Shown piece by piece: positions 1 to 64,000 of a stretch of 64,000 nucleotides of DNA. The notes below the pieces were generated by a model that was given only the letters and a program-made list of their open reading frames with translations, made no database searches and was not told the DNA's origin. Source of the DNA: an uncultured delta proteobacterium (lineage in GTDB: Bacteria > Myxococcota_A > Polyangia > Polyangiales > Polyangiaceae); contig CAWJCS010000003.1 of NCBI GenBank assembly GCA_963841435.1, positions 1 through 64,000 of the forward strand, read 5' to 3'. The position numbers and the translations under genes are program-made. Position 1 is the first letter of the stretch, and each line of letters starts with the position of its first letter.

Positions 1-21
1 GTCCGTCCGCCCGAGCGCACC
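1..21 (+). repeat. IS66 left terminal inverted repeat (partial)
   Basis: 19/21 match to the reverse complement of 2547-2567. Confidence 0.85.
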
Positions 22-69
22 CTCTGACGGCGCCCCTGCGCGGGGCTGGGCGCGGCAGACTCGGCGGCG

Positions 70-405
70 ATGGCACGCTGGACGGCGGACGAGGCAGGAG
101 AGATTTTGTCGCGATGGCGGGCGAGCGGGAAATCGGCTCGGTCGTACGGACGTGAGCACGGCATCGACCCGCAGCGGCTGCATTTCTGGCAGCGTCGGCT
201 CGGAGCGGGGACGAAGCGCGGACGAAAGTCGGTCAACGGCGCGATCTCGCGTCTCGTTCCGGCCGTGGTGCGGATCGAGTCTGGCGCCAGGGCCGAGCAC
301 CCGGTCGTGGTGCGTCTGCCGGGTGGGGTGGCGGTCGAGCTGGATCCAGGGCGGGTGCCGCCGTCGTGGGTGGTGGCGCTCGTGGGCGAGCTGGTGAGGC
401 AGTAG
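70..405 (+). CDS. tnpA: IS66 accessory protein TnpA (HTH)
   Basis: W-x-x-SG-x-S...GI...L-x-x-W-x-RRL HTH pattern; first ORF of the IS66 trio. Confidence 0.85.
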   Translation: MARWTADEAGEILSRWRASGKSARSYGREHGIDPQRLHFWQRRLGAGTKRGRKSVNGAISRLVPAVVRIESGARAEHPVVVRLPGGVAVELDPGRVPPSWVVALVGELVRQ

Positions 406-409
406 GCCC

Positions 410-790
410 GTGTTGCTTCTGCCGCGCGCGGTGCGCGTATACGTGGGGACGGAGCCGGTGAACTTGAGGAAGTCATTCGACGGCTTGTCGAACGAGGTGC
501 GCGAGGTGCTGCGGCGCGACCCGCTGAGCGGGCACGTCTTCGTGTTTCTGAACCGACGGCGCACGATGGTGAAGCTTTTGTTGTGGACTCGCGGCGGCTT
601 CACGATTGTGCACAAGCGGCTCGAGCAGGGGCGTTTCACGTTTGCGAAGAGGATGACGAGCGAGGCGAAGAGCGTGGAGCTCGACGTGCACGAGCTCTCG
701 ATGCTGCTCGAGGGCATCGACGCCCGGGTGGTGCACGCGCAGAAGCGCTGGGAGCCGCCGCTGCACGCTCGGGCATCTGCGTCCGGGTGA
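410..790 (+). CDS. tnpB: IS66 accessory protein TnpB
   Basis: Typical IS66 TnpB motifs: PVNLRKSFDGL, DPLSGHVFVFLNRRR, KLLLW, KRLEQGRF. Confidence 0.95.
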   Translation: MLLLPRAVRVYVGTEPVNLRKSFDGLSNEVREVLRRDPLSGHVFVFLNRRRTMVKLLLWTRGGFTIVHKRLEQGRFTFAKRMTSEAKSVELDVHELSMLLEGIDARVVHAQKRWEPPLHARASASG

Positions 791-862
791 CGCTACGTGA
801 TCCCACGTGACACCCTGCGATTGTGCTTGGCACTGGCGATCGCGATGAAATAGAAAGCGTGG

Positions 863-2509
863 GTGGCCGGAGCGTCGAAGAGCACTAGCGAGCGACGAGG
901 GGCGGTGCTCGACGTGCTCAAGGAGCTGCTCTCCGAGGGACGCAACGACGAGGTGCTCGCGGTGGTGGAGAAGCTCGTGGCGCGCAATAGCGAGCTCGAG
1001 CAGCGGCTTGCCGAGATCGCGTCGCGCCGCAAGAAGAACGAGAGCGTGCCGAAGGCGCAGCTGCTGTTGTTTCTCGACGCACTCGCTACGGCGGCGGAGA
1101 GCGAGAGCGGGACGGACGAGGAGCGGGACGAAGCGAACCGAAGGCTCCGCAGTGCTGCCGGCATCGACGACGGGGCAAAGGAGGACCCGGAGACGAAGGA
1201 AACGAAGGAGCCCAAGAAGCAGCCGCCGCTGCGGAAGGCGCCGCCGCCGGAGCTGCGACGTATCGAGAACCTGCTCCGCGTGCCCGACGCCGAGCGACCC
1301 TGCCCGGTCTGCGGAGCCGAGCGGGAGTGCATCGGCCACGACGTGACGGAAGTCATCGAGCTCATCCCGGCAGAGGTCGTGGTGCGGCGCGACGCTCGCG
1401 AGAAGCTTGCGTGCAAGCGGTGCGAGGGCGAGCTCGTGCGAGCACCGCCGGGCGACAAGGTCGTCTCGGGCGGCAAGCTCGGCGCGAGACTCGTCGCCCA
1501 GCTCTTGGTGGACAAGTATTGGGATGGCCTGCCGCTGCACCGTCAGAGGCAGCGTTTCGAGAGAATGGGGCTCGACATCAGCGTCTCGACGCTCGCCGAC
1601 CAGGTGACGTGGGCGACGGACTTGCTCCGACCGCTCTGGCGCGCGGCCATCGCGAACGTCTTGATGTCGGTCGTGATGCACCTGGACGGCACGAGCCTGC
1701 CAGTGCTCGATCGGGACGCGCCTGGCGGCAAGAAGCTCGGAACGCTCTGGGGTTACGTGGGCGACCAAGAGACGGCGCTCTACCTCTACGCCTCGACCGG
1801 CAAAAAGACGGGGCAGAAAAAGGGTGAGCTTGGGCCGGAAGACGTGCTCAAGCTCCGAAACGGCTACACGGTGGCCGACGCGGCCGGCGTTTTCGATGCG
1901 AGCTTCAAGCGCGAGACGCTCATCGAGTGCGGCTGCAACATGCACGCTCGCCGCTACTTCTTCGAGGCGCTCGACGGCGGTGACAAGCGCGCGGCGCTGC
2001 CAATCGCCGCGTACAAGAAGCTTTACGAAATCGAGGCGGGGACGAAGGACGCGACGCCGGAGGCCCGGCTCGTCGAGCGGCAGGCACGGAGCAAGCCGGT
2101 CTTCGACGAGCTCGTCGCCTGGGCGAACGTCCACGAACCGCACGAACCACCGAGCTCGCCGATGGGCACGGCGATCCGCTACCTCCAAAACCACCACGTC
2201 GCGCTCGGTCGGTTTCTCGAAGACGGTGTGATCCCCATCGACAACGGCGTCGTCGAACGCCTGCACGTCCGCGCGGCACTCACGCGCAAGAACTTTCTCT
2301 TCGCCGGCTCCGACGCCGGCGGCGAACGAGCTGCGATCGCCTACACCATCCTCGGCTGCTCGGCGCTCGCCGAGATCGACCCCGTCGAGTACCTCGCCGA
2401 CGTGCTGCCGCGCCTCGCCCGCCGTATGCGTCTCAAGGATCTGCCGGATTTGCTGCCGGCGCCGTGGCAGGTGGCGCGCGCGGCGGCGCCGCCTTCCGCC
2501 GCCGAATAG
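863..2509 (+). CDS. tnpC: IS66 DDE transposase TnpC
   Basis: Coiled coil, zinc finger CPVC...CKRC, LPLHRQ, HLDGT, CNMHARRYF, IDNGVVER, RKNFLFAGSDAGG. Confidence 0.96.
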   Translation: MAGASKSTSERRGAVLDVLKELLSEGRNDEVLAVVEKLVARNSELEQRLAEIASRRKKNESVPKAQLLLFLDALATAAESESGTDEERDEANRRLRSAAGIDDGAKEDPETKETKEPKKQPPLRKAPPPELRRIENLLRVPDAERPCPVCGAERECIGHDVTEVIELIPAEVVVRRDAREKLACKRCEGELVRAPPGDKVVSGGKLGARLVAQLLVDKYWDGLPLHRQRQRFERMGLDISVSTLADQVTWATDLLRPLWRAAIANVLMSVVMHLDGTSLPVLDRDAPGGKKLGTLWGYVGDQETALYLYASTGKKTGQKKGELGPEDVLKLRNGYTVADAAGVFDASFKRETLIECGCNMHARRYFFEALDGGDKRAALPIAAYKKLYEIEAGTKDATPEARLVERQARSKPVFDELVAWANVHEPHEPPSSPMGTAIRYLQNHHVALGRFLEDGVIPIDNGVVERLHVRAALTRKNFLFAGSDAGGERAAIAYTILGCSALAEIDPVEYLADVLPRLARRMRLKDLPDLLPAPWQVARAAAPPSAAE

Positions 2510-2546
2510 CCCGACCGGCCACACCTCGGCGTCAACCCTCGCACCG

Positions 2547-2569
2547 GGTGCGGTCCGGCGGACGGACAC
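2547..2569 (-). repeat. IS66 right terminal inverted repeat
   Basis: ggtgcggtccggcggacggacac, inverted relative to the window start. Confidence 0.85.
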
Positions 2570-2608
2570 ATTGGCTTCATTGGCGGTACCTAGAAAGGGT
2601 GAAGCATC

Positions 2609-2824
2609 ATGCGGCAGCTGTGCTTAAGAAAGTTCTCTCCCATTGATCGCGAATTTCCGATCTACGAGATCCTTGACGGCGACCAGCAAATCGTTGACGT
2701 GACGCGAAGCAATGCAGGGGAGTATGAGATTTCCTTCCACGAGACAAGCGTCGGGAGAGTGCTGCCGTTGCTCCCGCTAATCGCGCTGATCACCGAGGCA
2801 CAAGAGCTCCTGTCGAATGGATAG
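2609..2824 (+). CDS. Small hypothetical protein, candidate immunity protein of an IS-disrupted toxin
   Basis: 71 aa, visibly lower GC than its surroundings, purine-rich RBS (aaagggtgaag), first in a toxin/immunity array. Function is inferred. Confidence 0.5.
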   Translation: MRQLCLRKFSPIDREFPIYEILDGDQQIVDVTRSNAGEYEISFHETSVGRVLPLLPLIALITEAQELLSNG

Positions 2825-2991
2825 CGGTGTTGCCTACGTTCGAGGGCGATAGCGAACGGCGACATCATCACAGGACTGTTCGGGGCAGGCGTCGTCCGCA
2901 ACGCAATGCCTTCCGGTCCGCCGTCTGCTCCAGCGGCGGTGTTACCCAACGGGTGACGCGCGACGCAGCGCCCACCGCTCGCCGCCAACGT

Positions 2992-3363
2992 TCAGCGCAA
3001 CGCGGCGATGGCACCCGCGATACGCTCCACGACCGTCGCCGGCGCGCCCATCACCTCCCGCGCTTCGACGCGGATGACCCGGTACCCCAGGCGCCCGAGC
3101 CGTTCATCCCTTCGCGCATCCGCAGCGCCACGATGCTCATGCGCGCTCCCATCCACCTCCACGACCAGCTTGAGCGCGGGCGCGAGAAAGTCCACGATGT
3201 AGCGGTGACCCACGGGCACCTGCCTGCGGAAGGTAACACCGAGCTTGTTGCCCGAGAGCTCCTGCCAACGGCGGGCTTCCGACACCGTGGGCGCGAGCCC
3301 GAGCCCGTGAGCACGCTCCGCGAGCACCGCTTGCTGGTGACGATGAGGTTTGCTGAGCCGCAT
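2992..3363 (-). CDS. DUF559/Vsr-like (PD-(D/E)xK) endonuclease domain protein
   Basis: FRRQVPVGHRYIVDF...LVVEVDGSAH...DARRDERL...GYRVIR motifs; RBS ggagg 4 nt before the ATG at 3363. Confidence 0.88.
   Translation of the reverse strand: MRLSKPHRHQQAVLAERAHGLGLAPTVSEARRWQELSGNKLGVTFRRQVPVGHRYIVDFLAPALKLVVEVDGSAHEHRGAADARRDERLGRLGYRVIRVEAREVMGAPATVVERIAGAIAALR
3062..3281. repeat. Direct repeat copy 1 (~220 bp, DUF559 core); partner at 9189-9408
   Basis: Aligned by eye at offset 6127; roughly 90% identical. Confidence 0.9.
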
Positions 3364-3744
3364 GCTGCCTCCTCGCGCCCGGCGTGGGGCCGAGGCGAGC
3401 CCCCACCCGGCGCACCTTGCGTGACACGCGCGGCGCGTCTTCAATCGCGCGCCACGACGGAGCGTGGCGCGCAAGGTGCGCCCTCCCGCGAAGCTCGGCG
3501 CCGCGCCGGGCGCGAGACGACGCGACGCTGCGCTCCACGGTGCAAGCCGACGCCCTCGAGCTCGCGTACCTCCCGGCTGTCAGTCCTCGCCCGACCTGTC
3601 AGCAAGCAAGGGACCACGTGCGTCGTCGTTCAGTGCGGACGGGACACTCGGCTGCGCGCAGCGCGCGTAGCGCGCGAGCACAGCCTTGAGGGCCCCCGGC
3701 GCGCGCAGCGCAGCGAGCACGACGGGCGCTCCCTCGCCGCACCC

Positions 3745-4623
3745 ATGACGGGGGAGCATCAAAGCAACGACCCGATCAACAATACGGATCCGAGCGGCTT
3801 TCTCATCAAGGACGATCCTTCGACCAGCTGGCTCTACGCGACACCCGGAGGAATCGCCGCCGGGATCGGCGCTGGCGCCGGCATCGCAGGCCTGGCGGGA
3901 GGGTTTGACTTGGGGGGGCTCGTGACGGGCCTGTTCAACATTGCCATTGGCGTCCCGAGTCTTCAGGGCCTCGGCAGCCAGGGAGGCCGCTTCAGTGGAC
4001 CCACGGGCGCCAAGGCCGCGACGAACACCCCAGCAACGACCGCCGCGACACAGGCCACCGATCTCAACAAGGGCATCAAGGCGCCGGTGCAGGAGGGGTC
4101 CGTAGTAGCGGACCCGTCGGGAGCCGGAGCGGCGCGCGGGAAGCCAGCAGCCGGCCCTGAGCAGAATTGGAAGCAGGCGCTGGACAGCGCGCGCTGGTAC
4201 AGCTCCGAACGATTGGCGGCGTACACGTTCCTGGATCAGTGGAACCCGCCGTCGATTCGGAACGATCAAGAGTTCTCGACGATCATCGTGAAACGCGGGA
4301 ACAAATTCGCTGCGCTCGGTGTGGTCCCCGGTGAGCAAGACACGTCGTTCGGGCTCGAGCCCTACCTCGACAGTTTTCAGAAGTCGGGCCCCCTCGACAC
4401 GCAAGTGACTGCTTGGGCACACACGCACAGCCGATGGGGCAGCAACTTGAGCGGGTACTTCGGCACGGGAGACGTAGTCTTCACGAATGAAAACAGGATA
4501 GCCGGGTACCTCGGCACACCACAGGGACGATTCAAGGTGTTGCTGCCCGGAGGCCCGGTAGGGAACGTGCCTGGGGTGGATCTCGGAAGCCTTCCGCCGA
4601 ACTCGTTGTACGCGGTGCCGTAG
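3745..4623 (+). CDS. Orphan Rhs C-terminal toxin module with a DUF4329/JAB-like domain
   Basis: Rhs core-terminal motif NDPINNTDPSG at 3766-3798, Gly/Ala hydrophobic linker, then NPPSIRNDQEF...AWAHTH...GD...GYLGTPQG. The 2827 start in the ORF track is spurious (it overlaps DUF559). Confidence 0.75.
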   Translation: MTGEHQSNDPINNTDPSGFLIKDDPSTSWLYATPGGIAAGIGAGAGIAGLAGGFDLGGLVTGLFNIAIGVPSLQGLGSQGGRFSGPTGAKAATNTPATTAATQATDLNKGIKAPVQEGSVVADPSGAGAARGKPAAGPEQNWKQALDSARWYSSERLAAYTFLDQWNPPSIRNDQEFSTIIVKRGNKFAALGVVPGEQDTSFGLEPYLDSFQKSGPLDTQVTAWAHTHSRWGSNLSGYFGTGDVVFTNENRIAGYLGTPQGRFKVLLPGGPVGNVPGVDLGSLPPNSLYAVP

Positions 4624-4624
4624 G

Positions 4625-5221
4625 ATGGCTCGCGAGTCGCGTACGAGTGAAGCGGTTGGCCTTGCCCTGGGCGTCGTCCTTGCCGCTCAGCTGCCGGCTT
4701 GTCGGAAGCCAGCCGGAAGCGAAGGGGAAGCTCAAGATGCAGCGGTCAAGGATTCGGGGTCTGCCAGGGCGTCCGTGGAAAGTGTGGCAGGCATCGCGAA
4801 GAGTGCAGCTCCCCGATCAAAGCGCCAATCGTTGATCCAGCTCATTGCTGCACCCGACAGATTTCGAGGAGCGGAGGTGCGAGTGTCGGGCTACTACACG
4901 CCCGACGGCGAGCCACCGGACGGCATTCTGTTTTTCGACAAGGAGAGCGCGCGGATCGGACTTCTGCAGAACGCCGTGCACGTCCGCTTCGGACGGTGCC
5001 GATACGTTTCAGACTCGAGGAACATGAACGAACTGGAGGGGCGCGACATGAGCGAGGGTTACGCTGTCATTCAAGGCCTGTTCGAGCCGAGCTTGCTGGA
5101 GGACGCCTGGCCGTATGCGGGGGAGATCTGCGGCGTGACCCTGGCGAACCACCTGCCGGATCCACCTGAGCGGCGTGATCGTCCAGCGGTCCAGGCATCG
5201 CCGGACGGAGGCCGCCGGTAG
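4625..5221 (+). CDS. Putative lipoprotein, candidate cognate immunity protein
   Basis: Starts 1 nt after the toxin stop; hydrophobic signal and LPAC lipobox; SLIQLIAAPDRFRGAEVRVSGY segment. Confidence 0.7.
   Translation: MARESRTSEAVGLALGVVLAAQLPACRKPAGSEGEAQDAAVKDSGSARASVESVAGIAKSAAPRSKRQSLIQLIAAPDRFRGAEVRVSGYYTPDGEPPDGILFFDKESARIGLLQNAVHVRFGRCRYVSDSRNMNELEGRDMSEGYAVIQGLFEPSLLEDAWPYAGEICGVTLANHLPDPPERRDRPAVQASPDGGRR
5194..5221 (+). repeat. 28-bp inverted repeat, left copy (partner 6982-7009)
   Basis: ggcatcgccggacggaggccgccggtag vs reverse complement ggcatcgacgcaccgaggccgccggtag, 25/28. Confidence 0.75.
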
Positions 5222-5372
5222 AGTTTTTGCTTTGCCGCACCCAGGCAAAGCATGCGGGTCGGTGGGGGGTTGGGAGTCGAGCACGTGGTCGAGCATGCCG
5301 CCGACTGCTCGAGCGGCGGAGTTAGCCGAAGGTGACGTGAGGAGCGGCGGTCGGTGGGGCGACGATGGATGG

Positions 5373-6260
5373 TCAGTAGACGCTGCGATCGCGTTTGGGG
5401 CCCGCAATGCCGGCGCGTGCTCGCCGCTCCTGGAAGGTGATTGTTTGCGGGGTCTCCATCGCAACGTCGTAGGAATCTTCGCCGGCTTTCCTGAGCAGCC
5501 GCTTGGAGGAGCCGGGAGCGAGGCCGAGGGCCTTGTCAACGTGCTCGAAGAAGAGAACGGAGAACCGCTTGGCGTCGGGCATCTGCTTGAGCACGGTTTT
5601 GAGCACCGCAACGATGTCGTCGTCGGTGATGTTGGGCGGGAGCTCGAACGCGAGCGTCGTCGCATCGGGCGCTGAGCTTCGGCTGCGGAGCGAGCGATTT
5701 TCAGCGCTCAGGGCAGCGAGCTCGGTGGCGAGCTCGGCGGTGCCTCGCGCCTGATCGCCGCGGATCCAACCGACGAGATCCTCGCGTTGGGCGAGCTCGG
5801 CAAGCTTCTGGTGGATGGCGATCTTGATGTCCTTGGCGTCAGCGAAGAATCGGCTGATTTTGGAGAGCACGGCGCTGCGGAACTGCTGCAAGAGGTGACC
5901 GTTGGTCTGCTCGATGGCTCCGCGACCGAACGATTTCACTCTGGCGTCGAGCGCTTCCTCGGCGACGACGACAGCGAAGGCGGGCTTGGCGAGCTCGAGC
6001 GCGTACTCGTACTCGAGCTGGACGTAGCTCTTCTGAGATTTGGGCTCGATGGAGCCGTAGCGACCACCGAGCAGGAGCACGAAGACGTCGGAGTTTCCGA
6101 TCCAGGTTTTGATGGTATCGAGCTGCGACTCATCGCCTGCGGTGAAGAGCTCCATGCCGGCGGGGATGTGACCGGCTTCGAGAATGGCTTCGACGGCGGC
6201 CTGGCGCTCTGGCTTCAAGTCCTCGAAGGTGGAGGACACGAATACCTGGAGCTTGCGCAT
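5373..6260 (-). CDS. DUF4062 (TIR/NDT-like) domain protein with coiled coil and C-terminal domain
   Basis: MRKLQVFVSSTFEDL...ERQAA...GHIPAGMELF...SDVFVLLLGGRYGS...EYEYA. ATG at 6260, 1 nt after the XRE stop. Confidence 0.9.
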   Translation of the reverse strand: MRKLQVFVSSTFEDLKPERQAAVEAILEAGHIPAGMELFTAGDESQLDTIKTWIGNSDVFVLLLGGRYGSIEPKSQKSYVQLEYEYALELAKPAFAVVVAEEALDARVKSFGRGAIEQTNGHLLQQFRSAVLSKISRFFADAKDIKIAIHQKLAELAQREDLVGWIRGDQARGTAELATELAALSAENRSLRSRSSAPDATTLAFELPPNITDDDIVAVLKTVLKQMPDAKRFSVLFFEHVDKALGLAPGSSKRLLRKAGEDSYDVAMETPQTITFQERRARAGIAGPKRDRSVY

Positions 6261-6261
6261 T

Positions 6262-6630
6262 TCAGCTGGCCTTGCGCTTGTACTGCTCGACGAGGGCCTG
6301 GACGGTCTCGACGATTTTGCGCTGCTGCTTTCGGGGGAGCTTGCGGACCTCGTCGAAAGTGCGCTGCACCTCGCCGACGGGGCCGGGCTGGCGGACGGCG
6401 TTGATCGGGCCGTCACCGAGGATGTCCTCGACGCGCACGCCGAGGGCCTTGGCCATTTTCGGCAGGACGTCGGAGCGCGGGGGCACGGCGCTGGTCTCCC
6501 AGTAGGCAACCGTCTGTTGAGAAACGCTGATGGCCTTGGCGAGCTCGATTTGGCTGAGGCCGGCGGCTTTGCGGAGGGCGGCGAGGCGAGAGCCCTGTTT
6601 GGGGCGCGGCTTGGACGAAGGTCGAGCCAT
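6262..6630 (-). CDS. XRE-family HTH transcriptional regulator
   Basis: RLAALRKAAGLSQIELAKAISVSQQTVAYWE HTH; C-terminal PGPVG...LPRKQQ tail as I recall from XRE genes in Rhs islands. Confidence 0.9.
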   Translation of the reverse strand: MARPSSKPRPKQGSRLAALRKAAGLSQIELAKAISVSQQTVAYWETSAVPPRSDVLPKMAKALGVRVEDILGDGPINAVRQPGPVGEVQRTFDEVRKLPRKQQRKIVETVQALVEQYKRKAS

Positions 6631-6693
6631 GCCTGAATTGTAGGGGCGGATCTCGGCAAGCCCCGGCAGCGGGGAGGGACGAGCTTGCATGGT

Positions 6694-6709
6694 TACTGGT
6701 ATACCAGTA
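6694..6709. promoter_or_regulatory. Perfect 16-bp palindrome, candidate XRE operator
   Basis: tactggtataccagta, AT-rich, ~65 bp upstream of the XRE start. Confidence 0.6.
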
Positions 6710-6962
6710 TAGAGGGAACAGATCCACAGGCTGTCCTCGGCGAACGACTTCTCGCTTGACAGCCAATTTCAAGGAGAGCGGCACCAAGCGCCAGGTGCGG
6801 CTCGCACCGTGCCGCCGGCGACGAGGATGAGCTCAGCCGCGACGCCGGCGCCGGCGACACCGTGCTCGGGTACATGACGGAAACGCGCCCGGGCCGGCGC
6901 CGAGCGAGCGTGCGGCAGGGTCCGGCGTGGCACGCCCCACCCGCCCCCACGACGTACGGCCC

Positions 6963-7009
6963 GGCCGCCGGTAGCCACGCCCTACCGGCGGCCTCGGTGC
7001 GTCGATGCC
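6963..7009. repeat. REP-like hairpin and right copy of the 28-bp inverted repeat
   Basis: ggccgccggtag-ccacgcc-ctaccggcggcc, 12-bp perfect stem; the same 12-mer occurs at 5210-5221. Confidence 0.7.
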
Positions 7010-7062
7010 CCCACCGCCATGCGGAACGGCAAGCGAAGGCGAAACGCGGTATCTTCACGGGT

Positions 7063-7305
7063 ATGTCCGCGCTGAAAGCCCGAGTCGAAAACGGTCGCTA
7101 CGTGATCGACGAGCCCGCCGCGTTGCCGGAAGGCGCCGAGGTGCAGCTGCAGGTGATCACCGGCGACGAGCTCGACGACGAGGAACGTGCAGCGCTCCAC
7201 GCGTCGCTCGAACGAGCTGCTGACGATTCTGAAGCGGGCCGCAAGATGGACGCCTGGGAGCACCTGAAGCAATATCGCGCGCGTCGTGAAGATCAACGTC
7301 GTTGA
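7063..7305 (+). CDS. Putative type II antitoxin
   Basis: MSALKARVENGRYVIDEPAALPEGAEV (AF2212-like start) plus acidic tail; overlaps the downstream toxin. Confidence 0.75.
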   Translation: MSALKARVENGRYVIDEPAALPEGAEVQLQVITGDELDDEERAALHASLERAADDSEAGRKMDAWEHLKQYRARREDQRR

Positions 7306-7582
7306 GGAAGCCCAGGAAGAATTCGCCTACCGTGAGGCCTGGTGGCGGGCGAACCGGGACGCTCGAGATCTTTTCGAGGAAGAGTACGAGCGAGCGCTCG
7401 AGCACCTGAGCACATCACCCAAGTCCGGAGATCAGTACAGCATCGTCCGCGGGAAGCTGATCCGTCGTTGGCTGATGAAGAAAACGGAGTGCCACATCTA
7501 CTACTGGTACTCGGAAGAGCTCGAGCTCATCGAGATCCGCTCCTTCTGGGGCGCCAAGCGTGAGCACGGGCCGGAGCTTTGA
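7286..7582 (+). CDS. RelE/ParE-family toxin
   Basis: 98 aa; EEAQEE...WW...LEHLSTSPKSG...IRRWLM...HIYY...IRSFW pattern. Confidence 0.8.
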   Translation: MKINVVEEAQEEFAYREAWWRANRDARDLFEEEYERALEHLSTSPKSGDQYSIVRGKLIRRWLMKKTECHIYYWYSEELELIEIRSFWGAKREHGPEL

Positions 7583-7908
7583 GGCCACCGCGAGACGGTG
7601 TCCGTGGCTGCGAGTTTCTTCCCTTAGTTGCTCAGCCCCGACGGAGGTAGAATCGATGACGTGATCGGCCCCGCCGACAACGTCCACGAGCACCGCGCGC
7701 GCACGCGTCATCACGTGCGCGCACGTCGCGGTGGCCGCGCGCTCCTCGCGACGTACGCGCGCCCCCGCGCGCGTGCGGACAAAAACCGCGTCAGGGGTTT
7801 CGACCTCGCCGCGCACTTCTGCATCAGGGTCTCCGAGCGGCTAAGAGCGGAGCACGCCTCCGGAAAATCACTCGGTGTACGGCGAAAACGTGGTGGGGCC
7901 ACCTTCCG

Positions 7909-8406
7909 GTGCAGGAGGGGGCGCATCCAGCAGCAATAGGTGAGCCACCGCCACTACCCGAGAATTTCATTGGGCCGCCCGTGGCAGGGCAGCCGGTGGT
8001 GCCCCCGAGGCCACCGGGTACGAGCGTTGATCAGAACATTCAGGAGGCTCTGATCGTTCGGCATCTTCTGGCGAACAACCCGCTGGCTAAACTGTCGTGG
8101 TTCCACGAGCAAGTTAAAAACAAGGGGCCTTGGGACTATAAGCAGCGAGGCCGGCAGTACGAACAGTTTGGGAACTTCAACTACGGCGCGACCGGGGCAG
8201 CTCTCGGAATTGATCGAACGACGCTGCTCAGGGAGGCAGGTCGTGCTCAAGTGGAAGCCGGAACGTCCCGACCGGGATGGGGGGACCCGGGGTGGCGCAT
8301 TAACCCATGGGGAGGGACGCCGCCGTACGGCGACGACCCCGCTGACCAGATGTGGATCGACCGGGGGATCCGGTACTACTCGGAAGTTTTTGGGAGGCCG
8401 CCGTGA
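7909..8406 (+). CDS. Orphan polymorphic toxin, Ntox44-like predicted RNase domain (start uncertain)
   Basis: WFHEQVKNKGPWDYK...FGNFNYGATG...AGRAQ...YGDDPADQ..I..GI.YY; lower GC; no delivery domain upstream. Confidence 0.85.
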   Translation: MQEGAHPAAIGEPPPLPENFIGPPVAGQPVVPPRPPGTSVDQNIQEALIVRHLLANNPLAKLSWFHEQVKNKGPWDYKQRGRQYEQFGNFNYGATGAALGIDRTTLLREAGRAQVEAGTSRPGWGDPGWRINPWGGTPPYGDDPADQMWIDRGIRYYSEVFGRPP

Positions 8407-8783
8407 TGCGGGACCGGCGGTACCGCGTGCTGGCGGTTGTTTCCGTGCTCGCGCTTCAGGGCTGTTCACTTGTTGACGGTCTGGTGTCGTGCACGACGGA
8501 AGTGCAACGGCAAACCGCCTCACCCGGGCACCTGTACGTGGCGACGACGTTTCACCGAGAGTGCGGCGCGACGAGTGGCTCCAACACGCAAGTCAGCATT
8601 CGGAGGAGTTCGGAGCCATTCGATCCAAAGAAGGGACAAGTATTGGCGATCGATGGTCGGCATACGCTTCCCGTCGCTTGGGTGACCGATGAGCACCTTC
8701 GGATCGAGTTGCCGGCGGATCGCGTCTACAACGAGCAGGCGCAGTGGGAAGCGGTCAAGATCGAGTACACGCAGGGACCCTAA
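8406..8783 (+). CDS. Lipoprotein (DUF5412-like), candidate immunity protein
   Basis: TGATG coupling with the toxin; LQGC lipobox; SPGHLYVA...RECGATS motif. Confidence 0.72.
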   Translation: MRDRRYRVLAVVSVLALQGCSLVDGLVSCTTEVQRQTASPGHLYVATTFHRECGATSGSNTQVSIRRSSEPFDPKKGQVLAIDGRHTLPVAWVTDEHLRIELPADRVYNEQAQWEAVKIEYTQGP

Positions 8784-9112
8784 GCAGGACCTGCACCGAC
8801 GACGCGCCCGCTCGGATGGAGCCCGGAAAAGCCCCGCCGGTCACCTTGCAGCAGGGTGAGGGCCGTCGCGCTCCCGAGGCCCGCGCGGGAGCGAGGGGCC
8901 CGCGGGGGCCGAGCCGTGCGTGGTGGGGCGGGCGGGAAGCGGCCTTGAGCCGATACGTTGGGAGGTCGGGCTAACCCCCCGCTGAGCAGCGGCGGCGCAG
9001 GACGGTGAGCACGGCGTGCAGCGATGACGAAGACGACGAGCGCAGAGCCGAGCTCGCCGCCGTCTGCTCAAGCGGCGGTGTTGGCCGACGGTGGCGGACT
9101 GCGCAGCGAGCA

Positions 9113-9414
9113 TCATCGCTCGGAATCTTCAGCGATGACGGCCCGCAGCCGCTCGACCACCCCCGCCAGCTCACGCATCACGGCCTCGGCTTCGACATGG
9201 ACCACCCGGTACCCCAGCCGCCCTAGCCTCTCATCCCGCCGCGCATCCGCAGCGCCACGATGCTCATGCGCGCTTCCATCCACCTCCACGACCAGCTTGA
9301 GCGCCGACGCGAGAAAGTCCACGATGTAGCGGTGACCCACGGGCACCTGCCTGCGGAAGGCAACGCCGAGCTTGTTGCCGGAGAGCTCCTGCCAAAGGCG
9401 GGCTTCCGCGACCT
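9113..9414 (-). pseudogene. 5'-truncated DUF559 endonuclease (repeat copy 2)
   Basis: Near-identical to 2992-3363. The frame opens just after a TGA at QVAEARLWQELSGNKLG, so the N-terminal ~25 aa are missing. Confidence 0.75.
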
Positions 9415-9464
9415 GTCAGCACGCAGCACCCTGCATGAGCTCGTCGTAGCCGGCAGGGATCCCC

Positions 9465-11009
9465 CTAACGCTCGTCCGCCCCGATGTCCGGCTTTCCGTC
9501 TGCGCGCGGCTCGCCGTCGATGTCGTCGCTCACGTCGGGAAGCACAACACCCTGGTCGATGGCCGACGTGGCACCGCTCACGAGGTGCAGGTCGTGGCCC
9601 GCGACGTCGGCGAAGAGAGCGTCGCTCGCACCTTCGAGATTCGAGTTGCCCGTCGCGGTCGAGCCGTCTCGGGCGCGGATGGTCCGGACGAGGTTGTTCT
9701 CGAGCGTGACCACGCTGTTCGCGAAGCGGTGCGAGATGGAGGCGAAGGCCGTGTCCGGGTGGATTACGGTGTTGTTGAGGACGCGCGCGCCGAGGGCCTG
9801 CTCGAGCTCGATGCCGGTGTCGAAGAACTCGAAGCCCGGGGTGATGGCGATGACGTTGTTGCGAATGGTGCCGTCGTAGTGGCCGACGTAGCCGACCCCG
9901 GGGTAGGGGTTGGCGGCGTAGTCGCAATCGGGATCGGCGCCGCCCCCGTCGCCGAGGCCGAAGCCAATGCCGCGGGCGCAATCGATGATGGTGTTGCGCT
10001 CAACGAGCGTGTCGCGCGACGCGGTCCAGAAGTGGATGGCGTGCTCGGCGAGCGAGCCGTTCTCGCAGTGTATGCCGACGAAGGCGTTGTCCCGGACGAC
10101 CCAGCCCTGCGCCTGATGCCCGTCGATGCCGCCCGTGTAACAGCCGCCGGGATCGGGCACGACATGGGGCCGGCCGGCGTCCGTCATCTCGAACAGCGAG
10201 CACGACACGGTGCCGTCGTCCGTGTAGGTGTTCGGGGTCGCCCCGCTCGTGTTGATCTTCACGAACTGCTCGCCGCCGTCCACCAGGTGCAGATCGTGGA
10301 GAACGATGCCCGTCGTGTCCCCGTCGGGGGCGCCGGTCACGTGGATGAGGTGGTCGATGGCCCGCTCCACGCTGAGGTGTGCGATCGTCACGTCGCTCGC
10401 GACGACGGTGATGACCTCTTGCGTCTCGTACTCGCCATCGATGACGACCGCATCGCGGTCCCCCGAGGCGCCGCGCAGCGTCACCCCGTCCGAGACGATC
10501 TGGATACGCCGCTCCGCCTCGCTGCCGCCCGTCATGCGATACGTGCCGTCGGCGAGCAGGATCGTCGTCCCGGCGGGCGCTTCGCGCACGATGCCGGGCA
10601 GCTCGTCGGCTTGATCGACGTTGACCTCGATGACGTTGCCGGTCGGTGCCGGTAGCTCCGCGCACGCCGCACCTTCGTGCGTACCGGCTCCGCCGAGACC
10701 CCCGCTTCCGCCGCCACCGGTGCCCGACGTGGGCCCGCCGCCCTCGGGACTGCCCGCCTCACCGCTCCTGCCTCCGTTGCCGCCGGTTCCCTGCCCTTCG
10801 CCCCCGCTGCTCGCGCCGCCGCGGCCGCCCGGCGCACCGCCGGTGGCGGTGGAGCTTCCGGCGCTGCCCCCGCTTTGACCACCACCTCCCGCTGGCGAGC
10901 CGGCGCTGCCCGCACTGTTTCCGACCCTGGCGCTGCCGCCTGAGCCGCTTTCACCGCATCCGAGTGTGAGCGCGAGAGCCAGGGAGAGCGCGGGGCGTGG
11001 GAGCCGCAT
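9465..11009 (-). CDS. Lipoprotein with Gly-rich linker and right-handed parallel beta-helix (pectin-lyase-like) domain
   Basis: TLGC lipobox; GTTILLADGTY; repeated N-ladder strands; C-terminal DIDGEPR...DIGADE motif. Confidence 0.85.
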   Translation of the reverse strand: MRLPRPALSLALALTLGCGESGSGGSARVGNSAGSAGSPAGGGGQSGGSAGSSTATGGAPGGRGGASSGGEGQGTGGNGGRSGEAGSPEGGGPTSGTGGGGSGGLGGAGTHEGAACAELPAPTGNVIEVNVDQADELPGIVREAPAGTTILLADGTYRMTGGSEAERRIQIVSDGVTLRGASGDRDAVVIDGEYETQEVITVVASDVTIAHLSVERAIDHLIHVTGAPDGDTTGIVLHDLHLVDGGEQFVKINTSGATPNTYTDDGTVSCSLFEMTDAGRPHVVPDPGGCYTGGIDGHQAQGWVVRDNAFVGIHCENGSLAEHAIHFWTASRDTLVERNTIIDCARGIGFGLGDGGGADPDCDYAANPYPGVGYVGHYDGTIRNNVIAITPGFEFFDTGIELEQALGARVLNNTVIHPDTAFASISHRFANSVVTLENNLVRTIRARDGSTATGNSNLEGASDALFADVAGHDLHLVSGATSAIDQGVVLPDVSDDIDGEPRADGKPDIGADER

Positions 11010-11100
11010 GGGTCACCATACAGAATATCACGGCGCGGGCGACGCGGCCGCACGTTACAGACCAAAGAAAAACAGGCAGCACCGCGCCCGCGCTCGTCGC

Positions 11101-11685
11101 TCAAAAACCGATGCCGACCGAAACGATCAATCCGTGCAGCGTCTCGTCGACGACCACGATGTCGTAGCGGGTGTCAACGGCGAAGCCAAAACCCTTGCCC
11201 AGGTAGAGGAAGGTCAACCCCGGTCCGAGCGAAAGCTTCGGCCCCGAAACATCGGCGCAAACGGCCTCCGTCGCGACCTTGTAGGTGCATGTCACGTTGA
11301 CGGACGCCATGCCAACGTCGCCCTTGAGCCTCAAGACGAAGGCGTCGCCGAGACCGAGATCGTAGCCACCTTCCGCGAAGAGCTCCCAAAGGTTCACGCT
11401 CACGTCGGTATCGGGAGAAGTCTCTTTGCTACCGAAGAAGTACTCGAATCGTGCACCGAGGTAGACGCCCGCCGGTAGCGTGTACCCGACACCGAGGCCC
11501 AACCCCGGTCCCCACGGGTTCAGCTGACCATCGAGGTCGAACCCGTACTGGAACCCGCCGCTCGGCTGGATCGTGTTCGCTGTCGCGGGCTGCGCGCTCG
11601 CTGGACGCGGCAGCGTCACCCACGCGGCCGCCACGAGCATGGCGCCCCACTTCAATACGCTTCGCGTAGCTCTCCTCCGTTCCAT
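11101..11685 (-). CDS. Outer-membrane beta-barrel protein
   Basis: Signal peptide ending ASA-Q, alternating beta strands, terminal Phe (VGIGF); RBS ggagagagg. Confidence 0.75.
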   Translation of the reverse strand: MERRRATRSVLKWGAMLVAAAWVTLPRPASAQPATANTIQPSGGFQYGFDLDGQLNPWGPGLGLGVGYTLPAGVYLGARFEYFFGSKETSPDTDVSVNLWELFAEGGYDLGLGDAFVLRLKGDVGMASVNVTCTYKVATEAVCADVSGPKLSLGPGLTFLYLGKGFGFAVDTRYDIVVVDETLHGLIVSVGIGF

Positions 11686-11960
11686 CGTGGCCCTCTCTCC
11701 GTGGAGCATTCCACCCCGGTCGGCTCCCCGTCAACGGCGCGCCATCCCTCGCCTCGAACGAGGCAGATATCGCCAGCGGTCCGGTCCGCAGGCTAATCGC
11801 CTGAAGATCGCGCGACGCCCCGATTCTGTCAAAAATCGCGCGCGCTCCCACCGAGCGAAACGCCGTGCGTGGCCTCCGCCACGTCCTTGAACCAGCCGAA
11901 GGGGGTAGCTCGAGAGCAATGGCGGAAGACCCCGAGCACCGAGCCCATCTCACCGCCGTG

Positions 11961-12818
11961 CTACTGACCCTGCGCCACCGCGCGCAAGCTTGCCAGCAGA
12001 TCGTCGGCGAGCGATGAGCCATTGGACACGAAGAACGCGTCCGTACCGCCCGCCGTGGCAATCTGTTCGAGCACGGCCTCGGACGCACCGCTGAGACCGA
12101 TGACGTACGTCGTCACACCTTGCGCGTGAGCGTCGGCGGCGATCGAGGCGATGACACTGGGGTTCGTTTCGCACCCTACCGGCTCGCCGTCGGTGAAGAG
12201 CACGATCGCGGTCTTCTCGTCGGGGTGCGCTGCATGGTAGGCGGTCGCCCACGTTGCGGCGCCGGTCAGCGCCGCGGAAGTGGGGGTTTGTGGGTCCGGG
12301 GCGGGCGCTGCGGGACCCGGTGGAGCGGACGCGCCGATCGCTGCGACCAGCGCGGCTTCCTGCGCATCCGTCGGCGCCGGGTCCGCCGTCAGTCGCCCGA
12401 GATCGACCAAGGGCTTTGCGCACGCATCGGCATCACAATTCGGCTCGCCGATGGGTGGGGACTGGGTCGAATAGCCGTTGCACCCCGGCGTCGGCTCGTC
12501 GGACGGGAAGAAGCGCAGCGCCATCCCGAGGCCGGCGGAGCCAGGCTCTTCTACGAATTGCTGCAACGCGAGCGACGCGAGATCCCAGCGGCTCGGCCCG
12601 CCGTCGTCACAGGCGAGGCCGGTCGTGGCCACGTGCGTTAGGTCCGCACACTGCGTCATCGACCACGAGCGGTCGAACATGACGAACAGCGCGACCGACT
12701 CGAGCCCGCCGCCACCCACACCACCCGAGCCTGCGCCCGCGCCCGCGCCGCCACTCGCCCCTCCCGCAGCGCTCACGCCCGCCGACCCGCTCACACCGGA
12801 CTCGCCACCTTCACCCAC
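11961..12818 (-). CDS. vWA-domain protein (N-terminus lacks a signal peptide; start uncertain)
   Basis: MIDAS DRSWSM, TPT, LFTDGEP; Gly-rich linker. Confidence 0.8.
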   Translation of the reverse strand: MGEGGESGVSGSAGVSAAGGASGGAGAGAGSGGVGGGGLESVALFVMFDRSWSMTQCADLTHVATTGLACDDGGPSRWDLASLALQQFVEEPGSAGLGMALRFFPSDEPTPGCNGYSTQSPPIGEPNCDADACAKPLVDLGRLTADPAPTDAQEAALVAAIGASAPPGPAAPAPDPQTPTSAALTGAATWATAYHAAHPDEKTAIVLFTDGEPVGCETNPSVIASIAADAHAQGVTTYVIGLSGASEAVLEQIATAGGTDAFFVSNGSSLADDLLASLRAVAQGQ

Positions 12819-12965
12819 GTTCGACGTGCCCGACTCACCCGAGGCCGCCGCTCCGGCACCGCCTCCGTCGCCCCCCGAGCTGACGAGCCCTGCGCTGCCC
12901 CGGCGCTCAAGTACCCTTTTCCTTTGGCCCTGGCCCGTTCGGCCCTGGCCCGACCGGTTCCTTCG

Positions 12966-14432
12966 TCACCGTCGCTCGGCGACCGGCTCGCCCGCGTCGC
13001 AGAGGAACGTTGCTGTGAGCGTCGCGTTGGGTTTCGAAAAGTCGTCGCAGGCCGTGCCTTCGAGGGTCAAATGGTGGCCGTCGCTTTCGAGCGACCAGCC
13101 GCGTGCAGTGGCACCGAACGGGAGCAGCGCGCCGTTCAGGCGAATTTCGCTGCGTGCGGGGTCGCCTGTCACGGCTAGGTCCAGCGCCACCGTGCAGAGG
13201 AGGGTTTGGTCGAGCGCTGCGATGACTTTCGCTGCAAAGTCAGCCGGGGTGTCGTCCTGGTCGAAGAGCAGCGGCGCCCCGATCGGAGCGGCAGTTTCGA
13301 CGTAGGCCGCGCGCAGGGTTCCCTGGTTGCATTGCTCGTACTTGAAGGCGCAGCTGCTCGAGGTGAAGTCGGCGCAGCCCGGAGCCGCCTGGACGGGCGC
13401 ACCAACGCCCGCGTTCGCGAGATCCTGCAGGTGGTCGGGGCCGCAGCGCGCCGAGCTGGGGCAGCCGGAGTTGGGGTTCAAGACGATGGAGCCGATGCCC
13501 GCAGCCAACAGGCCGATGCCCGCGGAGTAAGCATCTTGAGCCGCCTTGATCGCAACGTCTTGCCCACACATGGGATTGTAGAATTCGCAGGTGCTCGGGT
13601 TGCCGTCGGTCACGAGTAGCAGCCGCTTCGGTCCGGGCGGGTCGGGATCGAAGGCGGAAAGCACCGCTGCCGCTCGCGTGATCGCGTGTCCGGTGGGCGT
13701 TGACCAGAGGGGACGCTGGAGGGGCCATTGGATGGCGGAGTACTGAGCATCGATGGGCGATACGTTGTCGAGCGCCGCGGGGACCTCCGTCACCGTGGCG
13801 CAGGCTGGGTCGGTCTCCGTCCACGAAGACGAATCACCGTGGTAGGCGAAGAAGCCGAAGCGAATGCGGTCCGCGAGCGCGGGGACGACTCCGGCGGTCG
13901 GATCCATCATGGCGTCGTAGAGCAGCGACCACGCGGCCGGCGCCGTTTCGAACATGCTCGACGAGCTGTCGACCAGCAGCATCACCGTCGGTACCTCGGG
14001 CGGGAACGTGGCGGTGACGGGAGAGCATGCGCTTTGGTCCGCGCCCGCCTCGCCGCCGTCGTTCGCGCGACCCGCTTGCACGGCACCGGACCCCGCCTCG
14101 CCGCCCGTGCCGCTTCCGCCTTCGCCCGCCTCCGGGGCACCTCCGATTCCGGCAGCAGCGCTGCCTCCGTTTCCCGCGCTTCCCGCGCTTCCCGCGGCGC
14201 CCGATCTGCCGCCGCCGCCGCCCGCGCCCCCTCCCGCCTGAGCTCCGCCAGCTCCGCCAGTGCCACCACCGCTGTCGCCTGCCGCGCCCGCGCTCGTCGT
14301 TCCTGCCGACGCGCCCCGGCCGCCCGTCGAGCTGTCGCTTGCGGACGGCGTGCTGCAAGCTCCAGACAACGCGAGGCTCGCCGACACCAGGGCGGCGCAC
14401 GCGTGACGTTGCCCACTCTGCACCCTCATCAA
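12966..14432 (-). CDS. vWA-domain lipoprotein with Gly-rich linker
   Basis: SGAC lipobox; DSSSSM, TPTG, LVTDGNP; Cys-rich C-terminus. Confidence 0.85.
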   Translation of the reverse strand: MMRVQSGQRHACAALVSASLALSGACSTPSASDSSTGGRGASAGTTSAGAAGDSGGGTGGAGGAQAGGGAGGGGGRSGAAGSAGSAGNGGSAAAGIGGAPEAGEGGSGTGGEAGSGAVQAGRANDGGEAGADQSACSPVTATFPPEVPTVMLLVDSSSSMFETAPAAWSLLYDAMMDPTAGVVPALADRIRFGFFAYHGDSSSWTETDPACATVTEVPAALDNVSPIDAQYSAIQWPLQRPLWSTPTGHAITRAAAVLSAFDPDPPGPKRLLLVTDGNPSTCEFYNPMCGQDVAIKAAQDAYSAGIGLLAAGIGSIVLNPNSGCPSSARCGPDHLQDLANAGVGAPVQAAPGCADFTSSSCAFKYEQCNQGTLRAAYVETAAPIGAPLLFDQDDTPADFAAKVIAALDQTLLCTVALDLAVTGDPARSEIRLNGALLPFGATARGWSLESDGHHLTLEGTACDDFSKPNATLTATFLCDAGEPVAERR

Positions 14433-14462
14433 CCCGAAAGGTACGGCCGCCGTTCTCGGCGG

Positions 14463-14931
14463 TCAACGCTCAGCATCGGCGCGACCAGCGCCGAGCGCCT
14501 CGAGTGCCTCGACGTCGGCCAGGTCCTGCAGACGACCGACGGCTTTCTTGTTGGCGATGAGATCTTCGATGGCGATGAGCGGCACCGAAATGCCGTCTAA
14601 GCGTCACGGACCCCCGACGACCCCATGCGTCGTCGAACTCGACTCCCGGGATCTTCGTGAGCAGATCGACGCGGAAAGGCTCCCGACCGATCATGACGAT
14701 CGTATCGCCTTCGATGAACCGCAACGCTTCGAAATCCGGAAGTGGCGTTCCAAAATCGCCGAGTGCCAGGAGGATACGAGCACCGTTCTCCACCGTGGGC
14801 CTGACCCAGAGGTCCATGTCTTTGGTGAGGCGAGGGTAGCCGTGCGCGATGACCGCCTGGCCGCCGATCAGGAGGAAGTCAACGGAGCGGGCGGCGAGCG
14901 ACCTGAGCAGTTCGATCCAGTCGGGTAGCAT
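14463..14931 (-). CDS. Nucleotidyltransferase (DUF6036/AbiEii-like), +1 frameshift near 14599
   Basis: IGGQAV..HG.PR.T.D.D motif. Removing one base restores LDGISVPLIAIEDLIANKKAVGRLQDLADVEAL, with stop at 14463. Confidence 0.85.
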
Positions 14932-15076
14932 GGGGGAAGTAGTTTCTGACCCAGAACGCGTGGAGCTCTGCGCCGATCCTCAGCCGCTCTTCGGGCGACA
15001 TCCGAGCTCGTTCGCCGAGCTCGATCTCGCGCGCTTCTGCGTGGGTCGAGACGACTCGTACGGAGCGCTGGCTCAT
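14879..15076 (-). CDS. Small partner protein upstream of the nucleotidyltransferase
   Basis: 65 aa with MSPEERL motif; overlaps the NTase start, as in two-gene TA-like modules. Confidence 0.6.
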   Translation of the reverse strand: MSQRSVRVVSTHAEAREIELGERARMSPEERLRIGAELHAFWVRNYFPHATRLDRTAQVARRPLR

Positions 15077-15161
15077 CACTTTAGCGTAGCACCAAGCGTC
15101 GGCTACGGGTGAACGGCCGAAGACACGGCGCTCGTGGGGCGGGCTCGGTGCTCTATCCGGG

Positions 15162-16895
15162 CTACGGGTGGCCCGCGAGCTTTTGTTCGAAGACCTTGTA
15201 GAGCGAACGGTTGAGCTGGCGGTCCGTCGGGAGCGTGCCTTCGCCGAGGAAGAGGCCGAAGTTGTCTTCGTGGTAGTCGTGGTAGGTGAAGCTCAGGTGG
15301 TGAGCGAGCAAGAGGTCGAGCATGTCGGCCGTCCAGCGGTCGCCGCCGCGGTCTTCGTCGAAGGCGAAGTGGATGGCGCCGAATTCGCCGAGGAAGAGCG
15401 GCACCTTCTCACGCTTGCCCCACGCGAGGTAGGCGTTGAGCTCCTGCTCGAGGAAGGCGCGGCCGCGCGTGTGGACGGGGACTTTGGAGCGGAGAAAGTC
15501 GAGGCGGATTTTGCAGCTTGCCTCGGCGGGGATGCGCTCGCCTTTCATCCAGCCGCTCAGGCGGTACGTCTCGCCCTGCTTCGCGGGGAAGCGCAGGAAA
15601 TCCGCGCCGAGGTTGGCGTCGTCCGTCGTACCGGTGATGCTGAGCGATACCTTGTCGCCGTGGCCCTGGGGCTCGAGGGCGCGGCTGCCGTGCGGGCTCT
15701 TTTCCCAGAAGTACCAGCCGCGCAGCGTGTCGAGGTTCACGCGGTACAGCGTTTCGACGGGCTTTCCCTGTGCGTCGAGGCGCTCGAGCACGATGTCGTC
15801 GAAGTAGGCTTTGCCGGCCCCCGCGTGCACGCACGCGAGTGACGGTTTGCCGATGACGAGCGTCGGGTCCGTGACTTTGAAGGGGAGCCCTTCGTAGTAG
15901 CGCCAGTCGCTGTCGCCGGGCGGGAGCTTGGGGCTGTTGAACGACGCGCTGCCGAAGTCGGTCAGGAACCATTCGACCTCGGCGACCTTGTCGTCGGGGT
16001 AGCGCTGTTTTTCGGCCGCGAAGTCGACCCAGGGCGCGCTCTGATGCGTGAAGTGGAAGGGCTTGTAGAAGTGGAATTCGTAGACGACGTTCGGGTCGGA
16101 GACGCGAATGAAATTGCGGTCGGCATTCTCGCCGTAGTCGCTGCCCACGGCGTTCACGCGCTCGACGAAGAGGGCGTGGTTCGGGTCAACCTCGCGGATG
16201 GCGCGGATGGTGCGCTCGGCGAGCGATTTCCACTGGTCCGCGCTCTTTTCGACGACCGGCTCGTTCAGGAGGTCGAGGCCGGCGATGGTCGGCTCCTTCG
16301 CGTAGCGCGCGGCGATCGCACGCCAGAGCGCGATGAAACGCGCCTGCTTCGTGGCATCGTTCCAGAGCGCCTTGCCCTCGCCGTTCGATTGAAAGCCGCC
16401 CGGTGGGACGTGCATGTTGAGGACGAGATAGACGCCGTGCGCTTTGGCCCATGCGACGTTGTCGTCGAGCCATTTCCAGCCGTCCTCGAGCCAGGTGCCG
16501 GGCGCTTGGTCGGTCTCGAACGTCTTGTAGTTCATGTAGAAGCGCACGGCGTTCATGCCGAGCTTCGCGAGGCGCTCGTAGTCGCGCTCGTCGTGGTGGG
16601 TGCGCGGCATGCGATCGTCGAGCCACACGCGATTGCCGAACGCCATGCCGCGCAGCACGAGCGGCTGCCCGCCCGCATCGACGAGGTGGTCGCCTTCCAC
16701 GTGCGCCACCGCCGCCGTGGGCTTGGGCCGAGGGGCCATCGCTTCGGTGCCCGCGCCCGGCTCGGCGCCCGGACCCGGTTCGGCCCCCTTTGCGACCGGT
16801 GCCCCAGGAGCCACCGGTGCGGGTGGTTGCGGCTCGGTGCAGCCGAGGCTCGCGAAAACGACGGCCGAAAGCAAAGCGCGCGACGGAAAGCTCAT
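15162..16895 (-). CDS. Glycoside hydrolase family 5 lipoprotein with a CBM-like insertion
   Basis: SLGC lipobox; LGMNAVR, LNMH, LLNEP (acid/base), EFHFY, LGEFG (nucleophile). Confidence 0.9.
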   Translation of the reverse strand: MSFPSRALLSAVVFASLGCTEPQPPAPVAPGAPVAKGAEPGPGAEPGAGTEAMAPRPKPTAAVAHVEGDHLVDAGGQPLVLRGMAFGNRVWLDDRMPRTHHDERDYERLAKLGMNAVRFYMNYKTFETDQAPGTWLEDGWKWLDDNVAWAKAHGVYLVLNMHVPPGGFQSNGEGKALWNDATKQARFIALWRAIAARYAKEPTIAGLDLLNEPVVEKSADQWKSLAERTIRAIREVDPNHALFVERVNAVGSDYGENADRNFIRVSDPNVVYEFHFYKPFHFTHQSAPWVDFAAEKQRYPDDKVAEVEWFLTDFGSASFNSPKLPPGDSDWRYYEGLPFKVTDPTLVIGKPSLACVHAGAGKAYFDDIVLERLDAQGKPVETLYRVNLDTLRGWYFWEKSPHGSRALEPQGHGDKVSLSITGTTDDANLGADFLRFPAKQGETYRLSGWMKGERIPAEASCKIRLDFLRSKVPVHTRGRAFLEQELNAYLAWGKREKVPLFLGEFGAIHFAFDEDRGGDRWTADMLDLLLAHHLSFTYHDYHEDNFGLFLGEGTLPTDRQLNRSLYKVFEQKLAGHP

Positions 16896-16954
16896 GGGAC
16901 GTTCATTGCCGGATCCGGGCGGTTCGATCGACAAAAATCCGCCCGAGGCGTTCG

Positions 16955-17179
16955 CTACCTGAGCCGGCCCTGGAGCGACACGGCCGAGCACGCCATCATC
17001 GTTGCTTCGCGGAGCAGGCGAAGCGCGGTCGTACGATCGGTCAACGCCGGAACGTGCTCGAGCAGCAGCTGGGCGAACTGCTTCGCTCCGTCGTGGATCA
17101 AGCGAAAATGCTCGAGCTGCTCGGCCGAAGCATGGTGATGTGAAAAAACGTACTCGGGGTCGAAGTCGGCTTGAGTCAT
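16955..17179 (-). CDS. Small helical-hairpin protein resembling the Acb2/Tad1 hairpin family
   Basis: F-S-H-H..EQ...F..I...AK.FA..L...VP...DRT.ALR.LREA.M.A..AV pattern, recognised by eye. Confidence 0.6.
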   Translation of the reverse strand: MTQADFDPEYVFSHHHASAEQLEHFRLIHDGAKQFAQLLLEHVPALTDRTTALRLLREATMMACSAVSLQGRLR

Positions 17180-17259
17180 CGTCGGTCAGATAGCGTTTGC
17201 CGCCGAGGCGCGGGAATCAAGCGCCATGGCGATCTGCCGCGTCAAAACCGAGGCAAGCG

Positions 17260-17946
17260 TCACGCTCCGGGTGGCTCGGGGGCCTTTTCGCGGGCTCGGT
17301 CGAAGTGGCGGAGCGTGAGGACGAGCGCGAGCGACGAGGCGAGCAGGGCCGCGAGCATCTTCCAGGCGTGCGGCTGGAGTGAGCCCGTGGCATCGAACAT
17401 TTCGGAGCCCATGTAGCTCACGAGCAGGAGCGGCGGGACGTAGCCGAGCAGCGAGGCCCAGAAGTGAGTCCAGAAGCTCACCCCCGAGACGCCGAGGAAG
17501 GCGTGCAGCACCTGCGGCATCCAGAAGATCAGGCGCAGGGTGAACACGGTGCGGAAGGCACTTCGAGCGAGCGCCTGCTCGTATTTTTTGAAGCGCGCGG
17601 GGACGCGAGCGACCACCCAGTCGCGAGCGACGAAGCGCGCGAACGAGAAGCCGATCACGCTCGCTGCCATCGTGCCGACCATCGAGAGCGCGAACGCCAC
17701 TGGCCAGGGCCAGATGAGGGGAGCTGCCACGATGAACACCGTGCCCGGCACGCCGAACGGCTGGAAAATCGCATACGCGAGCACGAAACCCGCGTAGCCC
17801 CAGGCACCGAGCCCGACGACGGCACGCGCGAAGCTCCTGGGATCGGAAACGTCGGCGAAGGCGCCCGAGCGCGACGCGAGCACGAGCGCGCCGAGCACGA
17901 AGAAGAGGACGGCGAGCTTTGCGGCGCGGAGCGTGCGAAGTGTCAC
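17260..17946 (-). CDS. TVP38/TMEM64 (DedA/VTT) membrane protein
   Basis: Multiple TM segments; GVPG, GTMAAS..GF..AR, LRL, S.VSF..F.AS motifs. Confidence 0.88.
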   Translation of the reverse strand: MTLRTLRAAKLAVLFFVLGALVLASRSGAFADVSDPRSFARAVVGLGAWGYAGFVLAYAIFQPFGVPGTVFIVAAPLIWPWPVAFALSMVGTMAASVIGFSFARFVARDWVVARVPARFKKYEQALARSAFRTVFTLRLIFWMPQVLHAFLGVSGVSFWTHFWASLLGYVPPLLLVSYMGSEMFDATGSLQPHAWKMLAALLASSLALVLTLRHFDRAREKAPEPPGA

Positions 17947-17962
17947 GAAGGAGGGCTACACC

Positions 17963-19063
17963 CTAGCCCGCGCGGTCTCGGTGGATCTCGGTTCGTGTCG
18001 AGCGACGCCGACGGGCAAGGCCCAGGGCGGCGAACGCGAAGCCGAAGAGCGCGACCACGGGCGACCCCGGCGCGCGGCCGACGGAACAGCCGCCCTTGTC
18101 TCCGCCCGAGCTCGGGGTCGCGGCGCCTGCATGCTGCGTGGACCCGCCGCTGCCTTCGGCGACGGGCGGCGTGCCACCGTCCGAAACCTCGCCGCTACCT
18201 GGCGTCGTCGGGGAATCGCTGCCCTGGTCGACGCCGCCGCGCCCGGGCCCGCCGAGCGACGCGTAGGGCGGCACGCAGAGCATCGGCGGATCCGCAGGCT
18301 CGCAGCCCGAGCCGCCATCGACGCTCACCCAGCAGGTGCCGCTCGGGTTCTGCTCGCAGGTCCAGCCACTCGGGCAGTCAGCTGACTCGGTCTCCTTCGT
18401 GCAGGCCATGGTGACGACTCGGCACGCCATCTGGTCCGTCGGCGCGCAGGTGCAATCATCGGGAGGGGTAGGCTCGACGCCTGCGTCGGCGGGCTCGGGA
18501 ACGTCGCTCGGAGCGGGTTTTTCGGCGCCCGCGTCCGCGGCCGGCGTTGCGCTGCCCGACGACCCGCTGCTGCCCGGGGAGGAGCAAACGCAATCTTCGA
18601 CGACCTCGCACGTGAAGCCACTCTCCCCGCAGTCGCTCGCCTGCTCACATGGCAGCGCGTACATCGGCACGCAGAGCGACTCGGTGACCGTGGTGCACTC
18701 GGGAGGTGTCGGCTCGGGACAATTGGGCTCGCCGCCGTTCTCGTTGGGCGGGGCGCAGGGCACCGTCTCGCCGCCGCTGCACTCCTCGTGCTGCTGGGTG
18801 ATGCAACGCATGCCCTCGGCGCAGTCGGCATCGTCCGCGCAGGGCAGTGGCGTGCACGACTGATATTCGGTGGGCTCGCAGGGCGGGCACTCCTGACCTT
18901 CGACGCAAGGACGAGCGAGGCACGGCTCGGTCGAGGTGGTGCACTCGTACCCTTTTGGGCAGATCGTATCGCCGCAGGCTTCTTGAGCCTGAGCAGCACG
19001 GGCGAGCCCGAGCATGAGGGCGAGGGCGACGAGCGAGGAAACGAGGAGGGGACGATGGGACAT
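17963..19063 (-). CDS. Cys-rich secreted protein with MYXO-CTERM sorting signal
   Basis: Signal peptide ending AQA-Q, many Cys repeats, C-terminal GGCSV + TM + RRRR. Confidence 0.82.
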   Translation of the reverse strand: MSHRPLLVSSLVALALMLGLARAAQAQEACGDTICPKGYECTTSTEPCLARPCVEGQECPPCEPTEYQSCTPLPCADDADCAEGMRCITQQHEECSGGETVPCAPPNENGGEPNCPEPTPPECTTVTESLCVPMYALPCEQASDCGESGFTCEVVEDCVCSSPGSSGSSGSATPAADAGAEKPAPSDVPEPADAGVEPTPPDDCTCAPTDQMACRVVTMACTKETESADCPSGWTCEQNPSGTCWVSVDGGSGCEPADPPMLCVPPYASLGGPGRGGVDQGSDSPTTPGSGEVSDGGTPPVAEGSGGSTQHAGAATPSSGGDKGGCSVGRAPGSPVVALFGFAFAALGLARRRRSTRTEIHRDRAG

Positions 19064-19234
19064 GACGAGCTCCGCTCGATCGGTTGCAGGGAGCGTGCCA
19101 CCAGCGCAGCCCGCCTGCGTGGGCCGGCTCCGCGCGAAAACACGGGGGGCGACCAGGGCGCCCCTGTCAGAGCTGTGCCACAAGAGCCACGCGCCGCAAG
19201 ACTTGCGCGCCACGGAGGGCGCTGGCGACCTCGC

Positions 19235-20536
19235 CTATTGCCAGTTTTTGCGCTGGGGGTTTTCCCAGGGCGCCTTGCAGAGCACGCAGTCGTTGCCGAA
19301 GAAGTAGCCGTCTGCGCCCGTGTCGCCGTAAATCCAGTAGCGCATCCAGGCGAGGATGGCGGGGCGCTCTTCGCCGCCGCCGTTGCTCTCGATGTACTGG
19401 TGCGGCGCTCCCGTGAGGGTCGCGAGGAACGTCTGCACTTGTGACATGCTGAACGTCGCCTGCTGCAGTGGCATGCCGACCGTGTCCTGAGTGCCGGTGG
19501 TCTGGAGCATCGGGCCGTGCAGCGCGGCCGTCGCCGTGTGACCGTGGATCGACACGACGGTTGCGACGGCCGGATCGCCGCCCAGCTGTACGGCGGACGT
19601 GCCGCCCACGGAAAAGCCCATCGAGATCACGTGATCGACCCAGAGCTTGCCTTGATAGATACCGGCCACGTCGTTCTGCTGGACGATCCAGTCGAGGCCG
19701 TCTTGCATGATCTTGAGATTGCCGGCGTCGCCCGGGCCACCGTTGAGCACGGGGGTTCCGACGACGACGAAGCCGTGCGACGCGAAGTTCGTGAGCATCG
19801 TCGTGTGCACCGTCACGGCTTGACCGATGCCGGGGCCGAAGACGATGGGTGCGTGCAGAAAGCCGTTCTGACCGAGCGGGTCGGGCCGAAACACGGTGTA
19901 GCCGTTGCCGGGGCCCACGTTGCGGTCAACCGTCGTCGTGAACGGGCCCTGCGCCTTGTAGTCCGTGATGGGCGGCAGCGTCGGGCCGCCCGCCGCACCG
20001 GCACTGCCCGCGCCGCTTCCCGCCGCGCCTGCTGCACCCGCGCCCGCTGCACCTGCGGCGCCGGCTCCGCCGACCCCGCCCGCCCCGGCGCCTCCATTCG
20101 ATCCAGCCGCGCCCGCCACGCCCGCTGCGCCGCCCGCCGGGCTCGTGTCGCCGGCCGCACCAGCCATTGCGGCCGTGCCCGCGCCGCCGCCGCTGCCCGC
20201 GCCGCCGCTGCCCGCGCCGCCGCTGCCGCCTGTCGCACCGTTGCCCGCCGAGAGCCCTGCTCCCGCCGTGCCCGCGCCGGCACCGGTCCCCCCCAATGTT
20301 CCCGCGACTCCGCTGCCTCCACCGGGCGAAGCCCCGCCCACGGCGGCACCACCCTGCCCGGCCATGGGCATCGCGCCGCCCGCACCGGCGGAACCGCCCG
20401 TGGGATTGTCGGGCGCGGCTTCGCTACACGCGAGGAGCGCGAAGCTCGAAACAACGAATATTTTCGCGAGCAAGGGGCCCGCGCGCCGCGCGCGAGCTCC
20501 GCCGTGCTCGGTCCCAGATGACAGGCTTGGCTTCAC
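19235..20536 (-). CDS. Lipoprotein alpha/beta hydrolase, cutinase/PETase-like
   Basis: LLAC lipobox; Gly/Ala linker; FASHGFVV, GFSVGG nucleophile elbow, QDTV (Asp), PHQY (His), C-terminal Cys pair. Confidence 0.8.
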   Translation of the reverse strand: MKPSLSSGTEHGGARARRAGPLLAKIFVVSSFALLACSEAAPDNPTGGSAGAGGAMPMAGQGGAAVGGASPGGGSGVAGTLGGTGAGAGTAGAGLSAGNGATGGSGGAGSGGAGSGGGAGTAAMAGAAGDTSPAGGAAGVAGAAGSNGGAGAGGVGGAGAAGAAGAGAAGAAGSGAGSAGAAGGPTLPPITDYKAQGPFTTTVDRNVGPGNGYTVFRPDPLGQNGFLHAPIVFGPGIGQAVTVHTTMLTNFASHGFVVVGTPVLNGGPGDAGNLKIMQDGLDWIVQQNDVAGIYQGKLWVDHVISMGFSVGGTSAVQLGGDPAVATVVSIHGHTATAALHGPMLQTTGTQDTVGMPLQQATFSMSQVQTFLATLTGAPHQYIESNGGGEERPAILAWMRYWIYGDTGADGYFFGNDCVLCKAPWENPQRKNWQ

Positions 20537-20683
20537 TCTTGAACGGACGCCCGCAGCGCGGGGACGCGCTCAGCAATTCCCGAGCACCGCACGAATGTCC
20601 GGCAGCGCCTCGGGGCAATTCGTGCGGGGCAGAGCATTCGGCGCGTGATTCCCATGGCGAGCACATCCGCTCGCGGGCCGCAA

Positions 20684-20712
20684 TATGGGTTGCCCATACT
20701 CATAAGTATGGG
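20684..20712. promoter_or_regulatory. Overlapping inverted repeats, candidate vapBC operator
   Basis: tatggg-ttg-cccata and cccatact-cata-agtatggg just upstream of vapB. Confidence 0.65.
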
Positions 20713-20724
20713 TAGGATTTATCA

Positions 20725-20964
20725 GTGAAGACGACGGTCGAGATCTCGGAGGCGCTGCTCGAGCGGACGCGGCGGCATGCGCGGCGCACGGGGCGGCCCA
20801 TGCGGGCGCTCATCGAGCAGGGGCTGCGCCTCGTGCTCGATCAGGAATCGGGCACGTCGAAGTACCGTCTGCCCGATTTCGCCGCCGGCGACCCGAAGGG
20901 TGAAAACCCACTCGAGTCCTTCTCCTGGCAAGATCTGCGCGGCGAGATCTACGGGCAACGCTGA
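20725..20964 (+). CDS. vapB: VapB antitoxin (RHH)
   Basis: MKTTVEISEALL...LIEQGLR ribbon-helix-helix; coupled to the PIN gene. Confidence 0.85.
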   Translation: MKTTVEISEALLERTRRHARRTGRPMRALIEQGLRLVLDQESGTSKYRLPDFAAGDPKGENPLESFSWQDLRGEIYGQR

Positions 20965-21401
20965 TGCTCGCCGTCAACACGAACGTGCTCGTGTACGCGC
21001 ACCGGCGCGAGGTTACCGAACACCTCGTGGCAGAGCGCCTCGTGCGGAACATGGCCGAGGGGTCCGTGCCCTGGGCCATCCCGTGGCCCTGTCTCTACGA
21101 GTTTTTCAGCGTGGTCACGAGCACGCGGATCTGGAAGGCGGCCGCAACGCCACCGCGGGCTGCCTGGGCGCAGATCGATGGCTGGCTCGGCTCGCCGTCG
21201 CTGCGGCTGCTCTCCGAAATCGAGGGATTCGAGAGCGTGCTCGCTCCGCTCCTCCAGAAGCCGCGCGTCCGCGGCCCCGTGGTGCACGACGCGCGCATCG
21301 CGGCGCTGTGCCTCGCGCACGGCGTGGAAGCGCTGCTGACGCGCGATCGCGATTTTTCGCTGTTCGGCGAGCTCGAGCTGAGAAACCCGTTCGGCGGCTA
21401 G
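20964..21401 (+). CDS. vapC: VapC PIN-domain toxin
   Basis: V(N)TNVLVYA, EF..VVT, HDARIAALC, TRDRDF. Confidence 0.92.
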   Translation: MLAVNTNVLVYAHRREVTEHLVAERLVRNMAEGSVPWAIPWPCLYEFFSVVTSTRIWKAAATPPRAAWAQIDGWLGSPSLRLLSEIEGFESVLAPLLQKPRVRGPVVHDARIAALCLAHGVEALLTRDRDFSLFGELELRNPFGG

Positions 21402-21597
21402 CGACCGCCGATCGCACACAGCGCGCCGCAGCACGCCGTGTGCCCTCGCGGGCGCGAGCGTGGCCGCAAGCGCGGTGGAAGAACCCGGGGCGAAACACCA
21501 CGAAACCGCTGCCGGCTCCGAACCGATGGGGGGTAGATGGCCCTCGCCGAGATCTGATATGGATCGCGATTGGGCGTCTTTCTGACGGAGGTTTCGG

Positions 21598-22373
21598 ATG
21601 AAGTGCTTGGGTGCGGGTGTCGTGGCGGCGGCGTGGATGGCGGCGGGTTGCGGTGGGGGCGGCGGGCTCGGGCAGCCCGTGACGGCGTTCCCGTCGCGGT
21701 CGGACCTCGAGTCGGTGATGGGCGAGAGCGCGAAGCCGGTGAGCACGCTAAAGACGGTCAACGTGCCGAGCTGGCGCATCGAGACGCCGGTGCCGGCGCC
21801 GGGCTCGGCGTATCCGAGCGAGACGGTGTGGGACAAGCTGGTGACAGCCCCTTTGCGCGCTTCATCCTGCTCGACCCTTCGATGACGCGCGCCGCCGTGG
21901 GCGCAGCGGGGCTCGAGCCGTCCGGCGCCATGGCGCTCGTCACGACGTACTCGTTCTTCCAGTCGCAGGACCACAGCGCCGACGAAAACCGCCTGTTCGA
22001 GGAGCTCGGCAAGCGGCGGGCGGCGCGCAAGCACAGCGCCCCACGCCGGGCGCCGCGCGAGCGAGCCATGGCCTCGGCGCTCCCCCACATCGCCTCCAAG
22101 GCCCAGACCACGGGTGACGCGCTCGACGCCGCCATGCACGACGTGAGCGAAGCCCAGCGCCGCTCCGTCTGGGGCTGGGTGACGGAGACCAACGACTTGC
22201 GCCAGATCACCTGGCCGGACGCGCTGCTCGACAACGAGCCCCTCGAGGTCGAGATCGGCGTGACCCACTACAAGGCACCGGGCGGCGCCTGGGGCCAGTA
22301 CGCCGTGCTCATGCTCGTCTACGGCGCCGGCGCCGGGAACACGGCGAGCAACGGCTCCGCGACCCATCTCTGA
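21598..22373 (+). pseudogene. Lipoprotein split by a frameshift or deletion near 21850
   Basis: AAGC lipobox ORF at 21598 reads as protein-like up to ~21850; a protein-like C-terminal part continues in another frame to 22373. Confidence 0.55.
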
Positions 22374-22427
22374 GCCTGGCTGGGCCGAAGCGGAGCCGTC
22401 AGCGACGGCCGGATCGCCGAGACCGGG

Positions 22428-24134
22428 TCACTGTTGGATGTCGATGGGTAGGCCGTAGAGGCTGTCTCGGAATTCGACGTAGCCGAAGGAGCCACTGCCC
22501 TTCACGTCGAGGACGACCGTATCGTTCGCGTCGACCATCTGGATGAGGGACGACGTGGAGTACGTGACGATGGTGTTGCCGTTGGATAGGCGCTGCACGT
22601 CACCGAAGTTCGTGGCGCTGCCACCGCTGTTGAATTTCTTGATGAGCCCGCCATCGAGGTCGTACTCGATGGCTTGCGACTGGTTGCTGCCGGCGCCGTT
22701 GTTGGCGAAAATGAGCAGGCTGTTGTCGAGCAGCTGGTGGCCGTGCTGGGCGCTGCCCCAGCTGCTGTTGCTTCCCACTTTCTGGGTGAGCTTCCAGAGC
22801 AGGGACCCGGTGCGGGTCACGGCTGCCACGTCCTTCTGCCAGTCGGAATAGGTGTAGGCGTCTTCCTTCTTCGAGTAGCGGACGGCGTTGCCGTGGCAGC
22901 TCGAGATCGAGCCGGCCGTGCCGGTGACGCCCGTCGATTCGAACACTTCCTTGGTGGTGCCGGCGTTGTTGATCTCGAAGATGCTGTTGCAATCGCTCTC
23001 GCCGTAGTCGAGGTAGGCCATGGTGTCCCCGCTGACGGCGCAGATGTCGTGCGAGGCCTTGGTGTTCGAGTACGTCTGCGTCGTGAGGCCGTCGATGGAG
23101 ACGCGGCGGAGCGGGGCACCGCTCAGCGTTTCGTTGACGAGCCAAATGCTCTGGCTATCGGCCGACATTTTGGCGCGCGAGATGCCGTCCGACGATTCGC
23201 CGCTCGCAGCCGTGTACCACCAGACCAGGTCGCCGTCGGTGTCGAAGATGAACGGCAGCTTCGAGTTGGTTCCCTGCCAGAACGACGTGATGAAGAAGCC
23301 CTTGGGGATGGCGGAGGGAGTCCGCGCCGTGAAGCTCGTGAGGGGATTGGCGCTCGGTTTCGCGCCCGTCGTCACGGTCTGATCGCTGCTCGTGTACGTG
23401 CTCGTGGCGTCATTCGCGACGACGCGGAAGTGGTAGGTTTTCGCGGGCTTCATGCCAAGAAGCAGCGTGCGGTAGCTCATCGCTGAAAGGTCAACGGGCG
23501 CGGTCATGCCGTAGGCGGTGTCGAGACCGAAGTCGATGTGCGCGCTCGTGAGCGGGCTCTTGTCGAGGGACCAGGTGACGATGCCGACCGTCGTGGGCGC
23601 GGTCAACTTCACGCTGCTCGCGAGCTCGACCTGGATGTCGAAGCCGGCCGTCGACATTCCGCCGCTGCCACCGCCGCCCATCGTACCGGCGGAGCCGGCC
23701 ATGCCGGCCAGGCCGTCCGCGCCGGAGGTGCCGCCGCTGCCCGCACCGCCCGCCGACGCACCGCTCATGCCACCCGCGCCGAGCCCACCGAGGCCCGCCA
23801 TGCCGCCCACGTCGCCGCCGGCCATGCCGGCGCTGCCGCCAACGGGCGCGAGCCCCGCCGTGCCGCTCGCTCCCGCGCTGCCGCCCGTAAAGGTGCCCGA
23901 GCTCCCTCCGACCGCGCCGCCCACGGCCCCGCCGCCCGCCGCCCCGCCGCTGCCGCCGCCGAGCGGCGCAGCGCCGCTGGTTCCCGCTCCTGGGCCGTTG
24001 CCGGTACCGCCGCTCGACGCGTTGCCCGCGCCTCCGGAGCCGGGGCCGCCGCCCGATGCGGTGTCGTTCGAGGCGCACGCGCCGAGGCCGGCGCAGAGCA
24101 GCGCGGCGCCGACCAAACCGACAGAATTTCTCAT
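22428..24134 (-). CDS. Lipoprotein with FN3 and arylsulfotransferase-like beta-propeller domains
   Basis: LGAC lipobox, Gly linker, LKP-like ..TYHFRV FN3 motif, DGDLVWW, SHD, CHGNAV, QH, GDVQRLSNGNT. Confidence 0.78.
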   Translation of the reverse strand: MRNSVGLVGAALLCAGLGACASNDTASGGGPGSGGAGNASSGGTGNGPGAGTSGAAPLGGGSGGAAGGGAVGGAVGGSSGTFTGGSAGASGTAGLAPVGGSAGMAGGDVGGMAGLGGLGAGGMSGASAGGAGSGGTSGADGLAGMAGSAGTMGGGGSGGMSTAGFDIQVELASSVKLTAPTTVGIVTWSLDKSPLTSAHIDFGLDTAYGMTAPVDLSAMSYRTLLLGMKPAKTYHFRVVANDATSTYTSSDQTVTTGAKPSANPLTSFTARTPSAIPKGFFITSFWQGTNSKLPFIFDTDGDLVWWYTAASGESSDGISRAKMSADSQSIWLVNETLSGAPLRRVSIDGLTTQTYSNTKASHDICAVSGDTMAYLDYGESDCNSIFEINNAGTTKEVFESTGVTGTAGSISSCHGNAVRYSKKEDAYTYSDWQKDVAAVTRTGSLLWKLTQKVGSNSSWGSAQHGHQLLDNSLLIFANNGAGSNQSQAIEYDLDGGLIKKFNSGGSATNFGDVQRLSNGNTIVTYSTSSLIQMVDANDTVVLDVKGSGSFGYVEFRDSLYGLPIDIQQ

Positions 24135-24357
24135 CACTACGATGGAGTAACTGGGACCACCGGATGACAGGCGCACTGGACTCCGGCCGCGCACTCGGGG
24201 TCGCTAATCCCCCTCCCGCGGGCGGACATCCCGCGGCCTCCCCTCTCCACTGTCGGGAGAAGCAGGAAAAGATCACGGTGGGAGAAAAACCGGCCGGCCG
24301 AGCAGCGCCGGGGCCCTCCCCTCGCGGTATAGTCGGCGTTCGGCGGAGCGGCGTGGC

Positions 24358-25797
24358 GTGGACCCCAATTTGATCCGAGAGCAAGGCCACGCCGCGGCCG
24401 GCGTCGAGCCCGGGCAGATCCTGCTCGGCAAGTACCGCATCGAGCGGGTGCTCGGCATGGGCGGCATGGGCGTCGTCGTGGCGGCGACGCACGTGACGCT
24501 CGAAGAGCGCGTCGCGATCAAGTTCCTGTTGCCGCAGGCGCTGGCGAACAACGAGGCCGTGGCGCGCTTTCTGCGCGAGGCGCGCGCCGCCGTGCGCATC
24601 AAGAGCGAGCACGTGGCGCGCGTCACCGACGTCGGGACGCTCGAGAACGGCGCGCCCTACATGATCATGGAGTACCTCGATGGCGCGGACCTCGCGACCA
24701 CGACCTTGCGCCGCGGTGCGCTGCCCGTCGAGGAGGCGGTCGAGTACGTGCTGCAGGCTTGCGAGGCGCTCGCGGAGGCGCATGCGATCGGCATCGTTCA
24801 TCGCGACCTCAAGCCCGCGAACCTGTTCCTCGCGGCGCGCGCCGACGGCTCACCCTCGGTGAAGGTGCTCGATTTCGGCATTTCCAAGGTGAGCGGCTTG
24901 AGCTCGTCCGGCTCGGACCTCAGCATGACGAAGACGACGACCGTGATGGGGTCGCCGCTCTACATGTCGCCCGAGCAGATGGCCTCGGCGCGCGAGGTCA
25001 ACGCGCGCACGGATGTCTGGGCGCTCGGCGCGATTCTCTACGAGCTTTTGACGGGGCGCGTGCCCTTCCAGGCCGACACCATCACCCAGCTTTGCGCCAT
25101 GATCTTGCAGCAGCAGGCGCCCCCGCTCCGGAACCTGCGCCCCGACGCGCCCGAAGGGCTGCAAGTCATCATCTCTCGCTGCCTCGAGAAGGACCGCAAC
25201 CTCCGGTACGCGAACGTCGCCGAGTTCGCGGTGGCGCTCACGCCGTTCGCACCGCGTCGTGCGCGCATCTCAATCGAGCGCGTGAGCCGCGTCATCGCGG
25301 GCGCCGGGCTCGGTACCTCCCGCCCCGGGCCCGACGACGCAATGCCGGCGAGCTCCCAGCACGGCAGCAGCACCCGCGGCGCGTGGGGCGGCACGGGCGC
25401 CGGAGCTCGCTCGCACGGTAAGCTCGTGGCCATCCTCGTGGGCGCGCTCGTCGGGCTCGTCGGCGTGGCGATTGCCGCCGTGGTCATGCTGCGTTCCCAC
25501 GTCGAGCCCGAGCCGACCGACAGCGCCGCACCCGCCGTCGCGCCGCCGCCCGCGGCGACCGTCGGGCAACCGCCAGCTCCCATCGTCGTCGAGCCCGTGC
25601 CGACGCCGAGCGCGACCCCCTCTGCCTCGGCAACCGAAAAGCCGACGAAGCCGGCGCCCGTCGCCGCGAAACCCGTGCGCCCCTCGAAGCCGCGACCGAC
25701 CGCCACGCCGACCCCGACGCCGACCCCGAAGCCGGCGCCGGCCGCGCCCGCCCCGAAACCGCAGAAACCCGAGGACCTGTACGGCGACCGGAAGTAG
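24358..25797 (+). CDS. Hanks-type Ser/Thr protein kinase with TM and Pro-rich tail
   Basis: GMGGMG, VAIK, HRDLKPAN, DFG, YMSPEQ, DVWALG. Confidence 0.96.
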   Translation: MDPNLIREQGHAAAGVEPGQILLGKYRIERVLGMGGMGVVVAATHVTLEERVAIKFLLPQALANNEAVARFLREARAAVRIKSEHVARVTDVGTLENGAPYMIMEYLDGADLATTTLRRGALPVEEAVEYVLQACEALAEAHAIGIVHRDLKPANLFLAARADGSPSVKVLDFGISKVSGLSSSGSDLSMTKTTTVMGSPLYMSPEQMASAREVNARTDVWALGAILYELLTGRVPFQADTITQLCAMILQQQAPPLRNLRPDAPEGLQVIISRCLEKDRNLRYANVAEFAVALTPFAPRRARISIERVSRVIAGAGLGTSRPGPDDAMPASSQHGSSTRGAWGGTGAGARSHGKLVAILVGALVGLVGVAIAAVVMLRSHVEPEPTDSAAPAVAPPPAATVGQPPAPIVVEPVPTPSATPSASATEKPTKPAPVAAKPVRPSKPRPTATPTPTPTPKPAPAAPAPKPQKPEDLYGDRK

Positions 25798-25838
25798 CTC
25801 GGCGCGCGCCCCCGGCTTGGCTATAAACCAAGGTCACG

Positions 25839-26912
25839 ATGAAACACCTCGGGCGAAAGGGCGCGCTCGCGCTCTCGGTGCTCTGGCTTTCGCTCCTTGG
25901 TGCGGGCACCGCTAGGGCGCAGTCGACGAGCAACCAGGCGGCGGCCGAAGCGCTCTTCGACGAAGCGAAGCGCTTGATGGATCAGAAGCGCTACGACGAG
26001 GCCTGTCCGAAGCTCGCCGACAGCCAGAAGCTCGATCCCGGCGTCGGGACGCTGCTAAACCTGGCGCTTTGCTACAAGGACAGCGGGCGGACGGCGAGCG
26101 CGTGGATCACGTACCGTGAGGCTGCCGCGCAGGCTCGCGCCGAGCACCAGGCCGACCGCGAAGGTCTGGCAAGGAAGGAAGCTCAGGCGCTCGAACCCTC
26201 GCTGACCCGCCTCGTGATCGAGGTGCCACCGAGCGTGGCGGCGCTCGAGGGGCTCGAGATAAAGCGAGACGGTGCGCTCGTGCCGCAGGGGCTTTGGGGC
26301 GTCGCGGCACCCGTCGATCCGGGCGTGCGCGTCATCGACGTGACCGCGCGCGGCATGAAGCCCGCGCACCTCGAGGTGAAGACGGAGGGCGCGGGCGCAA
26401 CGGCCAAGCTCGTCGTGCCGTCGCTCGAAGCCGAGCCTCCACCGCCGCCCGTGGCGATGGCACCGGTCGCGGCCGCGCCCGTGGCCGCCGCGCCTGCACC
26501 GGCGTCGCCGCCAGCCGCGCCCCCGCCCGAGCCGGCCCCGAACGCTCCGGCACCCGGAACGGGCGAGGCGTCGAAGGGTGCGGACGGGCAGCTCATCGCC
26601 GGGCTCGTCGTGGGCGGTGTCGGCGCGGTCGCCGTCGCGGGCGGCGTGTTCTTCGAGCTGCTCGGCATCGCACAGGGGAAAGCCGCCGACCGGGCGTCCT
26701 CCGCAAGCCGGCGGCAGAAGTTCCTCGACGACCAGAGCGGCAGCCGCACGATTGGCTACGTGTTGCTCGGCACGGGCGGCGCGGCGCTCATCGGCGGCGT
26801 CGTGCTCGTCGTTGTGTCGCCGACGCTGAGCGACAAGAAAACGGCACGGCTCGAGCTTTCACCGTTCGTCGGGGCCGACGGCACGGGGCTCGCGCTATCG
26901 GGCAGCTTCTAA
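25839..26912 (+). CDS. Secreted TPR/PEGA-like protein (kinase partner)
   Basis: Signal peptide; AEALFDEAK...ACPKL...LLNLALC TPR; hydrophobic C-terminus ending GSF. Confidence 0.8.
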   Translation: MKHLGRKGALALSVLWLSLLGAGTARAQSTSNQAAAEALFDEAKRLMDQKRYDEACPKLADSQKLDPGVGTLLNLALCYKDSGRTASAWITYREAAAQARAEHQADREGLARKEAQALEPSLTRLVIEVPPSVAALEGLEIKRDGALVPQGLWGVAAPVDPGVRVIDVTARGMKPAHLEVKTEGAGATAKLVVPSLEAEPPPPPVAMAPVAAAPVAAAPAPASPPAAPPPEPAPNAPAPGTGEASKGADGQLIAGLVVGGVGAVAVAGGVFFELLGIAQGKAADRASSASRRQKFLDDQSGSRTIGYVLLGTGGAALIGGVVLVVVSPTLSDKKTARLELSPFVGADGTGLALSGSF

Positions 26913-27064
26913 AGCACGCCGTGCACGGCGACGGTGTGCCCCCGCGGCGGCGTAGCCGACGCTTGGGGGCACCCGCGCTCGCAGGCGGAGCCGAGAACGC
27001 GGGCCGCACGCGTCGTCACGAAACGGGGGCAGCCACGCTCGCTCGTTCGAGCCCTTTTGCGTGC

Positions 27065-27478
27065 TCAGGCCGAGGCGGCCGCGGCCTGCATCGTTTCGGC
27101 GAGCACGCCGTAGACGGCCGTCCACGCGGCTCTGTTTTCGGCGGTGAACCCCGCGCCGAGCCCCGCTTCGAGCGTGCCGAGCAGCGCGGCACCGACCGTG
27201 GCGTAGTGCTCGGGCTTCACGCCGTAGCCGACGTGACGCTTGCCGAGCGCCTGCACCGTGGGCACGAGCGCGCCGAGGTCGTTCAGCCCTTTGACCGCCG
27301 CACCGAGCATCATCAAGAGCTTCTTCTTCTGCTCGGTGAGATCGGATTTGAACATCGGTTTGACGGCAGGGTCGAGCACAAAAAGCTTGTCGTAGAAGAT
27401 GGTCGCTGCCGTATCGGCAATCGGCAAGACTTTGGCCCAATCGGCCTGAACGATGGCAATGGTCTTCGCGTCGAGCAT
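27065..27478 (-). CDS. Single-domain globin (flavohemoglobin/Vgb-like)
   Basis: FY(B10)..LF..P..K.MF(CD1), Q(E7), KRH(F8), YGVKPEHY; RBS gaaggag; no signal peptide. Confidence 0.93.
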   Translation of the reverse strand: MLDAKTIAIVQADWAKVLPIADTAATIFYDKLFVLDPAVKPMFKSDLTEQKKKLLMMLGAAVKGLNDLGALVPTVQALGKRHVGYGVKPEHYATVGAALLGTLEAGLGAGFTAENRAAWTAVYGVLAETMQAAAASA

Positions 27479-27540
27479 GGCAATTTCTCCTTCTTCGAAG
27501 CTAACGAGAGACAAGAACTTTCGATTGTCCCGGGCTCACG

Positions 27541-28137
27541 TCACCCGGTGAGTGGGATTCGGATCACGACGCCGCCCATGACGTCACCGAGCTTGAAGTC
27601 GCGGCGCGGGCTGTCTTTGTGCTCGTTGTGGCAGGTGACGCACGCGGGCGCGACCGCGGTATCGGCGTAGATGGCGGTGAAGTAGCGCACGTCACCCAGT
27701 GTCTCTTCTTGATAATAGTTCTTCCCCTTGTTCTCGGCGATGAACTTCAGGCCCGTTTTCTCGGCTTCCGTCTTCGGTGCATTCTGTTTGTTCACGGGCC
27801 ACATCGAGAGTAGCGCGTAGGTGAAGCCCGATTTCGAATCGGAAACCATCTCGGCGCCCATGCGAAACATCTGGGCTGGCAACGGCAGCGCCTTCTCGTC
27901 CTTCCAGTGCTCGCTCGCCTTGATGAGCTTCTCTTCGTTCTGGAGTCGATTGACGACCTGGCGCGTGTAGACGGTGCGGTCCGACGACATCACCGCGTGC
28001 AGCGCGTCGGCCATTTTCTGGGGGCTCAGACCCGCCGGCTCTTCCTTCTTCTGGCACGCGCCGAAAACGAGGAGCAGGGCGCCCATGCCGGCGAGCGAGA
28101 AGACGAAGCCTGGACGCTGGTTTTTACGATGGTTCAT
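27541..28137 (-). CDS. DUF3365/Tll0287-like monoheme c lipoprotein
   Basis: FGAC lipobox; LPLPAQMFR; CVTCH; F.LGDVMGG; RBS ggaggaaag before the ATG at 28137. Confidence 0.85.
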   Translation of the reverse strand: MNHRKNQRPGFVFSLAGMGALLLVFGACQKKEEPAGLSPQKMADALHAVMSSDRTVYTRQVVNRLQNEEKLIKASEHWKDEKALPLPAQMFRMGAEMVSDSKSGFTYALLSMWPVNKQNAPKTEAEKTGLKFIAENKGKNYYQEETLGDVRYFTAIYADTAVAPACVTCHNEHKDSPRRDFKLGDVMGGVVIRIPLTG

Positions 28138-28181
28138 GACTTTCCTCCGGAGGGGTGGGGTTCGAAGAAACGGGGCGGCGG

Positions 28182-29495
28182 TCAGGGTAAATCCTTGCGC
28201 GGCGACTCGTCGGCCTGGGCGCGCGCCATCTCGAAGCTCTTGACGTGCACGCTCGGCTTGCCGCGGAACGAGCGGGCGACGAGCGCCGGGTCCGCGAGCG
28301 TGTCGAGCGCGTACGAAAGGCCGTGGCAGGCGGTGCAGACGTTGCGCGCCATCTTGTCGCTGGGACGCAGGTTGTCGTTCTGGCCGTGACGCACGTGCGT
28401 TTCTCCCGCTTCGCTGATGCGCGGCAGGTGGCACGTGGCGCACGAAGCGCCGCTGCGGCCACCCGGGTCGGCGAGCCAAGGAGCGTCGTGCGGTGAGCCC
28501 CTGTAGGAGCGTGAGTGCTCGTCGTCGTGGCAGCCGAGGCAGGCCGTGACGGCGGCGCGCCGCGTGTCGAAGGCGTGCGCGCCATGACACGAGGTGCAAC
28601 CGAGCTTCTTTTCGTGGGCCGCGGGTTTCATGGGCAGCCGGGCCTCGGCGACCTTCATGGGCGGCAGGTCCGCGGCGATGCGCATGCCGTGCCGCCCGCT
28701 CTCGAAGCCCTGGCTCTCGCTGGCGTGGCACCTTTTGCACGTCGCGTCGGCGACCTCTTCGCTCGCCGAGCCGCCCTTCGGGGCGTGGCAGTCGGTGCAG
28801 TCGATGCCGGCGTGGGCATGAGCGCTCGCCGCCCAGGCGTCGAGCTCGCTGCTCGCGGGCTTCAGCGTCGCGGGCGCGTTGGCGTCGCGCTTGGAAAGCG
28901 CGGGGCGCTTCGACGGTGGGTGCACGCGCGCGGGGACCTTCGGCGCCGAAAGAAGCGGGGGCTCGCCATCGTGCCGCAGCAAGAAGTCGGTGTAGAGCGC
29001 GCGGTTGTCGTGGAAGTTGTGGCAGCCCGCGTCGCCGCACGTGAAAAAGTCGAGGCCGCGGTGGGTCGGGCGCTCCTCGCCGATCTTTTCGTGGCAGCGA
29101 TAGCAGTAGTCGCGCGGCAGCGAGAGGCCCATGACGCTCGTCGCCTCGGGCCGGTGCTCGCGGTGGCAGGTGATGCAGTAGCGGGCGTCGAGCACGGCCG
29201 TGCGGTCCGCATTGCGCGGATCGGTGAATTTTCGTTGGGGGTGGGAGTCTTCCGCTCGGGCGAGCTCGTCGCCGTGGCAGCGCACGCAGGCGGACTGAAG
29301 CTCCTCGCGGTCGGTGAAGCTTCCCGTGTGACAGAGCGTGCAATCCGATTCGATCTGGTAGTGCCCGTCGGTCGTGCGCCCCGGCAAGTAGATGGAGCGC
29401 GTCGAGCCCTTGAGCGAATAGAGCAAGAACCCAGTGGTGAGGATCACGACGAGCGCTCCGAAACGCTTGCTGAAAAGAAAGGCGGACGGTGACAC
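28182..29495 (-). CDS. Membrane-anchored multiheme cytochrome c (10 CxxCH + 1 CxxxxCH)
   Basis: CTLCH, CVRCH, CITCH, CYRCH, CGDAGCH, CTDCH, CKRCH, CTSCH, CLGCH, CATCH, CTACH; N-terminal TM. Confidence 0.92.
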   Translation of the reverse strand: MSPSAFLFSKRFGALVVILTTGFLLYSLKGSTRSIYLPGRTTDGHYQIESDCTLCHTGSFTDREELQSACVRCHGDELARAEDSHPQRKFTDPRNADRTAVLDARYCITCHREHRPEATSVMGLSLPRDYCYRCHEKIGEERPTHRGLDFFTCGDAGCHNFHDNRALYTDFLLRHDGEPPLLSAPKVPARVHPPSKRPALSKRDANAPATLKPASSELDAWAASAHAHAGIDCTDCHAPKGGSASEEVADATCKRCHASESQGFESGRHGMRIAADLPPMKVAEARLPMKPAAHEKKLGCTSCHGAHAFDTRRAAVTACLGCHDDEHSRSYRGSPHDAPWLADPGGRSGASCATCHLPRISEAGETHVRHGQNDNLRPSDKMARNVCTACHGLSYALDTLADPALVARSFRGKPSVHVKSFEMARAQADESPRKDLP

Positions 29496-29699
29496 TGTGC
29501 CTCCGGGTGGCGTCGGGCCTCGGACCCGCGCGAAGCGCGACCACGCGCGGGGGAGCGCGTGAAGTCGATGACCTGGGGATTCGTCGTTTTCGAGCTCATG
29601 TTCGCTTGGGCCATGGCATCGCGAAGGCGCACGTCGGGCGTGCGCGCTCTGCGACGGCCGATCGTTTCGCGGTCGTCTCTGGAGCGTGGCTAACGAGGA

Positions 29700-31778
29700 T
29701 CAGTAAAAGTAGGTCTTGAGAACGTGAAAGGCGACGAGGGGAACGAACAACCAGAAGGCGACGTCGTGCGTATGCTTCACGAAGCGTGAGAACACTCCGA
29801 CGACCGACGACGGCGTGCCCGCGACGGGCGGCGGCGGGGCGAGGCCGCTCGCGGCGCCGGTGAGCGCGCCGGCGAGCACGACGAGCGCGAGCACGAGGTT
29901 GAGGTTTTCGCCGAGGCGCAGGCCCGTGTGCACGAAGAGGGCGACGAGCGCGCCCATGCCGAGCAGCGTGTGGACGCTGCGAAAGCTCGCGTAGCTGCCG
30001 AGCTTGAAGCGCTCGATGCGCTTGCGCAGCGAGAGAGATAGGCCGATGACGATCGCGCCGAGCGTGGCGTAGCCGGTGATCTGCTTGACGGTGGGGTCCG
30101 TCCAGGCGGCCTGGAACGTCCAGGCGCGCAGGCTCGCGGGCAGCGGAATGCGAGGCACGAGCAGCGTCACGATCGTGAACAGGAGGGCCAGCACGGAAGC
30201 CACCGCGACCGACCGACCGCGTGGGGCGGGCACGGCTGCCGAGCCGTCGCCCGCGAGCTCGGCGAGCAGCGGCCGGCAGCTCCCGCACAGTGTTCCCGCC
30301 GAGGTCGCGCGCCCGAGCGCCTCGACGTTCACGGCGCCACCGACGACGGCGCGCGTGAGCGCCCCGCGCGACACGTTGGCGCACTGGCAGACGACGGCCG
30401 CCTCGGGCCACGCGAGCACCGAGAGCGACACGCGCACCGCGTCGCCGAGCGTGCCCTCCTTCTCGAAGGATTCGAGGGTACGCCCTGGACAGCGTCGCCC
30501 CTCGGTGACGAGACGCTGCAAGCCGGGCAGCTCGTTCCACGTGCCGATCACGATGGCGGCGACGACGCGCCGCCCCGCGACGAGCAGCCGGCGATAGACG
30601 CCGGGCGCACGGAAAACGACCTCGCGGTCGCGCGGGCAGTCGGCGGGGCTGCCGAGCACCGTCACCTCGGTGAGGTCGAGCTTGAGGCGCGTGACGGCCT
30701 CCTGGGCGTCGAGCGCAGCGCGACGGCCCGCGAGCAGCGAGGCGAGCACGTCGGCCATGGCGTAGCCGGGCGCGACGAGCCCGTGGGGCACGCCCGCGTG
30801 GCTCGCGCACTCGCCGACGGCGTGGATGCGCGCGTCCGAGGAGCGCATCCGGCCGTCGACCTCGACCCCCCCGCGCGGACGGCAGCGCAGACCCGCTTCG
30901 CGCGCGAGGTCGTCGGCGGGGCGCGCCCCCGCTGCCGCGACGACGGCTGCCGCGTCGAGCACCGAACCGTCGTCGAGCTCGAGGCGCACGCCGCCTGCGC
31001 CCCGGCCGATGCGCACGACTCGGGAGCGGAGCCGCACGGAGAGCCCCGCGCTCTCGAGCGTGCCCTGGAGCACGGCGGCAGCCTCGGGATCGAGTTGGCG
31101 CGGCAAGAGCTGGGAGGCCGTTTCGAGCACGACCACCGAAAGACCGAGGAGCTCGAGCGTGCGCGCCGCCTCGATGCCCAAGAGGCCCGCGCCGATGACG
31201 ACGATGGGATGCTCGGCCCCGTGGCAGGAGCTAAGCTCCGAGAGAATGCGCTCGGCGTCCGCGAGCGTGCGGTACGCGAGCAGCTCGACGCCGTCCTCGA
31301 CGGGAAGCGGCGGCACGACGGCGCGCGACCCCGTGGCGAGGACGAGCCGGTCGTACTCGAGCGCGCGGCCCGATGCCGTGTGCACCTTGCGCGCGTCGCG
31401 ATCGATGCGGTGCGCCGCGTCGCCCAGCAAGAGCTCGATACCGTGCTCGAGGTACCACTCGGGCGCACGCAGCAAGAGCTCGGCGCTCGGGCGCCCCTTG
31501 AGCACGTCGGTGAGGTGCACGCGATCGTACGCCTGCGTGGGCTCCTCGCCGATCACGGCGAGCTCGAGGCGGCGCGACAGGCCGCGCTCGACGAGCCGCT
31601 CGCAAAGGCGCTGGCCCACCATGCCGTTACCGACGATCACGAGCCGCTCGCGCGGCTTCGCGGCCCGGGCCGATGCCTCGAGGGGTGACGGCCTGCGCGT
31701 GCGCCGCACGAGCCCGGGCAGGTGCTCGAGCAGGTCCAGGACGGGCGACCCGCTCGCAACGCTCACCCAATCACCCAC
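29700..31778 (-). CDS. NirB/NasB-like FAD/NAD(P)H oxidoreductase + BFD [2Fe-2S] + C-terminal His-bearing membrane domain
   Basis: GNGMVG and GAGLLG Rossmann motifs, CQC...CGSC, ~5 TM helices with four His; no siroheme domain. Confidence 0.88.
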   Translation of the reverse strand: MGDWVSVASGSPVLDLLEHLPGLVRRTRRPSPLEASARAAKPRERLVIVGNGMVGQRLCERLVERGLSRRLELAVIGEEPTQAYDRVHLTDVLKGRPSAELLLRAPEWYLEHGIELLLGDAAHRIDRDARKVHTASGRALEYDRLVLATGSRAVVPPLPVEDGVELLAYRTLADAERILSELSSCHGAEHPIVVIGAGLLGIEAARTLELLGLSVVVLETASQLLPRQLDPEAAAVLQGTLESAGLSVRLRSRVVRIGRGAGGVRLELDDGSVLDAAAVVAAAGARPADDLAREAGLRCRPRGGVEVDGRMRSSDARIHAVGECASHAGVPHGLVAPGYAMADVLASLLAGRRAALDAQEAVTRLKLDLTEVTVLGSPADCPRDREVVFRAPGVYRRLLVAGRRVVAAIVIGTWNELPGLQRLVTEGRRCPGRTLESFEKEGTLGDAVRVSLSVLAWPEAAVVCQCANVSRGALTRAVVGGAVNVEALGRATSAGTLCGSCRPLLAELAGDGSAAVPAPRGRSVAVASVLALLFTIVTLLVPRIPLPASLRAWTFQAAWTDPTVKQITGYATLGAIVIGLSLSLRKRIERFKLGSYASFRSVHTLLGMGALVALFVHTGLRLGENLNLVLALVVLAGALTGAASGLAPPPPVAGTPSSVVGVFSRFVKHTHDVAFWLFVPLVAFHVLKTYFY

Positions 31779-31784
31779 ATCCGC

Positions 31785-33491
31785 TCAAGCCGCCGCCTTC
31801 CGGCCGGCGCCCTCGGGCTCCTGCGCTTCGAGAAACCCGATGAGCTCCTCGCGAAGCTCGTAGTACGACGGGTGCTCGAGCACCTCCACGCGCTTGCGCG
31901 GCCGCGGCAGGTCGACGCGCACGATGCCGCCCACGCGAGCGCGCGGGCCCGTCGTCATCATCACGACGCGATCGGCGACGAGCAGCGCCTCGTCGACGTC
32001 GTGCGTCACCATCAGCGCCGTCGTCTGCTCGCGCTCGACGACGCCGAGCAGCACGTCTTGAAGCTCCATACGCGTCAGCGAGTCGAGCATGCCGAACGGC
32101 TCGTCGAGCAGCAGCATCTTCGGAACGAGCGCGAGGGCCCGCGCGATCCCCACGCGCTGCTGCATCCCGCTCGACAGCTCCCCCGGCATGCGCGACAGCG
32201 CGTCGCCGAGGCCGACGGTTTCGAGGACACGCACGGCATGCGCGCGCCGCTTCTTCTTTTCGTCGGCCGCGAAGACGCAATCGACGCCCAAAGAGACGTT
32301 CTCGAGCGTCGCAAGCCAGGGGAGCAAGCAAGGCGACTGGAAGACCACGGCGCGATCGGGCCCGGGCTCCGTCACCTCGCGCCCGGCCACGATGATGGTG
32401 CCGCCCGACGACTGGCTCAGGCCCGCGAGCATGCCGAGCACCGTCAACTTGCCGCAACCCGAGTGGCCGATGAGCGCGACGAACTCGCCCTTCTTCATGG
32501 TGAGGTTGAAGTCCTCGACAATCACGGCGGGGCCGTTCGGCGTCGGGAACTCCTTTTTTACCTCGTGCAGCTCGACGTAGGCGCTCATGCCGGTGCTCCC
32601 TTCATCGTGGGCCCGACGGCTCCCGACGCGGGCACGGCGGGCTACGACGGCTTCGGGCGCGGCCTCGCCGTCGGGGATCGACTCGGCACGCGGCGGGCCG
32701 GCTTTCGCCGAGGCCGCCTTCTCGCGCAACTCGCTCAGGTACGTGAGGATGTCGTTGCGCAACCGCTTGAAGGTAGCGTCGTGGTTGAGCGCCCGCTTGT
32801 CGCGGGGCCGCGGGATCGTCACCTCGAAGGATGGCCCGAACGTGGCGTTCGGCCCGGGCGTCAGCGGCACGATTCGGTCGGCGAGCAGCAGGCCCTCGTC
32901 GACGTCGTTGGTGACCATGACGACGGTCTTCTGCTGCTCTGCCCAGATGCGCTCGATCTCGCTCTGGAGCGACGAGCGCGTGAGCGCGTCGAGCGCCGAG
33001 AGTGGCTCGTCGAGCAGCAGCACCTCGGGATTCATCGCGAGCGCTCGCGCGACGGCAACGCGCTGGCGCATACCGCCCGAGAGCTCCTTCGGCTTCTTGT
33101 GCGGCGCGTGCCCGAGATTGACGAGGTCGAGGTGCTTGAGGACGTGCTCGCGCCGCTTTTTGGCCGTCCAGTCGGGAAAGACGCGATCGACGGCAAGCGC
33201 GATGTTTTGGTACGCGCTGAGCCAGGGCAAAAGCGAGTAGTTCTGGAACACCACGCCGCGCTCGGGGCCCGGACCCTGGATTGGCTTGCCGCGCAGCAGG
33301 ACGCGTCCCGAGTCGGGCGAGAGCAGACCCGCGATGAGCGAGATGAGGGTCGTTTTGCCGCTGCCCGAGAAGCCGAGGATGCACACGAACTCGCGCTCCT
33401 CGAGGCTGAGGTTCACGTCGTGAAGGACGCGAACCGTCTTCTTGCCGGCTCGAAAGCCCTTGGAGACGCCGGATAGCTCGAGAAAGCTCAT
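31785..33491 (-). CDS. nrtCD: Nitrate ABC transporter ATPases NrtC/NrtD (two domains in one ORF; possibly two genes)
   Basis: [19 protein letters not shown], then [20 protein letters not shown]; internal RBS and ATG at ~32588. Confidence 0.85.
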
Positions 33492-33501
33492 GCCTTCGCC
33501 G

Positions 33502-34593
33502 TCACGCCTGGGCGCCCTGGTAGCTCACCATGTGCTCTAGCATCACCATGATGCGGTCGAGCGCGTAGCCGATGACGCCGATCGTGAAGACCGCCACCAT
33601 GATCGCCGAGAGCGTCTGACTGCTCCCGTTCTGGAACATGTCCCAGACGAACTTTCCGAGCCCGGGATTCTGCGCGAGCATCTCGGCGGCGATCAGCACC
33701 ATCCAGCCCACGCCGAGCGAGATGCGAAGCCCCGCGAAGATGTACGGCAAGGACGACGGGATCACGATCTTCCTGACGCGCGTGCTCCACGGAAGGTTCA
33801 GCACGCGCGCGACGTTCATGTGGTCCTTGTCGATCGACGTGACGCCGATGGCGGTGTTCACGAGCGTGGGCCAGAGCGAGCAGAGCGCCACCGTGAGCGC
33901 CGAGCTGATGAACGACTTTTCGAACCAGGCCTTTTCGGGGTCGGTGGTGTAGAGCGCCCCCACGGTGATCATCACGATCGGCAGCCAGGCAAGCGGCGAA
34001 ACGGGCTTGAAAAGCTGAACCATGGGATTGACGGCGGCGCTGAAGACCTTGCTCATGCCGCACAGAATGCCGATCGGGATGGCAATCAGGCTCGCAACGA
34101 GGAAGCCCGCGAACACGGTCTTCAGGCTCGTGAAGATCTGGTCGACGTAGGTGGGGCTCGCGGCGAAGCCACGGTGAGCGACCTTTTCGGCTCGCTCGTC
34201 GAAGTGCTTGGCGCGCTCGAGCAGCGCCGCGCGCGCGGAGCCCGACGCTTGCGCGGCTTTGGCACGAGCGATCGCGGCGTAGTGCTCTTCTTTCGCGGCA
34301 TCCTGCGCGCGCTCTTCGAAGAAGCGCTGCTCGGCGAGCCGCGTCTTCTGGTGGTCGGCGAGCAGGACGCCGCCCTCCTTCACGACGTCGGCAGGCGTCG
34401 GCAGGGTGCCGTACTTGGTGACGATCTTGTGCGAAGCCAGCGACCAGACGCCCAGAAACATCGCGAACGCGACCGACGGAATCACGAGACCCACGAGCTT
34501 TTGGCGAAGCCCTTCGAGCGCGCGCTCGCCCACGAGCTTGAGCTTCGGGAGCAGCGCCGCTGCCCCGGAAAGGGCCTGTTCGGGTGTCGTCAC
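33502..34593 (-). CDS. nrtB: Nitrate ABC transporter permease NrtB
   Basis: [39 protein letters not shown] start with RBS aaggag. Confidence 0.9.
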
Positions 34594-34612
34594 TAGCGTT
34601 CTCCTTGTCGAT

Positions 34613-36044
34613 TCATGCGTCGTCCTTGAGGCCGATCTTGAACCCCTCGATGTATTCGAGAGGTTTCCGGCCGTCGTAGCGTCATGCCGTCGATGAACTC
34701 GGACGTCGCCGGCTTGTACCCGTCCGTTTCCCACGGCACCTCTTCGCGCTCGAGGTGGCCGTCCTCGACGAGCGCCGTGGCCGCCTCGCGATACACGTCC
34801 GGCAGGTAGACCTTCTTCGCCGTCTCGTGATAGAATGAATCCGGCTCTGCGCTGGCGATTTGCCCCCAGCGGCGCATCTGCGTCAGGAACCAGATCGCGT
34901 CGCTGTAGTACGGGTAAGTGCAGAAGTAGCGGAAGAACACGTTGAAGTCGGGCATGTCGCGCTTGTCGCTCTTCTGGAAATAGAAGTAGCCCGTCATGCT
35001 GTTCTTGATGACCTCCTCGTCCGCACCCACGTAGCTCTTGTTGGAAAGGATCTTGGAGGCCTCGTGCCGGTTCTCCATGCTCTCGTCGAGCCATTTTCCG
35101 GCGCGAATCAGCGCTTTCACGAGCGCCACGTGCGTCTTCTTGTTCTTCTCGGCGAAGGCGCGGCTCACGCCGAACACCTTCTCCTGCTTGTTCTTGTAAA
35201 TCTCGATGTTGGTGACGACCGGCACGCCGATGCCCTTGGCCACGGCCTGCTGGTTCCAGGGCTCGCCCACGCAATAGCCCTGGATCGTCCCCGCCTCGAG
35301 CGTCGCGGGCATCTGCGGCGGCGGCGTCACCGAAAGCTCGACGTCTGCCTTGTCGACGCCGCGCGTGTCGGTGGCAGTGTAAAAGCCCGGGTTGATACCC
35401 GCCGCAGCGAGCCAGTAGCGGATCTCGTAGTTGTGGGTGGAGACGGGGAACACCATTCCCATGCGAAGCGGCGTGCCCTTCGCCTTGAACTCCTTGACGA
35501 CGGGCACGAGTGCCGCGGCGCTGATGGGATGCGGCGGCGTCGGGCTCCTGAGCCTGGGGTTGACCGCCTGCATCTTCTTCCAGATCGCGTTCGAGACGGT
35601 GATGCCGTTGCCGTTCACGTCCATCGTGAAGGCCGTCACGACGTCGGCCTTGGTGCCGATACCGATGGTCGCGCCGAGGGGCTGACCGGCGAGCATGTGC
35701 GCGCCGTCGAGCTCGCCCGCGATCACGCGATCGAGCAGGATCTTCCAGTTCGCCTGCGCTTCGACCTCGACGTTGAGGCCCTCCTCTTTGAAGAAGCCCT
35801 TCTCCTTGGCGATGATGATCGGGGCACAGTCCGTCAGCTTGATGAAGCCGAGCTTGAGGTCGGGTTTCTCGAGCTCGTTGCCTGGTAGGGCCATGGCGGC
35901 GAGGTCCGCGGAGCTCGACGGAACGGCGTCGACCTTCGGCGCCTCCTTCTTGCTGCAGGCAATGGCCGCCGCGCCGAGCGCCAGGCCGCCGAGCTGGCGG
36001 CGCGTCATGCGCGCGGTCTCGGGTGCTTCGTCGGACCTTTTCAT
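34613..36044 (-). CDS. nrtA: CmpA/NrtA-family substrate-binding lipoprotein (Tat-like TRRQL); +1 frameshift near 34680
   Basis: [34 protein letters not shown]. Removing one base restores [22 protein letters not shown], with stop at 34613. Confidence 0.92.
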
Positions 36045-36140
36045 GATGACTCCAGAGGGGGAAGCACGGAACGATCATCGAGATGCGTCGCCGCACGATC
36101 AAGGGCGAAGGGGGTGGATCGTAGAGCGCCGCTCGTTGTC

Positions 36141-36167
36141 GGCACGTTTCCGAAACGTTGACGAATC
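36141..36167. promoter_or_regulatory. Candidate regulator site upstream of nrtA: GGCAC-n6-GAAAC-n6-GAATC
   Basis: 11-bp periodic pentamers; core gtttccgaaacg also occurs at 38026-38037. Confidence 0.4.
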
Positions 36168-36305
36168 ACCGGGCGTCGTATCGAAACAGTATCGAGCCGA
36201 CGCGGCGCCGTCGTGAAACATCGCGACGCGGCGAGCCGGCTCCCGAAACGTCGCCCACCCTCTCGGGTGAGCTGTGCGTCGATCACGCGCGCCTCACGGC
36301 ATGGG

Positions 36306-37909
36306 TCACTTGAGCTCATAGCCGAACTGCAGCTCGAAGAAGTGCAAGGGATCGCCAGCGGCGCCCTTGTCGGGTGACTTCGGAGTCCAGAAATCCTCGT
36401 TCGGCAGGAACACGCCGTAGAGCCCGCGGAGCGAGAAGCCCTTGCCGATGGCGTAGGCGACGTTGAAATCGATCTCCTCGCCGACCGCGCCGTGCTTGTG
36501 GTCCGCGCCGCGCTTGGGACGCGCGAAGTAGTGGCCGTCGAGCAGGAAGGTGACGGGCTCGATGGCGTATTTCACGTGCAGGACGCCGCTCAGCACGTTG
36601 GTGCGCGGCCCCATCACGTCCATCAAGCCGAGCCACTTGTGCGAGGTGGGGTAAAGCTCGTCGTAGCCTTCGTCCTCGTCGAGCGTGTTCACGTCGTCGC
36701 CCGAGGCGACGAGCCCCTCGAGCCCCACGCGAAAGCCGGCTGCCGGGAGCACGCCGATCTCGCCGTCTAGCTGGTACGCCGTCTTGCTCTTGGTGTCGGG
36801 TCGCGGCACCAAAAACGTCGGAGCGATCGGCTTCTTACCGAACTGGAAGCCGGCCTCGGCGCGATAGTCGACGATGGCGGCCTTGCCCTTGACGCGCGCG
36901 CCGAGCGTCGCCTCGGTCGCGGACTTCTGACGGCCGAGCGCGGTGCTCGTCGGGTCCATCGGATCGGCGACGACGACCTTGCTGTTCTTCTCGGGCGTGA
37001 GGAACAGGGCGTAGACGTCGAGGTCGTAGTCCTTCGCGACGAGCGGCCCGAGACCCGCGTAAACGCCGTAGAAATACGTATCGCCCGCGACGGGTTTCTG
37101 GGTGACCGAGCGCCCTTCGACGATGATCGAGCCGAACGCGTCGATGTAAAATGGCGTCTCGCTCGGCGTGAGGTGGAGGCGTGCGCCGTTGAAGGCGCGC
37201 GCCGCTTCGTTCCAGCCAAGATCGCCGATCACGAGCGCGTCGCCGTAGTTCATGGAAAAGCGTCCGGCATCGACGCGGTAGTGGTCGCTGCCGACGCTCG
37301 CATAACCCTCGTAGAGTTGGATCGGAGGGCTGTCGCTCACGGTCGGCGCCGCGCCGGCGTTCTCGCCCCACGTGTAGGCCGCCTGCGGCGCGACCGTCGC
37401 CGACACCGAGACGCCGTCGCCCACGTCGACGGGCGTCGTCTTCACGGTGAGACGCGCACGCGAGACGACGTAGTCGCCTTCGCGGTGCAGGCGCGGATGC
37501 GTGAGGCCGTGCTCCTGGTAGTTGTCACGCAGCTCGTAGCGGCTCCAGATCGATGCGCCGAGCTTGAACGGCCCCTCGGGGGGCGCTTCCGCGGCCGGGG
37601 CGGGCACAGCAGGCGCCGCAGCCGGAAGAGCGGGCTCCGGGGCGGCGGGTGCTTCTGGCGGCATGGCCGCGGGCGGCGGCGCTGGCTCCGCGACCAGAGC
37701 GGGCACGGCGGGGGTAGTGCCAGCAGCGGCCGGCGGCTCGGCCGCTGGCGGCGGCGCCGCGGGTGCCGCGGGCGCGGAGCCGGTGCCACCGTCGGAGGCG
37801 CCGCGGGAGCGGCCGGGACGGTCGGTGTCTGCGCGCCCGCAGCGCGCGCCGAGAGCACCAACGACAACAGCCCCTCGGCAACCACGATCGAGCGATGAAT
37901 TGGAAGCAA
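36306..37909 (-). CDS. Alginate-export-family outer-membrane porin; frameshift near 37776 in the Pro/Ala linker
   Basis: RYE, GRF...YGDALVIG..GWN...RAFNG, ASGDD, LYPTSHKWLGLMD. The signal peptide (TTG at 37909, RBS ggagg) lies in an adjacent frame. Confidence 0.85.
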
Positions 37910-38025
37910 CGAAGTTCCTCCAGGCGAGAAAGCGAATGGCTTTCGAAGCTCACTGTCGCCCGTGCGAACACGCGCGAACAATCCCCTCGGGACCCGATCT
38001 CACCGTGATTTTGGGTTCTCGGCTT

Positions 38026-38037
38026 GTTTCCGAAACG
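38026..38037. promoter_or_regulatory. Second copy of gtttccgaaacg, upstream of the porin
   Basis: Identical 12-mer to 36146-36157, at a similar distance (~100-120 bp) from the start codon. Confidence 0.4.
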
Positions 38038-38210
38038 ATCGCGCAATGCGCGTCGTCGAATCGAAACTCACTCCCCGGGGTGGATACGGCGGAGACACGT
38101 TCGTCGCCCTCCGTGCTCGCGCGAAACGTACGTCGATTCGCGCCCCACCACCCGACGCGAGACGCGCTCCATGCGCCGCGGAGCGCGCATCGATCACGGG
38201 CGCGGATGGC

Positions 38211-39698
38211 TCAATTCGGAACGATGCGGTCCGTGGGGTTCCAAAGGTACTGGACCCGGAACGTACCGTCGGCCGAAATCACGCTGCCCCAGACCGTCTG
38301 CGACGCCTGGTGGTTGGTGGACGAGAAGCTGAGGAGCGTGCCGATGCCGATGTCGAGGTTCTGCACGCGACCATCGAGTGTCTGCCGGAGCCGCTCGGTG
38401 TCGAGGGTGGGGCCGTTGAGCAGAAGCGCGCGCGTAAAAAGGCGTGCGGCGATGTAGCCCTCGAGCGAGGTGAACGAATAGTCGCCGCCGTCGAAGCGAT
38501 CGATGTCGGCGCGGTAGTCGGCCACGCCCTCGGCCTGCGTGTCGTAGTAGGGCACCACCTCGGTCACCATCACGCCCTCGGCGTAGCTTCGCTCGGTTCG
38601 TCCGTCGCGCACGTCAACGTAGCGCTCCGGGGGGCTCGTCAGGGCGTCGGCAAGCGCGTTGGAGCCGACGAACGAGACGTGCATGAACGCCAGATCGAGG
38701 CGTGTTGCGCGCTCGAGATCGGCGTTCACCCAGTCGAGCACGGCGCGGATGAATTTGTTGCCGGGCTGGTACGTGTCGACCATGACCACGCCCGCCGAGA
38801 GCAGCCCTGATTCGTCGCGCAGGAGGTCTTCGAGCACGCGCTCGGCCTCGACGATGGCAGGCCCCACGCTCTCGACGTCCTCGCGGTCGTAGTACAGACG
38901 CGCGATCGAGGGATCCGGCTTGGTCGAATCGGGCTGTGGCAGCGGCGAGAGCCGGTTGTAGGCGTTGACGAGGCCGCCGTAGCCGGCATCTCCGTAGCTG
39001 TCGCGCTGCGTGAACGCGATGACGTGGCGGTACGACTCGCCGGGCGGCGACGTGATGATGCGCGGCTGACGGTAGGTGGCCATGTAGTCGACCATGGCGT
39101 CCGTCTCCTGGTAGTAGCCGGCGCGGTAGTTGTAGACGTACGGCGAGTTCGTTCCGTCGCGCAGGTATTTTTGCGCGCCCGTGAAGGGCGCGAAAAAGAG
39201 CGTCTTGTTCTTCGTCGCCACGGGCGCCGTCTCGAGCATCGTGGGCGTGCCGATGTTACCGAGCAGCGCGAACACGGAATCCTTGCCGCGCACGTCGGGG
39301 GCGTCGGGGCCCGCGGCTTCCTCTTCGATGTCGAGCAGCGCCTTGGTGTTCTCGAGCGCGAGCGCGGGGTCGTAGTTGTCGTTCATACTGCGCAGCACGA
39401 GCTCGCGACCGAACACGCCGCCCTGGCCATTGACGCGTGAGAACAGGGCCAGGATGCCACGCCGCATCTCGATGCCGAGGTCCTGGCTCGGGCCCTGCAG
39501 CGGCCCGCTCATGCCGATGGTGAGCGGCTGATCGCCGGCGGCGATGCACGCCGAGCGCCCCGACACGCTGCCGCACACCTCGCCACCCGAGCAATCGGCG
39601 TCGCTGCGGCAGCTGAAGTGCGTGCCGCCGAGATCCGGCGACGAGCAGCCGAACGCGACGCCGAGCCACGCGAGGACGACGGAAGGACGCGAGAGCAC
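38211..39698 (-). CDS. Periplasmic binding protein type 1 (LivJ-like) lipoprotein with N-terminal Cys-rich module
   Basis: AFGC lipobox; IGMSGPLQG, NGQGGVFGREL, DNYDP, GNIGTP, YRAGY, EGYIAA. Confidence 0.87.
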   Translation of the reverse strand: MLSRPSVVLAWLGVAFGCSSPDLGGTHFSCRSDADCSGGEVCGSVSGRSACIAAGDQPLTIGMSGPLQGPSQDLGIEMRRGILALFSRVNGQGGVFGRELVLRSMNDNYDPALALENTKALLDIEEEAAGPDAPDVRGKDSVFALLGNIGTPTMLETAPVATKNKTLFFAPFTGAQKYLRDGTNSPYVYNYRAGYYQETDAMVDYMATYRQPRIITSPPGESYRHVIAFTQRDSYGDAGYGGLVNAYNRLSPLPQPDSTKPDPSIARLYYDREDVESVGPAIVEAERVLEDLLRDESGLLSAGVVMVDTYQPGNKFIRAVLDWVNADLERATRLDLAFMHVSFVGSNALADALTSPPERYVDVRDGRTERSYAEGVMVTEVVPYYDTQAEGVADYRADIDRFDGGDYSFTSLEGYIAARLFTRALLLNGPTLDTERLRQTLDGRVQNLDIGIGTLLSFSSTNHQASQTVWGSVISADGTFRVQYLWNPTDRIVPN

Positions 39699-39701
39699 GA
39701 C

Positions 39702-40568
39702 TCAGAAGCTCCCGAAGAGGGCGAGCGTGCCGCCCTCGGGGCCGGCGTCGAGCGCGACCGCGACGCTGCCGCGCTCGCCCGGCGTCTCGCGCCCGGCGCC
39801 CGTGAAGAAGAGCACGGCGGACGTGCCGACGAGCGCCCCGCCCAGGCCGAGACCGAGACCACCGAGCAGCTTCTTGGTATTGCCGGACCGCACGTAGCGT
39901 TCCGCCTCCGCTTCGGTCATGGGGTGAACGCCGTGGGGGTCGCCGTAGCCGGGGGCGCTCGTCACCTTGTCGTGATCGCGTGCGCCGAACACGTAGACGA
40001 CGGCGCCCGCAGCGGCGATGGCGACGCCGCCGCCGAGCGCCACCCACGGCAAGATGGCTCGCGCGCCGTGCCCGCTCGCCGGTGGCGCCGAGGGCTCGTG
40101 CGGCGCCCGGTCGGGCTCCGGCACGAACTCCGCGCGCGAGCGAAGCTCTTCGGCGCGCAGCCTTCGGAGCGCCGCGAGCGACGACTCGGCGCGCAGTCGA
40201 CCTTCGGCATCGGCACCGGGTGCTGCGACGAACGCCTCGTATTTCTCGATGGCCAGGCGCGTCTCACCGAGTCTTTCGTAACAGCGGCCGAGGTTGAAGA
40301 GCAGGTTCGAATCGTGATCGATGGCGTACGCTTCGACGAACTTCTCGATCGCGAGGCGATAGTCGCCCGCGGCGTAGTACGCCGAGCCGGCCTCGTTGAG
40401 CTCGGCGATCCGCGCGACGTCCGACGTCGCGGCGACGAGCCCCGGTGGCTTGTCCGCGGCACGGGCCGGGGGCGCGCCGAGCACCGCGAAAAGCACGACA
40501 CTCGTGACGAGGGGTAAAAGACGCGGGCAACGGTGCATGGTGGTCTCACGGCTGGGTGGCAGGGTCAT
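39702..40568 (-). CDS. Secreted TPR protein (kinase partner)
   Basis: Signal peptide; Y.AGDY..AI..F..AY...LLFNLGRCYE TPR; ends GSF; ATGA overlap with the kinase. Confidence 0.8.
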   Translation of the reverse strand: MTLPPSRETTMHRCPRLLPLVTSVVLFAVLGAPPARAADKPPGLVAATSDVARIAELNEAGSAYYAAGDYRLAIEKFVEAYAIDHDSNLLFNLGRCYERLGETRLAIEKYEAFVAAPGADAEGRLRAESSLAALRRLRAEELRSRAEFVPEPDRAPHEPSAPPASGHGARAILPWVALGGGVAIAAAGAVVYVFGARDHDKVTSAPGYGDPHGVHPMTEAEAERYVRSGNTKKLLGGLGLGLGGALVGTSAVLFFTGAGRETPGERGSVAVALDAGPEGGTLALFGSF

Positions 40569-42151
40569 TCGAGCAAGCGCGGGCGCTTTCGCTCCTCGAG
40601 CAGGTGCGCGCGCGGCGGGGCGGCCACGGCCGCATCGGTGGGCTTCGCCCCGGATGGCGCGACGGGCGGTGTGGGCTCCGACACCGCTGCGAGCGCGGCG
40701 CCCGTCGTGATGGTGCGACGCGGCGCGGGCGGTACCGCTCTTTGCGTCCGCTCGCGCGAGCGCGGCGGCGCTCGGTCGGCCTTGGGCTTCGAGCTCGGCT
40801 CGACGGCGGGTCGAGCCGGCGCGACGACGGGCGCCGCGCGGTCACGCTCGGGCGCCGTCGCACGCTCGGCCGCGGCGTGCCCGTTGACGCTCGTCGCCGT
40901 CGGCAGGGCGACCGGAGCGTTTGCGTCGGGCGCGGTGTGCGAGCCGCCGAGCGAGCGCATACCCAAGAATCCCGCGGCGAGCGCGAGCACCGAGGCGAGC
41001 ACGACCCAGAGGGCACGCGGCTTGGAGCGCGCCCAGCCTTGCTCGGGCTCGGCACCGAAGACGGTCGCGGGGACCGAGCTCTGGCCCGTCGCCATCCCGG
41101 CGACGGGCGTCAGCGGGGCGCTCGAGGGCGGCTCGCTCAGCAGGCTCGGGCGGCCGCGCAACACCGAGCTCGAGCGCTCGGCGTGCAATCGCGCCCGCGA
41201 CGGCGCGAACGGGAGGAGCGCGTTGGCGAGCTCGGCGGCATTCTGGAAGCGCTCCGCCGCCTCTTTTCTCAGGCAACGCTCGATGACGGCGGCAAGCTCG
41301 GGGGAAGCCCCTGCGCAATGCGCCGAAAGCACGGGTGGCGTCGCCTCGAGCACGAGCGCGCACACGGCGGTGACCGTCTCGCCCGCAAACGCCGGGCGCC
41401 CCGTGAGCAGCTCGAACAGCACGACACCGAGCGACCAGAGATCGGTGCGGTGGTCGACCTCCGTCGTGCCCCGGATCTGCTCGGGCGACATGTAGAGCGG
41501 CGTGCCCATCAGGCACGCGGTCTCGGCCACGTGGATCTCCTTGCCGAAGGGACGTGCAGCGAGGGCCGTTTTCGAAATGCCGAAGTCGAGCACCTTGACG
41601 ATGTCGAGGTCTCCACGGCGCGTGAGAAACAGGTTCTCGGGCTTGACGTCGCGGTGCGTGATGCCCGCCGCGTGCGCGAGAGCGAGCGCCTCGCACACCT
41701 GCATGACGTACTCGCTGGCTCGCCGCACGGAGAGCGGGCCGCCCTGCTGCAGCAGGGCCGCGAGGTTTTGCCCTTCCAGGTACTCCATCACCATGTACGG
41801 ACCGAGCGGCGGCGCCACGCCGACGTCGATCACCCTGACGATGTGCTCGCTACCGAGGTGCGCCGACGCCTTCGCTTCGCGAGCAAAACGCGAGAGCACG
41901 TCGGGCATGCGGTGCACCTCGGGCCGGATGCACTTGATGGCCACGAGCTCGTCGAGCTCGAGGTGGCGCGCCGCGAGCACGATGCCCATCGCACCCTCGC
42001 CGATGACCCGCTCGACCCGGTATTTGCCCGCAATCACCGCGCCCGGGAACGCATCCTCGGGAGGCGGTCCGAGGCTCCGCTCCACGCGCACACCGGTGAA
42101 CGATTCGCTCGCCCCGCTACCCACCCGCTCGACCAGCGGTGGAGCCGTCAC
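40565..42151 (-). CDS. Hanks-type Ser/Thr protein kinase with TM
   Basis: GEGAMG, VAIK, HRDVKPEN, DFG, YMSPEQ, DLWSLG; GTG start with RBS ggagg. Confidence 0.95.
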   Translation of the reverse strand: MTAPPLVERVGSGASESFTGVRVERSLGPPPEDAFPGAVIAGKYRVERVIGEGAMGIVLAARHLELDELVAIKCIRPEVHRMPDVLSRFAREAKASAHLGSEHIVRVIDVGVAPPLGPYMVMEYLEGQNLAALLQQGGPLSVRRASEYVMQVCEALALAHAAGITHRDVKPENLFLTRRGDLDIVKVLDFGISKTALAARPFGKEIHVAETACLMGTPLYMSPEQIRGTTEVDHRTDLWSLGVVLFELLTGRPAFAGETVTAVCALVLEATPPVLSAHCAGASPELAAVIERCLRKEAAERFQNAAELANALLPFAPSRARLHAERSSSVLRGRPSLLSEPPSSAPLTPVAGMATGQSSVPATVFGAEPEQGWARSKPRALWVVLASVLALAAGFLGMRSLGGSHTAPDANAPVALPTATSVNGHAAAERATAPERDRAAPVVAPARPAVEPSSKPKADRAPPRSRERTQRAVPPAPRRTITTGAALAAVSEPTPPVAPSGAKPTDAAVAAPPRAHLLEERKRPRLLE

Positions 42152-42405
42152 GCGCCCACCTCCGATCCGCGACCTTGCCCGGACCCTCGGCACGCTTGCA
42201 TGGGGATACTTTCGCACTCGCGGTGTGACCGAAAAATGCGTGGTTCGGCAATTGACTCGTGATGCGCGCTCACGAATCAGCGCCGCGCGGTTCCCGAAGC
42301 GGTGCACGGGCGCCGAAACTTCGCAGAACCGGCGCCTCGCCCCACCCCCTTCGGACCTTTTCGACGACGCGGCGCGACGCCGTCGCTCGGCAGCGCGAGC
42401 GGCGC

Positions 42406-42864
42406 CTAGCGGACCGCTTCGGGAAGCCGGCGGACGGCGCTTTCGACGGCGGCCTGCAGGGCGGCGTCGCGGGCGGCGGCGAGATCGGTGCCGGACTCTT
42501 CGGCGGTGGCATGGCCGTTGAGCACGGCGTGGAGCACCTGGCCGCGAGCGCGGCAGAGCACGAGCGAGACGGCGGCGGTCGCGCGCACGGACGCGCTGTC
42601 TTTTTCGCCGTCGAGCCGCTCGAGCGTCGCGCTCAGCACGAAGCGCTCGCCTGCGCGGGCGACGGGCATTTTTTCCACCTCGCGCTCGAGCGCCCGTCGC
42701 AGCGCGGGCACGAAGGGGCCCGCGGGAGCGTTGGCACGCACCTCGCCGAGCGAGACCGCCGACTGGCCCGCCCGCGTGGCGGGCGCGAGGGCGAGAACGG
42801 AGACGATCAGGCCGGGCATGAGCCGGCGGCGGACGGACGTCGAGATCGACGCGGCTTGCGCCAT
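42406..42864 (-). CDS. Hypothetical secreted protein
   Basis: Strong RBS aaggaggtg, signal-like N-terminus, 152 aa. Confidence 0.6.
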   Translation of the reverse strand: MAQAASISTSVRRRLMPGLIVSVLALAPATRAGQSAVSLGEVRANAPAGPFVPALRRALEREVEKMPVARAGERFVLSATLERLDGEKDSASVRATAAVSLVLCRARGQVLHAVLNGHATAEESGTDLAAARDAALQAAVESAVRRLPEAVR

Positions 42865-43034
42865 GAGTCACCTCCTTGTCGCGGCGGAGCAGGGGCAGCG
42901 ATCGATCCGCGCGCGAACCGTGAGTGCCATGGGCTCGACACCGACGCCGAGCCGTCCGGATGGGCTATCAGGGCCGGAGCAACCGGGCCAAATTCGCGCT
43001 CACGCCGCGCACACCTTCGATAAGCTCGCGCGGT

Positions 43035-45266
43035 TCACGCCTGATCGCGTGGCTCGAGCTTGCGGACGCGAACGGCGGAGTACTTGTAGGACGGCTGACG
43101 GGAGAACGGGTCGAACGCCGGGAACGTGAGCTGGTTGGTCGTCGCGTAGTGCATGGGCATGAACACCTGGCCCGGGCCCACGACATGCGTCGGGTGCGCG
43201 CGTGCGCGGAGCTTGCCGCGCTTCGACTCGACGATCACCCATTGTCCGGGGACGATGCCGAGGCGCTCGCTGTCTTCGGGGCTGAGCTCGACGTAGGGCT
43301 CGTTGGCGTAGAGGCGGCGGAGCACCGCGGATTTCGCGGTGCGTGTCTGCGTGTGCCACTGGCTCGACGAACCGCGCCCCGTGAGCAGGATGAACGGAAA
43401 GGCCTCGCTCGTGGCTTCCGGGACGGGGCGCGGCGCATCGAAGACGAAGCGCGCCTTTTTGTCGGGGAAGAAGAAGCGTCCGTCAGCGAACAGCCGGCGC
43501 TGGCTCTGCGCGACGACGTGCTGACCTTCGGCGAGCGGCCACTGCACGCCGCAGAGCTCGTCGAGCGCCGCGTAGTCGGCGATGCCCATGATGTCGCAGG
43601 GTCTATCCTTCGAAAGCTCCTTCATGAGCTGAAACGTCGCTTCGGGATCCGAAAAGCGACGAAAGAGCTCGCCGACGCCCCACGCTTCGGCGAGGAGCTT
43701 GATGATGTAGAAATCCGAGAGCGCCTCGCCCGGCGCGCGGGAGACTTTCTTGAGCAGCCCGTAGCGGCGCTCGGAGTTGATGAAGGTGCCTTCCTTCTCG
43801 CCCCAGCCCGCGGCCGGCAAGACGAGGTGCGCATGCGCGGCCGTTTCCGTCGTCGCGTACATGTCTTGCACGACGAGAAAATCGAGGCGATCGAGCAAGT
43901 CATGGGCGTCGTTCTGGTTGATCCAGGAATGCGCAGTGTTGGTGGCGACGACCCAGAGCCCGCGGATTTTCCCGCTCAGAATGCCCTCCATGATCTGGTC
44001 GTACGCGAGGCTCGGGCGATCCGGAATGCGCTCGACGGGAATGCCGAGGATGCGCGCGACCTCGGCGCGGTCGTCCGCGTCTTCGAAGGCGCGGCCGCCG
44101 AGCAGGTTCGTGGTGTTGCTGAACAGGCGCGAGCCCATGGCGTTGCACTGGCCCGTGATCGAGTTCGGGCCCGTGCCGGGGCGGCCGATGTTGCCCGTCA
44201 TGAGGCACAGGTTGATGAGCGCCTGAGCGACGCGCACGCCTTCGTGGCTCTGGTTCACGCCCATCGTCCACCAGATGCTCACGCGCTTGCCCTGGCCGAC
44301 GAGCTCAGCGAGCCGTCGGATGGCGTCGCCGTCGAGGCCCGTCGCCTCCACGGCGCGTTCGATGGTGTACGGCTCGACGTGCGCGGCAAACTCGTCGAAA
44401 CCGGCGGTGTGCGCGTCGACGAAGGCTCGGTCGACGAGACCACGCGCGATGAGATGCCGCGCGACGGCGTAGAACAGGACGAGGTCCGATTTCGGCCTGA
44501 GCGGCAGGTGCAACGTGGCCGCCATGGCCGTTTCGGTGCGGCGCGGGTCGATCACCACGATTTCGGGGTGGTGGGGATTGCGCGTCACGCGCTCCCACAG
44601 GATGGGGTGGGCGATAGAGAGGTTCGAACCCACGAGCACGATGACGTCCGACTGCTCGAAGTCCTCGTAGGTGTACGGCGGCGCGTCGAAGCCGAATGCT
44701 TCCTTGTACGCGACGACCGCCGTCGCCATGCACTGGCGCGTGTTGCCGTCGCCGTGCACGACGCCCATGCCGAATTTCGCGAAGCTGCCTAGCAGCGCGA
44801 GCTCCTCGGTCGGCATCTGTCCGGTACCGAGGAAGGCGACGCTTTCGGGACCGTGCTCGGAGAGAATCCCCCGGAACCGCGTCACGAACGTCTCGAGCGC
44901 GGTCTCCCAGCTCACCTTTGCGAGCACGCCGCGCGCGTTTCTGAGCATCGGGTGGAGCGCACGATCGTCGGCGGCGAGCGGCGTGAGCGCTTCCCAGCCC
45001 TTCGGGCAGGCCATACCCCAATTGACCGGGTAGTCGCGCGACGGCGAGAGGCCGACGGCCTCGCCATTCTGGAGGTGGATCTCGAGACCGCAGCCCGTCG
45101 AGCAGTAGCCGCACACGGCCGTCGTCGTCGCGTCCGGCTTCTTCGCGTTCGGCACTTGACCGAGGCCAAAGCCGCCCGGCGTCCGTACGAGCTCGGCGGT
45201 GAGCGGACCCGTTCGCTGATGGATCAGCGAAAGCGCCTTCTTCGCGAGGTCCTTGGGCGCGCTCAC
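43035..45266 (-). CDS. nasA: Assimilatory-type nitrate reductase catalytic subunit (NasA/NarB, Mo-bisMGD)
   Basis: CGYCSTGC...CPKG [4Fe-4S]; NTRQCMATA Mo ligand; [21 protein letters not shown]; no Tat signal. Confidence 0.92.
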
Positions 45267-47038
45267 GGACCGACCGCTCCGGGCATCTTGGGCGCCGAGA
45301 GCGCTCGAAAGAACAGCACGCGCTCGAATGTCTCACCCCCGAGCAAAAACACCCACGCGGCGAGCGACAGCACGACGAGCTCGCCACTCGACGGCTCGTC
45401 CGCGCGCCAGGTCCCGAGCACGACGAGCACGCCGAGCGCGCCCAACACGAGCCTCGCCGTCGCAGGCGCGCGCAACTCGCCGACGAGCAACAGCGCCGTG
45501 CGCCTGAGCTCACCGAGCCCACGCTCGCGAAGGTGCAGGAGGATCTCGGCGTCCGTGAGCAGCTTGACGAGGGCGAACCAAAACAGCGGCCCGAGGAGCG
45601 CCTGCGCCGCACCCACGGCCGCGTGCGGGACGGCACCGAGCAGGCCGAGCACACAAAGCGTGACGATCGTCGTGGAGAGGCCGAGCACGGCGCCGGTGGA
45701 CACGAAGCGCGCGCTCGTCCGCACGGTGCTCCACCACGCACGGTGTGTCACCTGATAGAGCATCATCGAGGCGAACACACCGAGGGCGCCGCTCGCCGCG
45801 ACCACCCAGCCGAGCGCGGCGCGCAGCCCGCCGAGCACGGCCGCGTCGGGCAGCTCGATACCGGCGCGGGCCGCGAGCGGCTCGAACCAGAACGACGACG
45901 CGTAGACGACGGCGCTCCCCGCGAACAGGCCGAACGCCGCCGCTTCGCGGCTCATCCACGACGTGCGGATGCCGAGCACCGCGCGAAACGCGTACGCGGG
46001 GCGCCCGAGGTGAAAGACGCTCGCGCCGAGCGCGAGCAGGCCCATGGCGAGCGCGACGAGGGAGCGGTACGGCCGCCCGGTTTCGCCGCCGCCCGCGACG
46101 AGCGCATCGACGAGAAGGTCGACGGCGAAGGTACCCACCGAGAGCTGCGTGAGCACGAGCAAGGCGACGAGCGGCGAATGCGAATGCGAGCTTCGGACGC
46201 GCTGGAAATCGGCGGGCAGCGTGTTGCGCGGCAACGGGCGGCGCGACACGTAGTTCGTCGTCGGCACGGTGATGTTCGGCGACGGTGCGCCCGGCAAGAA
46301 GGCCTCCCCTTTCGCGTCTTCGAGCACGCGCTCTACTTCGACGATGCGAATCGAGATGGCGCCGTTCGGACAGGCTTGCACGCAGGCCGGCGCCTCGCCC
46401 ACGGCGAGCCGGTCGCTGCACATGTCGCACTTTCTCACGATGCCGCGCTTCTTGCTGAACTGCGGCACGTCGTACGGGCAGGTGAAGGTGCAGTATTGGC
46501 AACCGATGCACTGGTCGTCCAGGTGCTTCACGATGCCGGTCACGGCGTCCTTCTCGTACGCGCCCACCGGGCAACCCTTCATGCAGCCCGGGTCGAGGCA
46601 GTGGTGGCAGGCCGTCGTCACGGTTTGTTGCACGGGCTCGGTGGCGGTGCCGCCGTGCAAGAGGCCCACGCTGCGCCAGGTCTCGCCCTCGTCGTCGTCG
46701 AGCCCGTTCAGCTGGTGGCACGCCGTGACGCACGCCTTGCAGCCCGTGCACGCGTCGAGGTCGACCTCGAAGGCGAGCTGCTCGCCCTGCTTGGGGCGCG
46801 TGAGTGGCACGAAATCCTCGTAAAAGCGTGCGTCGGGACCGAGCGCTTCGGCGTCGTGGCGCTGCGCGAAGCGCTCGACGGCCGTGAGCCGCGCCTGCTC
46901 CTCGAGGTATTGCGCGACGAGCGGCAACCGCCGACGCGAGCGCGACTCGCGGGCGGACGGCGGAGCGAGCGACGACGCGTCGGAAACCATCGGGGAGCTC
47001 GCAGCCGTTTCGTGGACGCCGAGCGTCACGCCGGGCAC
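45263..47038 (-). CDS. Fused DmsB-like 4x[4Fe-4S] and DmsC-like membrane anchor
   Basis: [35 protein letters not shown]...CVQAC; LTQLSVG, HLGRP, SWMSRE, ER..FF; multiple TM. Confidence 0.9.
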
Positions 47039-50000
47039 GCCATCTCCGCGAGCTTGATCGGTACGAGCTGCCCGACCTCGCGAACGTTCGGGAGATCGAC
47101 GAGCACGAAGCCGTTTTCCACCTTCACGGGGAAAGTGCGAATGCGATACGGGTCGCCGCTCAGGCAGTCGCCGCTCTTCAGCGAGAACGTCTTCTTGTGC
47201 TGCGGGCACGCGATCTTCGGCTCTCCCTTCTGATCGCCGAGGATGCCCCGCGAGAGCACCATGTCCTTCATGTGCGGGCAGAGGTTCTGGCTGGCGTACC
47301 ACTCACCGCGAGAGCTGAAGTTGTAGACGGCAATCTGCGCCTCGCCGTAGCGTACGGCCACGCCGCCGTCCTTCGGGAAATCCTCCACGCGGCCGACCTT
47401 GACCCAGCTCGTCTGAATGAGCGGCAGGTGCAGGCGCGAGCGCACCTTGGCCGGCTCGTCGTCTTTCCAGTCGCGCGGGCGTTTCTGGCCGCGCTGGTCG
47501 ATGAGCTCGACGCTGTCGTCGTGCTCGCCCGTGTTCGCATAGTGCTTGAAGCGGGCGCGCTTCTTCGGGTCACGCACGACCTCGGCCCATTCGCACTTGT
47601 AGGTGTCGACGAGAAACTGCATCTGGCGCTCGAGCTCGTCGGCAATACCGAGCCGGTCGTGAATCACGACGGCACGCAAGTATTCGATGCCACCCTCGAG
47701 CTTCTCGAACCACGTCGCCGTACGCGTCAGTCGGTCGGCGGTGGCGATGTAGTACATCAAGAAGCGGTCGATGTATTTGATGACCGTCGCTTCGTCGAGA
47801 TCGGCGGCGAGCAGCACGGCGTGCTTGGGCTTCATGCCACCGTTACCGCACACGTAGAGGTTCCAGCCCTTCTCCGTGGCGATCAGGCCGAAGTCCTTGC
47901 CTTGTGCTTCGGCGCATTCCCGGATGCAGCCGCTCACGGCGGACTTGAGCTTGTGCGGGGCGCGCAGCCCTTTGTAGCGATTTTCGACGCGGATCGCGAA
48001 GCCCACCGAGTCCTGCACGCCGAAGCGGCACCAAGTCGTGCCGACGCAGCTTTTCACGGTCCGGACGGCCTTGCCGTAGGCGTGTCCGCTCTCGAAGCCC
48101 GCGTTGACGAGCTCCTCCCAGATGTCGGGCAGCTGGTCGACACGCGCACCGAAAAGGTCGATGCGCTGCCCGCCCGTGATCTTGGCGTAGAGGCCGTACT
48201 TTCTGGCGACCTCACCGAGCACGATCAGCTTCTCGGGCAAGATCTCGCCGCCGGGGATGCGTGGCACGATCGAGTAGAGGCCGCCGCGCTGGATGTTCGC
48301 GAGAAAGCGGTCGTTCGTGTCCTGGAGCGTCGCATGCGGCTCCTCGAGGATCATGTCGTTGTAGAGCACCGCGAGAATCGATGCCACGGCGGGCTTGCAG
48401 ATCTCGCAGCCGTTGCCGGTACCATGCGAGCGCAAGAGCTCGTCGAACGTGCGATGGCCCTTGATCTTGAGGACCTCGTAAAGCTCTTGGCGCGTGAGCG
48501 CGAAGTGCTCGCACAGGCCCTCGCGGACGATCTGGCCCGCGGCCTTGAGCTCGGCCTTGAGGATGTCGGTGACGAGCGGCATGCAGCCGCCACAGCCCGA
48601 GCCCGCCCGCGTCTTGCTCTTGATCTCGCTGACCGTCGAGCATTCGCCACGCCGGATCGCGTGGCAGATCTGTTGTTTCGTGACGTTGTTGCACGAGCAA
48701 ACCTGGGCCGATTCGCCGAGCCCCGCGCTCGCCGATTGGCCCTCGCGGGCACCGAAAATGAGCTCTTCCGGATTGTCGGGCAGCGTCTGATCGCTGCGCA
48801 TCACCTGCGTGAGGCGCGTGTAGTCGGCCGCGTCGCCCACGAGGATGCCGCCGAGGAGCTTCGTGCGATCCTCGCTGACGACGAGCTTCTTGTAGACACC
48901 CTTGACGAGGTCTTCGTAGAGGATGCTCGCGCCGCCCGTCGCGTCGGCGAACGGGTCACCGAAGCTTGCCACGTCGACGCCGAGGAGCTTGAGCTTGGCG
49001 GAGAGGTCGCTGCCCTGGTACTTTGCCGACGCGTCGCCCACGAGGTTTCGCGCGAGCACCGTCGCCATCTCGTAGCCAGGAGCGACGAGACCGTAAACGA
49101 CGTTGTCGTAGAGCGCGCACTCGCCCACGGCGCGCACGGTCGGGTCACTCGTGCGCAGGTGATCGTCGACGACGATGCCACCGCGGTCGCCCACCTCGAG
49201 ACCGGCCTCGCGCGCCAGCTCGTCACGCGGCCGGATACCGGCCGCCACGATGAGCAGATCGGCCTCGAGCGGGTCGCCCTCGCTAAACTCCACGCCTTCG
49301 ACCGAGCGGTCGCCGAGCACGCGCTGCGCCGCGAGATTCAGGTGCACTTGCACGCCGAGGGCCTGAATACTGCGGGTCAAGAGGCGCGCGCCCGCGCCGT
49401 CGAGCTGGCGCGGCATGAGACGCGGAGCGAACTCGACGACGTGCGTCTCGAGCCCTAGATCGTGCACGGCCTTGGCGGCCTCGAGGCCGAGCAAACCGCC
49501 GCCGAGCACGACGGCACGCTTCGCGCGCTTTGCATGCTCGCGAATCCCGACGAGATCTTCGATGGTGCGGTAGACGAAGACGCCCGCCTTGTCGACGCCG
49601 GGGATGGGCGGAACGAACGGCATCGACCCCGTCGCGAGCACGGCGACGTCGTACGGCACCCATTCGCCGCTCGACGAGCGCACCGCGCGGCGCTTGCGAT
49701 TGAGCTCGACGGCGCGTTCGCCGAGCAGCACGCGAATCCCGCGCTCCTTGTACCAGTCGAGGCCCGCGAGCAAAAGCTCGTCGGCGCCCGACTTTTCGAA
49801 GAAGCTCGTGAGCGCCACGCGATCGTACGCCGGGCGTGGCTCCTCGCAGAAGGTGACGACCTGGTAGCGGCGTTCAGTGTCGAGCTCGCTGATGCGCTCG
49901 CACACTTTCCAGCCGACCATGCCGTTGCCGACGACGACGATCGTCTGCCGAGCGGCACCGCCTGCGCGGGGCGGCGCTGCGGGCTTTTCAGAGCCGCGCG

Positions 50001-50829
50001 CCTCGAGCACCGCGGCGCCGTTCGTGACCTGGGATCCGACGAATATTCGAATCATTTCGGCCGGTTGTGGGCGCACAAACAGCGAGCGCGCCGGGCTTTC
50101 GTCGACGCGGATACCGTGCTGCCGGAGCGCGAGATCCACCGCGGCGCCGAGCGCAACGACGCGCAACTTGCCGAGCGCCACGCGAAGCTCTCCCGTGGCA
50201 CCGCGCACACAAGCGATCTCCCAGACCCGTTCGAACTGCGCGGGCGCGCTCCACACGACGGCGTGCACGCTCGCGTCGAGGATGCGCTCGAACAGCTCGA
50301 GGGCGGCCTGGTCGGACGCCATGGACTCGGAGAGCAGTCGAACCGTCGCCCCCTTCTTCTCGAGCAGCTCGAGCAGGCGCACGTCCGGATTGAGAGACGC
50401 GACGCCGATCACGCGGCCCCGGAGATCGTGGTCGTCGAGCGCGCCGCTCACGCTCTCGAACGATGCGAGCGGCGCGGCGATGTCCGCTTTGAGGCCGAGC
50501 TCGCGAAGCGCGAGCGCCGGCTTCGGACCCTGCGTGATCTTTCGCACGACACGCAGTGCATCGAGCACTTCCTCCTCGCGCTCGAGCTCGCGCGCGTACT
50601 CGACGATGAGCCGCACGCTCTGCGCCGTGAACATGATCATGTCGTCGAACTGGCGTTCGTAGAGGTCGACGATCCAGCTCTCGAGCGGGCGCGCGGCCGT
50701 GCCGACGGGCTCGAGAGAAAATCGAGTTAAATCGCCACCTTCGTGACGGATCAGCCGCGCGGCGGCATCGAGATCCGACGCTTCGGGAAGGACGATGTGC
50801 AAACCTGAAAATACACCAGTACTGGCCAT
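47026..50829 (-). CDS. nirB: NAD(P)H nitrite reductase: HemD-like N-terminal domain + NirB + NirD Rieske, fused
   Basis: N-terminal FT..S..., GPKP..ALRELG HemD-like motifs; GNGMVG, CSC/CGGC, CEH/CEIC, CVGTTWC, SGCIREC; C-terminal CPH...CPQH. Alternative ATG at 50850. Confidence 0.93.
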   Translation of the reverse strand: MASTGVFSGLHIVLPEASDLDAAARLIRHEGGDLTRFSLEPVGTAARPLESWIVDLYERQFDDMIMFTAQSVRLIVEYARELEREEEVLDALRVVRKITQGPKPALALRELGLKADIAAPLASFESVSGALDDHDLRGRVIGVASLNPDVRLLELLEKKGATVRLLSESMASDQAALELFERILDASVHAVVWSAPAQFERVWEIACVRGATGELRVALGKLRVVALGAAVDLALRQHGIRVDESPARSLFVRPQPAEMIRIFVGSQVTNGAAVLEARGSEKPAAPPRAGGAARQTIVVVGNGMVGWKVCERISELDTERRYQVVTFCEEPRPAYDRVALTSFFEKSGADELLLAGLDWYKERGIRVLLGERAVELNRKRRAVRSSSGEWVPYDVAVLATGSMPFVPPIPGVDKAGVFVYRTIEDLVGIREHAKRAKRAVVLGGGLLGLEAAKAVHDLGLETHVVEFAPRLMPRQLDGAGARLLTRSIQALGVQVHLNLAAQRVLGDRSVEGVEFSEGDPLEADLLIVAAGIRPRDELAREAGLEVGDRGGIVVDDHLRTSDPTVRAVGECALYDNVVYGLVAPGYEMATVLARNLVGDASAKYQGSDLSAKLKLLGVDVASFGDPFADATGGASILYEDLVKGVYKKLVVSEDRTKLLGGILVGDAADYTRLTQVMRSDQTLPDNPEELIFGAREGQSASAGLGESAQVCSCNNVTKQQICHAIRRGECSTVSEIKSKTRAGSGCGGCMPLVTDILKAELKAAGQIVREGLCEHFALTRQELYEVLKIKGHRTFDELLRSHGTGNGCEICKPAVASILAVLYNDMILEEPHATLQDTNDRFLANIQRGGLYSIVPRIPGGEILPEKLIVLGEVARKYGLYAKITGGQRIDLFGARVDQLPDIWEELVNAGFESGHAYGKAVRTVKSCVGTTWCRFGVQDSVGFAIRVENRYKGLRAPHKLKSAVSGCIRECAEAQGKDFGLIATEKGWNLYVCGNGGMKPKHAVLLAADLDEATVIKYIDRFLMYYIATADRLTRTATWFEKLEGGIEYLRAVVIHDRLGIADELERQMQFLVDTYKCEWAEVVRDPKKRARFKHYANTGEHDDSVELIDQRGQKRPRDWKDDEPAKVRSRLHLPLIQTSWVKVGRVEDFPKDGGVAVRYGEAQIAVYNFSSRGEWYASQNLCPHMKDMVLSRGILGDQKGEPKIACPQHKKTFSLKSGDCLSGDPYRIRTFPVKVENGFVLVDLPNVREVGQLVPIKLAEMACPA

Positions 50830-51186
50830 GCGCGCGGACCTCACCGCCATGGGTCTTACCCGCTGATGCGAACCGGAAGCGCGACGGTCGTGCTCGGCTT
50901 TCGGTGTTCGCGACTCTGACTATTCAGTGTACGCGACCGGAAAAGTGCGTCAACGCGCAAACGGGGGCTCGCAGCGCCGGGAATCGACGTCCAGAATCTC
51001 GGGTGAAATGCACATGAAATGGCGAAACGCTACCGACACACGAGTTTACAATCGAGAAACGAACCGGAGGGCACGGAGCTTTCCTGAAACGGGAGCGCTC
51101 GGTGCGGTCACGACTCGGTGCAGTCACGAATGAGCTGAGGCGTTCGCGGCCACGCGCTAGCGGGCGCGCGCCAGCGCCCTCGACGC

Positions 51187-51450
51187 TCAGCCGCCGGACA
51201 CGGGCGGGAGGAGCGCCACTTCGTCCCCAGCGGCGATGCGCGCGTCGGGGCCGGCAAGCTCCTCGCCGACCGCCACGCGAACCGCTCCCAGCACGCCACG
51301 CAGGGCCGGCCGGATCGTCGGGAGAAAGGCCAGGAGCTCGGCGACGCGAGTCACCCCCTCGGGCAGCGTGATCACCTCGCCGTCGCTCCCTAGGCGCTCC
51401 CTGAGCGCGGCAAAGTAGAGGAGCTTGATATGCCGTTCGCCAGAGACCAC
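51187..51450 (-). CDS. moaD: Molybdopterin synthase sulfur carrier subunit
   Basis: LLYFAALRE...GDEVALLPPVSGG C-terminus. Confidence 0.93.
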   Translation of the reverse strand: MVSGERHIKLLYFAALRERLGSDGEVITLPEGVTRVAELLAFLPTIRPALRGVLGAVRVAVGEELAGPDARIAAGDEVALLPPVSGG

Positions 51451-51466
51451 GCTCGCCTCGTAGCAC

Positions 51467-52009
51467 ATGACCGCGTCGCACGCCCCGAGCAGCCCGACCC
51501 ACGACGCCGTGCGCGTGCTCACCGTGACGGTGAGTGATTCGCGGGCGGCGGCAGACGACGAATCCGGCGCTCGCCTTCGCGACTTGCTCACCGCGGGGGG
51601 CGTCATGCTCGTCGAGCATCGGTTGATTCCCGACGAGCCCGAGCAACTGAAGGCCATCTTGCGCGAGGTCGCCGAACGCGACCTCGCCGATGCGGTCATC
51701 AGCACGGGCGGCACGGGCATTGCCCCGCGGGACAGGACGATCGAGGCGCTCGATGCCCTCTTCGAGAAGCGTCTCGATGGTTTCGGCGAAGCGTTCCGGC
51801 GCCTGTCGTGGGACGCGATCGGACCGCGCGCCGTGCTGTCGCGCGCCGTCGCGGGGGTGGTCGAGGGTCGTTTCGTCGCCGCGCTGCCGGGAAGCCCGCG
51901 TGCCGTCGAGCTTGCCGTGAGCGCCGTGCTCTTGCCGATCCTCGAGCATGCCGTGGGCCTTTTGCGAGGACGCGCGCACCAGCACGGCCACGGATCGGGC
52001 CACCGATGA
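51467..52009 (+). CDS. moaB: MogA/MoaB molybdopterin adenylyltransferase
   Basis: TVSD...DESG, IPDE, STGGTG..PRD.T.EA, LSRA, LPGSP. Confidence 0.9.
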   Translation: MTASHAPSSPTHDAVRVLTVTVSDSRAAADDESGARLRDLLTAGGVMLVEHRLIPDEPEQLKAILREVAERDLADAVISTGGTGIAPRDRTIEALDALFEKRLDGFGEAFRRLSWDAIGPRAVLSRAVAGVVEGRFVAALPGSPRAVELAVSAVLLPILEHAVGLLRGRAHQHGHGSGHR

Positions 52010-53223
52010 GCGATCTGCTTTCGTTCCAGGCGGCGCGCGCCGCCGTGCTGCGCGACGTCATGCGGGTCGCTGCGGAGCGAGTGCCGCTCGCCGACGCGCT
52101 CGGTCGCGTGCTCGCCGAGAGCGTCGTCGCGAACGGGCCGCTCCCACCGTTTTCCTACAGCGCCATGGATGGCTACGCCGTGGCGGCGGACGCGCTGACG
52201 GGCGCGCCGCCGTGGGAGCTCGTCGTGAGCGGCGAAAGCCGGACGGGTCACCTGCCCGAGCGCTTCGTGCCGGGCACGAGCTGTCGCATCTCGACGGGCG
52301 CGCGCATTCCAGTGGGCGCCGACGCGGTCGTGCCCGTGGAGCTCGTCGAGGAGCGCGGCGAGCGGATCCGGCTGTCCGTCGTGGTCAAGGAGGGCCAGCA
52401 CGTGCGCCCGGCGGGCCAGGATCTCGCCGCGGGAGCCGTCGCGCTCGAAGCGGGCGAGCGCCTCGGGGCGTCCGCCCTGGGGCTCGCGGCGTCGCTCGAC
52501 CGGACGGAGCTCTCGGTGGCGCGGCAGCCACGCGTCGCCATTCTCGCCACGGGCGACGAGCTCCGCGCGGCCGGGGCAGCACCGCGCCCCGGCTCGATCC
52601 CCGACAGCGTCTCGCTGCCGCTGGCGGCGCTCGCGCGGCAGGCAGGAGCGCGGCCGCACATCGTGGGCCCGGTACCCGACGATCGGGCGGCGACGGAGCA
52701 CGCGGTTCGCGCGGCGCTCGAGGGGTCCGACCTCTTGCTCACCGTCGGTGGCGTGAGCGTGGGACGCCACGATTGGGTGCGACCCGCGCTCGAGGCAGAA
52801 GGCGTGAGCATCGAGTTTCATGCCGTCGCCATCAAGCCGGGCAAGCCCCTCACCTTTGGTCGGCGCGGCAAGGACGGGCCGATGGTGCTCGCCCTGCCCG
52901 GGAATCCGGCGAGCGCGCTCGTCACCTTCGCCCTCTTCGGCATGCCGCTGGTCCGGGCCATGCAGGGCGACAAGCGACCGCTGCCCCGCACGCTCGTTTT
53001 GCCTCTCGCGACGCGTGCCCACCACAAGCCCGGAAGACTCGAGTTTCTGCGCGCACGTCTCGAGCTTGGCGACGACGGGCTCATGGTCGCCCCGCTCGCC
53101 AATCAGGCCTCGGGAGCGCTGACGAGCCTCGCCTGGTCGGACGCTTTCGCGCTCTTGCCGGCCGACGCCGAGGAGCTCGCGGCCGGCACGCCCATCGAGG
53201 TCGTGACGTTCGCCGACCTCTGA
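52006..53223 (+). CDS. moeA: Molybdopterin molybdotransferase
   Basis: PPF..SAMDGYAV, ISTGA, TGDEL, GGVSVG, IKPGKP, LPGNP. Confidence 0.95.
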   Translation: MSDLLSFQAARAAVLRDVMRVAAERVPLADALGRVLAESVVANGPLPPFSYSAMDGYAVAADALTGAPPWELVVSGESRTGHLPERFVPGTSCRISTGARIPVGADAVVPVELVEERGERIRLSVVVKEGQHVRPAGQDLAAGAVALEAGERLGASALGLAASLDRTELSVARQPRVAILATGDELRAAGAAPRPGSIPDSVSLPLAALARQAGARPHIVGPVPDDRAATEHAVRAALEGSDLLLTVGGVSVGRHDWVRPALEAEGVSIEFHAVAIKPGKPLTFGRRGKDGPMVLALPGNPASALVTFALFGMPLVRAMQGDKRPLPRTLVLPLATRAHHKPGRLEFLRARLELGDDGLMVAPLANQASGALTSLAWSDAFALLPADAEELAAGTPIEVVTFADL

Positions 53224-53257
53224 GCGTGCCGACCGCTTTCGCGCGGCCAGATGCGCG

Positions 53258-53800
53258 CTAGTCGCCCGCGTCGTTAGGGTGCGCGTGGTCGGCGTGAGCG
53301 TGCTCGTCGGCGGCGCAGCGAGCGTCCTCCCAGCCGACCCAGTACGGGCCGTCGGGGCCGTGCTCGCGCTTCCAGATGGGCACGCGCTCCTTGACCCGAT
53401 CGATGGCGGCGCGGCATGCCCGGAACGCCTCGCCCCGGTGCGGCGCGCTCGCCGCACACACGACGGCGATGTCCCCCACCGAAAGCGCCCCCACGCGGTG
53501 GAAGATGCACAAGAGCACACCCGGGATTTCGCGCTCGAGCTGGTCGCGGATGCGCCCCATCTCCGCGCGCGCCATGGAGGCGTAGGCCTCGTACTCGAGC
53601 AGTGTCACCGCGTGGCCGTCGTTCGTGTCGCGAACGGTACCGAGGAACGTGACGACGGCCCCGGCCCCCGGGCGGCGCACGGAGGCGACCGCGCGATCGA
53701 CGGACAGCTCGCCGCCGAAGAGCGCCACGAGCTCCGGTGCCCCGGCGTCGGACGGCGATGTAACGGCGTCGGACGGCGATGTAACGGCGTCGTCCGTCAT
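53258..53800 (-). CDS. moaE: Molybdopterin synthase catalytic subunit
   Basis: GAVVTFLGTVR, LEYEAY, HRVG.L, SAPHRGEAF, K..VPIWKRE. Confidence 0.94.
   Translation of the reverse strand: MTDDAVTSPSDAVTSPSDAGAPELVALFGGELSVDRAVASVRRPGAGAVVTFLGTVRDTNDGHAVTLLEYEAYASMARAEMGRIRDQLEREIPGVLLCIFHRVGALSVGDIAVVCAASAPHRGEAFRACRAAIDRVKERVPIWKREHGPDGPYWVGWEDARCAADEHAHADHAHPNDAGD
53743..53792. repeat. 21-bp tandem repeat (2.4 copies) in the moaE N-terminus
   Basis: cggcgtcggacggcgatgtaa x2 plus a partial copy; encodes DAVTSPS repeats. Confidence 0.85.
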
Positions 53801-54447
53801 GTTCCCGGCTTCCGGTAGTCGCCCGAGCGCCCGCCGGACTTGCGGACGAGCTCGACGCGCTCGATGGTCATGGCGCGGTCGGCGGACTTGAGCATGTCGT
53901 ACAGCGTGAGGGATGCGATGCTCGCAGCGACGAGCGCCTCCATCTCGACGCCCGTGCGATCGAGCGCGCGCGCCGTCGCGAGCACGCGCACCCCGGGCGG
54001 CTCCGAGCTCGGCTCGAGCTCGACCTCGACGCCCGTGAGCGCGATGGCATGACAGAGCGGGATGAGCTCGGGCGTGCGCTTGGCGGCCTGAATACCGGCG
54101 ATGCGCGCCGCCGCGAGCACGTCACCCTTCGGCGCCTTTTCGGAAACGAGCAGCTGGAGAGTTTCCGGGCGCATCGCGACGAAGGCGCGCGCCTCGGCGG
54201 TGCGCACGCTGACGCGCTTGTCAGAAACGTCCACCATGTGGGCGTCTCCGCGAGCGTCGAGGTGGCTCAGCGCCGGCCCCTTGCCGCCCACGATCTCGTC
54301 GAAGGCGGCGCGAAGCCTCCCCGCTCGCGCTTCTGGGCCCGAGCGACCCGGCTCCGAGAGCTTCGCGAGCACGTACCGTTCGAGCGCGCCGAGCTCGGAC
54401 CAGCGTCGCTCGAGCTCGACCACCTGCTCGCCGAGCGCCGTGCTCAA
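53797..54447 (-). CDS. moaC: Cyclic pyranopterin monophosphate synthase MoaC with an N-terminal extension (C-half of a NarM-like domain)
   Basis: LSHLD..G.AHMVDVS.K, KGDVL..ARIAGI.AAK.T..LIPLCH, TGVEMEAL, YDMLK, KSGG. Confidence 0.93.
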   Translation of the reverse strand: MSTALGEQVVELERRWSELGALERYVLAKLSEPGRSGPEARAGRLRAAFDEIVGGKGPALSHLDARGDAHMVDVSDKRVSVRTAEARAFVAMRPETLQLLVSEKAPKGDVLAAARIAGIQAAKRTPELIPLCHAIALTGVEVELEPSSEPPGVRVLATARALDRTGVEMEALVAASIASLTLYDMLKSADRAMTIERVELVRKSGGRSGDYRKPGT

Positions 54448-54720
54448 GGACGGAGGGATCGAAGTGGGATTCGGGTCGGGGAAGCACGCGCTCGACGGCG
54501 GGCACCGCCCGAGCCACGAGGTCCTCGACGAGGCTCACGGGGACGCTCGGCGCGGCGCCGCTCGCGACGAGCGTGCGACGATCCGCCGGGTCGAGCGCAC
54601 GCCAGGCTTCGAGCGACACCCGCGCCCCCACCCAGTCGAGCGCCCGCCGCGCTGCGAGGGGGATGAACGAAAGCGCCTCGTCGGGTTCCTCGAACGCGAA
54701 CAACCGAACGATGTTGCCAT
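54448..54720 (-). CDS. NarM/nitrate-reductase-associated domain, N-half; probably fused to moaC across a frameshift
   Basis: FAFE...LSFIPLAARRALD..G..VSL.AW..L...R..L pattern; the C-half W..L..LERY.L.KL sits in the moaC frame. Confidence 0.6.
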
Positions 54721-54815
54721 GAACGCTGTTTCGGTCCAGTTTCGCTCGTTATGGGCCCGGCAGGCGCCGTGGAAAGGCTTGACCGGGTGCCGATTTCTGC
54801 AACAGGGATGGAGCC

Positions 54816-55806
54816 GTGAGCCGCTCGCTGCCGATGCACGTCGCCCTGCCCCCGAGGAGCGTGCGCGTTTCGCTGACCGACCGCTGCGATCTCGCGTGCC
54901 TGTACTGCCGCGCGTCGCGCAGCGAGCCGTACGCGACCGACCGGCTCGACCTCGGCGCGATCCGCACGCTGCTCGAGGGGCTCTTCGCGGCCGGCGTGCG
55001 GCGCGTGCGCTTCACGGGCGGCGAGCCGCTGCTCTCGCCGCACGTCGTCGAGGCGGTGCGTGCGGCGGCGACCCTCGGCGCCGACGACATCGCGCTCACG
55101 ACGAACGGCACGCGCCTGGCGCGCCTCGCCCCGGCACTGCGCGAAGCCGGCCTGAGGCGGCTCACGCTCTCGCTCGATTCGCTCGACCCCACCCGCTTCG
55201 CGCGCATCACACGCGGCGGCCGCCTGGGCCCAGTGCTCGAGGGCCTTGCCGTCGCGCGCGGCGTCGGCTTCGACGAGATCAAGCTCAACACCGTGGTGCT
55301 CCGGGGCGAAAACGACGACGAGCTCGAGCGCCTGCTATTTTTTGCCTGGAAGCACGGCCTCACGCCGCGTTTCATCGAGGTGATGCCGATTGCCGAGGGC
55401 GCGGCCATCGCGAAAGAGCGCCTCGTGCCGGCAGCCGAGGTGCTCGCGCGCTTCGCCCCGTTCCTCGAGGAGGGGTCGCCCGAGCGTGACCCGGATCGCG
55501 GGCCCGCGAAGTACCGCGTCAGCAAGCTCGATCCGCGCCTGCGCGTCGGCGTGATCACGGGCACGACGGACACGTTTTGCGACAGCTGCGACCGCCTGCG
55601 CGTGTCGTCGAGCGGCACGATGCGGCCCTGCCTAGCGACCGACGAGGGCCGTCGCCCGGCGGGCGAAGCCGCGCGCCAAGGCAACGTCGAGGCGGTGTCG
55701 CTCGCGGTGCGCGAGGCCTGGCGCATGAAACCGGACGGCCGCACCTGGCGCGGCTGCACCGAGGACACCGCGAAGGACGTTCTCGATGCGTGCCGTCGGC
55801 GGCTGA
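54816..55806 (+). CDS. moaA: GTP 3',8-cyclase MoaA; +1 frameshift near 55780
   Basis: SLTDRCDLACLYC, TGGEP, TTNG, SLDSL, RFIE.MP, FCDSCDRLR...PCL. Removing one base restores SMRAVGG-stop at 55806. Confidence 0.93.
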
Positions 55807-55817
55807 GGGGCGCGGCT

Positions 55818-56942
55818 TCAGAGCTCGGAGCGCGCGGGGCGGGGCGCCCAGCGGCGCACGACGCACGCGATGTCCCCGTTGTAGACCGAGCGCGGTGGAA
55901 GCGGGCGCCGGCGCGTGCGGCCGATGGGCTGCTCCGCTTCGAGCAGCAGCGCGACGCTCGCGTCGGGGTGACGATCGACGAGGCGGGCGAGGTCGCGCGC
56001 CAGCGCGGCGGGGCGCTCGAGGCGGCGGCCGTAGGGCGGGTTCGCGACGAGGGCGCCGAGCGTCGCGTCGTCGAGCTCGGCGAGCGAGCCGCGCGAAAGC
56101 TCGAGCTCGACGCCGGCGCGCCGGGCCATGCCGCTCGCCTGCTCGAGCGCCTCGGCCGAGACGTCGCGCCCCACGACGCGGACGGCGCTCGCTCGCTCCG
56201 CGGCGCGCGCTTCCTCGCGGAGCGCCGCCATGCTCCTTTGCTCACTCACGTCATGGCTCGCCCAGCGCTCGAAGCCGAAGCGCGCGCGACCGAGCCCCGG
56301 CGCGGCGTTCTTCGCCCACAGGGCGGCTTCGACGAGCAGGGTGCCCGAGCCGCACGCTGGGTCCGCGAGCGGCGCCAGGCGATCCCACTCGGAGTAGCGG
56401 AGCACGGCGGCGGCGAGCGTCTCGCGCAGCGGCGCCTCGGCGCCCGGGTCGCGAAAGCCGCGCTTGTGGAGCGGCTCGCCCGCCAGGTCGAGGTAGAGCG
56501 TCGCCACGTCGCGTACCAGGTGCACGAAGAGCCGCACGTCGGGGTCGCGCTTGTCGACGCTCGGTCGTGAGCCGAGTCGGTCGCGGATGCGGTCGACGAC
56601 GGCGTCCTTGGTGAGCTGCGAGAGGTATTCGGTGTGAGTGAGGCGGCTCGAGCGGCAGGCGGCCGACACGACGAGCGTCTGGCGCGGCGTGAGCACTTCG
56701 TCGAGGTCGACGGCGCGCACGCCGTCGTAGAAGGCGCGCTCGTCGGGCGCGTCGAACGTGGCGAGCGGCGCGAGCACGCGGCTCGCGATGCGCGACCACA
56801 GGCAGATGCGCTGGCCTTCGCGCCACTCGCCTTCGACGTGCACGCCACCGCGATCGGCGCGCACGCCCGAGACACCGAGCTCGACGAGCTCGTCGCGCAA
56901 CGCCGGCTCGGTTCCCTTCGCCGCCGTGACGAACAGCTTCAC
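55818..56942 (-). CDS. rlmL: THUMP-domain rRNA methyltransferase (RlmL-like)
   Basis: LWSRIASRV, KDAVVD, GEPLHKRG, APLRETLAAA, DPACGSGT, NPPYG. Confidence 0.88.
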   Translation of the reverse strand: MKLFVTAAKGTEPALRDELVELGVSGVRADRGGVHVEGEWREGQRICLWSRIASRVLAPLATFDAPDERAFYDGVRAVDLDEVLTPRQTLVVSAACRSSRLTHTEYLSQLTKDAVVDRIRDRLGSRPSVDKRDPDVRLFVHLVRDVATLYLDLAGEPLHKRGFRDPGAEAPLRETLAAAVLRYSEWDRLAPLADPACGSGTLLVEAALWAKNAAPGLGRARFGFERWASHDVSEQRSMAALREEARAAERASAVRVVGRDVSAEALEQASGMARRAGVELELSRGSLAELDDATLGALVANPPYGRRLERPAALARDLARLVDRHPDASVALLLEAEQPIGRTRRRPLPPRSVYNGDIACVVRRWAPRPARSEL

Positions 56943-57517
56943 CCGCGCTCCACGTCCTCTTTCGTATCCCAGTCCCGAAGCTCGGCGAGCTCCCGGTCGT
57001 CGAGCTCGAGGGCGGCCGCGCCGACGCCGAGGCGCGCCGCCACGCGTTGCAGCGAGCGGTCGCCGGTGGCAAGCGTTTCTTCGACGGCGCCGAGCGCGCT
57101 GGTTTTCCAGCGCGCGGCGAGCACGTGGAAGACCGCTCCCTCGCGCGGGGCAAGCAGCTCCGCACCGGGTGCTTCGCGGGCGAGCCGCTCGACGAGCCCG
57201 GTGCCGAGGGACGGCAGGTCGGTCGCGAGGGCGAGCGCGTGCGTCGCGCCACGCGCACCGGCGTGAAGGAGCAGCGCACGCAGCCCGCCGAGCGGCCCCA
57301 CCCCGGCGGGCGCGTCGGGGATCGAAAGCAGGCCGAGATCGGCATGCTCGGTCGCATCGCCCACGAGCACGAGTGGGACGTCGCCAAGGGCCTGCCGGCA
57401 AGTGCCGACGAGGCGCTCGAGCAGCCGCTGGCCGTTCGGCGCGCGGAGGTTCCCCTTGACGATGCCACCGAGGCGCGTGCCACGCCCCCCCACGAAGAAG
57501 CCGACGATGAGCGACAA
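56939..57517 (-). CDS. mobA: Molybdenum cofactor guanylyltransferase
   Basis: GGRGTRLGG..K, GPLGGL, ATDLP, D.DT.ED; Moco gene context. Confidence 0.82.
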   Translation of the reverse strand: MSLIVGFFVGGRGTRLGGIVKGNLRAPNGQRLLERLVGTCRQALGDVPLVLVGDATEHADLGLLSIPDAPAGVGPLGGLRALLLHAGARGATHALALATDLPSLGTGLVERLAREAPGAELLAPREGAVFHVLAARWKTSALGAVEETLATGDRSLQRVAARLGVGAAALELDDRELAELRDWDTKEDVERG

Positions 57518-57579
57518 GGGCAGAACCCTTAGCGCGGGGGCTTTGACGGGTCCATCCTGGCGGCGTAGAAGGGCGCCCG

Positions 57580-59011
57580 GTGACCGCTCCGCTCGGTGAC
57601 CACGCGCGCCTCAGCCTGGCGTTCTTCGCGAGTCGCGTCCTTCTTCACGCGCTGGGCCTGCAGACGAGCTTCGATCTCGGCTGGATGTTCCTCGCCGATC
57701 CGGTCGATTTCGAAGGAGCACCTCGCCTCGACCCTGGTGTGGTTTCACGCCTACCCGCCCGGGTGGAATCTCCTCACGGGCGCGCTGCTCGCGCTCGGCG
57801 ACGCCGCCTCGCTCGCGGGCTCCCTTTTCGGCCTTCTGGGCCTCGTGCTCGTGAACGCGCTCTTCGTGCTCGGACGAGCGCTCGAGCTTTCGCGGAGGAC
57901 GGCCTTCGCGCTTGCGCTCGCGTTCTCGCTCACGCCCCCGACGCTGTACTTCGAGCACCTCTATCACGAGACGTACGTCACCGCGTTCCTGCTCGTGCTC
58001 GCCGCGTTGCTCTTGTACCGCGCCGTCTCGTCGGAGCGCGCGGGCACGTTCGCAGCGTTCTTCTCCGCTTGTGCGCTCGCGTCGGTCTTCAGGAGCACGT
58101 TTCATCCCCTCTGGCTCGTCGGGATGGTCGCGCTCGCGCTCGCCGTCGTGCGCCCGGCGGCGAGGCGGCGCGTGCTCGTCGGCGCGATAGGTCCGCTCTT
58201 CGTGGTCGGCGCACTGTGCGTCAAGAACGCCGCGCTGTTCGGCTTCTTCGGCCTCACGTCGCAGACGAGCTTCCTCGTGCACTCGACCGTCCGCCGTCTA
58301 CCGCCTGAGCTCTTGAACGCGTGGGTTCGCGAGGGCAAGCTCTCGAAGCTCGCGAGCATCAGCGTGTACGCCGGGCCGAGCGCGTACGACGGCCTGCTCC
58401 CGCCGCCACCGGCCGGCCTGCCCTCCCTCGTGACGGCGCTCGAGCGCCCGACGACGCACCAGCCGAACTTCAATCACTGGTATTTTCTCGAAGCGAGCCC
58501 AATCCGCGAGGCCGATGCCCTCACCGTGATCCGCGAGCGCCCCGGCGCGTACGCGAAGACCGTGCTCGCGGGGCTCCGTCAGCTCTTCGAGCCCTCGACG
58601 CACTGGCACCCGCACGACGCGCAGCCGAGTGGACCGCATTTTTCACACCGGCAGGTGCTCGGAAAGTACGAGGCGGCGTACGACCGCGTCGTGCACGGCG
58701 TGCCGTTCTCGCCCGTCGGGCTGTATATTTTTCTGCCGTTCGCGCTGGTCGCGGGTGTCGAGCGCACGCGGCGCCTGCTTGCCGCGCACGGGCGCGGCGC
58801 GCGGGCGGAAGCGGCGCTCGTCGTCTTCTGCCTCGTGCAAATCGCGTTCGTCGTCGTCGTGAGCAGTCTCGTGACGTTCTCGGAGTCGGCGCGCTACCGC
58901 TACGCGATCGAGGCGCCGATCTGGCTGCTTTTCGCCGTCTGGCTCCGTGACCCCTGGCCGCACGCACGCGCGCTCGTGGCCCGCCTGACGGCCCGCTCGT
59001 CGCGCACTTGA
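57580..59011 (+). CDS. GT-C/ArnT-like multi-TM membrane protein; frameshift near 57710
   Basis: H..PP motif, YHE, many TM helices, C-terminal RYR. The protein-like N-terminus is in the 57580 frame and the remainder in the 57596 frame. Confidence 0.65.
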
Positions 59012-59046
59012 CAGAACGCTGGAAGGCAAGGACCTTCTAGCGTCGC

Positions 59047-60480
59047 ATGGAGCTTCGATCCCGAGTGGCCTTGCTCGCCGTCGTGTGGCTCGTCGCGTGC
59101 GATGGCGGCAAGGCGGAGCAGGGGCCGAGCACGAGCGGGGGCGCGGCGGGAGGACCGACCGGGGGCGCGGGGGCCGGCGGCGCGAGCGGCAGCACGGGAG
59201 CGAGCGGCTCCGGGGGCGACGCTCTCGCGGGGAGCGGAGCGGTCGGCGCGAGCACGGGCGAAAGCGGTGGTTTCGCGCAGGGTGGCGGCGCCGGCGAGGC
59301 GGGCAGCGCGGCCGCGGGCGGTGCGGCAACCGGCGGGGCAGGCGCAGGCGGCACGGGGACTTCCGGCATGGGAGCGAGCGGCGCCGGGGGTGTCGCGGGA
59401 GCGGCCGCGGGTGGAGCGGGTGGAGCAGGTGACTCGGGGGCGGCTGGCGGCGGCGCCGGCGGCATCGAGATCGCGATCATCGGCGGCACCGACGGCAACA
59501 TCCGCGTGTATCGCTTCGATCGCGCAGCGCGCACGCTGTCGAGCCCCACGCTGGTCGATGCGGGCAGCTACCCGTCGTTCATGACCGTGGATCCGGAGCA
59601 TCGACACCTCTATGCCGTGCTCGAAGCGTCCGCCAAGGTCGCGGCGTTCTCGATCGACGCCACGACCGGGGCGCTCACGGCGCTCAACCAGGTCGATTCC
59701 GGGGGCGGCGCGCCGGCGCACGTGTCGGTCGATCACTCGGGCCACTGGGTGATGGTCGCCAACTACAACGGCGGCTCGGTGCGCATCTTTCCCATCGAAA
59801 CCGACGGCTCGCTCGGCGCGCCGAGCGACACGCAAACGCCGGGCACGAACCCGCACCTCGTCCTCACGGACGCCGCGAATGCGTTCGCCTTCGTGCCCTG
59901 CAAGGGGTCGGACTACGTCGCAGAGTTCGCGTTCGACGCCCAGACCGGCAAGCTCACGGCCAACGCCACGCCGACCGTCCCGACGGCGTCGGGTGCCGGC
60001 CCGCGCCACCTCGCCTTCCACCCGAATGGCGCGTTCGCCTACCTCATCAACGAGCTCGACGACACGATGACGGCGCTCTCGTACGACGCCGCGACCGGTC
60101 GCCTCACGCCCATCCACACGCTCTCGACGCTCCCCACGGGCGCGAACGGCGCGAGCAACTCGACCGCCGAGGTCGTCGTCCACCCGACCGGCAAGTTTCT
60201 CTACGGCTCGAATCGCGGCGACGACAGCATCGTCGTTTACACACTCGATCCAACGACCGGCCGCATGACACTCGCGGGCCACGATCCCTCGGGCGGCCGC
60301 ACGCCGCGGCATTTTTCGCTCGACGACACCGGCACGGTGATGCTCGTCGCAAACCGCGACACGAGCAGCGTCGTCGTCTTCAACGTCAACGCGAACACGG
60401 GGCGGCTCACCCAGGCAAGCTCGGTGACCGGCCTCGCGCAACCCGAGTATGCCGCGCTCGTGCGGCTGCCCGGGAACTGA
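59047..60480 (+). CDS. Lactonase-family (6-phosphogluconolactonase-like) beta-propeller lipoprotein
   Basis: LVAC lipobox; PAHVS, ANY.GG, PH, GPRHLAFHP, NEL, SNRG, PRHF. Confidence 0.9.
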   Translation: MELRSRVALLAVVWLVACDGGKAEQGPSTSGGAAGGPTGGAGAGGASGSTGASGSGGDALAGSGAVGASTGESGGFAQGGGAGEAGSAAAGGAATGGAGAGGTGTSGMGASGAGGVAGAAAGGAGGAGDSGAAGGGAGGIEIAIIGGTDGNIRVYRFDRAARTLSSPTLVDAGSYPSFMTVDPEHRHLYAVLEASAKVAAFSIDATTGALTALNQVDSGGGAPAHVSVDHSGHWVMVANYNGGSVRIFPIETDGSLGAPSDTQTPGTNPHLVLTDAANAFAFVPCKGSDYVAEFAFDAQTGKLTANATPTVPTASGAGPRHLAFHPNGAFAYLINELDDTMTALSYDAATGRLTPIHTLSTLPTGANGASNSTAEVVVHPTGKFLYGSNRGDDSIVVYTLDPTTGRMTLAGHDPSGGRTPRHFSLDDTGTVMLVANRDTSSVVVFNVNANTGRLTQASSVTGLAQPEYAALVRLPGN

Positions 60481-60566
60481 GCGCGCGACCCCGGTCTCTC
60501 ACCGAAATGGCGTCGAGGCGCGTCGTTCCACGGCCAGGCCCCAAGCGTGCGGCGCCGAGCCGCCGC

Positions 60567-62564
60567 TCACGTGACGTGGCGGCGTAGCTCGGCGAGCTCG
60601 CGCTCGAAGCCGCCCGAGAGAATGGGAAAGCGATACCAAGTCTTCGGATCGAGGCTTTCGTCGTCGACGTGGAAGCTTGGCGCGTAGCGCTCGCGCTTCC
60701 ATTGATTGCGGGCGAAGAGGCGAAAGAACCGCTCGAGGTAGGTGACGAGCTCGGTGGGCGTGAGGGCCGGAAAATCGCGCCGCAAGAGCTCGAAAATCTC
60801 GACGGGCGGGAGCTTGTCGCGGATGGCCGAGCGCTCGATCGCGTCGAGCAGATCGTAGGGCATGAGATCGTTCTCGTCCGTCTGGCCCGACCCCGCGGGG
60901 CGAAGCTCCGCCGTGGGTGCCTGAACGTTCACCGCCGCGAGCGCGGGGAGCGGGCCGAGCCCCGCGGGGCCCTCACCTTCGAGCCAGCGTAGGTACGAGC
61001 GCACGAAGTGCTTGTCGACGCCGGCAATCGGGCAGAGGCCGCCCGCAGTGTCGCCGTCCATCGTGGCGTAGCCGACGGCCGCCTCGGAGCGATTGCTGGT
61101 GGACAGCAGCAGCGCGCCGAGCAAGTTGGCGACGAGCCAGACGCTCGGCGCGCGGGCCCGCGCCTGGATGTTCTGCAGCGCAAGATCATCCGTCTCCCAG
61201 CCGAGCTCGCGGCCGAGCGCCGCCTCGACGCGACCGACGTAACCCGAAACGAGCTCCGCGACGTCGAGCTCGAGGTGGCGCGCGCCGAGCGCCTCGGCGA
61301 CGGCGCGGGCCGCGGCGCGCGTCGTCGCCGAGCTCTGGGCCGTCGCCTGGTAGACGGTCGTGAGCAGCTGGCCGACGACGCCCGTGACGCTCCCGGCCGA
61401 TTCGAGCTCGGGGACGTGAGCGAGCCGGTGGCGGAGCCCGTCGCGGCCGAGCTCGGCGTCTGCGAGCCGCACCATCATCGCCACGAGGCAGGCGACGAGC
61501 GCGGAGTCGGCGCCGCCGCTCAACGAAACCACCGCGCCCCGGGAGCGGCTCTTTCTCGTGTAGTCGAAAAGCGCGAGGGCGAGCGCTCGGGTGAGCTCTT
61601 CTTCCTTGAGGTGCGCCGAGGTTTCCCAGGGGGCGAGCGCGGCACCGGCGCCGGGCGCGTCGAGCGGCGAGGCGGCGTCGATCGGCGGAAAGGCGAACGC
61701 CCGGTGAGCCACGGTCATCGCGAGCGCGGCCTGCTCGGGAGGCGCCGCGCGGCTGCGCGTCGAGCGCTCCGGATCGAGGTCGAGCACGGCGGTCGTGAGC
61801 TCGACATCGCGGTACGAAAAGCGCCGTCCCGTCGCCACCAGGTGGCCGTCGAGGGCGATCAGCGTGTCACCGTCGTAGATCGCCCGCCCGGCCTCGTTGC
61901 CGAGCAGGTTCGCGTACACGTAGCCGACACCGAACGAGCGCGACCCCTCGAGCACGAGCCGGCGCCGCACGGCGTGCTTGCCGAAGGCGAAATGGCTCGC
62001 GCTGGGGTTCAGGAGCAGGTCGGCGCCGGCGAGCGCGAGATCAGCGCCGCGCCGTTCTTCCACCCAGGCGTCCTCGCAAATCTCGAAGCCTATCTTGACG
62101 CCACCGGCGTCGAACAAGAGCTCCCCCACGGGTAGCTCTTCTCCGAACAGCGACACGCGCTCCACTTCGCCGCGCGGCCAGGAGCGAAACCAACGTGGCT
62201 CGTAGTGAATGCCGTCGTTGGCGAGCGCGCGCTTGGCGGCGAGCCCCACGACACGCCCGTCGACCGCGAGCGCCGTCGCGTTGAAGACATGCCGCCCGAG
62301 CTCGAGCGGCAGCCCGAGGCTCACGACGATGCCCCGCGTTTCCGGCAGAATTTCAGCTAGGATCGCCTGCGCCGTCTTGCGCACGAACGGCGCGAGGAAC
62401 GCGTCCTCGCAGCCGTAGCCCGTGATGCAGAGCTCGGGCAGACACAACACCGAAACGCCCGCGTCGCGCGCCTGCCGGATGGCAGCGACGACGTTACGAC
62501 GGTTTTCCGCCCAGGCGAGCGGCGTCTGATTGAGGGCGGCGGCGGCGACCTTGACGAGCTTCAA
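60567..62564 (-). CDS. nadE: Glutamine-dependent NAD+ synthetase
   Basis: Nitrilase domain (PELCITGY, K, EICED) plus SGGADS, NIQAR, NRSE, PTAEL. Confidence 0.95.
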   Translation of the reverse strand: MKLVKVAAAALNQTPLAWAENRRNVVAAIRQARDAGVSVLCLPELCITGYGCEDAFLAPFVRKTAQAILAEILPETRGIVVSLGLPLELGRHVFNATALAVDGRVVGLAAKRALANDGIHYEPRWFRSWPRGEVERVSLFGEELPVGELLFDAGGVKIGFEICEDAWVEERRGADLALAGADLLLNPSASHFAFGKHAVRRRLVLEGSRSFGVGYVYANLLGNEAGRAIYDGDTLIALDGHLVATGRRFSYRDVELTTAVLDLDPERSTRSRAAPPEQAALAMTVAHRAFAFPPIDAASPLDAPGAGAALAPWETSAHLKEEELTRALALALFDYTRKSRSRGAVVSLSGGADSALVACLVAMMVRLADAELGRDGLRHRLAHVPELESAGSVTGVVGQLLTTVYQATAQSSATTRAAARAVAEALGARHLELDVAELVSGYVGRVEAALGRELGWETDDLALQNIQARARAPSVWLVANLLGALLLSTSNRSEAAVGYATMDGDTAGGLCPIAGVDKHFVRSYLRWLEGEGPAGLGPLPALAAVNVQAPTAELRPAGSGQTDENDLMPYDLLDAIERSAIRDKLPPVEIFELLRRDFPALTPTELVTYLERFFRLFARNQWKRERYAPSFHVDDESLDPKTWYRFPILSGGFERELAELRRHVT

Positions 62565-64000
62565 TTGCCCGGATCATACCCCAGGTTTGGCCGAAGCCAG
62601 CGTTCGGCCTCCTTCACGCTGAGCCCCTTGCGCGCTGCGTACGGCTCGACCTGATCGCGCCCGACCCGCCCCACGCCGAAGTACTTGGCCTTCGGGTGCG
62701 CGAGGTAGAGGCCGCTGACGCTCGCCGCCGGAGTCATGGCAAAGCTCTCGGTGAGCGCGAGACCGGCCTCGCCGGCGCCGAGTAGCTCGAAGAGCTTGGG
62801 CTTGTCGCTGTGATCCGGACACGCGGGGTAGCCCAGGGCGGGGCGGATCCCCCGGTATTTTTCGGCGATGAGCTCGTCGTTGGTGAGCTTTTCCTCGCGG
62901 CCGTAGCCCCACTCGCGGCGCGCGCGCGCGTGCAGCAGCTCGGCGAAGGCTTCCGCGAGGCGATCGGCGAGCGACTTGACCATGATGGCGCGGTAGTCGT
63001 CGTGATCCGCTTCGTAGCGGCGCGCGAGCTCATCGGCGCCGATGCCGGTCGTCACGGCGAACGCCCCCACGTGGTCGCGCGCGCCGCCGCCCGCGGGAGC
63101 GACGAAGTCGGCGAGCGAGAGGCACGGCTCGCTCTCGCCGGCGCGCTGCTGCTGGCGCAGCATGGGGAACCGCACGCGCTCCTTGGTCCGCGACTCGTCC
63201 TCGTAGAGCACGATGTCGTCGCCGTCCGAGGCCGCCGGGAAGAAGCCGTAGGCGGCGTTCGCCCTGAGGAGCTTGTTCTGCATGATCTCGGCGAGCAGCT
63301 CCGTTCCGTTCTCGTAGAGCTCGCGCGCCGCGGCACCCTGCTCGGGGTGCTGGAGGATCTTCGGGAATTTGCCCTTGAGCTCCCAGGCCACGAAGAAGAA
63401 CGTCCAGTCGATGTATTTCGCGATCTCCTCGAGCGGGAAATCGAGGAGCAGTCGCCGGCCCACGAAGTCGGGCGCCGGGACCTCGTCCGGCCCGAACTCG
63501 AGCTTGGGAGCGAGCGCGCGCGCCTTTTCGTACGACAAGAGGGGACGCTGCTGCTTGCTCGAGTGCATGTCGCGCAGCCGCACCTGCTCGGCGCGCGTCG
63601 TCTCGATCAGGCCCGGAAGCTGCTTCGGGTCGAGCGCGGCCGCGACCACGCCGACGGCTCGCGACGCGTCGAGCACGTGAAGTGTCGGCCCGCCGTACTC
63701 GGGCGCAATCTTCACGGCCGTGTGCTGCCGACTCGTCGTGGCGCCGCCGATGAGCAACGGCAGATCGAGCTTTCGACGCTGCATCTCCTTGGCGACGAAC
63801 ACCATCTCGTCGAGGCTCGGCGTGATGAGCCCGCTCAGGCCGATCACGTCCACCTTCTCCTCGGCGGCCCGCTCGAGGATCTTGTCGCACGACACCATCA
63901 CGCCCAGATCGATGACCTTGTAGTTGTTGCAGCCGAGCACGACGCCCACGATGTTCTTGCCGATATCGTGCACGTCGCCCTTGACGGTCGCGAGCAACAC
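62561..64000 (-). CDS. metH: Cobalamin-dependent methionine synthase, C-terminal part (gene runs off the window)
   Basis: DVHDIGKN B12-binding motif, SGLITPSL, GIRPA.GYPACPDH activation domain. Confidence 0.96.
   Translation of the reverse strand: MLLATVKGDVHDIGKNIVGVVLGCNNYKVIDLGVMVSCDKILERAAEEKVDVIGLSGLITPSLDEMVFVAKEMQRRKLDLPLLIGGATTSRQHTAVKIAPEYGGPTLHVLDASRAVGVVAAALDPKQLPGLIETTRAEQVRLRDMHSSKQQRPLLSYEKARALAPKLEFGPDEVPAPDFVGRRLLLDFPLEEIAKYIDWTFFFVAWELKGKFPKILQHPEQGAAARELYENGTELLAEIMQNKLLRANAAYGFFPAASDGDDIVLYEDESRTKERVRFPMLRQQQRAGESEPCLSLADFVAPAGGGARDHVGAFAVTTGIGADELARRYEADHDDYRAIMVKSLADRLAEAFAELLHARARREWGYGREEKLTNDELIAEKYRGIRPALGYPACPDHSDKPKLFELLGAGEAGLALTESFAMTPAASVSGLYLAHPKAKYFGVGRVGRDQVEPYAARKGLSVKEAERWLRPNLGYDPGN

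Follow-up and report, generated by a model that had tools for sequence, protein, structure and literature searches.

A uroporphyrinogen-III synthase-like domain fused to the assimilatory nitrite reductase NirB-NirD in Polyangiaceae, a putative non-catalytic accessory module

Within the 64,000-nucleotide stretch of DNA analysed here (the window), a single gene encodes an N-terminal domain of the uroporphyrinogen-III synthase (U3S, HemD) type, a NirB and a NirD in one polypeptide chain. The reading that we favour, with moderate confidence, is that the product is a working assimilatory NirBD carrying a U3S-derived domain, here called HemD′, which serves as a non-catalytic, ligand-binding accessory or regulatory module. 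The gene and its parts are the following:

47026..50829, minus strand: hemD′-nirB-nirD coding sequence, 1267 aa plus stop; the frame reaches an upstream, non-conserved ATG at 50850
50044..50829, minus strand: HemD′ domain, residues 1-262 when the ATG at 50829 is taken as the start; predicted two-lobed U3S fold
50323..50337, minus strand: site of a clade-specific 5-residue deletion, residues LLSES (165-169), where relatives have (V/A)PY(x)Y
49945..50043, minus strand: linker, residues 263-295; low complexity, variable, Ala/Pro/Gly-rich
47566..49941, minus strand: NirB part with FAD/NAD(P)H module, Rubredoxin_C-like region, two BFD-type [2Fe-2S] motifs and siroheme/[4Fe-4S] domain
47095..47409, minus strand: Rieske-like NirD domain containing the motifs CPH and CPQH (TIGR02378, Rieske_2)

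The frame is unbroken. The open reading frame 47026..50850 (minus strand, 1274 aa) translates without a stop, and the uninterrupted HemD-NirB-NirD frame of about 1270 aa claimed by the original prediction is borne out by the list of reading frames, the translation, Pfam and NCBIfam. All four families for which a profile scan had been proposed, HEM4, Pyr_redox_2, NIR_SIR and Rieske_2, were found by Pfam. In the numbering of the translated frame 47026..50850, HEM4 lies at 33-251, above its gathering score (43.1 bits, cut-off 27.5), followed by Pyr_redox_2 (303-583), Rubredoxin_C (618-686), two stretches of Fer2_BFD, NIR_SIR_ferr (854-915), NIR_SIR (926-1066) and Rieske_2 (1148-1251, 89.6 bits). 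The NCBIfam model of NirB, TIGR02374, is matched over positions 1-794 of 794 with 1062.9 bits (cut-off 578.35) and that of NirD, TIGR02378, with 108.6 bits (cut-off 74.65). The NirB part has the GxGxxG motifs VVVGNGMVG and VVLGGGLLG as well as the Cys clusters, and judging from its sequence the NirBD part holds intact and complete NirB and NirD domain sets. Since the fusion relatives open with MAxxG(V/L)FS, the database copy of the window protein (P0002) is 1267 aa long and the ATG at 50850 is not conserved (ATC stands at that place in L004 and L005), the second ATG, at 50829, is the likely translation start; this is also the coordinate given originally.

The host is a soil myxobacterium of the family Polyangiaceae. 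The locus around the fusion gene is one of nitrate assimilation, its genes including NasA-like, Nrt-like and molybdenum cofactor (Moco) genes. The proposed link of the HemD fusion to nitrite assimilation is real. Its immediate neighbourhood comprises:

51187..51450, minus strand: moaD (ThiS-like, ending in GG), directly upstream; ThiS lies at the C-terminal end of the reading frame 51187..53520, and the coding block is conserved
51005..51090, minus strand: five (G/A)TTTC repeats preceding the promoter-like site, with invariant GTTTC blocks in the locus alignment
50926..50953, minus strand: promoter-like site with the hexamers TTGACG and TACACT separated by 16 nt, about 95 nt ahead of the start
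45263..46990, minus strand: DmsB-like 4Fe-4S ferredoxin fused to a DmsC-like membrane anchor (Fer4_11, DmsC), downstream; its start is the first Met after the nirD stop
43035..45266, minus strand: NasA/NasC-like molybdopterin nitrate reductase (Molybdopterin, Molydop_binding and Molybdop_Fe4S4 domains), downstream

A consensus scan gave one promoter-like site against a mean of 0.3 in shuffled sequences, and CGTTGAC together with the core of the second hexamer is invariant in all seven aligned loci. The conserved (G/A)TTTC repeats may be a regulator-binding array. The DmsBC-like gene shows 69-75% identity in L001-L006, its DmsB-like part scoring below the cut-off of the DMSO_dmsB model (129.6 vs 214.1 bits), and its stop is overlapped by the start of the NasA/NasC-like gene. 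The product of the latter scores 466.7 bits with NasA and 417.4 bits with NasC, short of the equivalog cut-off in either case, and its sequence shows no twin-arginine signal. No family was matched in an Rfam scan of positions 26000-58000.

The fusion is not confined to the window. The full HEM4-NirB-NirD architecture was found in 20 protein clusters (90% identity), comprising 16 of 16 in one search and four more, and it recurs in five complete loci of metagenome-assembled Polyangiaceae genomes, with two further loci cut by contig ends. Synteny is conserved in those loci, in the order Moco genes, fusion, DmsBC-like gene and NasA. The linker stays in frame in all five complete loci (L001, L002, L004, L005 and L006; reading frames of 1267-1270 aa) though its sequence is variable, with only 26-38% amino-acid identity between the window and these loci. 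Confirmation of the junction (about 49950-50050) had originally been left to sequencing reads; a frameshift or a missed stop at this place is excluded without them, because the linker stays in frame across the five loci and the 20 clusters.

That the fusion arose by misassembly or by loss of a stop codon, or that HemD′ is a decaying remnant, is accordingly very improbable. HemD′ is indeed the least conserved folded part of the protein, with 61-64% amino-acid identity to the five loci vs 78-83% for the other folded parts, as a remnant would be. Against this stand the same unbroken frame in five independent complete loci and 20 clusters, by which an assembly artefact is ruled out as the origin of the fusion, the GC3 of 0.80 in the fusion frame, and the dN/dS values, which at 0.08-0.38 for HemD′ are well below those of the linker (0.33-0.93). 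When only the pairs that include the window are taken, the values are 0.31-0.38 for HemD′ and 0.35-0.93 for the linker. HemD′ is thus still under purifying selection.

As to the fold, HemD′ is predicted to keep the two lobes of U3S. The AlphaFold2 model has a mean pLDDT of 84, and all 11 Foldseek matches listed among the best 12 ranks are U3S proteins (best E-value 5e-13). The TM-scores of these matches are low (0.30-0.43), which is to be expected of a protein with two domains joined by a hinge. A search of the N-terminal domain as a single sequence against the PDB sequences gave chance-level matches only (E-value about 0.85), so a profile search was needed; the HemD′ profile matched the U3S of Thermus thermophilus with an E-value of 3e-5.

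What sets HemD′ apart is the lack of five residues. In a MAFFT alignment of 105 HEM4-type domains, from which the counts are taken, the deletion of this "PY" loop is found in 29 domains and the loop is kept in the other 76. Of these 76 loop-bearing relatives, 72 have Tyr at the loop column, and T. thermophilus U3S aligns 'LMPYRH' at the site, with PYRH at the Tyr column; in the window domain the deletion leaves Ser there. The Tyr of this column, which follows the strand of the second half, is presumably the one that has been mutagenised in U3S. The domains with the deletion form a single clade both in the tree of all 105 rows (SH-aLRT 99) and in a tree of 40 rows (UFboot 100, SH-aLRT 99). Other positions that are nearly fixed among the loop-bearing relatives (T-G-E-G, Q144, F-T-S and G228) have changed or vary in HemD′, and the first two strand-to-helix loops, FTAQG and GP(K/R), are kept and are compatible with substrate binding. 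The best NCBIfam U3S scores of the window domain, 52.7 and 51.1 bits, fall far short of the cut-offs of 273 and 233. The loop-bearing relatives used for comparison are also below the cut-off (162.1 vs 273 for P0053), and their U3S activity is assumed.

The clade extends beyond the triple fusions. It includes proteins with only the flavin half of the enzyme, composed of HEM4, Pyr_redox_2 and Rubredoxin_C (P0025, P0029, P0033 and P0043), and stand-alone forms of 298-299 aa in L009 and L010, which neighbour kinase, FHA and aminotransferase genes and not nitrogen loci. Some of the short members may be gene fragments, for example P0024, which stops inside the flavin domain, and P0043, which comes from a 2.8-kb contig. 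One loop-bearing relative lies on an Azospirillum plasmid with no nitrogen genes around it, and the loop-bearing group as a whole is therefore not tied to nirBD.

The deletion, the changed positions, the low U3S scores and the clade members outside siroheme enzymes and nitrogen loci favour a non-catalytic HemD′. The original prediction had arrived at a degenerate, non-catalytic sensor from the motifs PEAS, FTAQS and WSAPAQ. These are present in the translation, but the points just listed are a firmer basis for the non-catalytic reading. Loss of the Tyr loop does not by itself prove loss of activity: a review (PMC7242693) describes mutagenesis pointing to a possible active-site Tyr, with loss of the hydroxymethylbilane hydroxyl as its candidate role, and also states that the active site of U3S has yielded no residue identified as essential.

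This lack of a proven essential residue is one of several points in favour of HemD′ as an active U3S, in which case the gene would be a 'Rosetta-stone' co-expression fusion, feeding the siroheme branch each time the nitrite reductase is produced. HEM4 is above the Pfam cut-off, the fold is kept and the domain is under purifying selection. In addition, an operon-like nirB-nirD-'uroporphyrinogen-III synthase' arrangement is annotated on plasmid P1 of Deinococcus gobiensis, a U3S-like gene adjoins nirD in at least six Deinococcus records, and P0038 is a fusion of NirD and HEM4 that has the Tyr loop. We nevertheless regard an active synthase as unlikely. The Tyr-loop deletion defines the whole HemD′ clade, other near-fixed positions are relaxed, the 52.7 bits stand against a cut-off of 273, and the clade has members that lack a siroheme domain and members that lie away from nitrogen loci. 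HemD′ also evolves faster than the enzyme part, with 33-35% vs 61-64% identity in deep comparisons. Finally, as siroheme is a bound prosthetic group, a synthase fused 1:1 to its user would gain little, and it would seem wasteful to tie a catalyst in this ratio to a protein that binds the cofactor tightly. The suggestion that the enzyme channels its own cofactor precursor found no support. No separate canonical hemD was seen within the 64-kb window.

Under the favoured reading, that of a non-catalytic module on a functional nitrite reductase, NirB and NirD would pass electrons within one chain from NAD(P)H through FAD, [2Fe-2S] and [4Fe-4S]-siroheme, reducing nitrite to ammonium. HemD′ would descend from U3S, having kept the two-lobed fold and lost the Tyr loop along with several otherwise fixed positions, and the production of uroporphyrinogen III has most likely been lost. 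It is probably a ligand-binding accessory module whose most plausible ligand would be carboxylate-rich, for instance a siroheme-branch tetrapyrrole, and any regulatory or chaperone effect could consist in aiding cofactor acquisition or in tuning the enzyme. A complex prediction of HemD′ (1-262) with the FAD/NADH module (292-690) scored 0.00 against a mark of 0.32, which counts neither for nor against contact between the two.

A broader and rather doubtful proposal is that HemD′ represents an unrecognised family in which the U3S clamshell, devoid of catalysis, reads a carboxylate-rich ligand (a siroheme-branch tetrapyrrole or C-terminal -AAE tails) and in NirB gates cofactor loading, electron entry or partner assembly. 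If so, the forms that stand alone or carry only the flavin half, next to kinase and FHA genes, would serve other pathways, and the actinobacterial regulator NnaR would represent another, independent instance of such recruitment, which would suggest a general link of the HemD fold with the control of nitrite assimilation.

The tails deserve mention for another reason. Of the 20 distinct triple fusions, 14 have -AE as their last two residues (nine with -AAE and five with -GAE), and -AAE terminates only four of the 156 other fetched proteins, all four belonging to the HemD′ clade. Among the 201 coding-like reading frames of the window and L001-L010, the 12 with an -AE end are six fusions, two stand-alone HemD′ proteins, three NarK-like transporters, whose genes directly follow the fusion gene, and one IS66 transposase. 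The tail is not a DNA motif, because its codons vary. HemD′ might then be a module for protein or peptide docking, for example of -AAE tails, or for oligomerisation, and not a small-molecule sensor. This we hold to be quite improbable: the counts are inflated by the common ancestry of these Polyangiaceae genes, and the window protein has no tail, ending in ...EMACPA two codons short of the ...EMACPAAE of L005, and yet keeps HemD′. In the AlphaFold2 model of the stand-alone L010 protein (mean pLDDT 73) the block with the last eight residues averages 31 and residues 285-298 are below 50, so that the model says nothing on docking of the tail.

Literature searches found no paper describing a HemD′-NirB-NirD fusion. 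The statement of the original prediction that it knew of no HemD fusion calls for a qualification, as such proteins are already in public databases: all ten source-given names (eight plus two) read nitrite reductase large subunit or NirB. These names hide the extra domain, which is an annotation problem. Conversely, two short proteins related to the HemD′ clade have already been named uroporphyrinogen-III synthase by one source. Loop-less HemD′ proteins are at risk of receiving that name, and this matters when haem and siroheme pathways are reconstructed from metagenome-assembled genomes.

Compared with NirB and NirD of the Escherichia coli type, the fusion has all the domains, above the cut-offs and in a nitrate-assimilation locus, but joins the two proteins and adds the N-terminal 262-aa domain of U3S fold with its linker. 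NirB-NirD fusions exist elsewhere, as in fungal nitrite reductase. A siroheme synthase of the CobA-HemD type is not indicated, as TP_methylase, NAD_binding_7 and Sirohm_synth are absent from the 11 Pfam families of the fusion. In the bifunctional proteins HEM4+URO-D (P0146, P0166) and HEM4+siroheme-synthase N-part (P0143), HEM4 is likewise joined to a protein of tetrapyrrole metabolism. However, these are enzyme-enzyme fusions of consecutive or branch steps in which Tyr is kept, whereas in the window HEM4 is joined to the protein that finally uses the cofactor, and its Tyr loop is missing. In the Deinococcus plasmid clusters and P0038, as here, there is physical linkage between nirBD and a gene of the HemD family. 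Their HemD-family proteins keep the Tyr loop and fall outside the HemD′ clade (for P0038 according to the 40-row tree); those of Deinococcus are separate genes, and in P0038 HEM4 is joined to NirD and not to NirB.

A further comparison is with NnaR of Actinobacteria. In two papers (PMC6277429, PMC11162112), its HemD domain is reported to be catalytically inactive, for Streptomyces coelicolor, and a sensing function is proposed for it, the role of the HemD-like domain in nitrite assimilation being described as an open question. In both cases a domain of the U3S family has come to serve nitrate/nitrite assimilation, NnaR regulating nirBD, narK and nasA. NnaR is a transcription factor with an OmpR-type DNA-binding domain behind the HemD-like one, whereas the C-terminal part of the fusion is NirB-NirD, and Pfam and NCBIfam scans found no Trans_reg_C or response-regulator domain in it. 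The comparison, drawn already in the original prediction, is apt as an analogy and not as kinship. The NnaR-type reading frame of Nocardia farcinica keeps the loop (VPVYRW), obtains only 20 bits with the HemD′ profile and reaches 600.5 bits with PRK07239 (cut-off 273), vs 52.7 for the window domain. As this frame keeps the Tyr and NnaR is reported inactive, the residue is no reliable marker of activity either way. The two recruitments, in different phyla, were independent. The fusion is a second case in which a HemD-fold domain is coupled to nitrite reductase, and physically a tighter one, and with the domain on the enzyme itself, binding and activity are measurable on one purified protein, with and without it.

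The open reading frame at 47026..50850 (-) has a stop-free translation of 1274 amino acids. The most likely translation start is the ATG at 50829, giving a 1267-residue product, because related fusions begin with MAxxG(V/L)FS, the database copy of the protein has 1267 amino acids and the upstream ATG lacks conservation in L004 and L005 (two of the loci from the contig search). The original prediction of a HemD-NirB-NirD fusion at 47026..50829 was correct both in its coordinates and in its description, with the Pfam and NCBIfam domains found in order; the four Pfam families it named for an HMM scan (HEM4, Pyr_redox_2, NIR_SIR and Rieske_2) were all matched.

Pfam domains of the fusion protein (numbering of the 1274-residue translation)
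residues 33-251, HEM4 (43.1 bits, cut-off 27.5)
residues 303-583, Pyr_redox_2
residues 618-686, Rubredoxin_C
two stretches, Fer2_BFD
residues 854-915, NIR_SIR_ferr
residues 926-1066, NIR_SIR
residues 1148-1251, Rieske_2

Among the NCBIfam models, NirB (TIGR02374) was covered over its whole length at 1062.9 bits (cut-off 578.35), and NirD (TIGR02378) scored 108.6 bits (cut-off 74.65). Judged by its domains, the NirBD part has the complete set predicted to be required for a working NAD(P)H-nitrite reductase.

The fusion is no artefact. A word-indexed protein search with residues 1-300 as the query returned 16 clusters (90% identity), all of 1250-1275 amino acids with HEM4, the NirB families and Rieske. 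One of them is the window protein itself; in the others the N-domain shares 58-73% identity with that of the window. Four more divergent triple fusions (P0174-P0177) came from a later search and share with the window protein 33-35% identity in the N-domain and 61-64% in the NirBD part. When genome contigs were scanned with the N-domain profile, 40 stretches matched and 11 were confirmed, yielding ten loci (L001-L010), by title nine Polyangiaceae and one 'uncultured delta proteobacterium'. The fusion ORF is complete and uninterrupted in L001, L002, L004, L005 and L006 (1267-1270 amino acids), and the fusion locus is truncated at contig ends in L003 and L007. The original prediction knew of no HemD fusion. 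Indeed, no paper describing the HemD-NirB-NirD architecture was found in titles and the beginnings of abstracts outside subscription journals, but the architecture is already present in public protein sets, where all ten source names read nitrite reductase large subunit or NirB. We regard the fusion as an established enzyme bearing an accessory domain that is new to it, here called HemD′. Selection along the chain was compared by Nei-Gojobori dN/dS in pairs with the window and three locus pairs; the values serve as a ranking only, because strong GC3 bias compresses dS.

dN/dS along the fusion (ranking only)
HemD′, 0.08-0.38
linker, 0.33-0.93
FAD module, 0.11-0.35
BFD and siroheme part, 0.05-0.23

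The surroundings of the fusion mark a locus for nitrate assimilation: they encode a NasA-like reductase, an Nrt-like ABC transporter and enzymes of Moco biosynthesis. The gene order moaA, moaC-moaE, moeA-moaB (divergent), moaD, fusion, DmsB/DmsC-like, NasA-like is conserved. Downstream of the fusion the nitrogen locus continues at 27068-36074 (-).

Features around the fusion
50926-51090 (-), promoter-like TTGACG-16-TACACT and five preceding (G/A)TTTC repeats, between moaD and the fusion
45263-46990 (-), DmsB-like 4Fe-4S ferredoxin and DmsC-like multi-helix membrane anchor in one fused gene, preceding the NasA-like gene
43035-45266 (-), NasA-like cytoplasmic nitrate reductase
34596-36074 (-), NMT1_2 (NrtA-like) binding protein
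31788-33524 (-), double ABC ATPase
29703-31784 (-), 694-aa protein with the first ~464 NirB-model positions (Pyr_redox_2 and BFD), siroheme domain and HemD′ both missing
28185-29699 (-), multihaem cytochrome c
27068-27535 (-), globin

The promoter-like site and the (G/A)TTTC repeats are both conserved in all seven aligned loci, and the repeats are a candidate regulator-binding array. The DmsBC-like and NasA-like pair is 69-78% identical in L001-L006. Since no twin-arginine signal is visible in the NasA-like protein and its DmsB-DmsC fusion partner is conserved, the arrangement suggests an assimilatory nitrate reductase wired, unusually, to the membrane quinol pool. In three loci a NarK-family MFS transporter gene lies between the fusion and the DmsBC-like gene (L001 11683-13131, where it reaches 293.7 bits, short of the 311.7 cut-off; L002 11808-13157; L003 3655-5115); the window and L004-L006 have no such gene in this position. 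The stretch 36306-42871 (-), which separates nasA from the nrt genes, encodes a 768-aa Ser/Thr kinase, a TPR protein, a Peripla_BP_6 protein and an Alginate_exp-type porin. Near the window start are an IS66-family transposase, 854-2506 (+), and a DUF4062 protein, 5376-6692 (-).

The fold of HemD′ is that of uroporphyrinogen-III synthase (U3S). An AF2 model from an eight-sequence alignment (mean pLDDT 84) was searched with Foldseek, and all 11 rows listed to rank 12 are U3S structures, from Thermus, Shewanella, two Pseudomonas and human (best E 5e-13); the TM scores were low (0.30-0.43), as would suit two lobes joined by a hinge. In a profile search of PDB sequences the T. thermophilus U3S was matched at E 3e-5. 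On two NCBIfam U3S equivalogs the window domain scored 52.7 and 51.1 bits against cut-offs of 273 and 233, below which the loop-bearing comparison rows, themselves uncharacterised proteins, also fall. The profile matched 879 proteins among 1.84 billion representatives at E ≤ 1e-3 (256 at ≤ 1e-10, 23 at ≤ 1e-30), and the best 150 are mostly 270-295 amino acids long. Thirty of these, namely the long proteins and the best-ranked short proteins, were scanned with Pfam: four combine HEM4 with Pyr_redox_2 and Rubredoxin_C (674-782 amino acids), two HEM4 with URO-D, one Rieske_2 (NirD) with HEM4 and one HEM4 with the N-part of siroheme synthase, and a DNA-binding domain was found in none of the 30. 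One relative, P0021 (550 aa), carries a loop-bearing HEM4 domain in tandem duplication.

The alignment was limited to domain rows reaching from profile position ≤65 to ≥235; of the 178 rows, 105 did so, and those too short were left out. A five-residue deletion at (V/A)PY(x)Y occurs in 29 of the 105, the window included (LLSES), and the loop is present in the other 76, with Tyr at the loop column in 72. We take this Tyr to be that of the U3S mutagenesis work. The T. thermophilus U3S reads LMPYRH at the site in the profile alignment. HemD′ is also changed or variable at positions near-fixed in loop-bearing relatives, namely G69-E70 (T-G-E-G), Q144, T194-S195 (F-T-S) and G228, and retains G101 and the basic residue 103. 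In a quick tree of the 105 rows, with loop columns left in and gaps treated as missing data, one branch separates the deletion rows from all the others (SH-aLRT 99). A careful tree of 40 rows (29 HemD′ rows including P0174-P0177, L007, L009 and L010, and 11 outgroup rows; three planned outgroups were left out for too short coverage) gave the HemD′ branch UFboot 100 and SH-aLRT 99. Each of the three HemD′ subclades contains triple fusions, interspersed among short forms and flavin-only forms, so HemD′ seems to have been joined to a NirB-type flavoprotein since the origin of the clade. The short forms seem to be derived, unless they are fragments; P0024 terminates within the flavin domain.

We lean, with some reserve, towards HemD′ being a non-catalytic descendant of U3S. 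The domain would still form a cleft but no longer catalyse, the cleft would bind a carboxylate-rich ligand, and HemD′ would serve cofactor acquisition or control of the nitrite reductase. Two steps lead to this reading: from the lost loop we infer inactivity, and a fold both kept and constrained would point to ligand binding. A review (PMC7242693) states that no residue of U3S is known to be essential, but that according to mutagenesis a Tyr may belong to the active site. The main rival, that HemD′ is still a synthase, is rather unlikely; it stays alive because the Tyr is a weak marker of activity and the search for a second hemD, which found none, was confined to the 64-kb window.

C-termini ending in -AAE or -GAE travel with HemD′ proteins (L001-L006, L009, L010; P0006-P0017, P0020, P0026, P0031, P0033, P0174, P0176), and a Cys a few residues from the C-terminus is also common among them. 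The -AE end was found in 14 of 20 distinct triple fusions, and -AAE in four of 156 other fetched proteins, all four members of the HemD′ clade. A count over 201 coding-like ORFs from the window and the ten loci L001-L010 gave 12 with the -AE end: six fusions, two stand-alone HemD′ proteins, three NarK-like transporters adjoining the fusion and one IS66 transposase. The tail is not a DNA motif, because the codons differ. These unexpected ends would suit a HemD′ that docks protein tails, an explanation we regard as improbable; the window's own fusion has no tail, its C-terminus (47026-47040) being two codons shorter (…EMACPA versus …EMACPAAE in L005).

Neither a siroheme domain nor a nitrogen locus necessarily goes with HemD′, as seen from three loci and their neighbours. 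L008 (7956-9989, on a 462-kb contig) encodes a 677-aa protein of HemD′ and the flavin module, which may be a non-catalytic derivative because its first GxGxxG has degenerated to GRSAAA; the genes around it encode methylmalonyl-CoA mutase, an ABC-F ATPase, a phosphoesterase, aminotransferase IV and OmpA, with no nitrogen genes at the locus. L009 and L010 encode stand-alone HemD′ proteins of 298-299 amino acids. In L010 the HemD′ gene is preceded by a Ser/Thr kinase gene, a kind also seen near the window's nasA, and followed by an FHA-domain gene; FHA and aminotransferase genes are the neighbours that L009 has in common with L010.

HemD-family genes with the Tyr loop recurrently adjoin nirBD. 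Plasmid P1 of Deinococcus gobiensis has the order nirB-nirD-'uroporphyrinogen-III synthase', and among the matches listed at least six Deinococcus records have a U3S-like gene adjoining nirD. P0038 (408 aa), in which NirD is fused to a HEM4 domain, keeps the Tyr loop. In Nocardia farcinica (L013, NZ_LN868939.1, 8176-9603) an NnaR-type ORF with a HemD-like domain and a winged helix scored 600.5 bits on NCBIfam PRK07239. The naming of NnaR-type proteins by this model is a likely source of over-annotation, because its product name is 'uroporphyrinogen-III synthase' although the HemD domain is inactive according to the NnaR papers, whose authors speculate that it senses tetrapyrrole (PMC6277429, PMC11162112). 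NnaR is the nearest functional analogue of the HemD′ fusion.
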